In this document: piece by piece, positions 1-64,000 of the stretch | How positions within the stretch are numbered: position 1 is the first letter of the stretch | How the letters are laid out: each line of letters begins with the position of its first letter | DNA from: Candidatus Heimdallarchaeum aukensis | Lineage (GTDB): Archaea > Asgardarchaeota > Heimdallarchaeia > Heimdallarchaeales > Heimdallarchaeaceae | Reading direction: 5' to 3' | Assembly (NCBI GenBank): GCA_021513695.1 | Contig: CP084166.1 | Coordinates: 1,408,001 to 1,472,000, forward strand | Length of the DNA stretch: 64,000 nt | Position numbers and translations under genes: made by a program | The notes under the pieces: model-generated | Told to the model about the DNA's origin: nothing | What the model saw: the letters and a program-made list of their open reading frames with translations, nothing else | Databases searched by the model: none

Positions 1-69
1 CTAAAGAAAAAAAACAAAACTTCAGAGAAATCCGATAAAGTTAAATTTTATTTTTGAATAATTAATTCA

Positions 70-213
70 ATGAATAAACAAGACACTAAAACTGAACATG
101 AGGAAAAAGAAGAGAAAATTTTCAAATGTACAGGATGCCACACTCCACTCTCTATTTATGATGAAAGATGTCCAAGATGTGAAAGAAAGAATCCGCATTA
201 TATTTATAGGTAA
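70..213 (+). CDS. Small zinc-ribbon protein of 47 aa (CTGC...CPRC)
   Basis: Read directly from the sequence: ATG at 70, TAA at 211-213. Two CxxC pairs. Below the ORF-track size cutoff. Confidence 0.3.
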   Translation: MNKQDTKTEHEEKEEKIFKCTGCHTPLSIYDERCPRCERKNPHYIYR

Positions 214-277
214 CTAGAACTAGCAAAAAAATTATTAATAAATTAATTTTCATAAAAATAAAAAGGATTTGTATAAT

Positions 278-448
278 ATGTCTATTCCAACACCACCATC
301 TAAAGATAGTAACGAGGAGGGAAACCCGGATGCAAATTGTCCAGAATATAAACCTATAATGGGAAATTACTGTGAATTTTTCGTAACAAGGACTGGAGAA
401 TGTATTAAAGGAGTAGGAAAGTGCGATGGCTTTGGTGTGTTAAAATAA
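278..448 (+). CDS. Small Cys-rich protein of 56 aa
   Basis: ATG at 278, stop at 446-448. Six Cys residues (CPEY...YCEF...ECIKGVGKCDG). Speculative small ORF. Confidence 0.25.
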   Translation: MSIPTPPSKDSNEEGNPDANCPEYKPIMGNYCEFFVTRTGECIKGVGKCDGFGVLK

Positions 449-461
449 GAAAAAATTAAAA

Positions 462-1295
462 TTATTTTTTCAGATATTCTTCAAGTTCGTTATTTATTTC
501 TTTAACATTAGCAACAATTCTATTTTGGCTTTCGCCTTTATTACCTTCAACATTTATTGTAGAAGAGGTTAAAAATAAAGGTTTATAAAAGTCACGTAAC
601 ATTTTTTTACCTTCTCCAAGTAAGCAAGAACAAGTTCCTATATAGTTTCCATCAGAATCTCTTCTTATTCTAAAATAAGTTATATGGCTAGCTCTGCTAC
701 GCCAAACAATTAGGTTTGCTGTTAAGCTTATGTTACTTCGAATAATATGACCTAGGAAAACATTGTCTTTTAAACCGAACTCATAGAGTTTAGGGCTTGG
801 CTTTGCTTCAAAATTTGTCATTAAAAAGATTGTAGTATCATCAGATAATTTTGTATAACGTTTAATTGGTACATCTCTTGTTGATTCTTTTATTATAAAA
901 GTAAACGATTTTTCACGACGTAGAGTGTATGCTGATTGATTTTCTATGATCGCAGAAGTTACATTGATTAATAATTTAGCGTTCTTTTTGTTCAATTCAA
1001 ATCTTTCTACAGATTGAACAGGAACTTTTGAACTAGAAATAAGAGAACAAGCTAGTGTTCCTATCATCTCGTGAGTGACAGGGCCTCTTATTTTACATCC
1101 TGATGGCAAAACAATTACGGGAATATCATTTGGATCAATATTATTTTTTGTAAAAGACTTTGTAGATTTATCAGATTGATAAACTATAAGCTTCACATCG
1201 TCGCTATTCACTGACTCTATGATAGAACTCATAAAACTTAACATTGGCTTGCAGTGATCACATGTTTCAGAATGAATATACAGCTCTAGTTCCAT
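462..1295 (-). CDS. Hypothetical protein with an N-terminal thioredoxin/glutaredoxin-like CxxC motif
   Basis: 277 aa ORF. N-terminal 'SETCDHCKP' CxxC motif typical of a thioredoxin fold. The rest is uncharacterised. Confidence 0.5.
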   Translation of the reverse strand: MELELYIHSETCDHCKPMLSFMSSIIESVNSDDVKLIVYQSDKSTKSFTKNNIDPNDIPVIVLPSGCKIRGPVTHEMIGTLACSLISSSKVPVQSVERFELNKKNAKLLINVTSAIIENQSAYTLRREKSFTFIIKESTRDVPIKRYTKLSDDTTIFLMTNFEAKPSPKLYEFGLKDNVFLGHIIRSNISLTANLIVWRSRASHITYFRIRRDSDGNYIGTCSCLLGEGKKMLRDFYKPLFLTSSTINVEGNKGESQNRIVANVKEINNELEEYLKK

Positions 1296-1398
1296 AGTTA
1301 TCTATTCCTTTTTTTTTAAACAATAAAAGGGTTAAAGTGAATTATTATAAAGATTACTATCAACTTAATTTTTGAGTTGACAGCTATTACACACTTTG

Positions 1399-2250
1399 TT
1401 ACTTTAACAATGCAAAAACAATCCATAATACAGAAATAATTATTGCTGAAAGAATATTAAATAGAGAATACAATTTTAAAGTATCATCAAAGTATAAACT
1501 TTCTATATATTTTCCTATAGAATTTAATCTATTATCTATAGTGTACAATAACGAGCTAATTTTTGTTGTTTCTCTTTCATTTTCTTCCGTTGATGCGAAT
1601 ATATCGATAAAAGCGTGTAACATTTTTTTATCTTGTTCTAATACTAAAGATGAACTAACTGACTCTAATTTTTTATGAAGTTCTTCAATCTGTTCTTTTG
1701 AAAGAACAGGTATTTTCCAAGAATAAGCTTCACTTGCTATTTTTCCAAGATGGTGAGCAATATCATCAATGTATATATCGAATGATACTGGTCGATAATT
1801 TGTTTGATCTATCATTCTAAAAAATTGTAGATCTAAATCCTTTTTATTCTCGTTTTGATAGTATTTTAACGGATCTACTACTAAAGCTATAGCTTTTGGG
1901 AACAAGTTTTGATATGTTCGTTGTGTGTTTTTATCTGTTCCTGATAAGAAACACCCATAACCTGGATGAGTATGCCACCAGCCAACTATGGTTTGTTCAC
2001 TATCTCTCTCTTGTAACTTCATAACAATATCAACTAAAGCTTCATCATCCATTACAACAAAAGTGCTTGTTTGCTGTTGTTTTCCTGTATCAATGTCTGT
2101 AATAATAAGCTGATCAGTATCTTGCTTAACATATCCTATTAGCAAACCAGCTGATTCTTTTGATGTATCCATTCTATCAACAGTTAGTATTTTTGCCAAA
2201 GCAGTTGCAGATAATAAGATTTCAATATCTGAAGGTTCAGTCATTATCAA
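1399..2250 (-). CDS. JAB/MPN (JAMM) metalloprotease-domain protein with a C-terminal transmembrane helix
   Basis: The JAMM motif H-x-H-x7-S-x2-D is present as 'WHTHPGYGCFLSGTD', with an upstream Glu. A hydrophobic C-terminal segment (LFNILSAIIISVLWIVFALL) suggests a membrane anchor. Confidence 0.8.
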   Translation of the reverse strand: MIMTEPSDIEILLSATALAKILTVDRMDTSKESAGLLIGYVKQDTDQLIITDIDTGKQQQTSTFVVMDDEALVDIVMKLQERDSEQTIVGWWHTHPGYGCFLSGTDKNTQRTYQNLFPKAIALVVDPLKYYQNENKKDLDLQFFRMIDQTNYRPVSFDIYIDDIAHHLGKIASEAYSWKIPVLSKEQIEELHKKLESVSSSLVLEQDKKMLHAFIDIFASTEENERETTKISSLLYTIDNRLNSIGKYIESLYFDDTLKLYSLFNILSAIIISVLWIVFALLK

Positions 2251-2321
2251 GTATAAAGTTATAATAGGGGTATAAAATATTTCTCATTTCTTGATTTTAA
2301 AAAATTAATGTAAAGAATAGG

Positions 2322-3359
2322 TTATAATCTTGACAGAATTGGATATTCAGTTAATAGGTAATAGGTCATTTCCTTTAACTTTATTATATCTGGATGTTCT
2401 TTTGAAATGCCTTGGTGTTCAGTTTTTTCTATGTAATCCATCATAGCCCATAGAGCTATATAAAAATCAATAGGAAGGCCTTTAGGGTACATTTCCTCTA
2501 AAGTAGGTACATGAAGTTCTTTTAGGTGAACATTATAACCTTTCAAAAACTTTCTAATATCTTTAGCAGTCTCAACTAAATTATTTGTTTCTCTGTACTC
2601 CAGTATGGATTGTCTCCCAAAAAAAGTTCCCATATCCTCAAATCGGTCATATGATCCCTTCATCCAGAATGTTGGGTCAATTAGTGCGATAGTTATTACT
2701 TGATTATCAGGTGTTATTCTTAGCATTAAATTGCTTTGGTGAAAATCCCCAAAAGCATCGCAACCCCCCATTGAAGAACTAATCATTTGCAGAAATGGTT
2801 TAGATTTCTCTACCACCGTGCTTTCTTGTTCATCGCCGCCAAATATCTTAAAAACTAATCTTCGATGAAGCTCTTCATATATATCTACCATAACTTTTCT
2901 TGTTTGTCCTCCATGAATTACTGCAAGAACATAACCAGCCCAAAAACTCTTATTTCTTACTTCAACAGCATCTTCATAATTAATTCCTGTTATCCCTTCA
3001 TAAGCTATAAAGGGATTATCTCCTAGATTTACATAAATAAATCTTGGAATTCTGACTACAGATCTCGCAGCAAATTTTTTCTCAAGGGTCATTGTGTTTT
3101 TTATTTCTAATAATGCATCATTACTATTTTCTATAAATTTAATAGCAACCTTCTTCTTATGTTCAGTGATTTCTGAAGAGTAATATACATCTACAACGAA
3201 CACTTCTCCAAATCTTCCAGCTGTTTTAAAATATTTAATATTGTTAATGTTGATATCAATTATATCTTTTCCAGTATCTCTATTTGCTTCATCAATAAAG
3301 TAGTATCGGAATTGATTGATTAATTTTAGTAAAAGCTCAGAAGCAACATCAGTATTCAT
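2322..3359 (-). CDS. Protein-kinase-like phosphotransferase (APH/ChoK-type fold)
   Basis: Catalytic-loop-like 'FGDFHQSNLML' followed by 'IDPTF' (the Brenner motif and DFG-equivalent of APH/choline-kinase-type enzymes). There is a paralogue at 36771..37856. Confidence 0.55.
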   Translation of the reverse strand: MNTDVASELLLKLINQFRYYFIDEANRDTGKDIIDININNIKYFKTAGRFGEVFVVDVYYSSEITEHKKKVAIKFIENSNDALLEIKNTMTLEKKFAARSVVRIPRFIYVNLGDNPFIAYEGITGINYEDAVEVRNKSFWAGYVLAVIHGGQTRKVMVDIYEELHRRLVFKIFGGDEQESTVVEKSKPFLQMISSSMGGCDAFGDFHQSNLMLRITPDNQVITIALIDPTFWMKGSYDRFEDMGTFFGRQSILEYRETNNLVETAKDIRKFLKGYNVHLKELHVPTLEEMYPKGLPIDFYIALWAMMDYIEKTEHQGISKEHPDIIKLKEMTYYLLTEYPILSRL

Positions 3360-3583
3360 TGATTTACCTAATTCACATCAGTACAAAAACTTTTTGAAGA
3401 TTAAAAATAAGATTTTTATCAATAGCGTTGTATATCAACAGAAATTATTTATTTAAAGAACCATTATTGTTTTTAAGTAGTATAAGCAAAAAAATAAAAA
3501 AATAATTATAGATTACTAAAATTTAATAAATATAGAAAATAAAAGATAATTAGTCTCCCTTTCTATAAAAGTGAGGAAATAGT

Positions 3584-4699
3584 ATGACATCTGTACAAAA
3601 AATAAGTTGGAGCAAGGAAGAAATAAAATTAGTTGCCGACTATTTAGTCAAAATAGCTAATCAGTCTGAAGAACGCAAAATGGAAATCCCAATCGAGAGC
3701 GAAACACTAAAACATGAAAAAGTTGTTGAAGAAGCCAAAATGGGTATTGCAGAAGCATTAATTACAAATGAAATTAATGAAGAAGCTTTAGTGGAAGATC
3801 AAAAAATAAAAGAGATAATGGAATTTTCTCAGATTCCACAGCCCAAAACTGTAAAAAGGATAGAAGAAAAAATACCAGAAGAGAAGATAGATGTTATTGA
3901 AGAGAAGAGATTAGAGTTTGAAGAAGATAAAACAGGCATTGGAGAAATGGGAGAAATTGGTTTTGAAGAAATGGGAGAAATTGGTTTTGAAAAAAGAACA
4001 ATAGAAGGAGAAATTGTACAAGAACCGATTGTAGAGGAAAAAGTAGAAGAACCGATTGTAGAGGAAAAAGTAGAAGAACCGATTGTAGAGGAAAAAGTAG
4101 AAACAGATATTTTTTCACTAGCTAAAGAGATAGGCAAAGCATTAACAGAAACAGAAACAACAGAAGACATATCAATTGTTCAGAAAATAGAAACAGAGGA
4201 TTTGTCCGCTGAAGTTGTTACAGAACCAATTTTAGACAAACCCGTTGAAATAAAACCAGAAGACTTTCCAGAGGATATAAGAGATATAGTTCTAGAAGAA
4301 ATACCAGCTAAACCAGAAAAAGTAGAAATAACTCAAGAAGTGAAAGAAGAAATACCAGCTAAACCAGAAAAAGTAGAAATAACTCAAGAAGTGAAAGAAG
4401 AAATACCAGCTAAACCAGAAAAAGTAGAAATAACTCAAGAAGTGAAAGAAGAAATACCAGCTAAACCAGAAGAACTACTCACTGAGGAACAAATTAGAGC
4501 GAAAAAACGAGAAGAAATTATTCAGAAAATGCTTGCAGAGACAAGAAAGAGAGAACAGGAAGCTGGTGTTAAAGTATATAATATGGGAGAAACAGCTGGA
4601 AAGAAATATTCTGCTGTAATTATTGGTCAAGAATCATCAAAAAACATTAAAACTTGGAAAAAGGTAAGTAAGAAGAAAAAGAAGAAAAAGAAGAAATAG
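3584..4699 (+). CDS. Acidic, low-complexity tandem-repeat protein with a C-terminal poly-lysine tail
   Basis: 371 aa, Glu/Lys/Ile-rich. Three in-frame repeat arrays and a terminal K11 run. A GGTGA-like RBS ('gtgagg') lies 7 nt upstream of the ATG. Confidence 0.6.
   Translation: MTSVQKISWSKEEIKLVADYLVKIANQSEERKMEIPIESETLKHEKVVEEAKMGIAEALITNEINEEALVEDQKIKEIMEFSQIPQPKTVKRIEEKIPEEKIDVIEEKRLEFEEDKTGIGEMGEIGFEEMGEIGFEKRTIEGEIVQEPIVEEKVEEPIVEEKVEEPIVEEKVETDIFSLAKEIGKALTETETTEDISIVQKIETEDLSAEVVTEPILDKPVEIKPEDFPEDIRDIVLEEIPAKPEKVEITQEVKEEIPAKPEKVEITQEVKEEIPAKPEKVEITQEVKEEIPAKPEELLTEEQIRAKKREEIIQKMLAETRKREQEAGVKVYNMGETAGKKYSAVIIGQESSKNIKTWKKVSKKKKKKKKK
3944..3991. repeat. 2 x 24 bp direct in-frame repeat (GEMGEIGFE units)
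   Basis: Exact duplication of 'gaaatgggagaaattggttttgaa', seen in the sequence. Confidence 0.8.
4022..4102. repeat. 3 x 27 bp perfect in-frame tandem repeat (EPIVEEKVE units)
   Basis: 'gaaccgattgtagaggaaaaagtagaa' repeated three times exactly. Confidence 0.85.
4295..4471. repeat. 3.5 x 51 bp perfect in-frame tandem repeat (EEIPAKPEKVEITQEVK units)
   Basis: 'gaagaaataccagctaaaccagaaaaagtagaaataactcaagaagtgaaa' repeated exactly. Identity at nucleotide level implies recent expansion. Confidence 0.85.
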
Positions 4700-4791
4700 T
4701 AATTTTCTCGAGAATATTTTTCACTATAGTCCTAAAAAAATAAATAGTATAAAATAAATATAAATTAAGTAGTCATATTGTCATTGGAATT

Positions 4792-5868
4792 GTGAATAAA
4801 ATGGAGGATATATCTGGTGTTAATTGGGATAAATTTGTAGGTTTTTGTATTTTCACATTTGAGGAGGAATTAATTTTTGACAAAGTTATAAACACTAAGA
4901 CTTCATTTTCTACGGTCTATCATATTATCGATACTTCTAACAAAATGAGAGACGAACTTAAAAAATCAAAAAAAATATCTGTTGTTAATGATATTTTTAG
5001 AGTTGATTACGAAATTATTTTCAATGTTATTTTTGCTTTCATGTTTAAGCCTGAAACATCAGATGAATTTTCTAATTTATCAATAAAAACAATTAAACAA
5101 ATAATAATTGAGCACTTAAAAGATTACGGGGCAATAGATAAAATGGAACCCGCATCCCAATGTGCGCTAATAAAACGGCTAGGAAATCTTATTGCAGAAC
5201 GCGCTTGTAATCAAATAAAAAACGAATATTTTTCAAAAAGAGCTAAACTTCAAGAAAAAACAGAAACTCAAGCAGTAGTAACTCAACCGCCGGAGGTTGA
5301 ACCAGTAGTCAAAGAGACAGAGGAAATAAGAAGAGAAGAAGAAATAAAGAAAGAAAAAAAACCTAAAGAAACACAAGTTCAAACTTTAGGAAAAGTTGAA
5401 AATCTTTTAGAATTCATAGGAGTAAAAGGAGAAGTAATTTCTGAAGAAGCTGCAAGTGAGGGGACAAAATCTGAACTAACAGAAAAGTTATTGGAAGAAA
5501 CAAAAAGAGATTCAATAAAAAGAGTTCTTTCTTCTGTAATAAAAGGACTAGATGAAAAAACAGGTGTATGTTTTGTTTATACAGAACAGCTTGGACAACT
5601 AGACATTTTATCTTACGGAATGTCAGAAAAACATGCTAATTTTGTTTTAGGTATTTTAAGCAAATATCCAGAAATAATTAAACAAACTCTGTCATCAGCT
5701 AATGAGGAAAAAACTCTAGATGCAGGAGACGGTGTTGTCATCTTAGAAGAAACAGAGAAGGGGATCTTGGTAAGTATCACTAAATACAAAGAAGAGATAC
5801 CAACAATTGTCCAACGTTTAAAAATGGTTAAAATGCTAATAGATCAATTCTTAAAAACATCATTTTAA
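4792..5868 (+). CDS. Hypothetical protein; paralogue 1 of 3 sharing a C-terminal roadblock/LC7-like domain
   Basis: C-terminal ~110 aa (…LDAGDGVVILEETEKGILVSITKYKEE…) aligns with the C-termini of the 5895..6482 and 6560..7579 products. It has the alternating beta-strand pattern of Robl/LC7 (MglB-like) domains. The acidic middle region is low-complexity. Confidence 0.55.
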   Translation: MNKMEDISGVNWDKFVGFCIFTFEEELIFDKVINTKTSFSTVYHIIDTSNKMRDELKKSKKISVVNDIFRVDYEIIFNVIFAFMFKPETSDEFSNLSIKTIKQIIIEHLKDYGAIDKMEPASQCALIKRLGNLIAERACNQIKNEYFSKRAKLQEKTETQAVVTQPPEVEPVVKETEEIRREEEIKKEKKPKETQVQTLGKVENLLEFIGVKGEVISEEAASEGTKSELTEKLLEETKRDSIKRVLSSVIKGLDEKTGVCFVYTEQLGQLDILSYGMSEKHANFVLGILSKYPEIIKQTLSSANEEKTLDAGDGVVILEETEKGILVSITKYKEEIPTIVQRLKMVKMLIDQFLKTSF

Positions 5869-5894
5869 GAATCTAAAATAAAAAAGAAAAATTG

Positions 5895-6482
5895 CTAATT
5901 GTTTTCTAGTAGAATTGAATTGTTCAAAACTACTTGTTGTACATGCTTCAAACGACGGGCTAGTTCATCAACAGAAGATTTATCTTGAACAATGCCTACA
6001 AGATAATTATCTTTCTCGCAGTTTTCAAGGACAACATAACCAATTCCAGTATCCAATACTTTCACTTCTTCAGTAGAACCTAACAGGTCGTTTATTACAG
6101 GAGGATATTTTCTAAAAATGTTAAGTATCTTTTTTACAACTTCTCTATTCAATGGTCCTCGAACAATTGCTGTTTTTTCTTTACTTTCTATGTGTGGAAC
6201 CAGAGCTGCAGCAGAAAGAGATTTTAGATCATTTGCTATACTGTCAAGTAATGCATCAATTGTTACTTTTATTGCTTTTCTCACTTCTTCTGGTGAAGAT
6301 GTTTGAGACAAGAATTTTTTCAAATATTCTCCTGATTCAATTTTCTTTTTTGAAACTTTAATAGTATTATATGCTATTTCTTCTAACTCTACAAAACTAG
6401 ATTTTTCCGCAGCTTTTCTTTTTCTAGTGGAAATTTTTCCAGCTTGAGATGATTGTTTTTTCGACGGAGACATGCATATCAA
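5895..6482 (-). CDS. Hypothetical protein; paralogue 2 (short form) with a roadblock/LC7-like domain
   Basis: 195 aa. Contains 'VKVLDTGIGYVVLENCEKDNYLVGIVQDKSS', which resembles the roadblock core '[27 protein letters not shown]'. Confidence 0.55.
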   Translation of the reverse strand: MICMSPSKKQSSQAGKISTRKRKAAEKSSFVELEEIAYNTIKVSKKKIESGEYLKKFLSQTSSPEEVRKAIKVTIDALLDSIANDLKSLSAAALVPHIESKEKTAIVRGPLNREVVKKILNIFRKYPPVINDLLGSTEEVKVLDTGIGYVVLENCEKDNYLVGIVQDKSSVDELARRLKHVQQVVLNNSILLENN

Positions 6483-6559
6483 AGAAATAATAACTTCAAA
6501 CTAAAAAAATCTTTTCCTTTATTTAGTAGGTAAATTTATTAGCATTTGTTGATTAATGT

Positions 6560-7579
6560 ATGAATAGGTTTGGGGTAATGAATAGTTTAGACTTTAAAGA
6601 CATTATAAATCCACTAGTCGCTGTACTTACTTACAATGCAGAAATTGGAAAATGTGAAATAAAAGTAGAGAACGTAAGAACAAACAGAGAATTGGAGGAA
6701 ATTGAGAAAAATTTTAATAGATTATCTTACGATTTTTTAGAATGGGTAAAACGATATAATGAAATTACTATCTTTAAAGGCTCTTTTAGAGCAACATACA
6801 TTAAATTTTACAACATGCTACTTCTCTTTGTTTCAAGGTTGGAAAATTCTGGATTTGAAATAAGACCTGTTATCAAAAAGTTCTTGGAAGAGTTTGCACG
6901 TAAGTTAGTCGATGATTATATCTCAAAAAACCTTTCAAGCTCAAGAATCAAATCTTTTTTAGAGATAGAAAAATTAGATAAAGAGATTCTAAAGTCTGAA
7001 ATTGTTAAGACTTTCACTAGAATGAAAATGGATCCTTCTGCTTTACTAGAAAAATTAAGTAAAGAAAAGAAGGAAGAAGGAGTTCAAGAAATTTATATAC
7101 AAGACCAGAAAAAAAGAAGAAAAGAGATTCTCTCAGAATATCAAAAAAGCGAACAATTTGAACTTGTACCAAGTGTAAACAACATACATATGACTGCAGA
7201 AATTATTGAATCTGCAAATAAAAAAGCAATAATTTCTTTATTATTTACAGTTATAAAAGGATGTAAATCACCATCTGCAGCAGCTTATATCTATCCAATG
7301 GAGGGAAGAACTATTGGAGAACTTTATGCGGGTGATTTAGAAGAACATAAAATTTTATACGTTCTTGAGGCGATTTCTGAACATCCAAAAGCAATAAATG
7401 AAATGCTTCAGTCAAAAGAAGATCTAAAAATGCTTGATGCAGGGATAGTACAAATAATTTTAGAAGATCTAACAGAAGGTAAAATCCTAATTGGAATAAC
7501 AACAAATAAGGATGATGTTTTCAATGTTGGATACAAGATTAAGATTGCTAAATTCATCATCAAGCAATTTGGATTCTAA
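6560..7579 (+). CDS. Hypothetical protein; paralogue 3 with a C-terminal roadblock/LC7-like domain
   Basis: 339 aa. C-terminal 'LKMLDAGIVQIILEDLTEGKILIGITTNKDD' is homologous to the other two paralogues. Confidence 0.55.
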   Translation: MNRFGVMNSLDFKDIINPLVAVLTYNAEIGKCEIKVENVRTNRELEEIEKNFNRLSYDFLEWVKRYNEITIFKGSFRATYIKFYNMLLLFVSRLENSGFEIRPVIKKFLEEFARKLVDDYISKNLSSSRIKSFLEIEKLDKEILKSEIVKTFTRMKMDPSALLEKLSKEKKEEGVQEIYIQDQKKRRKEILSEYQKSEQFELVPSVNNIHMTAEIIESANKKAIISLLFTVIKGCKSPSAAAYIYPMEGRTIGELYAGDLEEHKILYVLEAISEHPKAINEMLQSKEDLKMLDAGIVQIILEDLTEGKILIGITTNKDDVFNVGYKIKIAKFIIKQFGF

Positions 7580-7641
7580 AGAGTAGAGAAACAAAATAAC
7601 CTATAAGAACATTTTTAGATTTGTGCTCTTCTTAACAGACA

Positions 7642-8676
7642 ATGAAAGAAGGTAAACTACCAATTCCAAAACTTAACGAGATACTAGCGCTAAAAGGAGC
7701 AAAAAATGATGGCATAATCTCTGCGGGAATAATTGGTCATGATGTGGCAGTAATTGATATTCAGTCAGCAAAGCAAAATGCATTGAAGTTTTATGACAGT
7801 AAATCAGAGGTTTTGTTAGTAGAAAAATCAGATCCCATCACTTTTCCTACTCCAAACCCAGGATACTATTCTGTTATAGTAAATTCTAATGACATTGCTT
7901 GCTCAGGGGGAGTACCTTATGGTTTTTTGATCACAATTATTGCTCCTCCAGATACAACTTTTGATAAAATCAAAGCAATTCAAAAAGAAATCCACAGACA
8001 GTGTGAAAAATTTGATATTAGTATCCTTGGCGGACATACTGAAATATCGCAATCTGTAAACACAATAATTATTTCTGGACATATGATAGGCTTTGTCCCA
8101 AAAGAATTCCTTGTTCCAAATTACTTGTCACCTGGCGATAAGATTATTGCATTAGGTTATTCGGGTAAAGAAGGAACAAATATTTTGATTGAAGAAGCAG
8201 GAGAAGCAATATATGATAAATTTACGAAAAAAGAGATATATGAATGGAAAGAAAGAAATTCAGATATAAGTATTCTTAATATTGCCCTCGAGCTAAATAA
8301 AGAATTTAAGCCAAAACTGCTACATGACCCTACAGAAGGAGGAATTTTTGGCGCATTGTATGAAATTGTTGCTCTAACAAAATTAGGTATTATGTTAGAT
8401 AGACTTCCTCCTCTTTCAGATGTTACAAAAAAACTCTCTGAATGGCTGAATTTTAATCCGTATCGATTAATTTCTTCTGGAGGATTAATTATTGCAGCAG
8501 AAGAGGAAAAAGCATTAAAGATTGTAGAGTTCTTAAAAATGAAAAAATATCCTGTAGAAATGATAGGAACAGTAATAACAAGTGACAAAAAATTAATTTA
8601 CAAAGAAAAAGAAATTCACCCTCCCGAGGGTGATGATATTATTATAGCTCTCAATATTCTTAATAAAAGAAAGTGA
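7642..8676 (+). CDS. PurM-like (AIR-synthase-related) family protein, HypE/ThiL-like
   Basis: N-terminal 'GHDVAVI' and 'LGGHTEI' motifs, and a C-terminal domain typical of the PurM superfamily. The exact subfamily is undetermined. Confidence 0.55.
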   Translation: MKEGKLPIPKLNEILALKGAKNDGIISAGIIGHDVAVIDIQSAKQNALKFYDSKSEVLLVEKSDPITFPTPNPGYYSVIVNSNDIACSGGVPYGFLITIIAPPDTTFDKIKAIQKEIHRQCEKFDISILGGHTEISQSVNTIIISGHMIGFVPKEFLVPNYLSPGDKIIALGYSGKEGTNILIEEAGEAIYDKFTKKEIYEWKERNSDISILNIALELNKEFKPKLLHDPTEGGIFGALYEIVALTKLGIMLDRLPPLSDVTKKLSEWLNFNPYRLISSGGLIIAAEEEKALKIVEFLKMKKYPVEMIGTVITSDKKLIYKEKEIHPPEGDDIIIALNILNKRK

Positions 8677-8682
8677 TACAGA

Positions 8683-9357
8683 ATGGAGCAAAAAACAAGC
8701 TATAACTATGATTTTTGGGGAGCTGAAGCTGAATTAACAAAAATTAAATGGTTTGGTTTAGAAGCTATAAAAAAGGTGAGAATTTCCAAGAAATATAGAA
8801 TTTCTGAAATTGATGAAATGTTAAGAAAAAAAAGAACAATCACTGAGGCAAAGCTTCTAATTACTGCAAAAAAAGCTAAAGTCCAGACCCCATTCGTATA
8901 TGATGTTGATTCTAAAAAACGAACAATAATTATGGAATTTATTGATGGAACTAAAGTCAAAGATTTTCTGAAATCAGAAGAATTTGATAGTAAAGTCAAA
9001 AGGAAATTAATGGAAGAGATAGGAAAAAAAGTAGGTTTACTTCACGCTAATCATCTGATACATGGAGATTTAACTACTAGCAACATACTTCTCAGAAATA
9101 AAAAGTTAGTATTCATTGATTTTGGTCTCGGAAAGTTCTCAAATGAAATTGAGGATAAGGCAGTTGATGTTCTACTTATGAAAAAATGTCTAACTAGTAC
9201 TCACGCAGAGGATAACAAGGAATACTTCATTTCTTTTCAAAAAGGATATGTATCTAGTTACACCAAAGGTGATGAAATATTAAAACGTGCATTAAAAGTA
9301 GAAGCAAGAGGAAGACATCTAAAAGAAGAGGATGTAATTTCAGAGTATATTTTCTAA
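8683..9357 (+). CDS. bud32: KEOPS complex kinase Bud32 (Kae1-associated kinase)
   Basis: Small RIO-like kinase. Catalytic loop 'HGDLTTSNILL' and 'IDFGLG'. Size of 224 aa is typical of archaeal Bud32. Confidence 0.8.
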   Translation: MEQKTSYNYDFWGAEAELTKIKWFGLEAIKKVRISKKYRISEIDEMLRKKRTITEAKLLITAKKAKVQTPFVYDVDSKKRTIIMEFIDGTKVKDFLKSEEFDSKVKRKLMEEIGKKVGLLHANHLIHGDLTTSNILLRNKKLVFIDFGLGKFSNEIEDKAVDVLLMKKCLTSTHAEDNKEYFISFQKGYVSSYTKGDEILKRALKVEARGRHLKEEDVISEYIF

Positions 9358-9362
9358 ATCTA

Positions 9363-10670
9363 CTAACCCCTTTTTCTGATAATTGACAATGAATTTATTT
9401 TTTGTATAATTTTCCATGTTTCTTCTGCATACTTCTCCTGATGTGTCCAATTACCCTCTATTACTCCTTGCTTTGATAATTTTCCTAATTCTTTTCTTAT
9501 TTTTTTGGAAGTCTTACCAACTGGAGCATTAGCTAATTTTGAACCTGGTAAAGGCATAAAAACATGTGCTCTTATTTTTGATCCAATTTTACTAAGGGAT
9601 TTTATTACTTCAATTGATTGGAATTCATCTGCTTCAGTTGCATCTGGTAAACCAAAGATGAAGTCTACAATTGGGATAAAACCAGCATCACGGATATATT
9701 TTATTGCTCTTAAGCCTTCTTCTACTGAATGCCCTCTATGGTACATTCGTAAAATTTTATCACTTCCTGATTGTAATCCAATAGCTATTTTTTTATTTGA
9801 AACTATTTTCTTCAACTTAGTCATAATGCTTTGAGTAACAGTTTCTGGTCTAACTTCTCCAGGAAAAGTTCCAAAAAAGACTCTTTTTATTCCATCAGTA
9901 TTCTTTATTTTTGTTAGTAAATCTATTATTTCCTCTTCATTTGTCTCTTTTGGTTTCTGTGATAAGTATCCAAAGGAATTTGGAGTGATAAACCTTATAT
10001 CATCTAATTTATGTTTTGCCATCCATTGAACTGTCTCCAATATAACATCTGGTGACCTGTGGCGAGTTTTCTTGTTAAATATACTTGGAACTTGACAGAA
10101 TGCACAACCAAAAGAGCAACCTCTTGTAATTTCTAGTGGGGGAAACAACTTTCTTTGTCTTGATATCATAGGGTAATCGTCTAATTTTATTTGTGGAGGA
10201 GAAGGGTTAACAATTAGCTTTTCTTTATCTTCTGCTAGATAAGCTATGCCAGGTGTTGTTTCCAACTTGTCATTATTTAACCATTTTTCCAAAAAAAGAG
10301 AGAATGATAATTCTCCTTCTCCGATAAAAGCATAATCAAATCCAAGCCTTAAAGTGCTCAAGGGATCTCCAGTAGGATGACTTCCTCCAGCAACAAATAT
10401 AATTTTATTCAGATCTTGAGTTTTTAAATTAGAATACAGATCATCCATACTAGAATATATTTTTTCTAGTTGTGCTGTTCTAAAAGAGAAAGCAAATATC
10501 ACTTTATCATATCTTTCTAAATAAGATTGAATCTTCTTGCTGTCAACATCCGATTCAAGTAAAATGTCAAACCCATCTAGTTTTTCATTTTGATCGATTG
10601 AGGCAACTAATGGGGTAATGCTATAGAAATTCTTTTTTTCAAGACTGAAAATAAGAGCTGAATTATTCAA
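9363..10670 (-). CDS. Radical SAM protein with an N-terminal B12-binding-like domain
   Basis: 'RGCSFGCAFCQ' CxxxCxxC cluster motif. Upstream 'FVAGGSHPTGDP' resembles a cobalamin-binding domain. Overlaps the Kae1 stop by 4 nt, which suggests an operon. Confidence 0.8.
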   Translation of the reverse strand: MNNSALIFSLEKKNFYSITPLVASIDQNEKLDGFDILLESDVDSKKIQSYLERYDKVIFAFSFRTAQLEKIYSSMDDLYSNLKTQDLNKIIFVAGGSHPTGDPLSTLRLGFDYAFIGEGELSFSLFLEKWLNNDKLETTPGIAYLAEDKEKLIVNPSPPQIKLDDYPMISRQRKLFPPLEITRGCSFGCAFCQVPSIFNKKTRHRSPDVILETVQWMAKHKLDDIRFITPNSFGYLSQKPKETNEEEIIDLLTKIKNTDGIKRVFFGTFPGEVRPETVTQSIMTKLKKIVSNKKIAIGLQSGSDKILRMYHRGHSVEEGLRAIKYIRDAGFIPIVDFIFGLPDATEADEFQSIEVIKSLSKIGSKIRAHVFMPLPGSKLANAPVGKTSKKIRKELGKLSKQGVIEGNWTHQEKYAEETWKIIQKINSLSIIRKRG

Positions 10671-11671
10671 TTTTCATTTCTCCAGTTAACGACTACATCT
10701 TCAACCCTATAATGTTGGTCAATAATTGTTTCTTTTAGAGGAGTAGAATATCCTTGGTTGTACATTATGAGTCCTAACCATGCTATCATTAATCCATTAT
10801 CAATCGCTAAACTCGGTTCTAATCCAAAGAATCTAGCACCATGTGATTCTGCCATAACTTTAAGCATTGCTTTCAATCGATTGTTTGAAGCAACGCCACC
10901 ACATACTAATACTTCATTCTTTTTAGTATGTGCTAAAGCTCTTTCAGTAACTTCAACTAGCATTGCAAAAACCGTTTCTTGCAAACTGTAAGAGAGATCC
11001 TCAAGAGTATATTCCTTTTTTTTGAGTAGCTTAGAAATGTGTGTGAGAATTCCAGAAAAAGACACATCCATTCCTTTTATAACATAAGGGATTGGAATAT
11101 ATTTTGTTCCATTTTCTGCTAATAGCTCGATTACACGACCCATTGGAGCTTTTTTATCGCTTAAACCCGCGTTTCTTCCAAAAACATCCAAACAATTTCC
11201 AACAGGAATATCAATAGTTTCTCCAAAAACGCGATATCTGCCTTCGCTAAAAGCAATTATTTGTGTGTTACCTCCTGATACATACAACACTACAGGATCA
11301 TCCATGTTTCCAACTAGTCGTCCTATCTCCACGTGAGCTATAGGATGATTTACGCCAACTAACGGTTTTTTGTATTTTAGCGCTAGTGTCCTTGCAGCAA
11401 CTGCACCAACCCTAAGGCAGGGACCCAACCCTGGACCCTTTGTAAAAGAGATAATATCTATATTGTCCATAGTAAGTTTAGATGTTTTAAGCGCTTCACT
11501 GATTACTTCTGGAATATTTTTGGCATGGAATTCAGAAGCTTCACGAGGGTGAATACCAGAACCTAAGGGGGGTTTGTAGGTTCTTCTAACATTTGCAAGT
11601 ATATTTCCGTTATTATCTATTATTCCTACACCTAATTTGTCAGCAGAACTTTCAATGCCAAGAGATAACAT
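10667..11671 (-). CDS. kae1: tRNA N6-adenosine threonylcarbamoyltransferase Kae1/TsaD
   Basis: N-terminal 'LGIESSADKLGVGII', His-containing metal-binding motifs, 334 aa. A canonical Kae1/TsaD family signature. Confidence 0.9.
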   Translation of the reverse strand: MLSLGIESSADKLGVGIIDNNGNILANVRRTYKPPLGSGIHPREASEFHAKNIPEVISEALKTSKLTMDNIDIISFTKGPGLGPCLRVGAVAARTLALKYKKPLVGVNHPIAHVEIGRLVGNMDDPVVLYVSGGNTQIIAFSEGRYRVFGETIDIPVGNCLDVFGRNAGLSDKKAPMGRVIELLAENGTKYIPIPYVIKGMDVSFSGILTHISKLLKKKEYTLEDLSYSLQETVFAMLVEVTERALAHTKKNEVLVCGGVASNNRLKAMLKVMAESHGARFFGLEPSLAIDNGLMIAWLGLIMYNQGYSTPLKETIIDQHYRVEDVVVNWRNEN

Positions 11672-11759
11672 TATATTAGCTCACGACAACCACATAATCT
11701 TACACTTAAAAAGGTATTTCTGTAAAACTAGGTTAATCTTTTAATATAAGAAAAATATT

Positions 11760-12731
11760 TTGAATTTAATGAATAGATTCTTTTTGATCATTTACCCCTG
11801 GGACTCTATTGATAGGAAAAATGAGAAAAAGAAAAATTTGATTGGTACATTCCTCATGATGTCTTTTTCAGGAATATATTCATTAATACTCTTAAGTATA
11901 TTTTTGAAAAAGATTTTACCTATCATTTCTAAGTCCGAAAATGAACTTCTTGGTAAAAACAGCATAACAGTCAGATTCCTAAATTCTATTTTTTCCAATG
12001 GTTGGCTATTTGCAATTATTTTTGTTATCATAGTAGTTTTATATAGCATAACTTACTTTTTTAATCTCAAAATTGATCAAAATACTATCAAATTTCTTTT
12101 TACAAGAATAAAAGCTATTAAGGATTATTATAATTCTCTATTTCGTGTGTTCCTTATTATTTGTAAAGAGTTAATCGAGGTTATTTTTATTGCTTTATTA
12201 GAGTTTATTATTGCTGAAATAATAACCCTAGGATTAGTGTCAATTATCTCGACAATTTCAATCTCTTTAGCTCTTAATTCAAGTTTATCCATTTACGGTT
12301 TAGCTTTAGCCACAGGAATCTTTATTCATGTCCTAGCTTATCCTATTATGAATGCCTTGTATTTTCTTATTATTATAAAAGAGAAAAAAGAGAAAAAAGT
12401 TTTTAGACATTTAGACCACGAAAAAATAGATTTTGAACTAGAAAAATGGAGAGAGCACACATGGGGTAAGAAAGGTTATTCATATGATTGGAGAGAAGAA
12501 GAATATGCTCCCTTCATCTGTCCAAATTGTAATTCTGTTATTTCAAGTAATTTAGTTATTTGTCCAATTTGTGGAGAAAATGTAGTTGAATTGTTAGAAA
12601 AATTGATGGAAGATGAAGGTAATGAAAAACAAACAGAAAATGACCAAATTAGAACAGAAAGCAATGAAGATGAAAGGAAGATAAATGAAGAAAAGCCAGA
12701 AAATAATGAGAAGAAAACAGAAATTGATTGA
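11760..12731 (+). CDS. Polytopic membrane protein with a C-terminal zinc ribbon and an acidic tail
   Basis: Multiple hydrophobic helices. 'CPNCNSV...CPICG' zinc ribbon near the C-terminus, followed by a Glu/Lys-rich tail. Confidence 0.5.
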   Translation: MNLMNRFFLIIYPWDSIDRKNEKKKNLIGTFLMMSFSGIYSLILLSIFLKKILPIISKSENELLGKNSITVRFLNSIFSNGWLFAIIFVIIVVLYSITYFFNLKIDQNTIKFLFTRIKAIKDYYNSLFRVFLIICKELIEVIFIALLEFIIAEIITLGLVSIISTISISLALNSSLSIYGLALATGIFIHVLAYPIMNALYFLIIIKEKKEKKVFRHLDHEKIDFELEKWREHTWGKKGYSYDWREEEYAPFICPNCNSVISSNLVICPICGENVVELLEKLMEDEGNEKQTENDQIRTESNEDERKINEEKPENNEKKTEID

Positions 12732-12772
12732 AAAGTTGGAGAAGAGAAGTAGAAAAAAAGATTAATCTCAAA

Positions 12773-14017
12773 TTATATTGTTGTTGGAAACTTTGCATAA
12801 GACCTAAACTCTATCCAATCTTCTAAATGTCTATTGATTATATTTTCAATTTCATCCTGGTCTAGTTTTCTTGCAACTGATTCATCTGATGTTAATAGTG
12901 CCATAATATATCTTTCATTTTTGAACTCTAAATCTCGTAATATAAAAATCTCATTTGTTTTTTCTTCGTCGTCTAAAACATATCTTCTTATTCTTAAGAA
13001 AGGTTCTCTCATATTTGCTATCGTTTCTATTGCTTCATAGTATGCATTATGAGATAATTCTTCTAGCTTTTCATTTTTTGAGTACTGGGCAAAACAGATG
13101 TTACTTCTGAAATCATATAAACCAAAAAATTCTGCATTTAAAGTTTCAGCTACTTGTTTTGATGCATTTGCGATATAATCTTGAATCAAACTTATGTTTC
13201 TAAATATGTGCGAGAATGCACCCAATATAGAAGAGCGTATATGAACACTTGTTCTAAAGATTCCTCTTGCAGGATCAAAGGTGGGGACATTAGAATGTAA
13301 ATATTGGACCATTGAGCCAAAGATGGAATTAGCTTTCTCACTTAAAACAAAATCAGGATCAGATTTATGAAAGAATATGGTCCATGGAACATCTAATTTA
13401 AGTTTTTGAGTGACATTAACAATCTGTTTTAAATATTCAAAGCTTTCTTCATATCTATCTTCAGCTTGAACATCTACTACATAGATAATTGTGTCTGTTC
13501 CAATAAAGTACTGTTCAGGATTGTTTAGATAGTCATCTCTATATATTTTCTGTCCTCCTAATTCATGTAGATGAATATCAAGACCAAAAACCTCTAATTT
13601 TCCACGTAAAAGTCCTCTTGTTGGCGTTAGTGCATTCAACTTTTGAAAAAGTAATGAAAAAGCTCCTCTATGTTTCAAGGCTATAGAAAGTGAGGTTTTT
13701 CCTACATTATCAATTCCTGCTAAAATAATTTTAGCTCCAGAGGTTATTTTTTCAGTTTTTTCTACCAATAAAAGTTTGCTTGCAGCTATCCAACTATCTA
13801 TACGCTCTTTTGGAAAAAGTTTTGACAGATCACTATAGTGCTTATTCCACTCTTTTGCTAATTTTTCAATTGTTACCAAACCAAATTTTTCTAGTGATTT
13901 CACCTCACTTTCTCTAATATCTAAGAGAGCTATTACTGGCAAATCAGCTAAATTATCTTCTTTCCTATAATCCTCTTTCAATAGCTTTTCTTTTATATCT
14001 AACACTTTTTTCACCAA
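12773..14017 (-). CDS. Rag/Gtr-like small GTPase with an N-terminal extension and a C-terminal roadblock-type domain
   Basis: G1 is 'AGIDNVGKTS' and the switch II region is 'ELGGQ'. G4 is 'HKSD', the HKxD variant characteristic of RagA/Gtr1 rather than NKxD. The C-terminal ~150 aa contain 'FLRIRRYVLDDEEKTNEIFIL', which resembles the roadblock 'LTFLRIRSKKNEIMV'. Confidence 0.6.
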   Translation of the reverse strand: MVKKVLDIKEKLLKEDYRKEDNLADLPVIALLDIRESEVKSLEKFGLVTIEKLAKEWNKHYSDLSKLFPKERIDSWIAASKLLLVEKTEKITSGAKIILAGIDNVGKTSLSIALKHRGAFSLLFQKLNALTPTRGLLRGKLEVFGLDIHLHELGGQKIYRDDYLNNPEQYFIGTDTIIYVVDVQAEDRYEESFEYLKQIVNVTQKLKLDVPWTIFFHKSDPDFVLSEKANSIFGSMVQYLHSNVPTFDPARGIFRTSVHIRSSILGAFSHIFRNISLIQDYIANASKQVAETLNAEFFGLYDFRSNICFAQYSKNEKLEELSHNAYYEAIETIANMREPFLRIRRYVLDDEEKTNEIFILRDLEFKNERYIMALLTSDESVARKLDQDEIENIINRHLEDWIEFRSYAKFPTTI

Positions 14018-14193
14018 ATTCTGCGAAGTAATTACACGTAAGAGCGCTTGAAATATAGTTGTCTAACTATCAAAATAAGTATTTTGTTTCTATTACTAAG
14101 GAGATATAAAAAAATTAGATAAAAAATAAACTAAGGAAAATAAAAATTATAAAAAAAAAATAGAACTTACGACGGAAAAGTTAAAAAGATTTT

Positions 14194-16203
14194 ATGTTTT
14201 TTACGGATAAACAGCAACGAATGGAGAAAAGAAAATTGCGTGCACGTAGATTAAACAAAATACTGTTGATTACATTATTATTAATTACCACTTTTTCGGT
14301 AAGCGTATTAGGAAGAGCATATTTTTCTTCAGTTAGTGATTTTGGAAAGACAGACCTAAGTTATTCGAAAAATAATATCGTAGCTTTTGACACCAATGAA
14401 CCCATAATTGACGGGGATTTGGAATCTTATGAAGGAGAATGGGCTAATGCTACAGTTTATAGTAATATAATAGATGGGATAAATTATACTATTACCTTAA
14501 AAGCCAATGAGACTCATCTTTTCTTTGGTATAAGTTATGAGACTAATTTGTTTGTCTCACTCACAGAAACTAACGCAAGCATTCCTCACACTTGGTATGC
14601 AATTGTCTTTGACAGTAACTTTGACAAAGAATTTGGAACAGAACTTGTTCCTGAAGATACTATTTTGTTTAACTATCAAGAAAAAGATGCAACTGACGCT
14701 ACTTTGAATGGTACAGAAACTAATTCATTGGCTTTGGATGAAGATTTAGGAGGAGAAGATAACACAATAGGTGCTATTCAAACAGATCTTTTTGTTGAAG
14801 AATACACTGTAACAATAGAAATCGCTAAAGAATTAAACTCAGGAGATAAGGAAGGGAATGATATAGCCCTAAACCCAAGCGATGCTATTCTATTTGCTTT
14901 AATTCCATTTGCTAACCATACGGATGTATTCAATAATACCGAGGTTCCTTCATTAGAATGGAATACTTTAAGATTAGAACCCACACAAGAATTCTACACA
15001 TATATAGAAAATACCGAAGATCTGTCAGTAGTAACCTACGTTTCAGATTCAGTAAGAACAAAGAGAGTAGAGTTTAATTCAATAGGAAATATGTTAGAAG
15101 CCTATCAATTAAATTCTCAATTAGCAAATAAGGATAATTTTGAGATTACAACTGAAAATCTCAACGATGTTGATCTATTTATTATGGCAGGAAATCAAAA
15201 ATCCCTAACTTCTAGCCAAATATCTGTTTTACGTTCATATTTGACAAATGGAGGAAGTATACTCCTTATTGCAGATGAAGTGAAAAATGAAAGTTCAATT
15301 AATGAATTCTTACGAATGTTCAATATGGAACTATACAATTCAACACTCTACTCAAACAATACTGCCATCAATGAATCTCTAACTTTTGATCAAACAACAC
15401 TTGCACAACTACAATATTTACAAGAAGATAGTGCTTTTACAGAAACAGAATTCAGTAATATCTTTTACACAGGTACAGCAATAAAAAACATTTCTGCCTA
15501 TGGAGAAACCATTTTATTTGGACAAGATGCTGACTTATATCCGATCCTTTCAAAAGAAGGAGAATTCTTCATCAATTTAGGTGAAAAAACAGGATACAAT
15601 AGCACAGAAGATATTGCGATAAACAATGTGACTTTGCAAACTGCTTTAGAACTAAAATATGGAGGAAAAATGATTGTTTCTGCCTCAGCTGACATGTATA
15701 ATTCATCAAATCTTGTATTTGGTTCAAATAAGATGTTACTGTTGAAAGAGATACAATGGTTACTTAACTTCAGATTCAGAATAAGCTATGAAAACTTTAA
15801 CGTCCCTCAGACAAAAGTTAAAGAGGGAAATCCAATAGAAATGAACATTAGCGTTACAGGAGATAACGATACAGTTCTAGCAAATGTTAAAGTACAAGGA
15901 AGAGTGCTTGTTCTTAAATCAGTTGTTTCTTCTGTTGAACTTAATGCTTCAGAAAACAAAATCGATTTCTATGGACAAATTGTTCCTGAAACTAAAGCTT
16001 CATGGGTTGACATTGAGATACTGATGCACAAAAGAGGATATGGATATAACTACACTGAACTAGTAGAAGTTTTAATTGAAAAACAAATAGAAATTCCTAT
16101 AGCGGTAGATTACGTGTCTTTAATTGTTTTTATAGCTTCCATTGGATTAGCTATAATAGGAATGATAACTATAAGAAGACACAAAATTCAAAAAGAAGAA
16201 TAA
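14194..16203 (+). CDS. Large secreted or surface protein with an N-terminal signal anchor and a C-terminal transmembrane anchor
   Basis: 669 aa. N-terminal hydrophobic segment. Many N-x-S/T sequons. C-terminal helix 'VSLIVFIASIGLAIIGMITI' followed by a basic stop-transfer. The internal segment 'LFIMAGNQKSLTSSQISVLRSYLTNGGSILLIADE' is GldG/ABC-auxiliary-like. Confidence 0.5.
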   Translation: MFFTDKQQRMEKRKLRARRLNKILLITLLLITTFSVSVLGRAYFSSVSDFGKTDLSYSKNNIVAFDTNEPIIDGDLESYEGEWANATVYSNIIDGINYTITLKANETHLFFGISYETNLFVSLTETNASIPHTWYAIVFDSNFDKEFGTELVPEDTILFNYQEKDATDATLNGTETNSLALDEDLGGEDNTIGAIQTDLFVEEYTVTIEIAKELNSGDKEGNDIALNPSDAILFALIPFANHTDVFNNTEVPSLEWNTLRLEPTQEFYTYIENTEDLSVVTYVSDSVRTKRVEFNSIGNMLEAYQLNSQLANKDNFEITTENLNDVDLFIMAGNQKSLTSSQISVLRSYLTNGGSILLIADEVKNESSINEFLRMFNMELYNSTLYSNNTAINESLTFDQTTLAQLQYLQEDSAFTETEFSNIFYTGTAIKNISAYGETILFGQDADLYPILSKEGEFFINLGEKTGYNSTEDIAINNVTLQTALELKYGGKMIVSASADMYNSSNLVFGSNKMLLLKEIQWLLNFRFRISYENFNVPQTKVKEGNPIEMNISVTGDNDTVLANVKVQGRVLVLKSVVSSVELNASENKIDFYGQIVPETKASWVDIEILMHKRGYGYNYTELVEVLIEKQIEIPIAVDYVSLIVFIASIGLAIIGMITIRRHKIQKEE

Positions 16204-16284
16204 AAAACTTTTTTTTACTTTTTATTTTTTGATTTATTGTAGTAGTAGGTAAACTTTTTATTTTTATAAAGGATTAAAAAAATA

Positions 16285-16986
16285 ATGTCAGAAATTCAAA
16301 GAAAAATAGATTTACTTATATCTGAGGCAAATGCCCATTATGAAACTAAACGTTACAAAGATGCTGCAAAAACTTTTGCCCATTTAATTGATTTAACTTT
16401 GAAAAATAATGATCCTGAAGAAGCAATTTATTTTGGTTATCGTGTTGCTGATTGTTGGAAAAAAGAGAAGAATGAATTAAATAGAGCTAAAACATTCAGA
16501 CTTATTGCAGAGATAGCTAATTCATCAACAGCGTTAGTATCTGAAAGTTATGCAAAAAGAACAAAGAATTTACATGAGAAAGCTGAATCGCTGATAATAG
16601 CGGGTGAATCTTATCTTCCAAGTAATAAAGCAAAAGCAAAAGAGAAAATCAAAAAAGCGTTAGAGATATTAGAAGAAATGGAAAAAAAGGAAAAAAAATT
16701 GGAAAAGAAAGAAGAAATACTAAATGGGATAGTAAAAGCTGTTAAACTTACAGGAAATACTAGAAAATTAAAAACTATTAACACAAAATTGATTGCTATC
16801 AAAAAGGAAATAGCTGAAAAAGCTCTAAAAAAAGGGGGTCAAACTAATCTATTAACCGCTCTTAGGGAATTTGAAGATATCATTCAAATTTATAAAGAAA
16901 GTAAGCTTCCAAAAGATAGTGAAATTATGTCAAAAATAGAAATGATAAAGAAAAAAATTGAGGATTATGACCCATTCTCAACTTAG
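16285..16986 (+). CDS. Alpha-helical or coiled-coil protein, possibly with an N-terminal MIT-like three-helix domain
   Basis: Lys/Glu-rich, 233 aa. The N-terminus 'RKIDLLISEANAHYETKRYKDAAKTFAHLIDL' resembles MIT-domain helices. The assignment is tentative. Confidence 0.35.
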   Translation: MSEIQRKIDLLISEANAHYETKRYKDAAKTFAHLIDLTLKNNDPEEAIYFGYRVADCWKKEKNELNRAKTFRLIAEIANSSTALVSESYAKRTKNLHEKAESLIIAGESYLPSNKAKAKEKIKKALEILEEMEKKEKKLEKKEEILNGIVKAVKLTGNTRKLKTINTKLIAIKKEIAEKALKKGGQTNLLTALREFEDIIQIYKESKLPKDSEIMSKIEMIKKKIEDYDPFST

Positions 16987-17027
16987 ACCCTTTAAAAATG
17001 TTTATAGGAGTTTAATGTTCCTTTGGC

Positions 17028-18002
17028 TTGGAATTGGTAGAGAGAAAAATGTTCAACCAAACAAAAAATGAAAGAGGTTTTTTGAAAAATTTCCTTAAGT
17101 ACAAGAAAATATTCTTTTCGCAAATTTTTCATATTTACTCTTATGGATTGTTTTTAGCGATGTATTTATGGTTCGTTTTTTTTGATATTTTAGCTCTACA
17201 CATTATAATTTTTAGTTTTATAGTAGGATTTTTAGCAATAATAGCAGATACTGTAATTTATTACACACTAAAGAAACTTTACTACGATACATTTGATTTC
17301 GGAAAAGTAATTGTAACTTTTTTAATTTTTTACTTATTCCAAATGTCGTATTTTTTAAAAGCTTGGTTTAATATTGAACCACAGCAATTAATGTTAGGTT
17401 ATTTAATAGGATATTCTCAATTAAAGATGACAGGAGTATTGGCTACAATTCTTAAGTCTGTAGGGTCTATTGCTTTATTGTTATCTTTCATTTCTTGTTT
17501 AAATTATGCTAGATCTGGTTATAGTAAATTAATCCCAGGATGGAATAAAAAAGTCAGTTCAGGAGAATTCGTGTTTTTATCCTTTATTGTTGCCACTATC
17601 AATATAATAGCTGCCTTGCAGATGGCTAGTTATATAAAAGAGAGAATTGTTAATGTTTATATTTTACTAACATTTTTCACATTAGCGAGTTTGTTAATAA
17701 TTCCAACCTATAAATCAAAAATTAAAATTTTCTCTGAAGAGTCCCCAGAAACTAAAAAAATGTTGATGATGATCAAAAATAATAAAACATCAATTATAAT
17801 TGATGCATTGTTTCTTTTTCTTAGCGATGCTATTCTTTTCTTTAGTTTCACAGTAATTGGGCCTTGGGAGATATTTTCTATTTTTCTATCAGCTTTCGTT
17901 ATAATAGGAAATAGATACAGAGCTATCGGTTCTGTTCAGAGAGAAAGAAAAGAAGAAGAACTAGATTTGATATCACAAAAAATTTTTAACAATTTTAATT
18001 AA
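17028..18002 (+). CDS. Polytopic integral membrane protein (hypothetical)
   Basis: 324 aa, with about 8 hydrophobic segments. No recognised motif. Confidence 0.5.
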   Translation: MELVERKMFNQTKNERGFLKNFLKYKKIFFSQIFHIYSYGLFLAMYLWFVFFDILALHIIIFSFIVGFLAIIADTVIYYTLKKLYYDTFDFGKVIVTFLIFYLFQMSYFLKAWFNIEPQQLMLGYLIGYSQLKMTGVLATILKSVGSIALLLSFISCLNYARSGYSKLIPGWNKKVSSGEFVFLSFIVATINIIAALQMASYIKERIVNVYILLTFFTLASLLIIPTYKSKIKIFSEESPETKKMLMMIKNNKTSIIIDALFLFLSDAILFFSFTVIGPWEIFSIFLSAFVIIGNRYRAIGSVQRERKEEELDLISQKIFNNFN

Positions 18003-18071
18003 ATCTGGAAAAAATAAACAACTAAAGCAAAAAATAAATAGTAATTTAGAAAAAAAGTCATAACAACATTT

Positions 18072-18148
18072 GACCCTGTAGCTCAGTAGGATAGAGCACC
18101 TGCCTCCTAAGCAGGGGGTCGACGGTTCGAATCCGCCCAGGGTCGCCA
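18072..18148 (+). tRNA. tRNA-Arg (anticodon CCU)
   Basis: Cloverleaf folded by hand. Acceptor gaccctg/cagggtc (7 bp). Anticodon stem cctgc/gcagg with loop cuCCUaa. T-loop ttcgaat. Encoded CCA. Confidence 0.85.
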
Positions 18149-18230
18149 TGATTGATTGTTTATAATTAATAAATATTCAATATTTCTTTAAAATCATAAA
18201 TTTATAATTTCAAAAAAGCGGGTAAAGTAA

Positions 18231-18758
18231 ATGCATTATGATAAAATTCCTGTGTTTATTTGCGATTTTCACACATGTAATCCCAAAAAATGCACAGCGA
18301 ATAGAATTTTAAGGTTCAACAAAGCTAAAGAGATAAAAAAGAAAGAAATATCCAAATTTAACATAGTTTTAACTCCTTTTTCGATGACTGCTCTTTCACC
18401 CGCAGATAAGAAACAAGCTAAGAAATATGGTATAGTAGGTGTTGATTGCAGTTGGAATAATATAGAATCAGGAAGGGAAGCTTTAACTAGAGGAACAGGA
18501 AGAGCTTTACCATACCTTGTACCTGCAAATCCAATAAACTATGGAAAGCCAACAAAGTTAAGCACTTTAGAAGCAATTGCTGCAGCATTAATAATTTTAG
18601 GCAATGTAGAGCAAGCAGAAGAAATTTTAAAACTTGAAAAGTGGGGATTTGAGTTTTATAAAATTAATAAAAAATATTTAGATCTATACTCTCAAGCAAA
18701 AACAAGTAAAGAAATTGTAGAAATACAATCACAGATCATTTCTGAATTAAAAAAATAA
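18231..18758 (+). CDS. tsr3: Tsr3-like rRNA aminocarboxypropyltransferase (DUF367 family)
   Basis: 175 aa. The 'CNPKKC' and 'DCSW' motifs and the size match archaeal Tsr3. Confidence 0.65.
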   Translation: MHYDKIPVFICDFHTCNPKKCTANRILRFNKAKEIKKKEISKFNIVLTPFSMTALSPADKKQAKKYGIVGVDCSWNNIESGREALTRGTGRALPYLVPANPINYGKPTKLSTLEAIAAALIILGNVEQAEEILKLEKWGFEFYKINKKYLDLYSQAKTSKEIVEIQSQIISELKK

Positions 18759-18862
18759 TCCCATTACTAACAAAATTTTTCCAAGTTTAAAACTTAGATG
18801 TGGTCTAATTTCTCAAACAGTTCTTTCAAAAATTTTTTTAATACAGCAACTTTAAGTTCCCA

Positions 18863-19981
18863 ATGAAAATTGGATTGTGTTTTTTCCCTAAAGTCGGAGG
18901 TTCAGGAATTGCTGCAACACAGCTAGCAATTGAACTTGCAAAAAAGGGACATGAGGTAATTGTTTTTACATATGACACTCCTTTCTTACTTCGCCAATCA
19001 AGACATGAAAACATACAATTAATGCTTATAGACCTTGTTTCATATCCTCTCTTCAAAGATATAGGATACCCCTATACTATTTTAAGCGCAAGTAAGTTTG
19101 TTGAAGTCATAAGAAAGGAGAAACTCGATGTTTTAAATGTACATTATGCTATACCAGCTGGTGTTTCTGCTTATTTAGCTAAAGAAATAACAGGTATTCC
19201 AGTTGGAATCACAGCTCATGGTAGTGATATACACATTTTAGGAGTTGATCCTGCTTATAATTCTGTTATGAGTCATGTTTTTGAAAAAACTAATGGAGTA
19301 TCAACGGTTTCCGAATATATGAAAAAAGAAATACACAAACATTTTCTTAAGGATAATGATAAAATTCATGTGATTTATAACCCTATCGACACAGAGCGAT
19401 TTAAAAAACAAGAAGTAAAACAATGCGACTTTAAAAAACTGTTCAACAACTATTTCATTCATGTTTCAAATTTCCGAAAAGTCAAAAATGCTCCTTTTAT
19501 TGTTAAAGCTTTCTCAGAAGTACTTAATCACAACGATGATGTAGGATTAATTATGGTTGGAGAAGGCCCTGAAAGAAAAGATTGTGAAATTATTGCAAAA
19601 AGTCTTGGGATTGAAGATCATGTGTTATTTCAAGGAGTTAGATACAATTTAGCCCCACTTTACAGTTGTTCTTCAGCTTTAATAAGTGCAAGTGAGAATG
19701 AAAGTTTTGGTTTAACATTAGCTGAAGCAATGGCTTGCGAAACACCAGTTATTGCGTCTAGAGTGGGCGGAATACCAGAAGTTGTGGAAGATGGAGAAAC
19801 GGGCTTATTATTCGAATATGGAAATAAAGATCAATTAGTAAAACATATGCTTACATTACTAGAAGACAAAGAATTAGCAAAAAAAATGGGTGTAAAGGGA
19901 AGAAAGAGAGTATTAGAAAACTTTCGATGTGACAAAATCGCAGACCAATATATACAATGGTATGAAACCCTAATTGACTAA
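18863..19981 (+). CDS. Glycosyltransferase family 4 (GT-B, group 1)
   Basis: C-terminal 'ENESFGLTLAEAMACETPVIASRVGGIPEVVEDGETGLL' is the EX7E GT4 signature. Confidence 0.85.
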   Translation: MKIGLCFFPKVGGSGIAATQLAIELAKKGHEVIVFTYDTPFLLRQSRHENIQLMLIDLVSYPLFKDIGYPYTILSASKFVEVIRKEKLDVLNVHYAIPAGVSAYLAKEITGIPVGITAHGSDIHILGVDPAYNSVMSHVFEKTNGVSTVSEYMKKEIHKHFLKDNDKIHVIYNPIDTERFKKQEVKQCDFKKLFNNYFIHVSNFRKVKNAPFIVKAFSEVLNHNDDVGLIMVGEGPERKDCEIIAKSLGIEDHVLFQGVRYNLAPLYSCSSALISASENESFGLTLAEAMACETPVIASRVGGIPEVVEDGETGLLFEYGNKDQLVKHMLTLLEDKELAKKMGVKGRKRVLENFRCDKIADQYIQWYETLID

Positions 19982-20022
19982 TTTTTTCATTTTATTAGTT
20001 CTAGCTTCTTTAGGACATATTA

Positions 20023-21642
20023 CTAAACATGAGTATTTAGGAACTGGATTCCACCAACGGGCGAATATTTAGAATATTGACGTTTATAAGCTCTTAAGTA
20101 ATCTGATAAGCCAGTGATACTTGCTAGACAAAACCAAGGATAACTTACTTCTTGCCAAGTTTTTTTACTGGTATAGATTCCCCACTGCCAAGATTTTAAC
20201 AATGATACTTTTGAAGTGGGAGAATCATCTACTTGCTTTATTTTTTCTAACTTTTCAAGAATAAACGCTCTAAGACTTTTTGCATTTTCAAAAAGTTTAT
20301 CTTTTTCATTTTTCTTTTTTGCTTTAGAAATTTGCCCCAGAAGTTTAAATAATTCTGGTGTGATTAAGCTATATTCCTTCAATTCTGGAGAATTACTCAT
20401 TTCTTCTATCCAATTGGAATTGTAAACCATTCTAGTATATTTTAATAATACGGGAAATTGAACACCAAGCTTTCTAACTGCAGGAATGACTTGAGCATTA
20501 TAATTTATCTCCCCGGGCCCAGATACTCTCAGATACACGGGCATAACAGATTGAAGTGTTGCTTGATTCGTATCTAACCTTGCAGCCAAATTTCTCGCAT
20601 AAGGTTTTAAATTTATTTTCTCTTTGTCAATATCAAAACTTATTTCTTGACCGTCAATTTTACACTTGCCTGAAAAAATTAGAGAATCTTCTTCTTCTTT
20701 GCAAGACAAAACAACCCTATGTCCATTTTCACACTCATAGAAAAAGGGTGAATAATCTTTTTCTTTTTTTGGAGTAGTAGGACGTAAACCGAGAGAAAAA
20801 AGTTTGTTAGAAGCTTTATTGAATTCTTCAATATATTCATCTCTTCTTTTAAGAATAGGTTTATATCCTTTTACAAGTAGTTCTCTGATTTCAGGATGAG
20901 AAGTTGGAAATAATACAAGCCCCCAATCGTTGATGATATTTGCTTGGATTCCATAAATTAAAGCAGCCCAATCACCAAAAGAAAAAGAAGAACGATAAGT
21001 TTCTCTCATGAATGTAAGTATATGTTCTACCCTCTCAAGGAAAAGATTTTGCTTTTCTTTGGGTAAAAGAGATCGAAACTCGAGAAATATGTTCTTTATA
21101 ACCTTTAAGTTCTCATCTAACCAATCAAAATTTCTCATTGAAATTGCAAAAGAAGCAATATTTTCTTGAATGCTAATTAAAGAAATAGGTTTAGTAAAGG
21201 AAGTTTGGGCATTTGGTATGTGAATTGTTGTGATTTCAGGCTGAACCACATCATGAGTATTAACTAAAAAAACAGGTGATAATTTACGCCCATACTCTTT
21301 ACTTAATTCTGAGAGTGTAACAGTAGCCGCAATTTTATTACCAATTAGACTTACTCCCCCAAAAATCGTTGCTTGTTGACCTGCTAAAACAACGCCATTG
21401 TTAATATTATGAATATTGGATCTAACTCTATCTGTAAGTAGACCCAACTTTTCATGATATGATAATAATATTTTCTTCAAAGATTCAACAGTATTTGTTT
21501 CAATATATACTTCTGGAAGTTTACTTACTTTTTCCAGAGCTTCATGAAAAGTTTTAGGAACAAAGTTATAAAAGTACTCTAAATAAGGATGTTTTATATT
21601 TTCCCAGATGTATGAAGAGTATAAATCACCTGCTGTATTCAT
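20023..21642 (-). CDS. Hypothetical 539 aa protein
   Basis: Long ORF with balanced composition. No motif that I can assign confidently. Confidence 0.45.
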   Translation of the reverse strand: MNTAGDLYSSYIWENIKHPYLEYFYNFVPKTFHEALEKVSKLPEVYIETNTVESLKKILLSYHEKLGLLTDRVRSNIHNINNGVVLAGQQATIFGGVSLIGNKIAATVTLSELSKEYGRKLSPVFLVNTHDVVQPEITTIHIPNAQTSFTKPISLISIQENIASFAISMRNFDWLDENLKVIKNIFLEFRSLLPKEKQNLFLERVEHILTFMRETYRSSFSFGDWAALIYGIQANIINDWGLVLFPTSHPEIRELLVKGYKPILKRRDEYIEEFNKASNKLFSLGLRPTTPKKEKDYSPFFYECENGHRVVLSCKEEEDSLIFSGKCKIDGQEISFDIDKEKINLKPYARNLAARLDTNQATLQSVMPVYLRVSGPGEINYNAQVIPAVRKLGVQFPVLLKYTRMVYNSNWIEEMSNSPELKEYSLITPELFKLLGQISKAKKKNEKDKLFENAKSLRAFILEKLEKIKQVDDSPTSKVSLLKSWQWGIYTSKKTWQEVSYPWFCLASITGLSDYLRAYKRQYSKYSPVGGIQFLNTHV

Positions 21643-21917
21643 TAAAAAGCATTAAATGTAAATAGATAAGAATGTTCTGTTACGACAAAGGATATTTACA
21701 TGCTCTCTTTTTAAATAATAAGAATTCTTCTCTATACTTTTTACAACTCTTTTTATAGATTTTTACTTTTCATTTTATTTGAAATACAGTGTTTTTAATT
21801 TTTGTTAAGATTCGCTTACAAAATCACTTAAGACTCAATAATTATCTATCTTCTTAACATACTTTGTCATGTAAGGATAGTCACTTTTGCAAAAAAGTTT
21901 TAAATGAATAATTCTTA

Positions 21918-22118
21918 ATGTCTCAAGAAGAAAATCGAAGTTTTCTTAAAGGTGAGAAAATGGCAAGAGTAGAATGTCCTAAATGTAAGAGTTTAAACGT
22001 AAAAGAGGTAGAAGACAAGAGCAAAGTGATTGCATACTTTAATCACGTACCAGTCTATAAGAAAAAGCTTGTGTGTAAAGACTGTACATACGAATGGTAT
22101 CCTGATGAGAAAGAATAG
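21918..22118 (+). CDS. Small zinc-ribbon protein of 66 aa
   Basis: 'CPKCKS...CKDCTYEW' is a four-Cys zinc ribbon. Confidence 0.4.
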   Translation: MSQEENRSFLKGEKMARVECPKCKSLNVKEVEDKSKVIAYFNHVPVYKKKLVCKDCTYEWYPDEKE

Positions 22119-22171
22119 AGAACTCTACCTTTAAAACCTTTTTTTATAATTTTCAATGGATAAAATTATAT

Positions 22172-22894
22172 TTATAGTCCTTTTGATAGTCTATTTATTA
22201 AAAATTCGTTAAATCCATTTTCTTTCATTTTCTCTTGTGTAGTTTGTATATCATACTCTAATCTAACAAGTTCATAGTCAAAATTCAATGTTTCTTCATC
22301 AATATTAAAAACCATAAAAGAAGCGCGAGGATCGCCATCTCTTGGTTGACCAACTGAACCAGGGTTAAAAAGATGTTTTCGTCCAACAACAATATGTAAG
22401 GGTTTATGTGTATGTCCCAAAAATAGAAAATCTATCTCTGTAAAATCATTAGAAATTTCAAAAAAAACAGTATAAGTCCATGAAGGAAGATCGGGACTGA
22501 CATAATCTTTTAAGGGACTTCGTGGAGAACCATGCACAAACATTGCATTTTCTCCACTTCTACTAAAAGGGAATATGGAATAAAATGGAAGTGAACCTAA
22601 CTTCTTTTTTTCATAATCACTTAATACATCTCTAGTCCAAAAGAAAGATTCTTTTGGAATTTCATTGAAATGTGCGTATTCATTCTTGTAAACAGCATAA
22701 TCCCAATTGCCTATAATCTGAATGTTAGCCTTTTTTTCAACTAAGTTTAAGCATTCTTTAGGATTAGGACCATATCCTACTATATCACCTAATGAGATAA
22801 TGATATCCGGAGATAAATCTTCAATATAATCTAGTACTACAGTTAGTGCTTCTAGATTACTATGAATATCTGAAATTATTGCGTAAGTTTTCAT
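22172..22894 (-). CDS. Calcineurin-like metallophosphoesterase (YfcE/MJ0936-like)
   Basis: 'AIISDIHSN', 'LGDIVGYGP', 'GNWD' and 'LGHTHKP' are the phosphoesterase metal-binding motifs. Confidence 0.8.
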   Translation of the reverse strand: MKTYAIISDIHSNLEALTVVLDYIEDLSPDIIISLGDIVGYGPNPKECLNLVEKKANIQIIGNWDYAVYKNEYAHFNEIPKESFFWTRDVLSDYEKKKLGSLPFYSIFPFSRSGENAMFVHGSPRSPLKDYVSPDLPSWTYTVFFEISNDFTEIDFLFLGHTHKPLHIVVGRKHLFNPGSVGQPRDGDPRASFMVFNIDEETLNFDYELVRLEYDIQTTQEKMKENGFNEFLINRLSKGL

Positions 22895-22997
22895 TAGTTG
22901 ACACTTATAATTGGAAAAATGGTATTCAATATTTAAAAATTTTTAAGGTACAATTAAACAAATAAAAAAGAATAAAAGGAACAAAGTTTTCAAAAGG

Positions 22998-25430
22998 TTG
23001 AATAATATGGCATTCGATGATTTAATATCCTACTTTTGGTCTTATGTTACATCAGACACCAAAATTATCTTAGGTCTTTTTATCGCGTTAATTGGGCTTA
23101 TTTTTTTAATTTCAGAGGTTTATACAAAACTAAAACATGACACAACTAGCGAAAACATGGTATTATCCGCAATTGTGCTAATATTTGGTTTAATTTTATT
23201 TTTCCTTCAAGATTGGTTAATAGCAATAGCATTTAGTTTCTTCATTTTAGCAATTTATCAAACATGGCAATTAAGAGAATCTCCTGTATGGAGAGAATTA
23301 ATGATCACTTCAGTAGCTACTTATTTTGTATTTTTAGTAGGGACAGTTGCTGACAAAGTTTACGAAATTGTTAAAGGAGAAGAAACAGAGATATTTACTG
23401 GTTGGGCTTACAATTTAATGATTTATGTTTTCCTTATTATGGCTTTAATTTTCTTCGGGAAAAAGTTCATTTTAGTAACAAGGTTTATGTCTCCACAAAT
23501 ATTGTATCTAACACTGTTTGCATTTGCCTATCTCGCGTTATGGACAGTTGGTAAATTTATTCCAAATTTTGACAATCTCACTTTAAATTATTTACCTATA
23601 AATCCTGAGATTTCAAAAAGAATTATTTTTCTTTCTTTTGGACCTTATGAAATAATAATCATTTTATCATTTTTCTTATATTTTATTTCAGGTTGGCTAC
23701 TTGACTTATTATTAGGAATAAAACGTACAGATGATGAAAGATTAAGGAAACTAGTCTATGAAGTTAAAGAAAAATTAGGGATTAAAAAGCAAATAAAGAT
23801 CGGAACAGTGAAAGCACCTATTCTCAACGCAATGGCTTATGGTCCTTTTTTTGATCAAAGAGTAGCCTTTATTTCTAATGATTTGAGTGAATTTAGCGAC
23901 GATGATATCAGAGGAATAGTCGCACATGAATTAGCCCATAACAAGAGAGCACATGTTGTTTGGCTACAAGTAATTTCTTCAATGGAGATGATAATAAAGA
24001 AGGCATTCTTGCTTCCTGCAACAACACTAGATTATGCTGTAGTAAAAGAAAATATTCCTTTCATCCAATATTTCTTTCTTAGTTATGGAATTATTGCTTT
24101 TTTGATGATATTTGTTAGAATCATGGAAGGAGATGCAGATAGGAAAACAAAGGAAATTGGATATGGAATAGAACTAGCTCAAGCACTATACAAGTTAGAA
24201 GGATTTTATCAAGGAATAGCTGGAGATTTCGGATTAAATGTGCAACTTCTAACAGGAAAAGAATTTACAGAATCAGAGAAACTTCGTTTTAGAGGAGAAG
24301 CAGCTATCTCTCTGTATACTCAATTATATAAACCAAGTAGATGGGCGATGTTCTCAAATATTTTCATGTCTCACCCAAGAACATCATTCAGAATTGTAGC
24401 AGCTATTGATGATAGCCTATCCCCAGTAAAAGGTGCATTATTACCCTATTGGTTAATTTTACCTAATTTCATAAGAAAAAAAGCTGTAAAGGACCTAACA
24501 AAGAAGAGAGACACATTTGATGAATTAATATCAAGCAGATTTAGAGAATACTATGGGAGTGAAGGTGTCAAGCAATTCTTGGAAATAACCCATGTAAATG
24601 AATTATATCAAACTTATCTAGGTAAAAATGTTGTTGCGTTCGATAAGACAGAAAATACAATTATTTCTGGGAAAGCAGAAGAATTAATAATTAAAGAATC
24701 GATTTGCCGTCCTTTACAACTACTCATTATTACAGAAGAAGGAGAGCGACCAATATATGTAACCGATTACGTCATTAATGAAGCTGAAATAGGTAAAAAA
24801 TATATCCTAAAAAATGGAAAAATGGGAGAACTAAAATCCTATATCGTTAAAGAAAAAAGCAACAGACCTATCTTCATTCTTGTTGATCACAGAGAAAAGG
24901 AAGTAAAAAGTTATTCAACAGGAAAATCGCTTGATTATTTACTTTCTAAAGTTAATCAACAATTATTCATTTACAAAGATGGAATTGATCAGATTATCAA
25001 GTTATCAAATATTAAAGTTGCTGAAACTTACGATGAAACAATATTTGATTTTGAGGAAACAAAAGGAGAACACTTTACTGTAAAAGGAAAAGAGCTTATC
25101 ATTGAATTTCCTCCAGTTCTATTAAGGATTAGAGGTAAAAACAAAGAATTGCGCTATCAACTATTAGAAGGATTAAAAGGTATGTCAGTCATTTTATACA
25201 CAAAAGAAGAGATAGAAGTAGGAATAGCTTGCAAGATTAAAGATATTGAAGAAGATAAATTAACTTATGAGACAAGAGAAGGAGAGAATAAAGTACAAAT
25301 AAGTAAAATAGACTATGTTACTGTGTATGCAGACAAACCAAAACTGTTCCTGAAAAAGCACTTAAGCGCAATTGATAGATTTCTTATCTGGTGGGAAAAT
25401 AAACATAATGATAAATACATTTTCCCCTAA
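22998..25430 (+). CDS. Large polytopic membrane protein with an embedded M48/HtpX-type zinc metalloprotease motif
   Basis: 810 aa. The N-terminal ~480 aa have multiple transmembrane segments and 'IVAHELAHNKRAHVV' (HExxH). A ~330 aa soluble C-terminal extension has unknown function. Confidence 0.6.
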   Translation: MNNMAFDDLISYFWSYVTSDTKIILGLFIALIGLIFLISEVYTKLKHDTTSENMVLSAIVLIFGLILFFLQDWLIAIAFSFFILAIYQTWQLRESPVWRELMITSVATYFVFLVGTVADKVYEIVKGEETEIFTGWAYNLMIYVFLIMALIFFGKKFILVTRFMSPQILYLTLFAFAYLALWTVGKFIPNFDNLTLNYLPINPEISKRIIFLSFGPYEIIIILSFFLYFISGWLLDLLLGIKRTDDERLRKLVYEVKEKLGIKKQIKIGTVKAPILNAMAYGPFFDQRVAFISNDLSEFSDDDIRGIVAHELAHNKRAHVVWLQVISSMEMIIKKAFLLPATTLDYAVVKENIPFIQYFFLSYGIIAFLMIFVRIMEGDADRKTKEIGYGIELAQALYKLEGFYQGIAGDFGLNVQLLTGKEFTESEKLRFRGEAAISLYTQLYKPSRWAMFSNIFMSHPRTSFRIVAAIDDSLSPVKGALLPYWLILPNFIRKKAVKDLTKKRDTFDELISSRFREYYGSEGVKQFLEITHVNELYQTYLGKNVVAFDKTENTIISGKAEELIIKESICRPLQLLIITEEGERPIYVTDYVINEAEIGKKYILKNGKMGELKSYIVKEKSNRPIFILVDHREKEVKSYSTGKSLDYLLSKVNQQLFIYKDGIDQIIKLSNIKVAETYDETIFDFEETKGEHFTVKGKELIIEFPPVLLRIRGKNKELRYQLLEGLKGMSVILYTKEEIEVGIACKIKDIEEDKLTYETREGENKVQISKIDYVTVYADKPKLFLKKHLSAIDRFLIWWENKHNDKYIFP

Positions 25431-25538
25431 TTTATTTGCTTTTTTCAACTTATAATTTTCTTCTTTTTTGTCGATAGATATTATTGCGATATTATTTCAA
25501 TAATTCTTAATAATATAAATAAAGCTTAAAACATTTAA

Positions 25539-25898
25539 TTGAGACCTATGGAAGCAAAGCAAATACTAAGAGAACAGTTTAGTGAAAGGAAACTTAATGT
25601 AAGCGAAAATGTTCGAATAAGAATGGGAAGAAAGGACTATAGAGTAGACTTCTATTTGAAAGATTATAAAATAGGTATTATTACTTTAGACTGGAATAGA
25701 ACTATTCCTGTGAGTAAGATTTTACAATTGGAAAGAGTCAAACATGCATTAAAGTTGAAAAAACTAATTTTAGTATGCAATTCTATCAGTGAAAATGCAA
25801 AGGAATTTTTGACATATAGAAATCAGATCAATATACAAGTTGTTCATTCTTCAGAGATAGTAAAATTTGAAAGAAAGATTGATGATTTTGTCAGTTAG
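25539..25898 (+). CDS. Hypothetical 119 aa protein, possibly with a PD-(D/E)xK-like nuclease fold
   Basis: Small alpha/beta protein ('YRVDFYLKDYKIGIITLD'). The fold assignment is a guess. Confidence 0.35.
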   Translation: MRPMEAKQILREQFSERKLNVSENVRIRMGRKDYRVDFYLKDYKIGIITLDWNRTIPVSKILQLERVKHALKLKKLILVCNSISENAKEFLTYRNQINIQVVHSSEIVKFERKIDDFVS

Positions 25899-26930
25899 TT
25901 ATATATAGAAGTCTAAAGTTCTTTGCTTCGTTAGTGGAATCGCATCAAATCCTCTTCTTTTTAATTCAGAAGCAAAATTAAGAGAAGAACCATAGATTGT
26001 ATACACTTTCCGAGGATTACATCGTTCTACAATTTCAATTAGTTCATTAAAATCGGCATGGTCACTAATAACTATCCCATGGTCGATTGACATTTGAAAC
26101 TTATATCTAGGAAAATTACACCAACCAGAAAAGGCAAATAATTTAACATTATATTTTGACCTCAAATGTTTGAGAAAGCCGTTTCTTCCACTCATTAAAG
26201 GAGAAAACAAAATCCAAGGTTTTTCGTTTGCTAATAGATTATTCTTTTTCATATATTCATAGGAATTATAATTAAAACATATATTCGGGTTAACTGACTC
26301 TAGTATTTTCTGGATTTTTAGATTCGAATCATGTAAAATCAAATTATCAGAAAGATTAGAGAATTTTTCATATAATATTTGGGCTTTACCATAAGGATAA
26401 CCCATCAGCACTACAGGAATATTTTTTGATAAATAGTCCTCAATGAGATCTTTCGCTCTTTTAATCTCTTCTTCAAAAGGTGGAAATTGGTACTTAGGTT
26501 CTCCAAAGGTAGATTCAATGATTAACGTATCACAGTCTTTGGGTTGAAAAGGTTCAATTAATTTTCCTTTTCTTTGAATAGAAACATCACCAGTGTAAAT
26601 TATCCTTTTATCATTAGAATCGATTTGTAAAGCTGTAGAACCAACGGTATGTCCACTTGGAATTTGAGTAAATTTCACCTCTTCAAATTCTAAAAATCTA
26701 ACGAAATTGTTTGCCTTTAACCTTGGAAAAAAGTGTTTTAATAAAGATTCAGTGTAAGAACTACTAAGAATAACAGTATTTTCTAAAACAGATCTAGTTG
26801 TATGATCAGAGTGAGCGTGACTTACAAAAAGTAGATCTGTCGTATTTTTTCTTGTGACATCACAAGTAATAGACCAAGCTCTATCAGTTATTTGAATACC
26901 AGAATTCTTTATAATCTTCATTTCAACCAA
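25899..26930 (-). CDS. Metallo-beta-lactamase-fold hydrolase
   Basis: 'FVSHAHSDHT' is the HxHxDH motif. Later His/Asp residues and the 343 aa size fit an MBL-fold nuclease or hydrolase. Confidence 0.7.
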   Translation of the reverse strand: MVEMKIIKNSGIQITDRAWSITCDVTRKNTTDLLFVSHAHSDHTTRSVLENTVILSSSYTESLLKHFFPRLKANNFVRFLEFEEVKFTQIPSGHTVGSTALQIDSNDKRIIYTGDVSIQRKGKLIEPFQPKDCDTLIIESTFGEPKYQFPPFEEEIKRAKDLIEDYLSKNIPVVLMGYPYGKAQILYEKFSNLSDNLILHDSNLKIQKILESVNPNICFNYNSYEYMKKNNLLANEKPWILFSPLMSGRNGFLKHLRSKYNVKLFAFSGWCNFPRYKFQMSIDHGIVISDHADFNELIEIVERCNPRKVYTIYGSSLNFASELKRRGFDAIPLTKQRTLDFYI

Positions 26931-26967
26931 TTAAACGTAAGAATTCTTAAGAAAAAAAAAGAAAATA

Positions 26968-27618
26968 TTATTCAAGTGGTATAGAAACTACCATTATGTC
27001 TTTTTCTTCTACTTCATCTTTGACTATTTTCTTTATGACATCTTTTGCTAATTCTTCCATCTCTTCAATTGTTAAATCTTCTTTGTACTTTTCTTTAAGA
27101 ATGGAAATTGCTTCTGTATCTCCTTCTCCTATTGCTTTTGCTTTTACAGAGATTACTCCGCCACCAGGGTCTACATAATACAGAGATGATCCTGTATCAT
27201 CTACTCCTCCTATCAACAATCCTACTCCAAAAGGCCTTACTCCTCCTTGTTGAGTGTAAAGTTGGCAGTAATCTCCAATTTTTGTAGATAATCCCTTAAT
27301 ATCTGTTGGGAGATCATAGGTCATTCTAAATATTTGAGCTTCTAGTCTTGCTCTTGAAATTAGTACTCTCCCATCTGCAGCTACTCCTGCAAAGGTTGCA
27401 TATACTTTTTCATCTATTTTATGTACTTTGGCATCTGGTTCGTTTAAATCAACGACTCTTAATAAGCCAGCTAGTACAACACCATTTTTACTCTTTATAC
27501 CTACTGCTATGCTTCCTCGTCTTACGGATTCTCTTGCATATTCTACTTGTATCAATCGTCCTTCAGGACTATACATGATTGAAGTTCTATCATATCCCAT
27601 TGATTGTGGACCTAACAT
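26968..27618 (-). CDS. psmA: Proteasome alpha subunit
   Basis: The N-terminal 'YDRTSIMYSPEGRLIQVEYA' alpha-subunit signature is present. 216 aa. Confidence 0.9.
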   Translation of the reverse strand: MLGPQSMGYDRTSIMYSPEGRLIQVEYARESVRRGSIAVGIKSKNGVVLAGLLRVVDLNEPDAKVHKIDEKVYATFAGVAADGRVLISRARLEAQIFRMTYDLPTDIKGLSTKIGDYCQLYTQQGGVRPFGVGLLIGGVDDTGSSLYYVDPGGGVISVKAKAIGEGDTEAISILKEKYKEDLTIEEMEELAKDVIKKIVKDEVEEKDIMVVSIPLE

Positions 27619-27619
27619 T

Positions 27620-28306
27620 TTATAACTCCTCCAATATTTTCTTTATCTCTTCTTCAGTTAACCAACGGATTCCATCTTTGTTTACAACCAATGCATCCAT
27701 ACCATTTCCAGTTGCTGTATCTCTGCTAATTGAAGTTGATAGTGCTCTTAGTCCTAGTTTAATTGCTTCATCTTCTGTAAGACCTTCTTTCCAGAAAGCT
27801 TCTAATACACCATAAGAGAAGAGCGAACCTGAACCTGTTGAAGCATAGTCTTCATCAATTATTGCACCAGAAGCATCCAAATTATAAACGTGAGGACCAT
27901 ATTTATCTAGACCACATACTAACATTGCAACATAGAACGGCATGTAAGATCTAAACTGTTCATATAGTATAGAAGCAAGAAGATTTCCTGCCATTTTTGT
28001 TGTTGGGGGATAACCTCTGTTTAGTTCATATAGATTTAAGTTAGCTTTAGTAAGGTTAACTAAATATTGGGCATCAGCTACTAAACCAGCGATCGTTGCA
28101 ACAGTATAATCATTTAATTGGTGGAGCTTTTTAGCTCTCTTCGAAGCAACGAAGGTTCCTGCAGAAGCTCGTCTATCAGTAGCAACAACAACACCATCTT
28201 TAAATCTAAGAGCAACAGTAGTTGTCCCTTTCATTGGATTTTCAAATGGATTTTGTTGTCCATAATTATTCATCATATTCATTTTCAAACCTCTATTTTT
28301 TTTCAC
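27620..28306 (-). CDS. psmB: Proteasome beta subunit (with propeptide)
   Basis: 'GTTTVALRFKDGVVVATD' contains the catalytic Thr after the propeptide. It lies immediately upstream of psmA with a 1 nt spacer. Confidence 0.9.
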   Translation of the reverse strand: MKKNRGLKMNMMNNYGQQNPFENPMKGTTTVALRFKDGVVVATDRRASAGTFVASKRAKKLHQLNDYTVATIAGLVADAQYLVNLTKANLNLYELNRGYPPTTKMAGNLLASILYEQFRSYMPFYVAMLVCGLDKYGPHVYNLDASGAIIDEDYASTGSGSLFSYGVLEAFWKEGLTEDEAIKLGLRALSTSISRDTATGNGMDALVVNKDGIRWLTEEEIKKILEEL

Positions 28307-28458
28307 TAATAATGTGATTGTTTCTAAATATCAATTATCTTTTTCCTTTATAATGACTCACTTTTTACAGATTTTGAGTAAGTAAAATGAAGAATTATAA
28401 GAAATACTCACAATTCGTATATAAAGATATATTTATTATATTTAATAACATTTGAATA

Positions 28459-29154
28459 ATGAATGCAATGAATCTGCATAGAGATGATTTTGAGAAATTC
28501 CAATATAGTGAGCCTAACTTAGGAAACTTACCATATGACTTTTTTTACTCAAATGAATATAATTACATTACACTCCCTGAAGTGCAAGTTCTCTTTGCTT
28601 TATCAGATTCAAGTGTATCATATACATTCTCCGGACTAAGAAAGAAAACTCAATTACATCAATATAAAATCTCTAAATCTTTAAAAAGGTTACAAGAGCG
28701 AGACTTAATTGATAAGGAACAAGATGGAACTTATTCCTTAACAACAAAGGGAGAAGAATTTTCTCGAAAACTAGTCAAGGAACTATTAAAAAGAAAAAAT
28801 ATTTCTTATGAAAAATATGACGATTTTCAAACTCAAAGGGTAAAATTATTTACAAAAAGAAGTTTAGACCAACATTATATTAAAAATAAGCTTTATGGAC
28901 GTTGGTTTGGTGACTTCAGGTTTTTATACGCTAAAGAAGATGGAAAAAGTTTGAAACTTTGTTGGGAAGATACAGAAAATTGGCAAATAACTTTAGAGAA
29001 CACTTCGAATAACCAGTTGTACATCCAATTTAATCACAGAGATTATGAAAAAACGAAAATTGACAACTTCACTAACTGGCTATCAAAAGAGTTACTTACA
29101 GAAGTTGATATTCCATCTTATTCAATAGATAAAGAGTCAGAAGTCTACAATTAA
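28459..29154 (+). CDS. Hypothetical protein with a winged-helix (MarR/PadR-like) DNA-binding region
   Basis: 'YKISKSLKRLQERDLIDKEQDGTYSLTTKGEEF' resembles a wHTH recognition helix plus wing. Confidence 0.4.
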   Translation: MNAMNLHRDDFEKFQYSEPNLGNLPYDFFYSNEYNYITLPEVQVLFALSDSSVSYTFSGLRKKTQLHQYKISKSLKRLQERDLIDKEQDGTYSLTTKGEEFSRKLVKELLKRKNISYEKYDDFQTQRVKLFTKRSLDQHYIKNKLYGRWFGDFRFLYAKEDGKSLKLCWEDTENWQITLENTSNNQLYIQFNHRDYEKTKIDNFTNWLSKELLTEVDIPSYSIDKESEVYN

Positions 29155-29184
29155 CTTAAAAAATCATAATAAACCTTTTTTGAT

Positions 29185-30930
29185 TTAATTTTCAAAAACC
29201 GAATGCATGTCTGAAATATCGTCTTCTGGTGTTTCTGCAGTGGGGTGTAGAAACACTTCTCCATCTAATATCGTAAAGGGAATCCTCCTTTTATCGATCC
29301 ATGGTGCAATTTCTCTAAATTCTTTAAAGAGATCATTACTTACAATCATTGCTGTTTCCTCTTCTGCTATTCTAAGAATAAATTTATCTCCGTCAACTCT
29401 CGCAGGTAGCATCTTTATAGCTCCTTCTTTCACTAGTTGATCCAACCTTCTTTGATTATCAATTTGATACCTAAGTGCAGCATCTGCAACCGTAATTATT
29501 TTCTTAAAGTTTGACCGACTAAGTTTATTGATCATTGCTTCAATGTTAGCTAACTTCGGATGACCAGCAGCATCTTTTTCTTCCCAAGCAACATTGCTTC
29601 CATCAACTATGACTACATCATAAGGATAAGTTGTTTCTGGAAATATGCGTTCTTGCTCACCTTTAGTTATCTTTACTAATCCTTTAATGATGTCTCTTGA
29701 GAAATAACCTATTCCTAGAAGTACTGTTATTAAAAGAATGATAATTGTAATATTTTTATCAAATGGATTTAACGGTTCGTCATTAGATATAATCTGAATA
29801 TGAAATACACCACTAAAATAAAAACTTGTAAACCAATAAATATCAGGTTGAATTTCCCAAGCTATTTGAATCGAAAGGGTGATCGTGGTATTGCCAGCTT
29901 CTATGGGTTTATCCTTTAAGATTATATGATGCCCTGAAAAGCTTGGAGATATAGCAAATATTTCTCCATTAACCTCTGAAAAAGCTATTAGAGGACAAGT
30001 GATTTCATGTTCAATATATACAACATCATCCTCAAAATTTGCTATGTTATAAGTGATTGAATAGTCTTTATTTAGTGAAGCATTCACGGAAAAATGAACA
30101 TTACTAATTGAAATATTAGGATAACAGATTATATACAAAGGCTCACTTAATACAATAACAGGATTATCTGGATCATCTAGATTTGTAAATGAAACCTGAT
30201 ATGAATGTTTTTGGTATAAAGGCTCATTTGTAAAAAACCTTATTGTTCCTTTGTAGCTTTCTCCACTATTTAACATTAGATTCAAATATGGAAGATAGAT
30301 AATGGGACTAGCTTCTGTCCCTTGCCGATTAACCAAGGCTGAGATAGTTACATTAGTTACAGCTGTACCCCCAACATTTACCAACTGGAAGTCTACTTCA
30401 GTAGTTGAATTACGTTTGAGGATTATTTTATTATTAACAAATGTCATTTCTATTTGCCCACTAGGGAGAACCTCGAGGGTAAAAATAGCAGTTTGATAAG
30501 TGGTTATGACATTTGTTCCATTAACAAAACTTTCGACTGAATAGTTTCCTGCTGGCTGGCTGTAAAAATCTTTTTTGTTGATTTTTACTACATAATCAGT
30601 TGAAGAATTACTAACTATATGCTTGTTTTCAATGATGTTTGCAGTTTCATAAGAGATGTTATAAAAAATAGTAGCATCACCATCAATAGGACTACCATTT
30701 AACCAAGACAAATGGAAAAATAAAATTAAATCATTTATTCCGCGTTTAATTACAGAAGAATTCAAAGATAAAGTAAAATTCACTTCTGATTTCTCTGAAA
30801 AATTATAATAATTCGAAACTGGTTCTTGTGAAACAATTACTTCAGAATTTGACATTGGAGAACTTATTAAGAAACTTGAGAACATGAAGAATGTGAGGAT
30901 AGATAGCGTAATTACTAGCTTTTTTTTCAT
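29185..30930 (-). CDS. Receptor-like membrane protein with an extracellular region, one transmembrane helix and a cytoplasmic Zc3h12a/NYN ribonuclease domain
   Basis: A signal or anchor sequence (MKKKLVITLSILTFFMFSSFLISSP), then a ~380 aa Asn/Ser/Thr-rich ectodomain, then the TM helix 'ITIIILLITVLLGIGYF'. The following ~170 aa contain 'VVIVDGSNVAW', 'IITVAD', 'MIVSNDLFKEF' and 'W..RRIPF', matching the MCPIP1/Zc3h12a NYN RNase motifs. Confidence 0.7.
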   Translation of the reverse strand: MKKKLVITLSILTFFMFSSFLISSPMSNSEVIVSQEPVSNYYNFSEKSEVNFTLSLNSSVIKRGINDLILFFHLSWLNGSPIDGDATIFYNISYETANIIENKHIVSNSSTDYVVKINKKDFYSQPAGNYSVESFVNGTNVITTYQTAIFTLEVLPSGQIEMTFVNNKIILKRNSTTEVDFQLVNVGGTAVTNVTISALVNRQGTEASPIIYLPYLNLMLNSGESYKGTIRFFTNEPLYQKHSYQVSFTNLDDPDNPVIVLSEPLYIICYPNISISNVHFSVNASLNKDYSITYNIANFEDDVVYIEHEITCPLIAFSEVNGEIFAISPSFSGHHIILKDKPIEAGNTTITLSIQIAWEIQPDIYWFTSFYFSGVFHIQIISNDEPLNPFDKNITIIILLITVLLGIGYFSRDIIKGLVKITKGEQERIFPETTYPYDVVIVDGSNVAWEEKDAAGHPKLANIEAMINKLSRSNFKKIITVADAALRYQIDNQRRLDQLVKEGAIKMLPARVDGDKFILRIAEEETAMIVSNDLFKEFREIAPWIDKRRIPFTILDGEVFLHPTAETPEDDISDMHSVFEN

Positions 30931-31004
30931 TTAATGACCTCCAATGTTATTAGTGAAGTAATAATTCCATTATAGTATATTCTCTTAATAAATCTTTATC
31001 TTAA

Positions 31005-31383
31005 AGGGTGTGCGGGAATACCCCTGATTCTGTTCGGAAGTCATTTACATGAAACTTCTTAGCAACATTCATCTATGCGCTTTACCCGACTTAGAAAGTC
31101 CTATTTAAGCTTGCACCACGATGTATGATCGTTTCATCGCTCCCTCTTTACTCCTCAATAACTTCATAGGACACCCTATGTGTCATATCATTGTCAACGT
31201 AAAGAGGACGTGTCGTTTCTATTTCAGGGACCACGTTCTCACGTGATGGGTTTGCACCCATATCGCTTGTTAGGTGTCAGGAGGTTCCTCAGGTTTAACC
31301 CGAAAGTTGCTCTCCCGCTCACCCTAAGAGTACTATGTTTTTATCAAAAATAAAGATAGCTGTCACAGATTGCTGACATTCTC
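31005..31383 (-). ncRNA. GC-rich non-coding segment downstream of the tnpB remnant; candidate omega-RNA/right-end element, or another structured RNA
   Basis: About 380 bp with clearly higher G+C than the flanks and no ORF in any frame. It lies directly 3' of the tnpB C-terminal fragment on the same strand. Confidence 0.3.
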
Positions 31384-31704
31384 TCACGCTAAAGCGTGGG
31401 AGGTTCTTGATTCTACAGAGAGAAGCAAAGGGCGTGCCACCGCCCCGTTAATGACTCCCGCAGGGAAACGTTCACCCTGAGCGAGACCTATATTTAAACA
31501 ACCTACAGCGTCTCTATGGGGCTCTAAGCCACAATCAAGACATTTGAATAATCTTTTTCTTTTGAATACGTGCGTAGAACGACAACGGGGGCAAATAGAG
31601 GAACTGTGTGCTTCTATAACTTCTTTTACGCTTATACCGTATTCTTCTGCCTTTGCTTTGATTCTCGTAACGAGATAATTATGACTCCAAAAATTGTGTA
31701 CCAT
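31384..31704 (-). pseudogene. tnpB: IS200/IS605-family tnpB (OrfB) remnant; only the RuvC-III and zinc-finger C-terminus remains
   Basis: 106 aa fragment. 'EEYGISVKEVIEAHSSSICPRCRS...FKCLDCGLEPHRDAVGCLNI' matches the TnpB C-terminal 'YTSQxCxxCG...CxxCG..xDRDxNAAxNI' region. The ~300 aa N-terminal part is absent. Confidence 0.7.
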
Positions 31705-31976
31705 AGAATTGGTTTTTTTTTCTCTTTAAATTATTTTTTCTAATTCTTGTTATATTCTTTTTTATTACAGTTTTATATTTAACTTAAGCGTTTTTAATTC
31801 TTACATAATTTATCTCAACCCTGAAGGGTATGAGCTTTTTTGCGTATAAAATAGCAAATATATTTTGAAAATGGAACAAAAATATTAAATCTTAAGTCGA
31901 TACTTTACAACAAAAGACATTAAATATCGAATGATTTATTTAGGTAAGGAAAATTCAATGTTTGAAGAGTGAAAAA

Positions 31977-32054
31977 GGGCCAGTAGTCTAGCTTGGATAA
32001 GGCACCTGCCTGCGGAGCAGGGTATCGCAGGTTCAAGTCCTGCCTGGCCCGCCA
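31977..32054 (+). tRNA. tRNA-Arg (anticodon GCG)
   Basis: Acceptor gggccag/ctggccc. Anticodon stem cctgc/gcagg with loop cuGCGga. T-arm gcagg-ttcaagt-cctgc. Encoded CCA. Confidence 0.85.
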
Positions 32055-32057
32055 TTT

Positions 32058-32762
32058 TTACAGAAGTGAATGTTTTGTTTTATAAAAGGGGCTTGTCTTT
32101 TTCAAGGGAACCTCCAAAAATGCTTCTGCAAACCCCACTTGTGCTTGTGTACCTCTCATTTTTGTTCTATACTTATGAAACTCAATATAGAAATTATTTC
32201 CTCCTTTGTCGAGCTGAGAACTATAACATTTCATAGCTTTTTCTTTTACTTCAACAAAATCTGAAATGTCAACAAGTACATGAGGGTTCGATAATAGAAC
32301 TGTCGTTTCAGTGAAATAAAGCTTAGAAACAATAAAGGAGTTTGAATACTGTGTTTCATGTGCTGCCCATTCTATTGCCTCTTTAACCATAGAACTTGTT
32401 AAACGATGTTCAACATGATAATCATTATCCATATGGGTCACTATTATTTCAGGACGATAAGTAAGAATAAAATCAATAATTTGATTTTTCATTTCTACTT
32501 CATTATTTTCTATTGTTTTGTAATTTAGGATTATTGCTTTTTTAACGTTTAAAATCTTTGTAGCTTCTATGTATTCTTTTTTTCTTACTTCATTTGAAGT
32601 CAAACAAAGCGAATATACATTATTTCCCAAAGCGGAATAGCGAGCAATGGTTCCTCCTGTACTAAAACTTTCATCATCAGGGTGTGCAAAAATAAAGGCA
32701 ATATTCATAAAGAAAATTAAAAAAAAGTAGAGATAAAGATTTCTATCTTCTAAAAAAATCAT
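32058..32762 (-). CDS. LmbE/PIG-L family N-acetylglucosaminyl deacetylase
   Basis: N-terminal 'AHPDDESFSTGG' is the HPDDE zinc-binding signature. 234 aa. Confidence 0.8.
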   Translation of the reverse strand: MIFLEDRNLYLYFFLIFFMNIAFIFAHPDDESFSTGGTIARYSALGNNVYSLCLTSNEVRKKEYIEATKILNVKKAIILNYKTIENNEVEMKNQIIDFILTYRPEIIVTHMDNDYHVEHRLTSSMVKEAIEWAAHETQYSNSFIVSKLYFTETTVLLSNPHVLVDISDFVEVKEKAMKCYSSQLDKGGNNFYIEFHKYRTKMRGTQAQVGFAEAFLEVPLKKTSPFYKTKHSLL

Positions 32763-33757
32763 TATTTTTTGGTGATATAGTCTACTGCATTAATCCCTGC
32801 CTTGTATCCTTCACCCATTAATATTGCACAATAATCTTTTTCTCCTGTTATTACTCCTGCTGCAAAAAGTCCTGGAATGTTTGTTTCTTTTATATTATTT
32901 GTTTCTAAGAATCCTTCTTCATCAATTCTTATATCGAGTTCTTTCAACATTGAGAAATCAGGTTTATCTTTTAATTCTATAAAAACTGCATTTACTGAAA
33001 GTTCTTTTTCTTCTCCATCTTCAACAAATTTTATTCCAGTTACAAATTGTGACCCCACTACTTCAACCTTTGATAGATCAATTCCATATTTTATTTTTAC
33101 ATTTGGTGATTTTTCCAGTTTTTTCATGAAACGTTTGTCAATGTCAAGAGTAGATGATGGACAAAGAACAGTGACTTTTCTGCAATATTTTCTTAAGAAA
33201 AGAGCTCCTCTTGCAGCGAAATTATCTTTTCCAATAATGCACACTTTCTTTCCTCTAAACAAAGCTCCGTCACACACCGCACAATAAGATAAACCTTGTC
33301 CTTCAAATTCCTCTTCTCCCTTAACTGCACCTTTCAATTCTGGAAGATCATAAGCTAGAATAACAGCCTTTGCTTTGAATGATTCCCCATCTTCGGTCAC
33401 TAAAACAAAATCTTCTTCTTTTATGATCTTTGAAATTTCTTCCTCTTCAATCTCAATTCTTTTCTCTTTTACCTTTAAATTATCATCTTGTTCATCAGAA
33501 GATGAAAAATAAGAAATATATTCATTGTTAAATTTTTCAATTTGCCCCAAAATCTGAACAATGTAATCAACGCCCACTACGCTTTCAACCCCAGGAATTG
33601 TGTCAATGGTTCCTTTTTTTGCTGTATTTGTATCATAGGGTATTCCAAAAAGTTTTATTTTAAGGTCTGGGTTTTTTGAATATGCAGCTATCGCAGCTGA
33701 TAACCCTGTCAATCCTGAACCAATTATAGCTAAATCAATAGTCCCATCTCTATTCAT
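32762..33757 (-). CDS. Thioredoxin-reductase-like FAD/NAD(P) oxidoreductase
   Basis: 'DLAIIGSGLTGLSAA' FAD motif and 'CAVCDG' redox-active disulfide. The ORF track starts at a GTG at 33952; ATG Met66 at 33757 places the GxGxxG motif at the N-terminus, so I use that start. Confidence 0.65.
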   Translation of the reverse strand: MNRDGTIDLAIIGSGLTGLSAAIAAYSKNPDLKIKLFGIPYDTNTAKKGTIDTIPGVESVVGVDYIVQILGQIEKFNNEYISYFSSSDEQDDNLKVKEKRIEIEEEEISKIIKEEDFVLVTEDGESFKAKAVILAYDLPELKGAVKGEEEFEGQGLSYCAVCDGALFRGKKVCIIGKDNFAARGALFLRKYCRKVTVLCPSSTLDIDKRFMKKLEKSPNVKIKYGIDLSKVEVVGSQFVTGIKFVEDGEEKELSVNAVFIELKDKPDFSMLKELDIRIDEEGFLETNNIKETNIPGLFAAGVITGEKDYCAILMGEGYKAGINAVDYITKK

Positions 33758-33879
33758 ATAAGAAGTAAACACAGAATTAAAAATAAAGTTAACTATCGAT
33801 TTTTTTGCGGATAGTTTTTCGACATCCTTTTTATAAAATAACGAGAAAATATATATAGAAAATTTTATGGGGACTAAAA

Positions 33880-34098
33880 ATGGGCAAACAAGAAATTTCT
33901 GTTTCAGGACAAAGATTAATTCAATTACTTGAAGAAAAAGGTCCTTTGACACAAAAACAATTAATTATTGAGTCAGAGATACCTGCTCGAACAGCTAGAT
34001 ATGCCTTAAAAAGATTAATCGAAATGGGATTGATCATAAAAAGGAATAATTTAGCAGATATGAGAAGCGTCTATTATTTCTTAGTTGAGGAAAACTAA
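33880..34098 (+). CDS. Small winged-helix transcriptional regulator of 72 aa
   Basis: 'LTQKQLIIESEIPARTARYALKRLIEMGLI' is a classic HTH recognition helix. It is divergent from the reductase-like gene. Confidence 0.5.
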   Translation: MGKQEISVSGQRLIQLLEEKGPLTQKQLIIESEIPARTARYALKRLIEMGLIIKRNNLADMRSVYYFLVEEN

Positions 34099-34133
34099 TC
34101 TATAGTAACTTCCCCAACTTTTTATTTATATTA

Positions 34134-35708
34134 CTATATTTTAGCTGTGTAATTGATTTTGTTGTTTGTTTCACTCCCAGGGAATATTCCAAGTATTCTC
34201 CTAAAGTTAGAAGGAATAAAGACTTCAGATACTACAATTGCTCCATCAGAAGAGATATCTATAATATTAAAACTGTTTTCACTACTTGCAGTTTTTTGAG
34301 AAGAAAAAGTATTACAGTTTACAAAAACTGTTTTCTCAACTCTCGTACAGAAAGCTCGACCTAGATGACCTGACATAACTAAGTTCACATTTGTATCAAC
34401 TAACAACCGTAGAACATCTCCAGCATCTTCTAATGCAGAAGTTTCTCGGGTACCTGGAATAGGCACAAGATGATGATGCATTATAACACTATTAAATTGC
34501 TTACTTCGTTCTTTTTTAGCTTGATGTACATAACGATGTAACTTTAATTGAGTTCTCCTCCCAACTACACCAATATCAGTTCCAGCTTCAGAGGTATTAA
34601 GAACATAAAAATTAGAATTTTCTTTTTCTATTAAATGTTCAATGTCAAAATATTTGTTTAGGAGAGATTCTCCATACCCTCTAAGATCTCTTGGCCCTGG
34701 ACAGAAAATAAACTTCTCTTTGTATTTGAGAAAATGTTCTATTGCTTGTTCATATTCATCAGAGTATCCACTGTATGTCAAATTACCATTATGAATTATT
34801 ACATCTGGTTTTGTATCATCTATCAATTTCATTCCTTTTTTAAAATACTCAGCTTGTTTAGACCAAGAAGAACCAAAATCTGTTCCTGATAATTGTACAA
34901 TGCGTAACCATTTTCCTCCAGAAGAATTAACCATACGAAAACGCCTTGTTATGGTTTTAATCTCTTCATGCAGTTCATTTCCTTTAGATTCAATAGTTTT
35001 AATTTTCACATCTTTCTGAGGTCTTATTTCTACTAAATTAAAAGAATGAGGTTCTCCGCTCCTTGTTTTATAACTTGAAATCGAACCAGAGGAAATAATT
35101 ATAGTATCTTCCACTTTGTATACATTGGGATGATGTTTATGACCAGTAAAAACAGCATCTACACCATAGTCAAGCAAAATTGAAAGCATTTCTCCAGAAT
35201 CCACAGCATTAGACCTTTCTCTCCCCACCTTAGGAATTGGTAGTAGATGATGATGGAAAGCCACTATTTTTATTCTATCTTCTCCAAACTTAGTAAGTAT
35301 TTTTTTAGCAAAATCAAACGCTTTCCTTCCAAAACGACCACTATCTCGATCAGGAACACAAGAATCTAATCCAATAAAAAGAACTTTATCATCAACATCA
35401 AAAAAATCTCTTTCTCCCACCATCTTTTCCCAAACTTCGAACCCACCAGAACGACTGTCATGATTTCCGATGATCCAGTGGATCTTAGGGAGGTTAATTA
35501 ATTCCCTTAATTTATTTGCAAACACATAATCCTCATATAATCCGTCTTGAGTTAAGTCACCAGAAAAAATTCCGAAGTCTATTTTCAATTTATTTGCTAA
35601 TGAATTAATTTCATTCACTGCAGCAAAATATTCGGAAGAAACAAATTGAGGTCTAGAAGTTATGTGTGTATCACCAAAGTGAATTATCCTAACAGCTGAA
35701 TCACGCAT
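34134..35708 (-). CDS. Tandem-duplicated calcineurin-like metallophosphoesterase
   Basis: Two sets of phosphoesterase motifs. Domain 1 has 'IIHFGDTHI', 'GDLTQDG', 'GNHDS' and 'GHKHH'. Domain 2 has 'IIHNGNLTY', 'CPGPRD', 'HHHLVP' and 'SGHLGRA'. The start is trimmed to Met27 (35708) to avoid overlapping the CBS gene. Confidence 0.65.
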   Translation of the reverse strand: MRDSAVRIIHFGDTHITSRPQFVSSEYFAAVNEINSLANKLKIDFGIFSGDLTQDGLYEDYVFANKLRELINLPKIHWIIGNHDSRSGGFEVWEKMVGERDFFDVDDKVLFIGLDSCVPDRDSGRFGRKAFDFAKKILTKFGEDRIKIVAFHHHLLPIPKVGRERSNAVDSGEMLSILLDYGVDAVFTGHKHHPNVYKVEDTIIISSGSISSYKTRSGEPHSFNLVEIRPQKDVKIKTIESKGNELHEEIKTITRRFRMVNSSGGKWLRIVQLSGTDFGSSWSKQAEYFKKGMKLIDDTKPDVIIHNGNLTYSGYSDEYEQAIEHFLKYKEKFIFCPGPRDLRGYGESLLNKYFDIEHLIEKENSNFYVLNTSEAGTDIGVVGRRTQLKLHRYVHQAKKERSKQFNSVIMHHHLVPIPGTRETSALEDAGDVLRLLVDTNVNLVMSGHLGRAFCTRVEKTVFVNCNTFSSQKTASSENSFNIIDISSDGAIVVSEVFIPSNFRRILGIFPGSETNNKINYTAKI

Positions 35709-35775
35709 TGTGACAAGTATTTGTAAATGGATAAAAAACCTTTTTCTAAAAAATTTAAAATGATTTTTTGAGAAT

Positions 35776-36171
35776 TTAAACAACAAGCAAGTTTAGCGGA
35801 TTTAGCATTCCAATAATCTTATCTCCATCCTTAACTATCAAGTGGTTTATTCTCTTTTCTTTCATTTTAACGAGAGCGACTGAAATTGTTTCTCTTGCTG
35901 AGATAGAGATTAATGGGCTAGTCATAATTTCTTTAATTTTTGTTTTATTGAAGTCTAGTTCCTTATAAAGAGCTTTTACGATATCTTTAGTTGTAATAAT
36001 ACCGACTGGCTCGTTATCATTTGTTACAAGTATGGAACCAATATCGAAATCTGCTATTATTTTAACAGCTTCATTTAGATTCTTTTCTCCTTCAATGAAT
36101 AATACACCTTTTGTCATAACACTTGTTACAGGTTCTTCATAAATAGGTTCTCGCAGAGTCATTATCCTCAA
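35776..36171 (-). CDS. CBS-domain pair protein
   Basis: Two CBS motifs ('GSILVTNDNEPVGIITTKDIV' and 'HLIVKDGDKIIGMLN'). 131 aa. Confidence 0.75.
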   Translation of the reverse strand: MRIMTLREPIYEEPVTSVMTKGVLFIEGEKNLNEAVKIIADFDIGSILVTNDNEPVGIITTKDIVKALYKELDFNKTKIKEIMTSPLISISARETISVALVKMKEKRINHLIVKDGDKIIGMLNPLNLLVV

Positions 36172-36305
36172 AATAAGCTTTTATTTGCTTTTATTAATGT
36201 TTTTGAAAAAAGATAATTACAAAAAAAAGAAAAATTTGATACGAAAAACTAATATGTAGATTCAATATAATAATAGAATCGAGAGAACTAGGAGTAGGAA
36301 AAAAG

Positions 36306-36752
36306 TTGTATGCGGATAGTCAAGAGATATTTCATTTAGCGACGCAATTACAAAGAATAAATTACTTGGGGCATGTACAAACTTTCCAAATTGAATTCGA
36401 CTATTTAGAAGAAGAGATGAAAAAGAAACTTCTGGATGTATTTAATGATTCTACGGGTATTGGTCAATTCAAGTCAGATATGATAATAATAGAACAAGTA
36501 GGGGAAAGAGATTTTCTTAAGACTGTTGAGACATTTCAATATATTGCTAAGGTTATGGGGGATCTGTCAGCAATAGATAGTATAACTGCTTTAGTAGAAA
36601 TAAATTACAAAAATGATGTTCATTTTATCGTTGTTTCCTTTGTACCACCTGATTCATTGGAATTAATAAGTACAAGTGAAAGTAAACTATATTTTGAACT
36701 ATTAAACTATGTAAGAACAAAATGGGCATTTTCAAAGACATTTATTCGATAA
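36306..36752 (+). CDS. Hypothetical 148 aa protein
   Basis: ORF only. No motif recognised. Confidence 0.4.
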   Translation: MYADSQEIFHLATQLQRINYLGHVQTFQIEFDYLEEEMKKKLLDVFNDSTGIGQFKSDMIIIEQVGERDFLKTVETFQYIAKVMGDLSAIDSITALVEINYKNDVHFIVVSFVPPDSLELISTSESKLYFELLNYVRTKWAFSKTFIR

Positions 36753-36770
36753 TAATTTCTACTAGTTTTA

Positions 36771-37856
36771 CTAGGCAAATGGTCTTTCTCTTAATAGGGC
36801 ACGAAGTAATTCCAAATTTGTTTGTATTTTAGGTGAATTGATGGGTAAATTTTCATTTTTTATGGAATCAATTATATCATATAATATATATGTTGCAATA
36901 TGGAAATCTATTGTATAACCATCTGGATACATCGATTGGAGGTCTTGTTCTACTCCAATTTCAGTTAGAGTTTTATCATATTCGTATATAAATTTCATAA
37001 CTTTATTTTTTGTTGAAGTAAAAGATTTAGTACTTTTATATTCGGTTATAACATCAAGAGCAAAATAAGCACCAATATCCTCGCATCTATCTCTATTAGC
37101 TTCTATAAATTCTGAATTAAAAACATAAACTTTCACTTTTTCGCAATCTTGTTCAGTTAAACTGGAACGGTCTGAAGATGAATCAATAACCATTTTTAAG
37201 TTAGACTTATGAAAATCACCATGAATAACAGCAGAACCCTTGGATTTTTGTAAAATAGCTAAGGAGGGAACAAGGAGATCAATCAATTCTTGTTCTAGAT
37301 CCTCGTTGTTCAATAAAGAGATCAAAAATAGAATGACCGTTTTATAAGGTTCAACATCAATTTCTTTTGCTCCTATCCCATGAATTAAGGCCAAGGTTTT
37401 TGCTGCGAGTTTTAATGAATCATCTTCTGAAATGTTGCTTTTTACGTCAATCCCTAAACCTGCTTCATAGATAATACACTTGTTTTTTGCACTTTTATAG
37501 ATAATAGGAGGAACTAAAACACAAGGATAGTTTTTCAATGAGGAAGCTAAAATTTCATAATTGCTAATTTCTTTGATATAAGCCTCTTCGTCCTTACTGA
37601 ACTTTACTATTAAATAAACGACATGTTTACCCAATTCAGATTCTAAATTATATGTTACAAAGTGTGTTTTTGAACGAGAGGAACGAAAATCCTGGGAAGT
37701 AACATCAACAATGGATATTTGATGGGGAGTAGCGTTTGTTTCTTTTTCAACAGATTGCTTAAAGTATTCTTTTAAACTCTCTCCAATTATAGTAAGTATT
37801 CTTTTCAGTTTTTCAAAATCTTTTTTATTGTTTGGAGAGTTATTTGCTTTTTGCAT
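36771..37856 (-). CDS. Protein-kinase-like phosphotransferase (APH/ChoK-type), paralogue of 2322..3359
   Basis: 'VIHGDFHKSNLKMV' catalytic loop and a downstream 'FNSEF...DIGAYF' region. Homologous to the 2322..3359 product. Confidence 0.55.
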   Translation of the reverse strand: MQKANNSPNNKKDFEKLKRILTIIGESLKEYFKQSVEKETNATPHQISIVDVTSQDFRSSRSKTHFVTYNLESELGKHVVYLIVKFSKDEEAYIKEISNYEILASSLKNYPCVLVPPIIYKSAKNKCIIYEAGLGIDVKSNISEDDSLKLAAKTLALIHGIGAKEIDVEPYKTVILFLISLLNNEDLEQELIDLLVPSLAILQKSKGSAVIHGDFHKSNLKMVIDSSSDRSSLTEQDCEKVKVYVFNSEFIEANRDRCEDIGAYFALDVITEYKSTKSFTSTKNKVMKFIYEYDKTLTEIGVEQDLQSMYPDGYTIDFHIATYILYDIIDSIKNENLPINSPKIQTNLELLRALLRERPFA

Positions 37857-37889
37857 TTAATTCAACTTATAGATATAATTCAAACTTAT

Positions 37890-38290
37890 AAAAGCTTTAT
37901 GTGTTTACTATGGGGTAGTGTCTAGTTTTTATACCACCTCCTAGGCAAAAAGGAATTAAGGGGTGGGTGTCCAAGGCTCTGGTGGGGGCGAATGAAGTTA
38001 TAATAAAGCATAAAGAGAGTAAGAAAACCAGAGAGATGATCGGAGCCATAAATAGCTCGAATAGAACAGGTACAGTGGAGAACAGAGTGAAACCAACGAT
38101 AGGTCTTAAGACTGGCATTAAAGCGCTCAACATATGACCGTATACCACCACTAACAACAAGATGATTAAGCCCGAGACGAGATAGATAGGATAGAATAGC
38201 AGGAACCAGCATCAGTGACGACGATACGTGGTTTTGAGGCCCAACAGCGGAACCAATAACGAAAAGTTAGTAAGCACTCGAGGACACTAC
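37890..38290. mobile_element. Degenerate insertion-sequence fragment (3' part of a DDE/rve-type transposase gene)
   Basis: A higher-GC patch encoding a transposase C-terminus in two overlapping frames. It abuts the 5'-truncated surface-protein gene. Confidence 0.5.
37922..38212 (-). pseudogene. DDE (integrase-core, IS481/IS3-like) transposase C-terminal remnant
   Basis: 'VERFNASLKTY...YNFIRPHQSLGHPP' matches the 'ERFNrtLK ... YNxxRPHxxLg' C-terminal signature of rve-type DDE transposases. The catalytic N-terminal portion is missing. Confidence 0.6.
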
Positions 38291-40873
38291 TACCTTTACT
38301 GTTTACTCTAATGGAACATATGTTATTTCAGTCTCTGATCTTACTGATTTTGGTAAATATCAGTTAGTAGTATTATTAACCTTAGATGGTTACGTTGATC
38401 AAAGCTTCACTCTGAACATTTTACTTTTAGAGAGAGAAACAACATTGAGTTCAACTACAGGAACTAGCCTACAGATTTACACAATTGATACCTTGAATCT
38501 ATTTTTAGAATACAAAGACAAAAATACTGATACAGCAATAGAAGCAGATGATAATCAAATTTCTTTTGCTCAAGGAACAGGAAATGAAACTTTAACCCTC
38601 AGTTTTTACTTTGAATCAATAAGTTACAATGGTTACACAGTCACTCTTCATTCTTTCACTTTTGACCCTAATGAAGCTACTGCAGCAGGATATGTATTTG
38701 TTTTCAACATTACACTTTCAAAATTTGGATATTCTAACAATTCAATTATAATCTATTTAAGAGTTGATATCAATCCTTCTGATATTCAGTGCCTAGAAGA
38801 TAGTATACTTATTGATTCTTCACAACAAGCATCTTTTACAATTTTCTATATTGATACAGTTTCTAATACAAACATTACTGGTGCGTTCATTAGCGTGTTA
38901 CAGTTAAATGGTTCTTCTTCTGATATCGATTCACTTTTAGCTTATAGTTCTACACCCTTTTACATTGTCTATATTGATCCTGATAATGTAAATGCTGTAG
39001 ATAAGACCTTTATGTTTAATGTTACACTCTATAAGGCGGGATATGAGAATCAATCTTACATTATTTACCTAACCGTAGTGTATAATCCCACCACAATTAG
39101 TGCAGAAGAAACAGAAAGTACCATTTTTGCGGATCAAGTCGCAGAATTTACACTGTATTATATAAATGATAAAACAGATACATATATAGAAGATGCTTCA
39201 GTAACCATTGAAATTGTCAATGGTTCAATGTATATAGAAGAATATTATGCTACAGGAACAAGTCCCTATATGTTTATATTAACCCTTATGATTAAAATTC
39301 CTCAGATTTAACTTTTGAAATAAGAATCACAATATCAAAAGGAGGATATAAAGAACAATCTATAGTACTTTATTTGCATGTAAAGATTCATCCTACAAGG
39401 ATATTCTCCTCTAGTAGCACTCAAACAATTTATGCAGATGAAACAGCAGATTTCACTGTTTATTACTGGGATACTTACAATGTTTTAATTGAAGAAGCAA
39501 ACCATACAGTAGAACTTACTCTTGGTGATTCAATAGATGTTGAAGGAGTAAGTTTGTTACATAACCAAGTTCTAGATGCTTACATTATCTCTTTTGATTT
39601 TAATGACTTTACAGTAACAAATGAAACATTTATTTTTAACATTACAATGTGGAAACCAGGATTCGAAAATCAATCAATAATACTAACGGTAAAAATCCAT
39701 GATTTCATTAGATATGAATTAAGCATAAACATCGATAGCGATACTATTCAACTTCTAAGTACAGTAACATTTACATTAATTCTAAAAGAAGCTATTATAC
39801 AGTTACTTGCTGATGATAATACAAAATTAGCTTATTCTCCTATTGGAGAAAATGTAACTTTAACTTTATTCCTTCTCGATAATGCTAATAATATCATTGA
39901 AACATCTACATTTAATATTACAATAAGTGATATTCAAAATGGTAATTATATTGGTCAATTCAAATATAGAGTTGAAAATTGGAAAGCTAAAAGCCTTAAA
40001 ATAGAGTGCACATATCTTCCTAAACAATCAAATATTGTTTCAACAACGAACTTCGATCTAACTTTTGAAATAAAGTTTCCATATTTCAATGATCTTTTCT
40101 ATGAATATCTATCTTACATGATTGCAGCAATTTCAATAATTGCCGTAGCAGCAATAACCTTGGCTGTTTATTTTGGAGTAGTTCGTCCCAAAAAACAAAG
40201 GCAACAAGCAAAAAGAAAACAATATTGTGATACTGTGTCAAATATACTTCAAAGCGTCACATCCATAAAGAAAGTTCTTGTTGTTCATAAAGATACTAGC
40301 TCTCCTGTTTATGAATTAGACTTAGGTTCAGATATGAGAGTAAGTTCAGCGCTTGTGACTGGATTTTTGCAAGCTGTATCCACAATGGCAAAAGAGATTA
40401 CAGGAAAAGATAAAGATGTTGTCAAAAAGTTAGATTACGGAGATTTAATTGTTACTTCTGCAGGCACAAAGAACTATATTACTTACATTTTCTCAGATAG
40501 AGAACTTTCAGAAGATATAACAAATGGTCTAAAAGAGTTCGTAAAATACTTTGAGAAAAGATTTTCTCATGTTGCAGAAAACTGGATTGGTTCCTTAGAT
40601 GAATTTAAAAAAGCAGAAAAGGCAATTTTGCGTAATTTAACAGAGCACTTATATATTTGGACATTATATCCTATAACTACTAATCCAACAATGGAAAAAG
40701 AAGTAAAGAAACTAGGTCCAATGAGCCAAAAAATAATTAAATTCGTTAAAGATACAAAAGAAGTAACAATAGGAATAATACTTCAATATTTCAACAGGTG
40801 GCCAAAAGAAGAAACTATTTCACTTGTCTTTGCTTTAGTTGAAGATCATTACCTTCTTACAAAGAGAATATAA
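38272..40873 (+). pseudogene. Large repetitive surface (adhesin-like) protein gene with a C-terminal TM anchor and a cytoplasmic roadblock-like tail; 5'-truncated by the DDE-transposase remnant and internally frameshifted
   Basis: Repeated ~90 aa modules ('FTLYYINDKTDTYIEDASVTIEIVNG...NITLxKxGYENQSxIIYLTV'). The reading frame continues upstream of the ORF-track start, back to a stop at ~38268, without any Met. There is a frame break between 39311 and 39374 with repeat sequence on both sides. TM helix 'YMIAAISIIAVAAITLAVYFGVV' followed by a ~220 aa cytoplasmic domain. Confidence 0.55.
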
Positions 40874-40939
40874 CACTTTTTCTTTTTGTCTTTAATGTTA
40901 ACTTTATTAATTAACCTAATTCTCTTTTTTTAGATTATA

Positions 40940-41659
40940 ATGAAAAAATGGGAAGGATATGCGATCCTTTGCGATATGGATGGTGTCATTATAAGTATAA
41001 AAGAGAGATGGATAAACCCCTTTGAAAAAGCATTAAGAAAGGTTAAAGAAGATATAGATGAACATGCTCTGAGAGAACAAGCTCCATCTTTACTTCTAAC
41101 ACATGGAGGAAGAAGTAAAAAAATATGGTTAAGAGCAATTTTCAAGGTTTGTGGTTATGCGGGTTTGTCTAAATTTCAATCTTTTAGAGTGCTAATAAAT
41201 GTTGGTTTAATGCTTTTAAAACCTAAAAACTTTAAAATTGTTCCTTTTGATGGAGTTGAGGAAACTTTAGAAAAACTAAAAGGTTTAGGATTTAAACTTG
41301 CTTTAGTTACAACGGCTTCGAATTTTACCATAAGGAGGTTAAAAAAACTATATCCTGAAATTCATTCTAAGTATGACTTTATTTTCACGAGAAATGATGT
41401 AAAATTTACTAAACCCTTTCCAGACCAATTAAATTTAGCAATTGAGAAATTAAATGTTGATAGAGATAAGTGTGTTATGATTGGGGATTTGATGACTGAT
41501 ATTCTAGCTGGTAAAAATGCAGGAGTTAAAACTGTAGCTATCCTTAGTGAATACCCATTTATTACTGAAGCTCTTTTATCATCAGTAGAACCAGATCATA
41601 TGATAGAATCATTTTCTTTACTTCCAGAGTACCTAGATGACATTTTTACAAATAAATAG
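40940..41659 (+). CDS. HAD-superfamily hydrolase (beta-phosphoglucomutase/phosphatase-like)
   Basis: Motif I 'LCDMDGVII' and motif IV 'GDLMTDILAGKNAGVKTV'. Confidence 0.8.
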   Translation: MKKWEGYAILCDMDGVIISIKERWINPFEKALRKVKEDIDEHALREQAPSLLLTHGGRSKKIWLRAIFKVCGYAGLSKFQSFRVLINVGLMLLKPKNFKIVPFDGVEETLEKLKGLGFKLALVTTASNFTIRRLKKLYPEIHSKYDFIFTRNDVKFTKPFPDQLNLAIEKLNVDRDKCVMIGDLMTDILAGKNAGVKTVAILSEYPFITEALLSSVEPDHMIESFSLLPEYLDDIFTNK

Positions 41660-41754
41660 CTAAATAGCTAAAATTTCTAATGCACTAATATATTTTTCCT
41701 AGTCTATCATAAGAAAAAGTTCAAAAACGCTATTAAAAACGCTAACATGTAAGA

Positions 41755-42231
41755 ATGAAAAGGCAGTTTAGATTTCCGGAAGCTCTCCTCTATCAATCGA
41801 CCTATGTTTGGATAAAAGATATAGGAAGAGGTGTTTACGCAATAGGGATTACAGATTATGCACAATATTTGTTAGATGACATTGTCACAATTTCATTACC
41901 TGTTGATGACTATGTAGAACAAGGTGATGAACTAATTTCCATTGAATCTATTTACGAAACAATTGAAATTGAAAGTCCGTTCACAGGTAAGATTGTAGAA
42001 ATAAATGACGATGTAAAAGATAATCCTGAGCTCTTAAATGAAGACGCCTTTGGTTCATGGATCTTAAAAATTGAAATTAGCGATGAAGAAGAATTAGATG
42101 ATTTATATACAGCTGATGAAGTTTTTGATCTATTTCAAGAAGAACTGGAAGAACAAGGGGATGAAGAATTAACAAAAGAATTTGGTGCCTTTGTACAATT
42201 TAACGACGACAATGAAGATGGATGGGTCTAA
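41755..42231 (+). CDS. Glycine-cleavage H-protein-like (lipoyl-domain fold) protein, apparently lacking the lipoyl-lysine
   Basis: GcvH-like 'GDELISIESIYETIEIESPFTGKIVEIN'. The position of the conserved ESVKA lysine reads 'ESIYE'. Acidic C-terminal tail. Confidence 0.55.
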   Translation: MKRQFRFPEALLYQSTYVWIKDIGRGVYAIGITDYAQYLLDDIVTISLPVDDYVEQGDELISIESIYETIEIESPFTGKIVEINDDVKDNPELLNEDAFGSWILKIEISDEEELDDLYTADEVFDLFQEELEEQGDEELTKEFGAFVQFNDDNEDGWV

Positions 42232-42412
42232 TTTACTTCTTTTAAAAAAAGAAACCAAAGATTTTTATATTAAACTTTTTGTTGAGTTGTAGATAATAAT
42301 AGAGGACTTGATGCCTTGGAATTTCGATAGCACTATTATGGAAATCTGAATTAATTGTAAATTCTAGTAGAACAATTTTAAAAGTCCTTAACTATTTTGG
42401 AGTGTTAGGAGT

Positions 42413-43900
42413 ATGAACAACGATAAGGAATCTATTTTTTTACCACCAGAAGCTATTTTGATTTACAAAATAATTAGCGAAAAAAAGGAACTAGAAATCA
42501 ATGAACTTGAGAACATTTCAAAACTTTCTAGAGGAAAAATTGAATACAACCTTCCTTTTTTGCAAAAACACGATCTATTGGACAGAAAAGAGAGAATAAA
42601 CAAATACTGTTCTTTAACAAAGGAAGGAGAAGAAGCAGAGAAAAATCAATTGATTGAAAGAAGAATATACAACTTAATTAAAGAGAAAAAGAAAGTATCC
42701 TTTGCTCAACTTGGAGATTTTATTAAAGCAGACAAAAAAGAATTGAATGCAGGAGTAGGTTTACTACGAAAACTTGATGCCATCACAATTGAAAAAGGAG
42801 AAATAAGTATAAAACTGCCAGAAAAAGATATTAACCTTGAATTACAACAATATCTCACTAAAATAAAAAAAGAGAAAGTGAGTTATTCAGATAAAATTTC
42901 TCCCCTTGTTAAAAGAGGATTAGTTAATGTAATTGAGGAGAAACAATCATTTTTGATTATAAAAGTTCCTTATTCAAAAATAAAGTCCAGAATTAAAGAA
43001 TTAATTGAAGTAGGAAGATTGTCTTCAAATATGTTAAGAGATGGAAGTTGGAGAAAAACTCAATTGAAGGCATATAACCTAAAAGGGCAACCCCCCACTT
43101 ATTTTGTTGGGAGAAAACAACCTTATGCAAGATTCATTGATACTGTTAAACAGAAACTTGTTGCTTTGGGTTTTCAGGAGATGAGAGGGCCTATAGTAGA
43201 ACTAGAATTCTGGAATTTCGATGCCTTATTCCAAGCTCAAGATCACCCAGCTAGGGAGTGGTCAGATGTTTATAGAGTTTCAAACCCTAAACACGGTAAG
43301 CTTCCTAAAGAAGAATATGTTACTAATGTTCAGCAAGCTCATGAAAATGGGTATAATACAGGAAGTAAAGGTTGGAGATACAAATGGGACCCTAAAAAAA
43401 GCTCAAGACTGGTTTTACGAGCACAAGGCACTTCTGTCAGCGCTCGAACTCTAGTAGGTTTGAAAATTCCCTCAAAATACTTTAGCATTTCTCGATGTTA
43501 CAGACCAGATACTGTTGATGCTACTCATCTTTCTGAATTTAACCAAGTTGAAGGTATTGTAGTTGATCCTTCTATAACTTTCAGAGATCTTTTAGGAATA
43601 CTAGAAACGTTTGCCCTAGATGTTGCTGGAGCAGAAGAATGTACATTTAAGCCCGATTATTACCCCTTTACTGAACCTTCTGTTGAACTTAGCGTTGTTG
43701 ATCCAAATCTTGGAAGAATAGAATTTGGAGGAGCAGGCATCTTTCGTCCAGAGGTAACCAAACCATTTGGTATAGATGCACCAGTAATAGCTTGGGGTTT
43801 AGGAATTGATAGACTGTTCATGGTTAAGTACGGAATAACAGACATCAGAGAGCTATTTAGTCACAAAATGGAGTGGTTACGTTCCACAAAAATGGTATAG
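42413..43900 (+). CDS. pheS: Phenylalanine--tRNA ligase alpha subunit (archaeal type)
   Basis: Class II aaRS motifs ('FRPDYYPFTEPS' and 'GAGIFRPEV'). N-terminal wHTH repeats typical of archaeal/eukaryal PheRS alpha. 495 aa. Confidence 0.9.
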   Translation: MNNDKESIFLPPEAILIYKIISEKKELEINELENISKLSRGKIEYNLPFLQKHDLLDRKERINKYCSLTKEGEEAEKNQLIERRIYNLIKEKKKVSFAQLGDFIKADKKELNAGVGLLRKLDAITIEKGEISIKLPEKDINLELQQYLTKIKKEKVSYSDKISPLVKRGLVNVIEEKQSFLIIKVPYSKIKSRIKELIEVGRLSSNMLRDGSWRKTQLKAYNLKGQPPTYFVGRKQPYARFIDTVKQKLVALGFQEMRGPIVELEFWNFDALFQAQDHPAREWSDVYRVSNPKHGKLPKEEYVTNVQQAHENGYNTGSKGWRYKWDPKKSSRLVLRAQGTSVSARTLVGLKIPSKYFSISRCYRPDTVDATHLSEFNQVEGIVVDPSITFRDLLGILETFALDVAGAEECTFKPDYYPFTEPSVELSVVDPNLGRIEFGGAGIFRPEVTKPFGIDAPVIAWGLGIDRLFMVKYGITDIRELFSHKMEWLRSTKMV

Positions 43901-45604
43901 GTGAAAAAGATGGTCACTATAAAAGCAAGTTATACTAAAATGTTAGAAACTCTTGGGAAGAATCTTCCAATAGAAGAATTGGATAGACTACTTTCTTTTG
44001 CCAAATCTGAAATAGACGAATATGTAGAAGAAGAAGATATGCTAGTAATAGATGTAAAAACAAGTAACCGTCCAGATTTATGGATTCCTGAAGGGATGAT
44101 AAGAGAGATAAAAGGCATATGGGGAGAAGAAAAAGGTATTCCAAAGTTAGAACTAAAAGAAAGCGATTATAAAGTTATTGTAGATCCAAAACTATCTAAA
44201 TCCAGACCCTTTATTGCTTGTGCTATTGCAAAAAATGTCACATTAACAGATTATAATATCAAACAACTAATGCAATTATCAGAAAAAATTGATCATTCCT
44301 ATGGAAGGAGAAGAAAAAGATCTTCTATTGGAATGTACAACTTATCCATGATAAAAAGCCCTATTGAATATAAAGTAATTGACAAAAATCACAAATTCAT
44401 TCCTCTTGGTTATACAGAACCACAATATCTAGAAACAATTTTAGAAACTCATGAAAAAGGAAAGGAATTTGGCTACATTGTCAAAGGTTATGGCCATTAT
44501 CCTATTCTTTTATCAGCAGATGGATTAACACTCTCTATGCCTCCAATCATCAACAGCAATGATGTAGGTAGAGTTACAGAAGAGACAACTGATATGTTAA
44601 TTGAAGTAACAGGAACTCACCTTGGTACAGTACATGTCGTCTTAAACATTCTATGCCAAACATTAGGAGATTTAGGAGCAGAATTATATAATGTAACAAT
44701 AGAATACCCAAAAGAGATATTGGATAAAACTATAGTTACACCTACAATAGAATATGAAGAAATTAAAATTAACCTCAAAGAGGTAAACAAATATCTGGGA
44801 ACTAAACTAAAACCGAAAAAGGTGGAGGAGGTATTAAACAAAAGAAGATTTGATGTCAAGAAAATAGAAAAAGACATGATGACAGTACTTATTCCTCCTT
44901 ATAGAACAGACATTTTACATTGGGTTGATATTGCTGAAGAAATCGCAATTGGCTTAGATTACAACAAAATGGGACCTACAAAATGGAAAGTCCTTACAAC
45001 AGGTGGGCTTTTACCTGAAACAGAAAGTGAAAACATTGTAAGAGATATACTTGTTGGAACTGGAGCAATAGAAGTAATAACAAACACCTTAACTGACCCT
45101 GAGATTCTAACAGCAAATGTTAACATTGAAGAAGACAATTTTGTAAAGATTTCAAATCCAGTAAGCAAAAACTATAGTGTTATTCGAAATATGATTTTCC
45201 CAAATTTAATAAATGTACTTTCTAAAAACACTCATGAAACATATCCCCAAATAATCTTCGAAGTAGGAGAAATTGTAAAGTTAGAAGAAGGAAGAACTTG
45301 GACACAAACAAACGCAGCTTATATGCTAGCGGACACAGAAACAAGCTTTGAAGATGCCCACAAGGTCCTAGATCAAATGATGAAATTACTAGAAACTGAT
45401 TATAACCTCATAGAGACTGAACATCCATCGTTTATTAGGGGCAGATGCGCAGAAATACAAGTTAATGGCAAAACTTGCGGGATCATTGGAGAGGTTAATC
45501 CAGAGGTTTTAGAAAAAAACCAGATATGGATGCCTACAGTAGGTTTTGAAATAGAATTACCATTAATTCCCTCTTTAGAATGTAAAAAGAAGTATACTTA
45601 TTGA
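43901..45604 (+). CDS. pheT: Phenylalanine--tRNA ligase beta subunit (archaeal type)
   Basis: 567 aa. B3/B4 and B5-like regions. Lies directly after pheS with no gap. Confidence 0.85.
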   Translation: MKKMVTIKASYTKMLETLGKNLPIEELDRLLSFAKSEIDEYVEEEDMLVIDVKTSNRPDLWIPEGMIREIKGIWGEEKGIPKLELKESDYKVIVDPKLSKSRPFIACAIAKNVTLTDYNIKQLMQLSEKIDHSYGRRRKRSSIGMYNLSMIKSPIEYKVIDKNHKFIPLGYTEPQYLETILETHEKGKEFGYIVKGYGHYPILLSADGLTLSMPPIINSNDVGRVTEETTDMLIEVTGTHLGTVHVVLNILCQTLGDLGAELYNVTIEYPKEILDKTIVTPTIEYEEIKINLKEVNKYLGTKLKPKKVEEVLNKRRFDVKKIEKDMMTVLIPPYRTDILHWVDIAEEIAIGLDYNKMGPTKWKVLTTGGLLPETESENIVRDILVGTGAIEVITNTLTDPEILTANVNIEEDNFVKISNPVSKNYSVIRNMIFPNLINVLSKNTHETYPQIIFEVGEIVKLEEGRTWTQTNAAYMLADTETSFEDAHKVLDQMMKLLETDYNLIETEHPSFIRGRCAEIQVNGKTCGIIGEVNPEVLEKNQIWMPTVGFEIELPLIPSLECKKKYTY

Positions 45605-46534
45605 TCATTTCTCTTCTTTCTTTTTGTTTTCATTTTTTATAATTAACAAAATACGTTCCCATATAGAGTCTAGCAATGAGTGAATAACTCTTTGTTGATC
45701 TTGTGTTTCAATAATAGAGATTCGATGTCTATTTGCTTCTTCAACTAGATATCTCTGAATAGTTCGTATTTCCTCAAAAGCATTAATATATCGTTCTGCG
45801 TTTCTTTCTACAACTTTTAACCCCCTCCTCTTGAAACGTTCAAGATGCTCATGCTCATCTTTTAAGTGGAGAAGAAAAAGCATTACATGAGGTTGGGTTA
45901 TTGTTTCTGTTTTAAACAAGTTAGGAGATAAATGGACACCTTCAATAATTGTATTTTCTCTAGAATACATAGCCGATTCAATGATAGCCTCAACACCCAC
46001 AATGACTAATCTACTTTGTTCTTCAAACCCAACAATACTTCTATCTAAAATTGGGTTTATTTCAGGTTTTAAGTACTTATAAGCTTCATATGAGCTCCCA
46101 TATAACTCTGGGACTAGTTTTTTTGAAATACTTTGCCTTAATATCTCTCTTACCATATCAGTTCCAATAATATTTGTTATTTCTAGCCTTCGGGAGAGCA
46201 ATGAGGCAATTGTGCTTTTTCCTATTCCAGGCACTCCAGCTAATAAGATAATAATTGGTTTATATACTCCCTTTTGCTCAAAAGCAATGTATCTCTTAGC
46301 ATATAAAGGATTAAATTTTTCGAGATTATCAATAATTATCTGAGAAAAAGCTTCTTGAGAGAGTGTTTTGTCTGTTTTTCCTACTTGTAATTCGATTTGG
46401 GTTGCTAGTTCATAAGCATTAATTTCATCTAAGCCTATAGCATAAAAAGTACGAGAAAGAATACCCTTAGAAAAAATAGTTTTTCTTCCTGATTTTGTCC
46501 TAAATTTAATAAAGTTAGATGAAGGTTTACTCAT
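45605..46534 (-). CDS. 2-phosphoglycerate kinase family protein (P-loop kinase with an N-terminal ATP-cone-like region)
   Basis: 'LLAGVPGIGKSTIASLL...IGTDMVREILR' matches the archaeal 2PGK (COG2074) signature. 309 aa. Confidence 0.6.
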   Translation of the reverse strand: MSKPSSNFIKFRTKSGRKTIFSKGILSRTFYAIGLDEINAYELATQIELQVGKTDKTLSQEAFSQIIIDNLEKFNPLYAKRYIAFEQKGVYKPIIILLAGVPGIGKSTIASLLSRRLEITNIIGTDMVREILRQSISKKLVPELYGSSYEAYKYLKPEINPILDRSIVGFEEQSRLVIVGVEAIIESAMYSRENTIIEGVHLSPNLFKTETITQPHVMLFLLHLKDEHEHLERFKRRGLKVVERNAERYINAFEEIRTIQRYLVEEANRHRISIIETQDQQRVIHSLLDSIWERILLIIKNENKKKEEK

Positions 46535-46677
46535 TGATAATCTTAGGTTTTAAAAGTATAAAAATCTGATGAGAGTTAAATCATTTTATAAAAAATTCCT
46601 AATTTGATAGAAAAACAAAGTAAGTTAGTTAAAACATCAAAACTTTATTATATAAAAAATTTCAATTTTTTTTTAAT
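46535..46677. promoter_or_regulatory. AT-rich divergent intergenic region between the two 2PGK-family paralogues (presumed bidirectional promoters)
   Basis: 143 bp at >85% A+T between divergently oriented paralogous genes. No specific BRE/TATA assignment was attempted. Confidence 0.3.
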
Positions 46678-47568
46678 ATGAACTTTGAATCCCCAATATA
46701 CGTGAAGAGAGAGCAAGCAAGTTATTTATTTAGCAGAGGGATTCTGGCTACAAGACTAGAGGTTATAGGTCTTGAGTTTCAACAAGCTTATGAATTATCT
46801 AACAAGATATATCTAAAAATCAAAAAATTATCTGAAAATACAATATCCAAGAATAAATTAGATGAATTTGTTTATGATTCAATTAAAGAAAAATATTCTG
46901 AAAAACTAGCTGAAGAATACTTAACAATCGAAAAATTAAGAGATACAAATATACCTTTGTGGATTGTTATTGCAGGAGCTATTGGAGTGGGAAAAAGTAC
47001 ATTATCAAGGAAAATCGCTTCAGACTTTGGGATTAGGCATGTAATTGGAACAGACATAGTAAGAGATATTTTAAGAAAAACACTATCTAAAGATATTGCT
47101 CCACAGCTGCATTCTCCTTCATATTTAGCTTATAAAACATTAAGACCAATTTATAGTACACGTTACGATGAAGTGATTATTGGTTATGAAAATCATTCAA
47201 AATATGTTAATATTGGAATCGAAGCTCTGTTAAATAGAGCTGCAATGGAAAACATTTCAATAATTATTGAAGGAGAACATTTACTGCCTTCTTTTTTTGA
47301 CAAAGAAACAATAAAAATTTCAAATTTAATCTACATCACTATCTCTTTAGAAAATGAAAAGATGCATTTAGAAAATTTAAGTTCACAGTATTCTAGAGAA
47401 AAAGAAGAGCTAATTAAAAACTTTAAAAATATTCGGAAAATTCATGATTTCCTTGTCCACGAAACAAAAATCAGAAAGTTACCTGTTATCGAAGCTAAAG
47501 ATAAAGATGTGGTACTTGCAAATGTGAGAAAATATATTATTGAAAAAGCTAAAAAGATAGTTTTCTGA
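46678..47568 (+). CDS. 2-phosphoglycerate kinase family protein, paralogue
   Basis: 'VIAGAIGVGKSTLSRKIA...IGTDIVRDILR' is homologous to the 45605..46534 product along its full length. Confidence 0.6.
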   Translation: MNFESPIYVKREQASYLFSRGILATRLEVIGLEFQQAYELSNKIYLKIKKLSENTISKNKLDEFVYDSIKEKYSEKLAEEYLTIEKLRDTNIPLWIVIAGAIGVGKSTLSRKIASDFGIRHVIGTDIVRDILRKTLSKDIAPQLHSPSYLAYKTLRPIYSTRYDEVIIGYENHSKYVNIGIEALLNRAAMENISIIIEGEHLLPSFFDKETIKISNLIYITISLENEKMHLENLSSQYSREKEELIKNFKNIRKIHDFLVHETKIRKLPVIEAKDKDVVLANVRKYIIEKAKKIVF

Positions 47569-47613
47569 CTTAAATGACATATAGTTAAAACACTAAAATT
47601 GAATATCTGAGTA

Positions 47614-48468
47614 GTGAAACAAATGCTAACAGAACAAGTTTGTTTAGAATGTATAAAGAAAACTGCTGATAGAGCAATTGATAGGCTAAAAAAAAATGAA
47701 ATTCGAAAGGAAAACATCCTAAACAGTATTAACCTATTTTTAGACAAAGTTGATAAAAAATATTCTCCAATTGAAATAAACTTTGAAGTCTTCAATTTAA
47801 TAAGCTCGCTTTCAGAAATATATGACCCCTTGAAAGAATTAAAAGAACAAGCAAATCTTAATGCGAATCAAGTTTTACCGTATATAAAAGAAGAAGAGAA
47901 GAAGTCAGAAGATATTTTATTTTCTCTTATTAAAGCTTCAGTCGCAGGAAATATTATAGATTTCTCTATTGATAAAGAAGTAAATTTACTAAGCACCCTA
48001 AAAAAAGTACTAAACAGTAGTTTCGCAATAAACGATTATGATCTATTCCTTGAAAAGTTGCAAATAACAAAAAAGGTTCAACTTTTGACAGATAACGCGG
48101 GTGAAATTATTTTTGATTTAGAATTATTATCTTTTCTGCAAAAAAGATTTAACAAAAAGATAGTGATAATAACAAAACGCTTTCCTTTCTCCAATGACAT
48201 TACACTAAAAGAAGTTAAGAGGTTAATTAAGAAAGTAGAATTAAAGGGAAAAATAATTAGCATTAATAATAAAAAGTATCGAAGTTACAAGAAAAAAATA
48301 AAGAAGAAATTAGACAGCAAGGCAGTAGTTATAAGTAAGGGACAAGGTAACTATGAACTTTTATCAGATGAAAAATTGAATATCTTTTTCCTTCTAATGG
48401 TTAAATGCCCAGTTATTGCCAAAAAAATTGTCTGTAATGTTGGAGATGTTGTCTTTTTTCAAAAATAA
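47614..48468 (+). CDS. DUF89/ARMT1-family damage-control phosphatase-like protein
   Basis: 'LTDNAGEIIFD' (DNxGE) and 'KGQGNYE' motifs, as conserved in DUF89. Confidence 0.6.
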   Translation: MKQMLTEQVCLECIKKTADRAIDRLKKNEIRKENILNSINLFLDKVDKKYSPIEINFEVFNLISSLSEIYDPLKELKEQANLNANQVLPYIKEEEKKSEDILFSLIKASVAGNIIDFSIDKEVNLLSTLKKVLNSSFAINDYDLFLEKLQITKKVQLLTDNAGEIIFDLELLSFLQKRFNKKIVIITKRFPFSNDITLKEVKRLIKKVELKGKIISINNKKYRSYKKKIKKKLDSKAVVISKGQGNYELLSDEKLNIFFLLMVKCPVIAKKIVCNVGDVVFFQK

Positions 48469-48525
48469 TCTCATAGCGCCAAACTATTAAAAAATAATAT
48501 AAATAAGCTAATTTTAATCGAAACA

Positions 48526-49458
48526 ATGGGATATCTATTTATTGTAAACCCTCACTCAAGAAATGATGAAGTCAAAAAGAGATGGCCAATAATAGAAGAT
48601 GAAATTAAAAAAAGAAACTTGGATTATCAAGTAGAATTTACAAAAGGAAGAAGACACGCAACTGAAATAACAAAGGAGCACATAAATGATTTTGACGTTT
48701 TTGTTTCTTGTGGAGGAGATGGAACAGTTAATGAGGTTGTGAATGGTCTAGCTGAAACAAATAAAGTTCTTGGAATGTTACCTTTAGGAAATGGAAATGA
48801 TTACGCTAACTTACTTCACGTTAGGGGTTCATATGTTCAGACCCTTAATATTCTTGAAGAGAACAAAATAGCAGAGTTAAGCCTGGGGGTAGCCACAGCA
48901 GATACAAAACACTATTTTGTTAATATAGCTGAAACAGGAATTACATCAATTATTGCTAAAGCATCATATACAGAATTAAAATGGATAAAAGGATTACCTA
49001 AATATTATATTCTCGGATTGAAGAAAATTTCTAGCTACAAATCTGTCCCAGCTTATATAAAAGTTGACGATTATGAAAGAAAAACTAAACTGATTCTTTG
49101 TGCTGTAGGTCTTGGTTACCGTTTTGGGGGAGGATTTAATGTTTTACCTGGAAATCAACCATATTTTGGTGATTTTCAAGTTTGTATTGCCGGAGATGTT
49201 CCTAAAATAAAATGGTATTGGATGATCAACAAAATAAAAAATGGAACACATGGAAATATTAAAGGTGTAGATATTATAAGAGGTAAGAAAATTGAAATAG
49301 AAACTGAAACACCATTACCTATAGAAGGAGAAGGAGAGGTGTTCAGTGAAAATTCAACCACAGCAAAATTTGAGTTATCACAATCAAAGTTAAAAATCAT
49401 TGTTGGAAAAGAATTCTTAAAAAATAAAATTGAATTCGAAACAAGAAATAAAAAATAA
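48526..49458 (+). CDS. Diacylglycerol-kinase-catalytic-domain lipid kinase (YegS/BmrU-like)
   Basis: 'VFVSCGGDGTVNEVVNGL' is the DAGK_cat signature. 310 aa. Confidence 0.75.
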   Translation: MGYLFIVNPHSRNDEVKKRWPIIEDEIKKRNLDYQVEFTKGRRHATEITKEHINDFDVFVSCGGDGTVNEVVNGLAETNKVLGMLPLGNGNDYANLLHVRGSYVQTLNILEENKIAELSLGVATADTKHYFVNIAETGITSIIAKASYTELKWIKGLPKYYILGLKKISSYKSVPAYIKVDDYERKTKLILCAVGLGYRFGGGFNVLPGNQPYFGDFQVCIAGDVPKIKWYWMINKIKNGTHGNIKGVDIIRGKKIEIETETPLPIEGEGEVFSENSTTAKFELSQSKLKIIVGKEFLKNKIEFETRNKK

Positions 49459-49545
49459 AAATATTCAACGATTTTGATTTTTAACAAAGTTTATTTTTCT
49501 AAAATCCCTTAATATTATCAACAACGATACTCTGAGGAAAATTTA

Positions 49546-49998
49546 ATGCACAAGGGGTTTATAACTAAAGAATTAACCAATGATGAAATAAGTCACAAAA
49601 AAATATTCATTAAAGTAGAAGACAGAATTTTGTTTCCTCATGGTATTTTTTTTATTGACTACCTAGACAATTCCTTTGGAGTTTATTTATCCAATAGAGG
49701 ATTTTTAGAAGGATTAGAATCATGGTTTGAAGAATTTCCTTCTTTAAAGAAGGGAGACATTGTTATTATCGCTAAACATAGCTCGGGCTTTTCTTTGAAC
49801 ACAACCTCACCAGTTGTTCAGTCTCAGATTTCTTTGATAATGGAAATGCAAAGAGTACAAATGTTGACTGAAGAGGATATTCTATGTCCAAACTGTTACT
49901 ACTCCTTAGAAAAAGAAAAACTCCCTGAAGATTCTCCTCACTTATTAAAATTAAAATGTGGGCGTTGTGGATTTATTCTTATAAAAACCAAAATTTAA
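49546..49998 (+). CDS. Hypothetical protein with a C-terminal zinc ribbon; tandem paralogue 1
   Basis: 150 aa. ~100 aa N-terminal domain ('KGDIVIIAKHSSGFSL') and 'CPNC...CGRCG'. Homologous to the 50063..50530 product. Confidence 0.45.
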   Translation: MHKGFITKELTNDEISHKKIFIKVEDRILFPHGIFFIDYLDNSFGVYLSNRGFLEGLESWFEEFPSLKKGDIVIIAKHSSGFSLNTTSPVVQSQISLIMEMQRVQMLTEEDILCPNCYYSLEKEKLPEDSPHLLKLKCGRCGFILIKTKI

Positions 49999-50062
49999 CT
50001 TTTAAAAGAAATTTTAGTAGAAAATTATTTAATCAACATCATATTATTGGATATGTTAAACA

Positions 50063-50530
50063 ATGCATGTTGGATTTATCATCCGAGAATTAACCGAGGA
50101 AGAGATTAACCATAAGTGCTTATATGTTTTTGAAAAAGACAGAATACTTTTTCCTAATACAGGAGTTTTATTTTTTGTTGAATCCTATGAAGAGACATAT
50201 GGAGTAAGAATAGATCAAGATGGATTTCTTAGAGGATTAGAAACATGGTTTACAAAATATCCTCATAATCCTGGCGATACGATAATCATCGCAAAAACTT
50301 CTGAAAGTTTTTCTTTAAGTAGTTCTTCTGAGCTCATTCAACAAATTATTGGAGAATCATATGAAAAAGTTCGTGTTGATGAAATGGATGAGAAATCAGA
50401 AGCATGTCCAAATTGTCAATATCAACTAGAAATGGCAGCTAAAAAAGAAGAACGAATCATTTTCAAGTGTGCACGTTGTGGATTTACAATGGTTAGAAAA
50501 ATAAAAGATAATGAAAATGAAGAAGATTAA
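50063..50530 (+). CDS. Hypothetical protein with a C-terminal zinc ribbon; tandem paralogue 2
   Basis: 155 aa. Same architecture ('PGDTIIIAKTSESFSL' and 'CPNC...CARCG'). Confidence 0.45.
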   Translation: MHVGFIIRELTEEEINHKCLYVFEKDRILFPNTGVLFFVESYEETYGVRIDQDGFLRGLETWFTKYPHNPGDTIIIAKTSESFSLSSSSELIQQIIGESYEKVRVDEMDEKSEACPNCQYQLEMAAKKEERIIFKCARCGFTMVRKIKDNENEED

Positions 50531-50540
50531 GTTTTTTATT

Positions 50541-50819
50541 TTAGGTGTAAAAAAACAGTGCACTCCCGATAACTCCTAAAATAAGAATTAAGAAAACTGA
50601 AGTAATAAAGACATTCTTTGCTTTTTCTATTTTCAAGCATCTAGAACATAATAAAAGTTTAACATTTTGCGGCTTTTGAGGAGAAAACATTGCTGAAATA
50701 GCATTTGTTTTCCAATATTCATTAGTGCATGAAGTGCAAATAGGCTTATAACATCTATTACATCTTGTCTCGGCATTGACCTCAGTGTGAATATAACATT
50801 TTTCTTCCATCATTATCAA
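50541..50819 (-). CDS. Small membrane protein with an N-terminal zinc ribbon
   Basis: 'CNRC...CTSC' followed by a C-terminal TM helix. 92 aa. Confidence 0.35.
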   Translation of the reverse strand: MIMMEEKCYIHTEVNAETRCNRCYKPICTSCTNEYWKTNAISAMFSPQKPQNVKLLLCSRCLKIEKAKNVFITSVFLILILGVIGSALFFYT

Positions 50820-50999
50820 CCAAGTTATTAAAGCCTCAGAAAAAGTCGTTTCATCATTGTTCAGTTCGTTGCAACTTCATCATAGGCATGTGAATTTTTT
50901 CCATAGTTTTAAAACCGTTTCTCTTCTACTCATTTTAAACACTAAATGAAATTGGATCTGTGAATACAGTCTATGAAACTACATAACAAAAACAAGTTT

Positions 51000-51074
51000 T
51001 GGAGCCCCGGAGGGGAATTGAACCCCTGACCTGCGGATTACGAATCCGACGCTTTACCACTTAGCCACCGAGGC
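51000..51074 (-). tRNA. tRNA-Thr (anticodon CGU)
   Basis: The reverse complement folds as a cloverleaf. Acceptor gcctcgg/ccggggc with one G-U pair. Anticodon loop uuCGUaa. T-arm agggg-ttcaatt-cccct. Encoded CCA. Confidence 0.8.
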
Positions 51075-51238
51075 TACGTATTCTTTTCTGAAGGTTTCTT
51101 TGTTTTTGTTCTCTTTTTAATTCTAAAAATTTTTTCATTTATGATACTGTAGGAAAAAACGAGACGATTTATAAGGACTGTAATTTTTTTCATATCATCA
51201 AAGTATTACAACCTCATTTATTTAGACCCATATTATTC

Positions 51239-51865
51239 ATGATGGAGGAAATGATACACAATATTTGGATTGCTAAGGATACTGGTGAATGTCTATATCA
51301 TAGAAGATTTAATGATGACATCAACATAGATGAGAATTTAATAACCAGCTTTCTCTCTGCAATTGAAATTTTTGCTCAAAATGTCGATTCTGGCTGTGAA
51401 CAGCTTGAAACAAAAAGGTACAAATTCATCTATGCACAAACAGATAACACTGTCACAGTTGCTTGTATTGACAAAAATGATGATGATACCTATATCAAGA
51501 AAGAAGTAGAAGCAATTCAAAATGAGTTTAAATCCCGTTTCAGTAAAATGTTAGAAAATTGGAATGGAAGAGTAGAGTTATTTAGTACAATGGATGAATT
51601 CGTCGATAAAAGATTATCTTCCTTTAATTCCATTCTTGGTTCGTTTAAGAATAAAAAACTGGAGCTGAATGAGATGATTATTAAGCAAAAACCTAAATTA
51701 AAACTCAGTCCTCAGCAAGAGAAAGTCATATCACTGATCAGATATAAAGGGACAGCCACGTTACAGGACATTTGTAAATGGATGAAATTAACTGAGCCAG
51801 ATGCAGAAATAGCTGCAAAGAGCCTTTTACACAATAATATTATACGTGAGGTTACAGGCGCTTAA
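51239..51865 (+). CDS. Cytoplasmic protein with an N-terminal roadblock-like regulatory domain and a C-terminal winged-helix
   Basis: The N-terminal ~130 aa align with the cytoplasmic tail of the 38272..40873 surface protein (for example 'FKSRFSKMLENWNGRVELF' against 'FEKRFSHVAENWIGSLDEF'). C-terminal 'TATLQDICKWMKLTEPDAEIAAKSLLHNNII' is HTH-like. Confidence 0.45.
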   Translation: MMEEMIHNIWIAKDTGECLYHRRFNDDINIDENLITSFLSAIEIFAQNVDSGCEQLETKRYKFIYAQTDNTVTVACIDKNDDDTYIKKEVEAIQNEFKSRFSKMLENWNGRVELFSTMDEFVDKRLSSFNSILGSFKNKKLELNEMIIKQKPKLKLSPQQEKVISLIRYKGTATLQDICKWMKLTEPDAEIAAKSLLHNNIIREVTGA

Positions 51866-52204
51866 CTATTTCTTTTTCTCTTTTATTTCCTTCTTTGGTG
51901 AAGAGTTACTCATCCACTCAGGTTCAGTTTGTTTTCCAAATTCTTTATTGAATTCTTGAACTAAAACTCTAGCTTGTTTAGCGGTATTTACTGTCATTAT
52001 TTGTTTTTTATAAACATCTATTCGTTTATTGCAATAGGGACATTGCTTTGTTTTCTGTCCTGTTTTGCAATAAGAGAATTTTCCACAATATCTGTTTGAA
52101 CAACGTACTATTGTATACACACTTTTCACTGTCCAATGATTGTAACTGCGACTCTTCGATGTCTGCTTCTCACATCTAGACAAATAAAAACTGGTTGTTG
52201 CCAT
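51866..52204 (-). CDS. Basic Cys-rich zinc-ribbon protein (start uncertain)
   Basis: Multiple CxxC pairs. Its 5' 79 nt overlap the yjbQ-like gene, so the true start may be internal or the ORF may be spurious. Confidence 0.3.
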   Translation of the reverse strand: MATTSFYLSRCEKQTSKSRSYNHWTVKSVYTIVRCSNRYCGKFSYCKTGQKTKQCPYCNKRIDVYKKQIMTVNTAKQARVLVQEFNKEFGKQTEPEWMSNSSPKKEIKEKKK

Positions 52205-52539
52205 GTTCCTAACTGTAACCGTGAATTATGAATAGATAAAGATAAACTTGGACCAATTAAACTTGCTCTTAAGTGTGAATGAGCGTTTGAATCAATCATG
52301 TCGTGTTTATATCCCGCACCTTTTGGGACTAGTTTCTCTAATATCTGTTTAAAGTCACTTAGTACTCTTGATTCATACTCTATCGTAGTTAAAGCTCCCG
52401 TAGAACCTATTACATTTGCAGACAAAATACCATTCTTTATTTTTGATTTAGAAACAAGATCTTCAAACATTGAAGTTAGATCTACAATAGTTATTTCTCC
52501 TTTTGTATCAAATTCTAGTATTTCAGAATAGACATTCAT
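52126..52539 (-). CDS. YjbQ/UPF0047 family protein
   Basis: 'SHLRASLIGPSLSLSIHNSRLQLGTWQQPVFICLDVRSRHRRVAV' matches the UPF0047 signature (…GTWQ…). 137 aa. Confidence 0.75.
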   Translation of the reverse strand: MNVYSEILEFDTKGEITIVDLTSMFEDLVSKSKIKNGILSANVIGSTGALTTIEYESRVLSDFKQILEKLVPKGAGYKHDMIDSNAHSHLRASLIGPSLSLSIHNSRLQLGTWQQPVFICLDVRSRHRRVAVTIIGQ

Positions 52540-52579
52540 TTTCTCTTCAAATATTGTATAGCATTATCTTTTTTAATTC

Positions 52580-54931
52580 TTGGTTTTAATTAAAAGATTG
52601 ATTTTTTTCAAAAATCGTAAAAATGTTTATTATCTTTCATACGTAAATAAATTGGATAATATGGTAATACAAGAAGAGAGTAAGGACATCATAGAAGACT
52701 CACCTTTTAACCGCCTTGTTCTTGCAGAAATGGAGAGAGAACGACTTTACTCTACATTTGCTTTAGTTGACGAATTTAATGAAATTGCGTCTTCATGGTT
52801 AGAATTTTCAGATTTTTGTGCAAAATCATTATTTAATTTAACAAATTTATCATTTCTTCTCTATGAGCGGTATCTTGATGAATTTAATAGAGATAAGCAA
52901 CAAATAGAGATAAATTTTGAACGTAAAAGCTTCATTATTAAGAGAATAGAAAATCTGCAACAATTCCAAATGGAAGCAGCTATTTTAATGATTCTCTATG
53001 CAGATATTGTTAACACAGGCATTTTTGAGTCTAAACCTGCAGAAAATTTTTGTTATTTAAACATTGAAGGATATAAGGTTCTTGAGAAAATCTCTTCTAC
53101 ATATTTCGATTCTACTCATCCCAGGGCCTCATCAATTGAAGATATTATGGTAAAGTTATTTACAATAAGTCAAAAAGTCCAAATTGTGAAGATACTAAAT
53201 GATTCGCCAATTAAAAAAGCAAAAGAACCATCTTTTATTCAAGAACAACTTGAGTTGGAAAGATTATTAGCAAGTTTTGAGTTTGATTTTATTGCTAAGT
53301 TAATAGAAGAACTCGGAAAAAGATGGTGGTGGTATGACCCAATTGCAATACATTTTAGCTATGAAAGAGCAATGAAACACTTAGAAAAATCTCTTTCCCT
53401 TTTAGAACATAGTGAGGAAAATGTTCTACAAATTAAAGAAGAAATTAAAAATAAGATCTCAACAATAGATAAAATTTGGAGAAATAAAGCACTAATTGAT
53501 CACTTTTATAGAATCACATTAGAAGCAGCTAAAAAAGACAACTTTGTTGCAAGCATCGAATACCTAAACTTAATTTTAGGATTAATCGATGAAATCATTG
53601 AATATTTTCAAAACAATAATGAACATTTAGAAAGCGAAGAACAATTTTATGAAGAAATAGAAGAACGTAAAAACGATTTAAAAGTTTTTCATATTGTTGT
53701 CAGACTAGCTCTTTCTGTAGCTGAAATCATAAACAAACAAACCTCAATAGATAAAGCATTGTTAGAAAAAAAACTTACAGAAATAGAAAAAATATGCAAA
53801 GATTCTTCATTGTTTTCCAATATAAATTACTTCTCTGAAATTATTTATGTTTATCAAGGCTTTGTTCAAACAGCTAGAATTGGTATACTGAAGAAACAAA
53901 AAACAGAGAAAATCTTGAATAATGCAATAGCACAATTTGAATACTATATAGTCAAACTTGAGAATAGTTTAACAAAAATTGCTAATGATTTTTATAAGAA
54001 AGTCCATAAAGGGACGCTAAAAAGTACTGATTTTAAAAATTACTTAAAAAAGATTGAAGAGTTAAAGTACATCAGTTTCTTTTTACCTAACTTAGAACAA
54101 AAACTCAATCTTACACGAGAAATAGAGTCAATGGAATGTTATATTAAATCAATAGCTGCATTAAAACAGTCACAATCCCAAGAGTTGTCTGAAATTGAAA
54201 AACTCATCTATTATTCGAAAGCACACTATTTCTCAAATAAAGCTTTAGATTTGTCTCAAAGTAAGGAAAAAGCCATAATTCCTGACAATTGGCTTGAAGA
54301 GCAGTTCCTTAAAACTTTCACTGAAGGGAGAGAAGTCGAGTTAAAACTTTTTGAATTATCACGTCAATTTCTTTTTCTAAATAAAGTAATAGATGAAATT
54401 GCTTATTGCTTTGACATTTCAGAAAAAAAGAAAGAAAAAATTGAAAATTATGAGACAGTTCTTCAATTTCACTTTAGAAAATTTGAACTCTTTGAAATCA
54501 TTAACAAACAGATAGAAGAAAATTGTTTAGAATCCCTGAAATACAGAGAAATATCAAATGATATTGTAATTGTAGATAAAAACGTCAATTGGCAAATTAT
54601 TGAAGCTAAAAAAATATTGGCATCTTCAGCAGACAAATTAATCAAAGCACTTAAAAAATGCGCCCTTGGTTATGCAGCAGATAGAAGTAAAGACAACTAT
54701 AAAGCAGCTGTTTTATTTAATGAAGGTTATAAGCTGGTTCAGGAAGCATGTAATATTTTAGACCCACTAACTACATATGACAAACAATTTGCTGATTTGG
54801 CAAAAACAACTTACGAATTCAATTTGTTTCTAAAGGAACTTGAACGTTTGGAACTTGAGAAGAAAAAAATAAAAGAATTTCCTCTAGAAAAAGTGTTGTC
54901 TCTAGTTAAGAAAATAATTTTCTTTTCGTAA
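52580..54931 (+). CDS. Large (783 aa) all-alpha hypothetical protein
   Basis: Long helical, Lys/Glu/Leu-rich ORF with no recognisable catalytic motif. The start is possibly at an internal Met. Confidence 0.45.
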   Translation: MVLIKRLIFFKNRKNVYYLSYVNKLDNMVIQEESKDIIEDSPFNRLVLAEMERERLYSTFALVDEFNEIASSWLEFSDFCAKSLFNLTNLSFLLYERYLDEFNRDKQQIEINFERKSFIIKRIENLQQFQMEAAILMILYADIVNTGIFESKPAENFCYLNIEGYKVLEKISSTYFDSTHPRASSIEDIMVKLFTISQKVQIVKILNDSPIKKAKEPSFIQEQLELERLLASFEFDFIAKLIEELGKRWWWYDPIAIHFSYERAMKHLEKSLSLLEHSEENVLQIKEEIKNKISTIDKIWRNKALIDHFYRITLEAAKKDNFVASIEYLNLILGLIDEIIEYFQNNNEHLESEEQFYEEIEERKNDLKVFHIVVRLALSVAEIINKQTSIDKALLEKKLTEIEKICKDSSLFSNINYFSEIIYVYQGFVQTARIGILKKQKTEKILNNAIAQFEYYIVKLENSLTKIANDFYKKVHKGTLKSTDFKNYLKKIEELKYISFFLPNLEQKLNLTREIESMECYIKSIAALKQSQSQELSEIEKLIYYSKAHYFSNKALDLSQSKEKAIIPDNWLEEQFLKTFTEGREVELKLFELSRQFLFLNKVIDEIAYCFDISEKKKEKIENYETVLQFHFRKFELFEIINKQIEENCLESLKYREISNDIVIVDKNVNWQIIEAKKILASSADKLIKALKKCALGYAADRSKDNYKAAVLFNEGYKLVQEACNILDPLTTYDKQFADLAKTTYEFNLFLKELERLELEKKKIKEFPLEKVLSLVKKIIFFS

Positions 54932-54975
54932 TACCTTTACATAATCTTTAAAATTTTATCAAAAAATTAACTCAC

Positions 54976-55824
54976 ATGAATAGTTTTCTGCTAAACGATG
55001 AGGAAAAAAAACAAATACTTTCTAAATACACAGAATTCTCATCTTTACGAGGTGAACCAAATAAAGAATTAGATCAATATTTTGTAACGCAAGATACTAG
55101 TTTAAAGAGAGCCTTGCTATTTGAACCAGAAGAATACGAAAGTAAGTGGGTTATTTTTCTAGGAGATATGGATCTAGTAGGTTTTCACTTAGGATTATTA
55201 GCAAAACCTAAGGACTTAGCGGTACTTGATATTGATAAAAGAATGCCAGAAATGGTTTTTTCAATGAAGTTTAACTACAAAATTAGATCAGCTCGATATA
55301 TTAACCATGATTTAAGAATAAGGATGTTGGCAGTATTAAAAAATCAATATGATTTTATTTTCACAGAATCACCTATGACAATTGAGGGCAATGAAGTTTT
55401 CCTTTCTCGCGCTGTACAATGTGCAAAAAAAGACGGTAATAGTAGAATAATATTGTCAACAGATGTTAAAGATGAAAAACGAGATGAGTTATACTCACTT
55501 TTTGATCAAATGAATCTTGAAGTTGAGCAACATATTAAAGACTTTAACAGCTACTCCTTTGAGACTGCTTTAGGCAAAAAGAACTCTGATTTATTCATCC
55601 TCCGCGTTTTAGAAAATTCAAAAGAGAACATAGTCAATCACTATTTAGGCCCAATGTTTTTCAGAGAGATAGAACAAGAAACAAAACCATATAGATGTAA
55701 ATGTGGGAATATCATAGAAGTAGGGAAAGATGTGTCTTCATTAGATGAACTATACGAAAAAGGTTGCCCTGAATGTGGTCATAAAGAAGTATTTGTTTAC
55801 AACTCTTCAATTAAATTAGAGTAA
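54976..55824 (+). CDS. Rossmann-fold methyltransferase-like protein with a degenerate DPPY motif and a C-terminal zinc ribbon
   Basis: 'VIFLGDMDLVGFHLGLLAKPKDLAVLDID' is motif-I-like. 'YDFIFTESPMT' sits in the place of (D/N)PPY. C-terminal 'CKCG...CPECG'. Confidence 0.4.
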   Translation: MNSFLLNDEEKKQILSKYTEFSSLRGEPNKELDQYFVTQDTSLKRALLFEPEEYESKWVIFLGDMDLVGFHLGLLAKPKDLAVLDIDKRMPEMVFSMKFNYKIRSARYINHDLRIRMLAVLKNQYDFIFTESPMTIEGNEVFLSRAVQCAKKDGNSRIILSTDVKDEKRDELYSLFDQMNLEVEQHIKDFNSYSFETALGKKNSDLFILRVLENSKENIVNHYLGPMFFREIEQETKPYRCKCGNIIEVGKDVSSLDELYEKGCPECGHKEVFVYNSSIKLE

Positions 55825-55828
55825 ATTA

Positions 55829-56182
55829 GTGAGAAATATGACTCAAGTTCAAACAGAAACAAGATGCGCAAATTGTGATAGGGTAATTAAGCTAACTCCA
55901 GAAATTTTAGAATCAGGTTGTCCAGATTGTGGTTCGTTTAAATTTATAACCAAAAGGATTTTAACAGATTTGGAGAAACAACAAAAAGAAGTAAAGGTCT
56001 TGATAGATAAAGAAATGAGAGAAGAAGATATTACAAAAGATATATCTTCTATAAGACTGAGTACTGAAGGGACATTTGAAATTGATTTAGAGAAACTGCT
56101 CGAAGAAGTAACTGAAAACAAGCCTATAATAACAAGAAATAAGGACGGAACCTATCATGTCAAGTTCCCTGAAAAAAAATAA
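55829..56182 (+). CDS. Zinc-ribbon protein (N-terminal CxxC...CPDCG) with a charged helical tail
   Basis: 117 aa. Its ribbon resembles that at the C-terminus of the upstream gene. The gap to the upstream gene is 4 nt. Confidence 0.45.
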   Translation: MRNMTQVQTETRCANCDRVIKLTPEILESGCPDCGSFKFITKRILTDLEKQQKEVKVLIDKEMREEDITKDISSIRLSTEGTFEIDLEKLLEEVTENKPIITRNKDGTYHVKFPEKK

Positions 56183-56266
56183 ATTGGATAAGCAAAATTT
56201 ACTTTTAAATCACAACTTTTAAATCAAGACTAGAAGAAGTAGAAATGAAATAGGAGTACAAAAAAA

Positions 56267-56932
56267 ATGGTCGCTAAAGATCAACTTGATAAGGAAGATA
56301 GAATAAAAAAGGGAGTAGAAGAGATTCTAAGCTTCAGAGGATATGAAATTAAAAAAATAAATACAGATGATGATTATATTGATTTTTACGCTGAAAAAAC
56401 TGATGAAGACGGAGAAGAAACAAATTTAATTGTCAGATTTCCTAGAAAAGCGAGCATAGGAGTAAAAACAATAAGAGAACTTGATCAATATAGAAAAGAT
56501 GAAGATATTCAAGATGCAATAATTATAGCAGAAGGAGCTTTAACTCACTATGCAAAAAGAGAATGTTTAGAACGAGGAGTGGAAATAATAAGTGGAACAA
56601 ATCCCCTTTTTAATATCTTTGATCACATAATGGTTCCACTTCATATAAAACTTGAAGATGATGAAGTTGAAGAAGTTTTAAAGAAATATCAAATAAAGAA
56701 GCATCAATTGCCAAAGATCCTAGACTCAGACCCTGCGATTAAAGCTATTCAAGCAAACCCAGGAGATATAATAAAGATAATTAGAAACCCAAACATGGGA
56801 GAAGCAGGAGTATATTATCGATATGTTATCAGATCTACATCAAGATTAAGGCTAGCAGCAAAAACTCAACGCTCCTCTTTAGAAGAAGAAGTTGTAGAAG
56901 ACATAGAAGAAGATATAGAAGAAGAACTTTAG
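56267..56932 (+). CDS. rpoH: Full-length (two-domain) Rpb5/RpoH RNA polymerase subunit homologue
   Basis: The C-terminal region 'HIMVPLHIKLEDDEVEEVLKKYQIKKHQLPKILDSDPAIKAIQANPGDIIKIIRNPNMGEAGVYYRYV' matches RpoH/Rpb5-C. The N-terminal ~140 aa ('RGYEI...', 'SIGVKTI') align with the eukaryotic Rpb5 N-terminal jaw domain ('RGYFI', 'SVGVKTM'). Confidence 0.75.
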   Translation: MVAKDQLDKEDRIKKGVEEILSFRGYEIKKINTDDDYIDFYAEKTDEDGEETNLIVRFPRKASIGVKTIRELDQYRKDEDIQDAIIIAEGALTHYAKRECLERGVEIISGTNPLFNIFDHIMVPLHIKLEDDEVEEVLKKYQIKKHQLPKILDSDPAIKAIQANPGDIIKIIRNPNMGEAGVYYRYVIRSTSRLRLAAKTQRSSLEEEVVEDIEEDIEEEL

Positions 56933-56959
56933 AAAAACTTTAGAAAAACTTTAGAAAAA
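56927..56959. repeat. 3 x 11 bp tandem repeat (ctttagaaaaa) immediately after the rpoH stop
   Basis: Three exact copies seen in the sequence. The first copy includes the stop codon. Confidence 0.7.
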
Positions 56960-57042
56960 CTTTCTTTCTTAAAAAAAGTAAAAGAAGAAATGTGATTTGT
57001 TTTTCTGAAAGATTTATTACATCCTTCTTTTCTTTTCATTTA

Positions 57043-57984
57043 ATGAAAGAAAAAGGTAAAATTGTTTTTTTAGGTGGTGGTACAGGAACACCTAAACTTA
57101 TACAAGGGATTAGGAGAATTATTAATGAAGAGAATATCACTGTAATTACCAATACAGCAGATGATATAACTCTTTATGGTTTATATATATCTCCAGATGT
57201 AGATACATATCTTTACCTTTTTTCAAATTTACTTGACACTAAAAAATTCTGGGGTATAGAAGGAGATTCTTATTATACTTATTCATTTCTAAAGAAATTC
57301 GACAAAAATGCTTGGTTCACTTTGGGAGATAAAGATTTAGCTATCCATCTCTTTAGAACACAAAAACTTCAAGAAGGGAAGAACCTTTCAGAAATAACAA
57401 CTATCTTAGCCAATCGTTTAAATATAAAAGCAAAAATTTTACCATGTACAGATAATCATATAGAAACAAGAATTGTTACAAAAAATGGCCATGACATTCA
57501 TTTTCAAGAGTTTTGGGTACGCGAAAAAGCAAACTTATCTATTAAAGAAATATATGTTAAGGGAATAGAAAACGCGATTATTCCTGATGATATTTTTAGC
57601 GAAATTGAGGAAGCAGATAAAATTATTTTAGGTCCTAGCAATCCAATAACAAGTATCGGTCCGATAATTTCGATAAAAAAAATTAGACAGTCATTAAAGA
57701 AAAATAAAGAGAAATGCATAGCTATTAGTCCTATTGTTGGAGATAGGGCAATAAGTGGACCTACATGTCAATTTCTTGCAACTAAAAACAAAAATTGCTC
57801 AATAAAAGATATAATTTCCCTTTATGAAGATTTTATTACATGCTTTTTTATTGATGAGTCTGATAAGAACATAGAAGAACAAATTAAAAATATCTATCCA
57901 AATTTAGATATTCGAAATGAAAATATAGTAATGAAAGATATTAGTATCTCACAGAATTTAGCAAAAACATTGCTTAAGGTGTAA
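57043..57984 (+). CDS. cofD: CofD/UPF0052-family 2-phospho-L-lactate-transferase-like protein
   Basis: 'IVFLGGGTGTPKLIQGI' matches the CofD N-terminal signature 'SGGTGTPKLL'. The start is moved to the ATG at 57043. Confidence 0.7.
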   Translation: MKEKGKIVFLGGGTGTPKLIQGIRRIINEENITVITNTADDITLYGLYISPDVDTYLYLFSNLLDTKKFWGIEGDSYYTYSFLKKFDKNAWFTLGDKDLAIHLFRTQKLQEGKNLSEITTILANRLNIKAKILPCTDNHIETRIVTKNGHDIHFQEFWVREKANLSIKEIYVKGIENAIIPDDIFSEIEEADKIILGPSNPITSIGPIISIKKIRQSLKKNKEKCIAISPIVGDRAISGPTCQFLATKNKNCSIKDIISLYEDFITCFFIDESDKNIEEQIKNIYPNLDIRNENIVMKDISISQNLAKTLLKV

Positions 57985-57986
57985 AA

Positions 57987-58775
57987 ATGGAAATCTCTCC
58001 ACCTATTATTCAATCTGCATTAGCGGGATATACAACACCATCATTCATTCAATCAATATTAGATAATGGTGCGGGTATGGCTACATTTGGAGGTTATTCT
58101 TTAGATAAATTAACAAATGAGGGATCAACTGAAATAATTAAGAGAAATAGAAAAGAGATTTTACTCCCACGAGATGAAACTGAATTTCAAAAGTGGTGCA
58201 ATCTAAATTTAAATGTAAAAAAAAGTTCAGATAAACAATTAATTGCAATTAATTTACGAATATCTAAAATAGACCAAGAAACTTTAAGAAAAATAAATTT
58301 TTTATCAAACTTTATTGATATTATAGAATTAAATGCTCATTGTAGACAGAAAGAAATTGTAGAAAGGAGAGGAGGAGAGTATTTACTCAAAGATATTAAT
58401 CATTTAGACTACATACTAGAAAAAATCAGAAAAACTTCTCCAAATGATAAAAAGATCGGGATAAAAATCAGAGGTTACATTGTAAAAGACCAACAAAAAC
58501 TAGTGAATGTTCTTGAATCAAGATCTGTTGACTATTTACATATTGACTGCATGGAACCTGGAAAACCCTATGCAAACTTAAAAATACTAAAATCTTTTTC
58601 TGAATTAACAGATATCACTTTAATTGGAAATAACTCTGTTAGAAATGTAAAAGATGTTCAACAAATGATTGATGCAGGAGCTTCTGCTGTTTCAATCGCA
58701 AGACCTTTAATTACTAACCCTAGTTCTATCAAAAGGTTAATATCAGAATGCAAAAACAAAGGAATTCTAAAATGA
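57987..58775 (+). CDS. TIM-barrel dihydrouridine-synthase (Dus)-like flavoprotein
   Basis: 'SALAGYTTPSF' (compare LAPMAGVTD), 'IELNAHCRQKEIVERRGGEYLLKD' (compare DINMGCP...GAGSALL) and 'GIKIRGY'. Confidence 0.5.
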   Translation: MEISPPIIQSALAGYTTPSFIQSILDNGAGMATFGGYSLDKLTNEGSTEIIKRNRKEILLPRDETEFQKWCNLNLNVKKSSDKQLIAINLRISKIDQETLRKINFLSNFIDIIELNAHCRQKEIVERRGGEYLLKDINHLDYILEKIRKTSPNDKKIGIKIRGYIVKDQQKLVNVLESRSVDYLHIDCMEPGKPYANLKILKSFSELTDITLIGNNSVRNVKDVQQMIDAGASAVSIARPLITNPSSIKRLISECKNKGILK

Positions 58776-59377
58776 CCAAGACAGCATTCCTCATTCCATA
58801 TAAAGGAACAAATAAAGCAAAAACCAGATTAAGAAGAAAACTTAATGGAGAAGTTGTAGATAAACTCCTTTTTCGTCTCTTCGGAGCGGTAATTCAAGAA
58901 CTATCAGAAATGAAAATAGAAAAGTCTATATACATCTTAACAAAAAACTCTAATCTTCTTCTTAATGAGAATTGTATAAAAATAGTTGACAAAAAAGATG
59001 ACTTTAATGAAGCTATTGTTGAAGCTGTTAAAGATCTAAGTGAAGAAAATATCATAATCATCATGGCTGATCTTTACAAAATTAAAAAAAAAGAGATTAG
59101 ACGAATTATTAAATTAAGAAAAAAGTATTCTGTGGTTATTGCACCCTCAGAAAATGATGGAACTAGCATTTTTGCATTTTCTAAAAAATTACTTTCTGAA
59201 ATAGAATTCTGTTTTGGAAATAATTCTTCATTAATATTTGAAAAACAATTTAAGCAAAAAGGAATAAATTATTTTAAATTACGCTATAAGAATGTTTTTA
59301 AGGATATAGATAACCTTGAAGATATTCTTAGTATAAAAAAATTAGCAAAAGAATTAAACTTATTCAACAAAAATTAG
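58772..59377 (+). CDS. cofC: CofC-like nucleotidyltransferase (2-phospho-L-lactate guanylyltransferase family)
   Basis: 'AFLIPYKGTNKAKTRL' matches the CofC N-terminus 'IPVkxxxxAKTRL'. The start is taken at the ATG at 58772, giving a 4 nt overlap with the upstream stop. Confidence 0.65.
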   Translation: MTKTAFLIPYKGTNKAKTRLRRKLNGEVVDKLLFRLFGAVIQELSEMKIEKSIYILTKNSNLLLNENCIKIVDKKDDFNEAIVEAVKDLSEENIIIIMADLYKIKKKEIRRIIKLRKKYSVVIAPSENDGTSIFAFSKKLLSEIEFCFGNNSSLIFEKQFKQKGINYFKLRYKNVFKDIDNLEDILSIKKLAKELNLFNKN

Positions 59378-59386
59378 GGATAAAAG

Positions 59387-60532
59387 ATGAAAGAAAAAAT
59401 AGAAAGAGTACAACAGGTTCTAAAAAAACATGAAGTAAATAGTTGGATTGTATTCTGTCACCATGGTTACGACATTCACAGTAAATATTTACTAGAAAAA
59501 AACATTACATCAGCCACTTTTATCATGATTAAGCAGGAAAATAAACCCATTGTTATCACCTCTCGAATGGAAGCTATGATGATCAATAATGATGTATATG
59601 ATGTTATAGCCTATAAAACTCGTAACGAATTAATAGAATTATTAAAAAATTCTTTATCTGGTCTCGAAGATGGGAAAAAGATAGCTATAAATTATGTACC
59701 AAAAGATAATTTACTAGATAATTTTTCTATGGATATTCTTCCTGCAGGAACATATGAATTCTTAACTTCGATGAATAATAATATAAATTGGGTTTCAGCT
59801 AAAGATATCATTAGAGATGTCCGCAGTGTCAAAACAAAAAAAGAAATTGAAAATCATAAAATTGCAGCTAAACTAGCTGAAGAGTTAATGGAAGAAGCTG
59901 TAGAGCAGAAAATTAAACCTGGAATGACTGAAAAAGAAATTAAAGCACTCATTGAATACGAATGTAATAAGCGAGGAGGAATAGCCTTTGAAGCAATTGT
60001 AGCTTCTGGTGCAAATTCTGCTATACCTCACCACCATGCTTCTAAAACTAAAATCAAAGAAAATCAAGTTTTATTAATAGATTATGGGGTTTCCTATAAT
60101 TGGTCAAACAGCGATATAACAAGAACTTATTGGATAGGGAGTAATCCTCCTGAAGAAGTCTTAAGAGCTTATGAGGCAGTTGATGCAGCGAAAGAGGCTG
60201 CTTATAAACATATTAAGGCAGGAGTTTTCGCTTCAGAAGTTGAAAATGCGGTAAGAGAAACAATGAAAGAATTTGGCTTCGATCCTGAAAAATATTTTAT
60301 CCATTCTACTGGCCATCCTTTAGGTATAGAAACACACGATATAGGTGTAGGAATATACAAAGCTTCAGAATCAGTAGCTGATAAACCTCTAATAGAAAAT
60401 TCTGTAGTAACCGTTGAACCTGGCCTATATTTCGAAGGAAAATTTGGGATCAGACTAGAAGATGATTGTGTGGTTACAAAAGACGGTAGCATAAGATTAT
60501 CAAATACTCCAAAAGAGATTATTACCCTTTAA
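59387..60532 (+). CDS. M24-family Xaa-Pro aminopeptidase/dipeptidase
   Basis: 'HSTGHPLGIETHD', 'VEPGLY' and 'RLEDD' metal-ligand motifs of the creatinase/prolidase fold. Confidence 0.85.
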   Translation: MKEKIERVQQVLKKHEVNSWIVFCHHGYDIHSKYLLEKNITSATFIMIKQENKPIVITSRMEAMMINNDVYDVIAYKTRNELIELLKNSLSGLEDGKKIAINYVPKDNLLDNFSMDILPAGTYEFLTSMNNNINWVSAKDIIRDVRSVKTKKEIENHKIAAKLAEELMEEAVEQKIKPGMTEKEIKALIEYECNKRGGIAFEAIVASGANSAIPHHHASKTKIKENQVLLIDYGVSYNWSNSDITRTYWIGSNPPEEVLRAYEAVDAAKEAAYKHIKAGVFASEVENAVRETMKEFGFDPEKYFIHSTGHPLGIETHDIGVGIYKASESVADKPLIENSVVTVEPGLYFEGKFGIRLEDDCVVTKDGSIRLSNTPKEIITL

Positions 60533-60635
60533 TATCTTTTTTTTACTATTTTAATAATGTAATACCCGCGTGTTTTTAGGATATTATTTTCTTTTAAGGT
60601 TTAATTCACAGTTTCTTATTTTAAGGTGAAACAGT

Positions 60636-61250
60636 TTGTCTTGGAAAACTTGGTTAAAAAGTAAACCCAAACATATTAAACTTGGATTTTATGGGGAAGT
60701 AAATGCCGGGAAGACAACGTTAGCAAATGTTATGGGGATGGATTGGGCAGGACAAGAAGTGGGAAAAGTTTCTGAAATCCCTCACGAAACTAGAGAAATT
60801 GCAAAACTAGAAAAAGTTGATTTTAATGTGGATGGGACAAAAATAGATTTAACTTTAATAGATATGCCAGGTATAGCTACAACAGTTGACCCAAAATCAT
60901 TTGTTAATTATGGATTAAGTGCTGGAGAAGCTATGCAAAGAGCTAAAGAAGCAACAAGAGGAATAGTAGAAGCTATCAAGTATTTAGAGCAAGTTGATGT
61001 TGCACTTGTAGTATTAGATTCTACAAAAACACCATTTGATCAAGTTAATTTTACTATTCTTGGGAACTTAGAACATCAGAAGAAGCCATTTATTATTGTC
61101 CCAAACAAAATAGATTGCCCTGAATCAGATGTAAAAACAGTGCAAGAAGCCTTTGGTGATTATGAAGTTGTACCTATCTCTGCCTTGAAGAAGGAAGGTA
61201 TTGACAAACTCTATGATAGTATTGCAAAATTAGCTAAAAAGGTGAAATAA
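60636..61250 (+). CDS. Stand-alone small GTP-binding protein
   Basis: G1 'GEVNAGKTT', G3 'DMPG', G4 'NKID' and G5 'SAL'. 204 aa. The subfamily is undetermined. Confidence 0.7.
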   Translation: MSWKTWLKSKPKHIKLGFYGEVNAGKTTLANVMGMDWAGQEVGKVSEIPHETREIAKLEKVDFNVDGTKIDLTLIDMPGIATTVDPKSFVNYGLSAGEAMQRAKEATRGIVEAIKYLEQVDVALVVLDSTKTPFDQVNFTILGNLEHQKKPFIIVPNKIDCPESDVKTVQEAFGDYEVVPISALKKEGIDKLYDSIAKLAKKVK

Positions 61251-61251
61251 A

Positions 61252-61605
61252 ATGTCTTACAGTGTTGATTTTATTCCAGAAGATGAAACGGGTAGGTTTT
61301 CATTAGTTGAAAAAACCAGATATATTCTCTCTCAAGTCATGCGAAATAAAATTCTTATTTTAGAAAATGCACTCACTCCAGAAGAAGAATTATACTTAAT
61401 CGAGAAAACTATGAATAAGATAGATTATAGTAACTTCGTTGGAATCAAGCTTTTCTCATTTGATTCAGGAGAAGAAAACAGATTCTCAAAAATATTCGGC
61501 AAGTCATCTAAAAAACGGTCTACTTACACTATTGTGGCTCCAAATGATGCAGTTTCTGTTGTAAAAGATGAAAGAGGGATTTTATCAATTAGAATTAATG
61601 TTTAG
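61252..61605 (+). CDS. Small conserved-looking partner protein of the GTPase (117 aa)
   Basis: Starts 1 nt after the GTPase stop, so it is translationally coupled. No motif assigned. Confidence 0.45.
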   Translation: MSYSVDFIPEDETGRFSLVEKTRYILSQVMRNKILILENALTPEEELYLIEKTMNKIDYSNFVGIKLFSFDSGEENRFSKIFGKSSKKRSTYTIVAPNDAVSVVKDERGILSIRINV

Positions 61606-62100
61606 TAATGATTCAATTTTCTCTTTCATTTTTTTGTATGATTCCTCAATATTCCCATCAGTATTAATTACAGTTACTTTTTCTGGAGAGTATAATTCTA
61701 GCATATCAGTTAAAACTACTTCCATAATTTCTGCTTCTACGTTTTCATCGATTTTTATTTGTTTATAGTCCCTTTCTTTTAAACGTGAGATTAGATTTTT
61801 AATTGAACACTGTAAAACAAAACAATGAAAAAGAAAATCTTTTGGTATTTCGACCAAATGACTGTCTAGCACTAACGGAAATTTACTTGTATTAGATTCT
61901 ATTAGCTTTATGAGTTCTTTTTCCAATTTTTCTTCGTCGACAATTAAAGTATCTAGTTTTTTGTCATAAGTTTCATACAATTCTTTTTCGCGAACGAGAT
62001 TTGTAATATTAACGACAGGATAACCATCACTTTCTAGTTTTTTCGCTAGAGTTGTTTTTCCTGTTCCAGGAGTACCAGTAATAATTATTGCCTTTTTCAA
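61585..62100 (-). CDS. Fap7/AK6-like adenylate kinase (ribosome-biogenesis NTPase)
   Basis: The Walker A 'ITGTPGTGKTTLA' is the Fap7 family signature. 171 aa. Confidence 0.7.
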   Translation of the reverse strand: MKKAIIITGTPGTGKTTLAKKLESDGYPVVNITNLVREKELYETYDKKLDTLIVDEEKLEKELIKLIESNTSKFPLVLDSHLVEIPKDFLFHCFVLQCSIKNLISRLKERDYKQIKIDENVEAEIMEVVLTDMLELYSPEKVTVINTDGNIEESYKKMKEKIESLLNINSN

Positions 62101-62109
62101 TTTTTTCGC

Positions 62110-62823
62110 CTACTTTAGCATCTCTTCTGATATTTTTGATTCTTTTTTGAGAGCTTTTAATAGTTTTATCTTTTCAAGCTCACCAGTTCTGAATTTTTTA
62201 ATGTTATCAACTTGTCTTGTCATCATAAGAAACGCAATTCCGTACAATATTAAGGCTATTTCCAGTCTACTCATAGAAATCCAAGGCATCAACCACATTT
62301 CTGGTAAAAATAGTGCAAAGGTTGCAACTAATAAAGTAGTAGCTATATACGCAAGCGCAGCATAACCTACAAATATAATAACTATTGGCCATAAAATCAA
62401 CCATACAGCGATCAATGCAGGGTTTACCAATATCATTGTTCCAACAATAACTGTAATTCCTCTTCCGCCATGAGAACCGAGAAATAGTGGCCAATTATGT
62501 CCTACAACTGCAGCTATACCTGCAACTGTAAGAAGAAATTTACCATCAGTTAATCCAACAAAGTTAACAGGATGCTTTATTAAGATATAAGGGATGAAAA
62601 TAGCTAGAAAGGAACGAGAAACATCCAAAAGACCAGCGAATAAAGCCCATTTTAATGAACCTGTAACACGGTATACATTTCTCCCACCTACATTTTTTGA
62701 ACCAATCTTACGTAAATCCTTACCAGTTTTTAATTTTACAATAATCCAGCTAAATGGAATAGAGCCAACAATATAGGCTATAAAAAAAACAAAGACATAA
62801 TCAACTAGATAGCCCATAATCAT
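62110..62823 (-). CDS. PlsY/YgiH(DUF205)-family membrane protein
   Basis: 'GSIPFSWIIVKLKTGKDLRKIGSKNVGGRNV' matches the PlsY N-terminal motif. Polytopic. Confidence 0.6.
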   Translation of the reverse strand: MIMGYLVDYVFVFFIAYIVGSIPFSWIIVKLKTGKDLRKIGSKNVGGRNVYRVTGSLKWALFAGLLDVSRSFLAIFIPYILIKHPVNFVGLTDGKFLLTVAGIAAVVGHNWPLFLGSHGGRGITVIVGTMILVNPALIAVWLILWPIVIIFVGYAALAYIATTLLVATFALFLPEMWLMPWISMSRLEIALILYGIAFLMMTRQVDNIKKFRTGELEKIKLLKALKKESKISEEMLK

Positions 62824-62912
62824 TTGTTTTATTTTAGATACTTAAGGTTGTTTATTCTCAAAAGCAATCAAATTTTTAAATTAAAGTTTTTTTATCATTC
62901 TTGTTGATTTTA

Positions 62913-64000
62913 ATGAACATCCAAGAGCATATTTTCAGAGCTTATGATATCAGAGGTCTATTTAATAAAGATCTCACTTCTGGAGTGATGTACAAAATTG
63001 GATTAGCTGCAGGAACTTATACTAAAAAGATCCTTGAAGAACATGAAATTATTGTAGGTAATGATATCAGATACTCTAGCATTCCTTTAGCTTTTGCTTT
63101 TATTTCTGGTGTATTGTCTTCCGGAGTAGATGTCGTCTATGTAGGAACTACGGCTTTCGGACAAACTTTATTCAGAGGATGGGAAAAGAAAAAAGGTCCT
63201 ATTGCTTTTATCACTGCTAGTCATCTTCCTCCTGAATGGAATGGAATCAAATTTTACTATTCTGATGGAGTAGGATTCCCAGAAGAAGAACTAAAAAAAA
63301 TAAGAGACTTTTGTTTAAATAATAATGTTGAACTCGCAAGTTGGGATAAAATTGGAAAACTTTCCCAAGAAGATGCTAAAGAAAACTACTTGGAATTTTT
63401 CAAAAAGAATTTCCAATTTGAAAACAAAGTAAAAGTTGCAGTGGATTGTGGAGGAGCTAGTACAACTCTTTCTGCTCCAGAAATTTTTCAATCAATTGGA
63501 ATTAACTTTGTTCCTGTTTTTTGTGAAACTGATCCTAGTTTTTCAGTAAGGCCTTCCGACCCTAAACCTAAAAATCTTGCTGAGTTGAAAAAAACAGTTA
63601 TAGAACAAAACTGTGACTTTGGAGTGGCTTTTGACGGGGACGGAGATAGAGCTGTTATTGTTGATAATAAGGGAAACGTACTCTCTGCGGATCAAACAGG
63701 TATAATAATCGCAAAATATGGGTTGAAAGAGAAAAAAGGAGTTATAATCGCAAATGTTGAATGTTCAAAAGCAGTAGATGAACAATTGTCTCCTCTTGGA
63801 TATAAAATAAAAAGGATTCCAGTAGGGCATACTTTTTTAACCCTTGAAGCGAAAAAAGAGAATTCACCCCTAGGGATAGAATCATCTGGACACTTAATAT
63901 TACCAGAATATTTCTTATTTGATGATGCTCTCGTAATTCCTCTAAAAGTGGCAGAAATACTCACAAAATCAGATAAGAGCTTGAATGAACTTGTGCAAGA
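62913..64000 (+). CDS. Phosphoglucomutase/phosphomannomutase family protein (partial, 3' end beyond the window)
   Basis: The frame is open from the ATG at 62913 to the window edge. 'FITASHLPPEWNGIKF' is the active-site Ser loop and 'FDGDGDRAVIVD' the Mg-binding loop. Confidence 0.8.
   Translation, partial: MNIQEHIFRAYDIRGLFNKDLTSGVMYKIGLAAGTYTKKILEEHEIIVGNDIRYSSIPLAFAFISGVLSSGVDVVYVGTTAFGQTLFRGWEKKKGPIAFITASHLPPEWNGIKFYYSDGVGFPEEELKKIRDFCLNNNVELASWDKIGKLSQEDAKENYLEFFKKNFQFENKVKVAVDCGGASTTLSAPEIFQSIGINFVPVFCETDPSFSVRPSDPKPKNLAELKKTVIEQNCDFGVAFDGDGDRAVIVDNKGNVLSADQTGIIIAKYGLKEKKGVIIANVECSKAVDEQLSPLGYKIKRIPVGHTFLTLEAKKENSPLGIESSGHLILPEYFLFDDALVIPLKVAEILTKSDKSLNELVQ

Follow-up and report, generated by a model that had tools for sequence, protein, structure and literature searches.

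A soluble longin and winged-helix protein of Candidatus Heimdallarchaeum aukensis and its paralogue in the tail of a decayed surface protein

We found that a gene of Candidatus Heimdallarchaeum aukensis encodes the soluble branch of an old longin-linker-winged-helix cassette and that its product belongs to a set of eukaryote-like longin domains that has expanded across the Asgard archaea. Several eukaryote-like components of trafficking and signaling are shared by Asgard archaea and eukaryotes, longin domains among them. The gene lies in a stretch of 64,000 nucleotides (the window), which has a G+C content of 31% and a DNA identity of approximately 86.5% to Candidatus H. endolithica PR6. On balance, the product is probably a cytosolic longin platform or adaptor protein; less likely, it acts as a transcription factor of the classical kind or as a partner dedicated to the adhesin encoded nearby. 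For annotation, a "hypothetical protein" becomes a defined two-domain protein, and the neighboring "adhesin" is flagged as a pseudogene.

Both the annotated start and the start in most orthologues correspond to Met5 at 51251, giving a protein of 204 amino acids (approximately 23 kDa), and the product read from Met5 was identical to UJG42045.1 ("hypothetical protein K9W45_06165," Ca. Heimdallarchaeum aukensis). Since a divergent tRNA gene lies upstream and a convergent gene downstream (Table 1), the soluble gene is monocistronic.

Table 1. Features of the soluble gene, the surface-protein remnant, and their borders (window coordinates)
Feature	Coordinates	Strand	Remarks
Integrase-core (rve_3) fragment, 96 aa	37922..38212	-	E 6.7e-5, below Pfam cut-off
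Remnant of giant type-I surface protein	38274..40873	+	Two frames, 1-nt deletion near 39270
Single transmembrane helix YLSYMIAAISIIAVAAITLAVYFGVV, then basic stretch RPKKQRQQAKRKQ	40106..40183	+	
Paralogous longin and winged-helix cassette, predicted cytoplasmic tail of the remnant	40184..40873	+	
tRNA-Thr(CGU)	51000..51074	-	Upstream of soluble gene, divergent
Soluble longin and winged-helix protein, CDS	51239..51865	+	208 aa counted from first ATG
Longin domain	51251..51628	+	Residues 5-130
Linker	51629..51700	+	Residues 131-154; invariant L-E-L strand (KLELN)
Winged helix	51701..51856	+	Residues 155-206
DUF1922 gene	51866..52204		Downstream of soluble gene, convergent

Domain organization of the soluble protein

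The AF2 model of the soluble protein, which is of medium confidence only (pLDDT 75.6, pTM 0.57), has a longin domain composed of β1 (residues 6-12), β2 (18-24), α1 (32-51), a short β3 (56-57), β4 (61-67), β5 (71-78), α2 (84-106), and α3 (113-130). As in the model of the surface-protein tail described below, this topology (β-β-α-β-β-β-α-α) has a five-stranded sheet with one helix on one face and two on the other, and structure comparison of the predicted models gave a likeness to solved longin domains that exceeded the likeness to other folds. The C-terminal domain is predicted to contain helices at residues 158-170, 175-182, and 186-198 and a strand at 202-204, i.e., a three-helix bundle followed by a β wing, so that the winged helix read from the sequence at this end was recovered in the model.

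Against curated longin profiles, the window protein scored below the Pfam cut-off (Sybindin, 0.039; Fuz_longin_1, 0.15), and its orthologues reached the Longin profile PF13774 at 9e-5 and repeatedly matched Longin, Clat_adaptor_s, and Fuz_longin_1. A sequence search of the PDB returned nothing significant. The soluble orthologue alignment contains 60 invariant columns, mostly on β2, α1, and the W.G motif; they include T-G-E-C in the β1-β2 loop, ENLITSFLSAI.IFA.N.D on α1, three cysteines, and W108/G110. None of the 35 aligned soluble orthologues deviated at the cysteines (C18, C53, and C76), the first of which (G.C, β1-β2 loop) is also common in the wider family. Two signatures extend family-wide, D..L[IV][ST][GS]FL.A[IV]..F on helix α1 and W.G....F at the α2-α3 junction, and these coincide with the two motifs that had been aligned by hand in the earlier note.

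Eukaryotic longins (Sec22b, VAMP7, Ykt6, sedlin/TRAPPC2, and AP sigma) shared only 8 to 16% sequence identity with the soluble protein. The longin SNAREs Sec22, Ykt6, and VAMP7 are recognized by two elements after the longin, a SNARE heptad motif and a membrane anchor at the C terminus, whereas neither a SNARE motif nor a transmembrane helix nor a lipidation box was found in the soluble protein, where the longin is followed by the linker and the winged helix. It likewise differs from TRAPP and adaptor longins in having no recognizable TRAPP/AP gene set. The start of the protein lies four residues ahead of β1, and no hydrophobic segment was found in it, whereas the adhesin remnant does have a transmembrane helix within approximately 50 residues upstream of its longin.

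Homology with a surface-protein tail

The earlier note had proposed, from a hand alignment, that residues ~5 to 130 of the soluble protein match the cytoplasmic tail of a surface protein encoded in the same window. The homology is clear, and the boundary at residue 130 does not hold. BLASTP aligned the soluble protein with the tail of ORF 39374..40873 (ORF residues 271-499) at an E value of 2e-9 and 23% identity over 182 amino acids. In phmmer searches in both directions among the 169 stop-to-stop ORFs of the window, the soluble protein and the tail found only each other (E values of 1e-9 and 4.5e-9), the next-best match having an E value above 0.1. Significance by profile methods had been set beforehand as the test of the alignment, and in hhalign the profiles of 35 soluble orthologues and of 11 tail homologues matched with a probability of 97.9% (E value of 3.1e-13, 174 columns). 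Independent AF2 models agreed as well: a check for unrelated folds instead revealed the same fold and the same two domains in the soluble protein and in the tail (tail model, pLDDT 82.5, pTM 0.77).

The alignment extends across the linker and reaches helix 1 of the winged helix, and the tail model has its own domain of three helices and a wing at tail residues 179-226; therefore, the whole soluble protein corresponds to the whole tail cassette. Besides, an exhaustive profile search matched positions 2 to 203 of the 206 profile positions in the tail of a 1,760-aa orthologue of the surface protein (P0068). The tail comprises a juxtamembrane helix (tail residues 2-27), the longin (28-156; 40265..40651), and the winged helix (177-227; 40712..40864), and its linker site reads PL..NP where the soluble proteins have KLELN. 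Placement of the tail in the cytoplasm is suggested by the basic stretch RPKKQRQQAKRKQ that follows the transmembrane helix, in accordance with the positive-inside rule. In structure comparison, the tail model scored 11.6 with sedlin, 11.5 with AP-5 sigma, and 10.9 with both Sec22b and MglB, and we ascribe its better roadblock score to the extra juxtamembrane helix. Weak matches of the tail to DUF7198 and Robl_LC7 were set aside, as ten other tail proteins lacked them. As to a third longin copy in the window, two HMMs gave only a marginal partial match at 5895..6482 (E value of 1.3e-3), which was not counted.

Properties of the winged helix

The module had previously been described as occurring once in a receptor tail and once in a putative transcription factor. 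The sharing of the module stands, and the contrast between its two settings is weakened, since this winged helix is also present in the membrane-tethered tails. A one-component transcription factor, in which the PAS/GAF-like α/β longin would sense a ligand or a partner and the C-terminal winged helix would bind DNA, is in our estimate an unlikely account of the soluble protein. The soluble winged helix is mildly basic overall (mean net charge of +2.9, pI of ~9.3) and has weak MarR, HTH_9, and Lrp-like matches, features that leave some probability to DNA or RNA binding and that we also count against the platform reading. However, all HTH matches (MarR, HTH_9, and MreA) were below the curated cut-offs, and helix 3, the usual DNA-reading helix, is acidic, with a mean charge of -1.9 in the soluble proteins, where it opens with a conserved D/E, and -1.7 in the tails, whose winged helix is neutral overall. 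The combination by which a regulator is recognized, a basic or polar recognition helix together with a regulator-family profile, was not found in the soluble protein. In addition, dozens of type-I proteins keep the same winged helix permanently at the membrane, relatives carry winged helices of protein-binding types (PCI, DDRGK, and UFL1), and no conserved divergent target gene was seen in the gene neighborhoods compared. The acidic helix 3, the tethered winged helix of the tails, and the protein-binding winged helices of the relatives lead us to rank a DNA-binding role second, behind that of a longin platform.

Decay of the surface-protein gene

The region 38272..40873 had been taken to encode one surface protein. 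This is no longer tenable, as its reading frame changes between 38274..39311 and 39296..40873, owing to the 1-nt deletion seen in comparison with the PR6 orthologue. Only residues ~1105 to 1760 of the intact orthologue P0068 have a counterpart in the remnant, which lacks approximately 1,100 N-terminal codons, the start codon, and the signal peptide. Approximately 4.5 kb present at this locus in PR6 is missing from the window, and the rve_3 integrase fragment sits exactly at the truncation point. The neighboring "adhesin" of the soluble gene is thus a pseudogene in this genome. The 90% cluster of the tail consists only of fragments of 60 to 163 amino acids. In PR6, a different and intact DDE_Tnp_1 transposase gene (L007 1974..2918) lies upstream of the surface-protein copy.

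The orthologue is broken in two close relatives as well. In PR6 (L007 3248..8687), it has an in-frame TGA at the invariant Trp of E-N-W-I-G and a frame break near the 5' end, and in MAG GCA_054383115 (L086 4592..10390), it is split into pieces of 374, 1,292, and 129 amino acids, with the overlap of the pieces falling inside the longin domain. All three genomes retain an intact soluble gene. Intact orthologues of the adhesin exist in some Heimdall genomes (P0068, 1,760 aa; ORFs of 1,676 to 1,879 aa in L008, L013, and L014). The differing lesions in three close genomes fit a surface protein that is dispensable or counter-selected, unless they are assembly errors.

These lesions bear directly on the proposal, made in the earlier note, that the soluble protein and the adhesin form a signaling pair. 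In such a dedicated pair, the soluble protein would bind the adhesin tail through a homotypic longin contact or a shared ligand and relay a surface signal, possibly to DNA. A homotypic contact is reasonable in principle because the longin fold typically homo- or heterodimerizes and docks small GTPases (PMC3747258); longins commonly heterodimerize with paralogues, e.g., Mon1-Ccz1, NPRL2-NPRL3, and TRAPPC1-C4 (PMC3747258), and the soluble protein and the tail are true paralogues with the same cassette, their genes being separated by 10 kb here and by 5 kb in L003. Nevertheless, the adhesin gene has lost its 5' part and its frame here and was disrupted independently in the two relatives, with the soluble gene kept throughout. 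The linkage is confined to close relatives, no tail-type gene being found within 6 to 7 kb of the soluble gene in L002, L004 to L006, L082, and L083, and the two proteins, at 23% identity, fall into separate old clades. The evidence is therefore against the soluble protein and the neighboring adhesin being a working pair in this genome, and we regard the dedicated pair as quite improbable; the soluble protein appears to be independent of this particular adhesin. A 2,153-aa surface protein encoded beside the distant soluble homologue in L082 was considered as support for pairing and was rejected, since it has no longin tail.

Distribution and architectures of the longin and winged-helix family

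Close relatives of the soluble protein number 63; they are 200 to 220 amino acids long (55 to 96% identity), all come from Heimdallarchaeaceae or Heimdallarchaeota MAGs, and none has a Pfam domain. An exhaustive HMM search over 1.84 billion cluster representatives delimited a family of 1,501 representatives at E values of ≤1e-3 and 231 at ≤1e-10. A word-indexed search returned one close fragment with the tail alone and mostly known orthologues with a 41-sequence longin alignment. The named sources are Asgard archaea, i.e., Heimdallarchaeaceae, Kariarchaeaceae, Hodarchaeota, Promethearchaeota/Lokiarchaeota, Helarchaeota, Hermodarchaeota, Thorarchaeota, and Odinarchaeota. The sole non-Asgard label in the tail family belongs to a contig binned as Candidatus Deferrimicrobium (L077, DATKTP010000001.1; E value of 9e-6), which is probably a mis-binned contig or a transfer.

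Among 149 inspected members, approximately 45 have a predicted transmembrane helix within 80 residues upstream of the longin, approximately 25 are soluble longin and winged-helix proteins of ~200 amino acids, and many others have an N-terminal longin followed by another domain. The transmembrane members range from 255 to 2,900 amino acids in total length and typically consist of an N-terminal signal or transmembrane segment, an ectodomain of a few hundred to ~2,600 amino acids, a transmembrane helix, and the tail. In a Pfam scan of 62 mid-size members, approximately 8 to 10 were fusions with Arf, Ras, or Roc GTPases; the other fusion partners were a prenyltransferase toroid, V4R, and winged helices of the PCI, DDRGK, and UFL1 types. 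Some distant members exceeded the Pfam cut-off for Fuz_longin_1 (P0114, 34.9 bits; P0095, 30.1 bits) or Clat_adaptor_s (P0138). A neighbor-joining tree of full cassettes placed the transmembrane-tail clade apart from the soluble clades, and hence the soluble and tail forms are old paralogous branches and not the product of a recent duplication. We rejected the idea that a detached piece of a tail gave rise to the soluble gene, which forms a clade of its own and is intact at full length in more than 60 relatives.

One sequence-coherent longin family thus occurs in three forms: a soluble longin and winged-helix protein across Heimdallarchaeaceae, a membrane-anchored tail of giant surface proteins, and fusions with Arf/Ras-like GTPases. 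In the SRP receptor, the membrane anchor is carried by the GTPase. In the tail branch found here, the longin itself is anchored, in which it differs from the pair formed by the SRX longin of SR-alpha and the Arf-like GTPase SR-beta. That Asgard archaea have longin proteins, including some fused to GTPases, is well known (PMC4917890; bioRxiv 10.1101/2020.10.19.343400; PMC10933270; PMC10936438); Lokiarchaeum, for instance, has 41 predicted longin-domain proteins, some of them fused to Arf-like GTPases (PMC4917890, PMC10933270). The soluble protein resembles these Asgard longin eukaryotic signature proteins in fold, superfamily, and phylum-level distribution, and its relatives under the same HMM include Arf/Ras-like GTPase fusions. 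It differs from the other Asgard longins in that its branch adds a C-terminal winged helix and its sister branch is anchored behind the transmembrane helix of giant surface proteins. No family covering the longin and winged-helix cassette exists in Pfam or NCBIfam, and neither these databases nor the literature searched, whose coverage was incomplete, described the group of soluble orthologues or any type-I surface protein whose tail is a longin and a winged helix; both appear to be new, as far as absence of evidence can indicate.

At approximately 36 Loki, Hod, Hermod, and Thor loci (L028 to L081; e.g., L033 5340..8693 and 11484..12011), a gene for a longin-tailed type-I protein of 1,100 to 1,350 amino acids is followed by an RsmB/F methyltransferase gene. 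At the same loci, a gene for a 175-aa Arf-like GTPase lies on the opposite strand and overlaps a gene for a 186-aa protein.

The placement of the Arf-like GTPase gene, 1.5 to 3 kb downstream of the tail-bearing protein at these ~36 loci, offers a lead for another reading of the family, namely, that the cassette is an Asgard transmembrane coupling device. The tails of the type-I proteins would then recruit their partner, a small GTPase or another longin, or regulate it, with the soluble paralogue acting as a cytosolic relay or a competitor. We hold this to be doubtful, ranking it below a transcription factor and above the dedicated pair. If true, it would represent a prokaryotic forerunner of receptor-to-GTPase signaling or of sorting by cargo receptors and adaptors. 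The family in any case bears on how longins are used in Asgard cells, which are without an endomembrane system, and supplies concrete candidates for a link between the cell surface and small-GTPase switches via Asgard longins.

Proposed function of the soluble protein

In the systems with solved structures, longin and roadblock domains dimerize via β3 and α1 and present the α1 face to a small GTPase or a peptide, and such platforms include MglB-MglA, TRAPPC1/C4-Rab1, Mon1-Ccz1-Rab7, SRX-SRbeta, and NPRL2/3-RagA (PMC3747258). Comparable dimers are known from longins and roadblocks of Asgard archaea (PMC10933270), and a Loki Roadblock-Longin structure listed as dimeric (PDB 8yqg) was among the structure matches. 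The MglB/Roadblock-LC7 GTPase platforms of bacteria and archaea are among the closest known systems. We propose a cytosolic platform or adaptor for the soluble protein because the strongest family motif lies on α1 and because family members are fused to Arf/Ras-like GTPases. By analogy with the known platforms, the longin domain may pair with another longin or with a roadblock domain, may dock a small GTPase on its α1 face, or both, and the winged helix would provide a second protein-binding surface, nucleic-acid binding being less likely. The soluble protein may also heterodimerize with tail-type longins that belong to other surface proteins of this genome. No conserved GTPase in an operon with the soluble gene was found in the related loci compared.

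A more specialized role would be to stimulate a Rag-like GTPase to hydrolyze GTP, as a minimal GAP subunit resembling NPRL2/NPRL3 or FLCN. Eukaryotic NPRL2 and NPRL3 of GATOR1 have the same domain order as the soluble protein, with an N-terminal longin followed by C-terminal winged-HTH repeats (PMC3747258), GAP-type longins have been proposed for Asgard archaea (PMC12290439), and a Gtr1_RagA/Arf GTPase of 407 to 414 amino acids is encoded 1 to 5 kb from the orthologue in L002 and L004 to L006 and at 12773..14017 in the window. Yet this Rag-like gene is 37 kb from the soluble gene in the present genome. GATOR1 subunits are identified by an NPR2 or NPR3 profile and a longin followed by TINI, INT, and CTD regions, and the soluble protein had no match to either profile and did not show this arrangement. 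GAP-type longins of the FLCN, SMCR8, and NPRL2 class have a GP motif in the β1-β2 loop and a conserved arginine finger (PMC12290439), whereas, as judged by sequence comparison, this loop has an invariant T-G-E-C in the soluble orthologues and G-L-P in the tails, and no invariant Arg follows α1. We consider a GAP subunit the least probable of the roles weighed here and retain that of a longin platform or adaptor. The linkage to the Rag-like GTPase was also considered as an operon and rejected, as spacing and orientation vary and the distance is 37 kb here. The 414-aa Rag-like GTPase gene (Gtr1_RagA and Arf; minus strand) is divergent from a gene for a 669-aa protein with an IFT52-GIFT-like domain (14194..16203, plus strand), and it is as a pair with this gene that it occurs near the longin and winged-helix gene in the four related genomes.

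Genomic surroundings of the soluble gene

Just upstream of the soluble gene are two tandem paralogous genes on the plus strand (49546..49998 and 50063..50530), whose products of 150 and 155 amino acids carry no family assignment and both end in a C-terminal CxxC...CxxC zinc ribbon; one copy of this gene also adjoins in L004 and L086. A YjbQ/UPF0047 gene (52126..52539 in the window, minus strand) adjoins the soluble longin and winged-helix gene in L003 to L006, L082, and L083 and is absent in L002 and L085. The adjacency, in varying orientation, is kept even with homologues of only 28 to 32% identity (L082 and L083). A 750-aa neighbor in L085 was examined as a possible homologue of the 783-aa protein encoded at 52580..54931 (plus strand) and proved not to be homologous. 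The 783-aa protein itself has no Pfam match, and its homologues are encoded near the soluble longin and winged-helix gene in L004 to L006 and in the distant L082 (E value of 3e-46); we regard it as a candidate functional neighbor of that gene.

Follow-up and report, generated by a model that had tools for sequence, protein, structure and literature searches.

In the textbook view, the extra N-terminal 'jaw' domain is found only in eukaryotic Rpb5. Archaeal RpoH corresponds to the C-domain of Rpb5 alone (PMC3906176, PMC2847245) and carries no N-terminal extension (PMC3906176), and Rpb5_N is described as restricted to eukaryotes (PMC3424549). A gene within a 64-kb stretch of Heimdallarchaeial DNA (the window, meaning the whole stretch analysed) raises the question of whether a jaw-bearing Rpo5 also exists in archaea. 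The first-pass annotation had placed a two-domain, eukaryote-style Rpb5 here. The reading frame is present as claimed, with an ATG start and 221 codons, as are the motifs then quoted: RGYEI at residues 24-28, SIGVKTI at residues 63-69 and the acidic end at residues 205-221 (Table 1). The protein consists of an N-domain (residues 1-111), a C-domain (residues 112-190) and a disordered tail (residues 191-221) that is acidic from position 205 onward.

Table 1. Positions of the rpoH features within the window.
Feature	Positions	Strand	Remarks
Duplicated CTTTTAAATCA (56202-56212, 56216-56226)	56202..56226	+	TATA-box-like pair 41-65 nt 5' of ATG, read from sequence
GGAG, putative Shine-Dalgarno-like motif	56253..56256	+	10 nt 5' of ATG; invariant in PR6 and GCA_054383455.1
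rpoH/rpo5 two-domain ORF	56267..56932	+	ATG start, 221 aa; coordinates include the stop codon
N-terminal domain, PD-(D/E)XK fold, Rpb5-jaw homologue, predicted catalytically inactive	56267..56599	+	Residues 1-111
C-terminal domain, canonical RpoH/Rpb5_C, RNAP assembly domain	56600..56836	+	Residues 112-190; PF01191, NF007129
Subfamily-specific extension RSTSRLRLAAKTQRSS	56831..56878	+	Residues 189-204
Acidic disordered tail LEEEVVEDIEEDIEEEL	56879..56929	+	Residues 205-221; pLDDT 33-39
Tandem repeat AGAAAAACTTT x4 (11-bp unit), running across the stop codon	56920..56963	.	TRF

The C-domain gives an equivalog-level match to archaeal RpoH/Rpo5 (NF007129; 4qiw_H, 8cro_H, 2waq_H, 1hmj), scoring 94.3 bits against the NCBIfam cutoff of 83. 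The Rpb5_C domain anticipated by the first-pass annotation is clearly detected by Pfam (RNA_pol_Rpb5_C, PF01191) over residues 115-187, with 89.8 bits against a cutoff of 23.5 (E 9e-26). This region is 54% identical to the short RpoH at a Bathyarchaeia locus (L025, best-segment tblastn) and, in Foldseek structural alignment, about 51-52% identical to Thermococcus/Pyrococcus RpoH chains, with target-normalised TM-scores of 0.76-0.84. The orthologue in PR6 (Ca. Heimdallarchaeum endolithica) has 95% amino acid identity to the window protein. Canonical RpoH measures about 75-90 aa and heads the rpoH-rpoB-rpoA operon (PMC10833476), whereas the window protein is extended by a 111-aa N-domain and by a tail, and is encoded by a stand-alone gene. 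In five single-domain RpoH controls, the stop-to-stop frames span 84-120 codons, the two with called ORFs giving 81 and 84 aa; compared with single-domain RpoH, the window protein is longer by about 110 residues at the N-terminus and by a tail of about 30. We put the probability at about three in four that this is a gene for RNA polymerase subunit Rpo5 (RpoH) in a two-domain, Rpb5-like form.

The N-terminal domain and the Rpb5 jaw

On the N-terminal half, Pfam returns Mrr_cat (PF04471) at 36.8 bits (cutoff 21), NA-iREase1 (PF22722) at 30.4 bits (cutoff 27) and RNA_pol_Rpb5_N (PF03871) at 25.7 bits, under its gathering score of 27. With the whole protein, PF03871 scores 23.2 bits and its match is limited to profile positions 26-85. 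Of the two profiles proposed as a check in the first pass, Rpb5_C is above its cutoff and Rpb5_N falls short of the gathering score and is outscored by Mrr_cat. To choose between Rpb5_N and a restriction-enzyme-like domain is nevertheless a false choice, because Rpb5_N is itself classed within the PD-(D/E)XK superfamily (PMC3424549). Moreover, genuine eukaryotic Rpb5 proteins themselves score weak Mrr_cat matches, and the PF03871 model is partial, spanning only the first ~89 eukaryotic residues with the eukaryote-specific insertion included.

Sequence searches connect the N-domain with Rpb5. When the whole protein is compared with the PDB sequences by phmmer, residues 36-188 align continuously with residues 52-205 of Arabidopsis NRPB5, and residues 49-185 align with residues 67-207 of human RPB5; the alignments with plant, human and yeast Rpb5 all cross the domain boundary. 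An exhaustive phmmer search with the N-domain alone (114 aa) over 1.84 billion representative proteins yields 26 matches, comprising family members, five eukaryotic Rpb5 proteins (best P0035, E 3e-8) and four spurious hits, with no nuclease among them. Pfam confirms Rpb5_N in the eukaryotic matches P0035, P0051 and P0041, and the spurious hits (P0039, P0044, P0047, P0050) are TPR, LRR, PKD and TylF proteins. When a profile built from 13 diverse archaeal N-domains is run against all PDB sequences, Rpb5 chains occupy ranks 1-11 (E 3e-10 to 7e-6), the alignment begins at residue 1 of both proteins, and no restriction-type nuclease appears at E <10.

The same correspondence is visible in the motifs. 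Helix 1 ends in RGY in both the window protein and eukaryotic Rpb5; strand 3 and the following loop read IVRFPRKASIGVKTIR in the window and FVFFPEEPKVGIKTIK in eukaryotes; strand 4 is hydrophobic in both; and the T..A[KR] motif appears as THYAK in the window and as TPSAK or TPFAR in eukaryotes. The set common to the archaeal N-domain and Rpb5 is thus RGY, FP..[IV]G[VI]K.[IV][RK] and T..A[KR], the central element extending in the comparison with eukaryotic Rpb5 to hhh[RF]FP....[IV]G[VI]K.[IV][RK]. Eukaryotic Rpb5 (RPABC1/POLR2E; PF03871 + PF01191), a subunit common to Pol I, II and III, agrees with the window protein in its two domains, in their order and in having a comparable linker, and ranks first or jointly first in the sequence, profile and fold searches. 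It differs in the length of the N-domain, about 140 aa compared with about 111 aa in the archaeal protein. Between helix 1 and strand 3, the archaeal form lacks the insertion of 13-18 residues seen in human, fly and Arabidopsis. Further differences are that the window protein remains under the PF03871 cutoff, bears an extra disordered charged tail and belongs to an archaeon with a single RNAP. From these alignments, the homology of the N-domain with the jaw domain of eukaryotic Rpb5 is judged specific and collinear, with Rpb5 as the nearest relative outside the family, and the jaw homology proposed in the first pass is upheld.

The predicted topology of the N-domain, alpha-beta-beta-beta-alpha-beta-alpha-beta, is that of a PD-(D/E)XK core, and the domain has both the Mrr-like core fold (alpha-beta-beta-beta-alpha-beta) and the Mrr_cat profile match. 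The N-domain model reaches a pLDDT of 89.4 and a pTM of 0.82; the full-length model reaches a pLDDT of 77.5, with the tail disordered over residues 192-221. In Foldseek, the full-length model matches Rpb5 chains of the PDB at ranks 1-36 over about 200-220 columns, in line with a collinear two-domain architecture. Ranks 24 and 29 are the viral Rpb5 of ASFV and the others are eukaryotic; single-domain archaeal RpoH chains follow, and the first nucleases appear at E ~1.5e-3. Searched alone, the N-domain model gives its best TM-scores with Rpb5 (0.63-0.67), while EndoMS is first by E-value. Structure-based identity is 26% and 21% with Rpb5 and 10-17% with nucleases. By structure alone, the modelled N-domain stands at the same distance from Rpb5 and from Mrr/NucS nucleases. 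Because structure fails to separate the two, the specific link to Rpb5 rests on the sequence profiles.

Mrr-like and NucS(EndoMS) nucleases (PF04471, PF22722; AF1548 1y88, NucS 2vld) share the core fold with the N-domain. They are not retrieved by sequence-based searches with it, and with the 1y88/2vld type the structure-based identity is 16-17%; the N-domain differs from these enzymes in lacking the (D/E)xK of strand 3 and in being fused to an RNAP subunit. Unlike eukaryotic Rpb5, it keeps the canonical nuclease core (alpha-beta-beta-beta-alpha-beta) and conserves D39 and R57. D39 lies on strand 2 and is at least 90% conserved, so that the canonical D...(D/E)xK arrangement is present in its first element and missing in its second: strand 3 reads L-I-V-R57-F-P, and alignments and model place a hydrophobic residue two positions before R57 in 13 of 13 diverse members. 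The domain is therefore predicted not to be a nuclease. In structure it is an Mrr/NucS-type core that has diverged little, and in sequence it is specifically a relative of Rpb5_N. It has the look of an ancestral and inactivated jaw, because a nuclease-like structure is combined in it with Rpb5_N-specific sequence, no (D/E)xK and no eukaryotic insertion.

An alternative is a convergent fusion, in which an unrelated restriction-endonuclease domain of Mrr/NucS type, possibly active, joined archaeal RpoH independently and resembles Rpb5_N through shared superfamily membership only. The Pfam ranking fits this reading, although eukaryotic Rpb5 itself weakly matches Mrr_cat. It is made unlikely by the sequence searches, which retrieve Rpb5_N and no nuclease, and by the structure-based identity, which is highest with Rpb5. 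The domain order, the junction and the motifs (RGY, FP..VGVK.I[RK], T..A[KR]) are also those of Rpb5, and strand 3 is devoid of the (D/E)xK of an active enzyme.

Genomic context and polymerase membership

The gene order in the window is unknown-783aa, BpsA-like, OapC, rpoH, CofD, Dus-like TIM barrel, CofC, M24 peptidase, GTPase and OapB. This arrangement is conserved in 21 loci, and the most distant Heimdall locus (37% identity) retains rpoH-CofD-Dus-CofC. A search of the 64-kb window for the NADFDGD and GQKG motifs reveals no RNAP gene, so the gene lies outside an RNAP operon, as noted in the first pass. None of the six two-domain lineages examined has the gene linked to rpoB; in Hodarchaeota, the P0067 lineage, the P0040 lineage and Bathyarchaeia it occupies a different neighbourhood each time, away from rpoB. 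In the single-domain controls (L023-L027), by contrast, rpoH heads the rpoH-rpoB-rpoA operon in 5/5. The two-domain form and the escape from the operon go together.

Because the two-domain gene is never next to rpoB, genomic context lends no support to RNAP membership. The protein could then be a paralogue that acts outside the polymerase, for example a duplicated RpoH-like regulator or DNA-associated factor, the true subunit H being short and encoded beside rpoB. The uniform separation from rpoB in six lineages, set against the linkage in every control, and the canonical short rpoH of other Bathyarchaeia favour this possibility. On the other side, the rpoH-rpoB-rpoA-L30e cluster (str/L30e) is reported to be dispersed as a whole in the complete PR6 and PM71 genomes (PMC10833476), so that unlinking there is not peculiar to rpoH. 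Purifying selection acts on the highly conserved C-domain (dN/dS 0.05, window against PR6), and the protein scores above the RpoH equivalog cutoff. A C-domain search finds no separate short RpoH from Heimdallarchaeaceae, the sole such entry being a truncated call of the same gene. A paralogue is accordingly improbable.

Distribution and origin of the two-domain form

The close family consists of 29 clusters with 56-85% identity, all of them two-domain, and those with a name are Heimdallarchaeota or Heimdallarchaeaceae. A profile search detects 103 clusters and adds several more divergent subfamilies of 177-241 aa that are named Heimdallarchaeota, Hodarchaeota/Hodarchaeales or "Asgard group". 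The two-domain gene is present in 22 GTDB species-representative genomes, a count that covers family-type sequences, as the scan used a six-sequence full-length alignment and family-specific patterns. One locus labelled Thorarchaeota (L003) has the synteny of the Heimdallarchaeaceae type, and its label is probably wrong. Within Heimdallarchaeia, Hodarchaeales among them, the two-domain form has a wide distribution.

It also occurs outside Asgard archaea. A protein from a "Bathyarchaeota" MAG, called at 114 aa, is part of a 191-aa ORF; its N-region and the archaeal N-domain are homologues by hhalign (97%, E 8e-11), and its C-domain is nearest to the short RpoH of Bathyarchaeia (64%). This gene recurs together with its neighbour in at least 12 MAGs labelled Bathyarchaeia, while other Bathyarchaeia have the canonical short rpoH. 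Since one Bathyarchaeia lineage possesses it too, the two-domain form is not exclusive to Asgard archaea and is not a strict Asgard marker. This occurrence cautions against reading two-domain Rpo5 as a clean shared derived character of Asgard archaea and eukaryotes. The first-pass annotation had taken the protein as support for an Asgard origin of the DNA. The origin holds and the argument does not: it is shown instead by the window itself (30.9% G+C), which is collinear with the complete PR6 chromosome CP084167.1 at 90.7% nucleotide identity over 11.7 kb.

No published description of a two-domain archaeal Rpo5 was found, including in recent studies of how archaeal RNAP subunits evolved and of Asgard eukaryotic signature proteins (ESPs) and in the supplements of Eme et al. 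2023; the asCOG tables of Liu et al. 2021 could list one. The eukaryote-type jaw feature probably arose in archaea. We lean slightly towards a scenario in which an inactivated Mrr/NucS-like module was fused to Rpo5 as rpoH left the rpoH-rpoB-rpoA operon, the resulting form being general in Heimdallarchaeia (including Hodarchaeales), sporadic in Bathyarchaeia and vertically inherited by eukaryotes. The two-domain archaeal Rpo5 would represent the ancestral state, from which the jaw of eukaryotic Rpb5 was elaborated. In a neighbour-joining tree of the C-domain (79 columns), the split uniting eukaryotes and two-domain archaea is recovered in 29 of 200 bootstraps, and the position of eukaryotes is not resolved.

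The opposite direction, in which Heimdallarchaeia took up an Rpb5 gene from a eukaryote or a giant virus, has in its favour that two-domain Rpb5 exists in eukaryotes and nucleocytoviruses (e.g. ASFV). Transfer from eukaryotes is, however, disfavoured because the C-domain is archaeal in character, about 50-65% identical to archaeal RpoH against about 40% to eukaryotic sequences in the same alignment, and because the Bathyarchaeia protein has a C-domain of Bathyarchaeia type. The absence of the eukaryotic insertion from the N-domain also stands against it, as do the conservation of the protein and its stable synteny across deep Heimdallarchaeial lineages. Such an acquisition is very unlikely.

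Translation of the extension, the tail and the predicted role

Over residues 1-111, the window and PR6 differ by 13 synonymous changes and one non-synonymous change (dN/dS 0.016), a tighter constraint than on the C-domain. The N-domain is under strong purifying selection, and its homologues are conserved down to 25-30% identity across more than 100 protein clusters. Upstream of the ATG, the TATA-like pair is a putative promoter of rpoH's own, and the aligned 100 nt there, made up of the 84-nt intergenic spacer with its flanks, share 97% identity with PR6, compared with 90.7% for the locus. These observations, namely the low dN/dS, the conserved upstream signals, the recurrence in more than 100 clusters and the confident fold, indicate that the extension is translated: residues 1-111 are real coding sequence. 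An over-extended ORF, with translation confined to the C-terminal ~100 aa in the manner of the 100-aa NCBI call in the near-identical genome GCA_054383455.1, is effectively refuted by this constraint, by the confident fold and wide retention of the N-region, and by the TATA-like and GGAG motifs that precede the upstream ATG.

The N-domain in that genome, a MAG labelled Heimdallarchaeaceae, is identical to that of the window. Several pipelines give the two-domain gene internal-codon starts, with calls of 83, 100, 114 or 145 aa. Proteins of about 145 aa that match part of the N-domain, considered as an intermediate form, are downstream-Met calls of 195-200-aa proteins. Public annotation thus often cuts the N-domain off, and proteome-based ESP surveys can miss it.

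Beyond the Rpb5_C core, the protein continues with residues 189-221, which carry a net charge of -6; from residue 192 on, pLDDT falls below 50. The [KR]S.SRL+L motif at the start of this segment is conserved in the Heimdallarchaeaceae-type subfamily, with S190, R193 and L194 invariant in the alignment. A 12-bp GAA-rich periodicity at 56880-56926 overlaps the 11-bp tandem repeat. The 3' end of rpoH is indel-prone, and in the alignment with L028 and PR6 the length varies exactly there. In the near-identical GCA_054383455.1, the acidic tail is missing through a 105-bp deletion spanning the tail, the stop codon and the 11-bp repeat, which could also be an assembly collapse. Among 137 two-domain proteins parsed, about 100 have no tail, about 28 have a basic one and seven, including the window protein, its nearest relatives and a few others, have an acidic one. 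The basic tails are long (up to 160 aa) and K/T/P/A-rich, and two match the H1-like HC2 Pfam family. The acidic tail noted in the first pass is therefore real in this protein but is no feature of the family, the tailed relatives being mostly basic and one near-identical genome having none. Model and sequence comparison describe the tail as disordered and lineage-specific.

By analogy with established knowledge of Rpb5 and RpoH (PMC2847245, PMC7289017, PMC13257274), the C-domain would dock on the largest subunit (Rpo1''), near the downstream DNA, the position it takes in every archaeal and eukaryotic polymerase. The N-domain would be an inactivated nuclease module that lengthens the lower jaw along the duplex of the downstream DNA, the role that Rpb5 has in Pol I, II and III. 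The disordered tail, acidic here and basic or H1-like in most tailed relatives, would be a lineage-specific accessory, and its charge may tune interactions with DNA or with chromatin proteins. Rpo13 of Sulfolobales, a lower-jaw accessory subunit located near the N-terminal part of Rpo5 and in contact with the downstream double-stranded DNA (PMC13257274, PMC7289017), could be a functional analogue of the jaw extension. By description, it is set apart as an unrelated small helical protein with its own gene.

In conclusion, the two-domain Rpo5 adds a core-transcription feature to the eukaryote-like traits of the archaeal class thought closest to eukaryotes, and places the beginnings of the lower-jaw extension earlier than eukaryogenesis. 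If the archaeal origin of the jaw is correct, the gene product would count as an informational eukaryotic signature protein that has gone unnoticed and is systematically truncated by current gene callers, and the lineage-specific tails, H1-like and basic or else acidic, may link the jaw of the polymerase with archaeal chromatin. The proteins of Heimdallarchaeia would in that case be living structural intermediates on the way from a restriction-type nuclease to the lower jaw of Pol I, II and III. As a less derived form, the archaeal protein shows a route from nuclease fold to polymerase jaw, and the function of the jaw domain becomes testable in a simpler, single-polymerase system.

Two-domain Rpo5 in Bathyarchaeia and truncated gene calls

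The two-domain form of Rpo5 is also present beyond the Asgard archaea, in 'Candidatus Bathyarchaeota archaeon' GCA_018396975.1. The N-region of this 191-aa protein (locus L029) is a homologue of the archaeal N-domain (97% by hhalign), and its C-domain has the Bathyarchaeia short RpoH as nearest relative. At least 12 Bathyarchaeia MAGs have this gene, which is not adjacent to rpoB; elsewhere in the Bathyarchaeia the canonical short rpoH-rpoB arrangement is found (control loci L023 and L025).

Public gene calls systematically lose the N-domain of the two-domain rpoH family. In GCA_054383455.1, a near-identical Heimdallarchaeaceae genome, an intact 207-aa ORF (L028) contains a public call of only 100 aa, and pipelines differ on the length of the Bathyarchaeia gene product, giving 83, 114 or 191 aa. 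The 'RpoH' entries of about 145 aa (P0153-P0159) were considered as a possible intermediate form and rejected, being downstream-Met calls of 195-200-aa proteins.

Gene neighbourhood and other features of the window

The rpoH gene lies in a ten-gene block (window 52580-61605) whose order is the same in 21 Heimdallarchaeaceae-type loci: a 783-aa protein matching nothing in a Pfam search, BpsA-like, OapC, rpoH, CofD, a Dus-like TIM barrel, CofC, M24 peptidase, GTPase and OapB. The BpsA-OapC-rpoH-CofD synteny is found at L003 (JBHLQZ010000273.1, 'Candidatus Thorarchaeota archaeon QM1B.68'), which encodes a Heimdallarchaeaceae-type gene with 63% identity. The entry P0058 is also labelled 'Thorarchaeota', yet its cluster, P0036, is otherwise labelled Hodarchaeales. 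In both cases the Thorarchaeota label probably stems from a taxonomic or binning error.

Elsewhere in the window, the gene for a Gtr1/RagA-family small GTPase, a known Asgard eukaryote-like protein, adjoins in divergent orientation that of a 669-aa protein. Another protein, of 581 aa, ends in a Zc3h12a-like NYN ribonuclease domain, with about 430 N-terminal residues left without annotation.

Positions of features in the window and at the L028 and L029 loci
Feature	Position	Strand	Remark
Gtr1/RagA-family GTPase	12773-14017	-	PF04670, E 7e-20
669-aa protein	14194-16203	+	weak match to IFT52 GIFT-domain, 31.5 bits vs cutoff 27.2
tRNA Arg-CCT	18072-18148
581-aa protein	29185-30930	-	NYN domain, E 9e-16
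tRNA Arg-GCG	31977-32054
PheRS alpha + beta	42413-45604
tRNA Thr-CGT	51000-51074
OapC	55829-56182		'origin-associated protein' homologue
OapB	61252-61605		'origin-associated protein' homologue
Intact rpoH ORF	L028:2680-3303		GCA_054383455.1
Two-domain Rpo5, Bathyarchaeia	L029:3978-4553		GCA_018396975.1

C-terminal tails and tandem N-domains

Two types of C-terminal tail, acidic and basic, occur among the two-domain Rpo5 relatives (window 56879-56963; alignment A1 of the Heimdallarchaeaceae-type subfamily). The window protein and a few relatives end in a short acidic tail, whereas most Heimdallarchaeaceae-type relatives carry a long basic H1-like tail, rich in K/T/P/A and reaching 160 aa. At the 3' end of rpoH lie 12-bp GAA-rich and 11-bp (AGAAAAACTTT x4) tandem repeats; this end is missing from GCA_054383455.1 through a 105-bp deletion, a loss that could alternatively reflect assembly collapse.

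In P0046, a 481-aa protein annotated as RpoH, Rpb5_C follows a tandem array of two or three N-domain-like modules, of Mrr_cat/Rpb5_N-like type, and a basic tail is also present, an observation that also covers the cluster members P0062-P0066. The tandem modules of P0046 are a further elaboration of the two-domain Rpo5 architecture.
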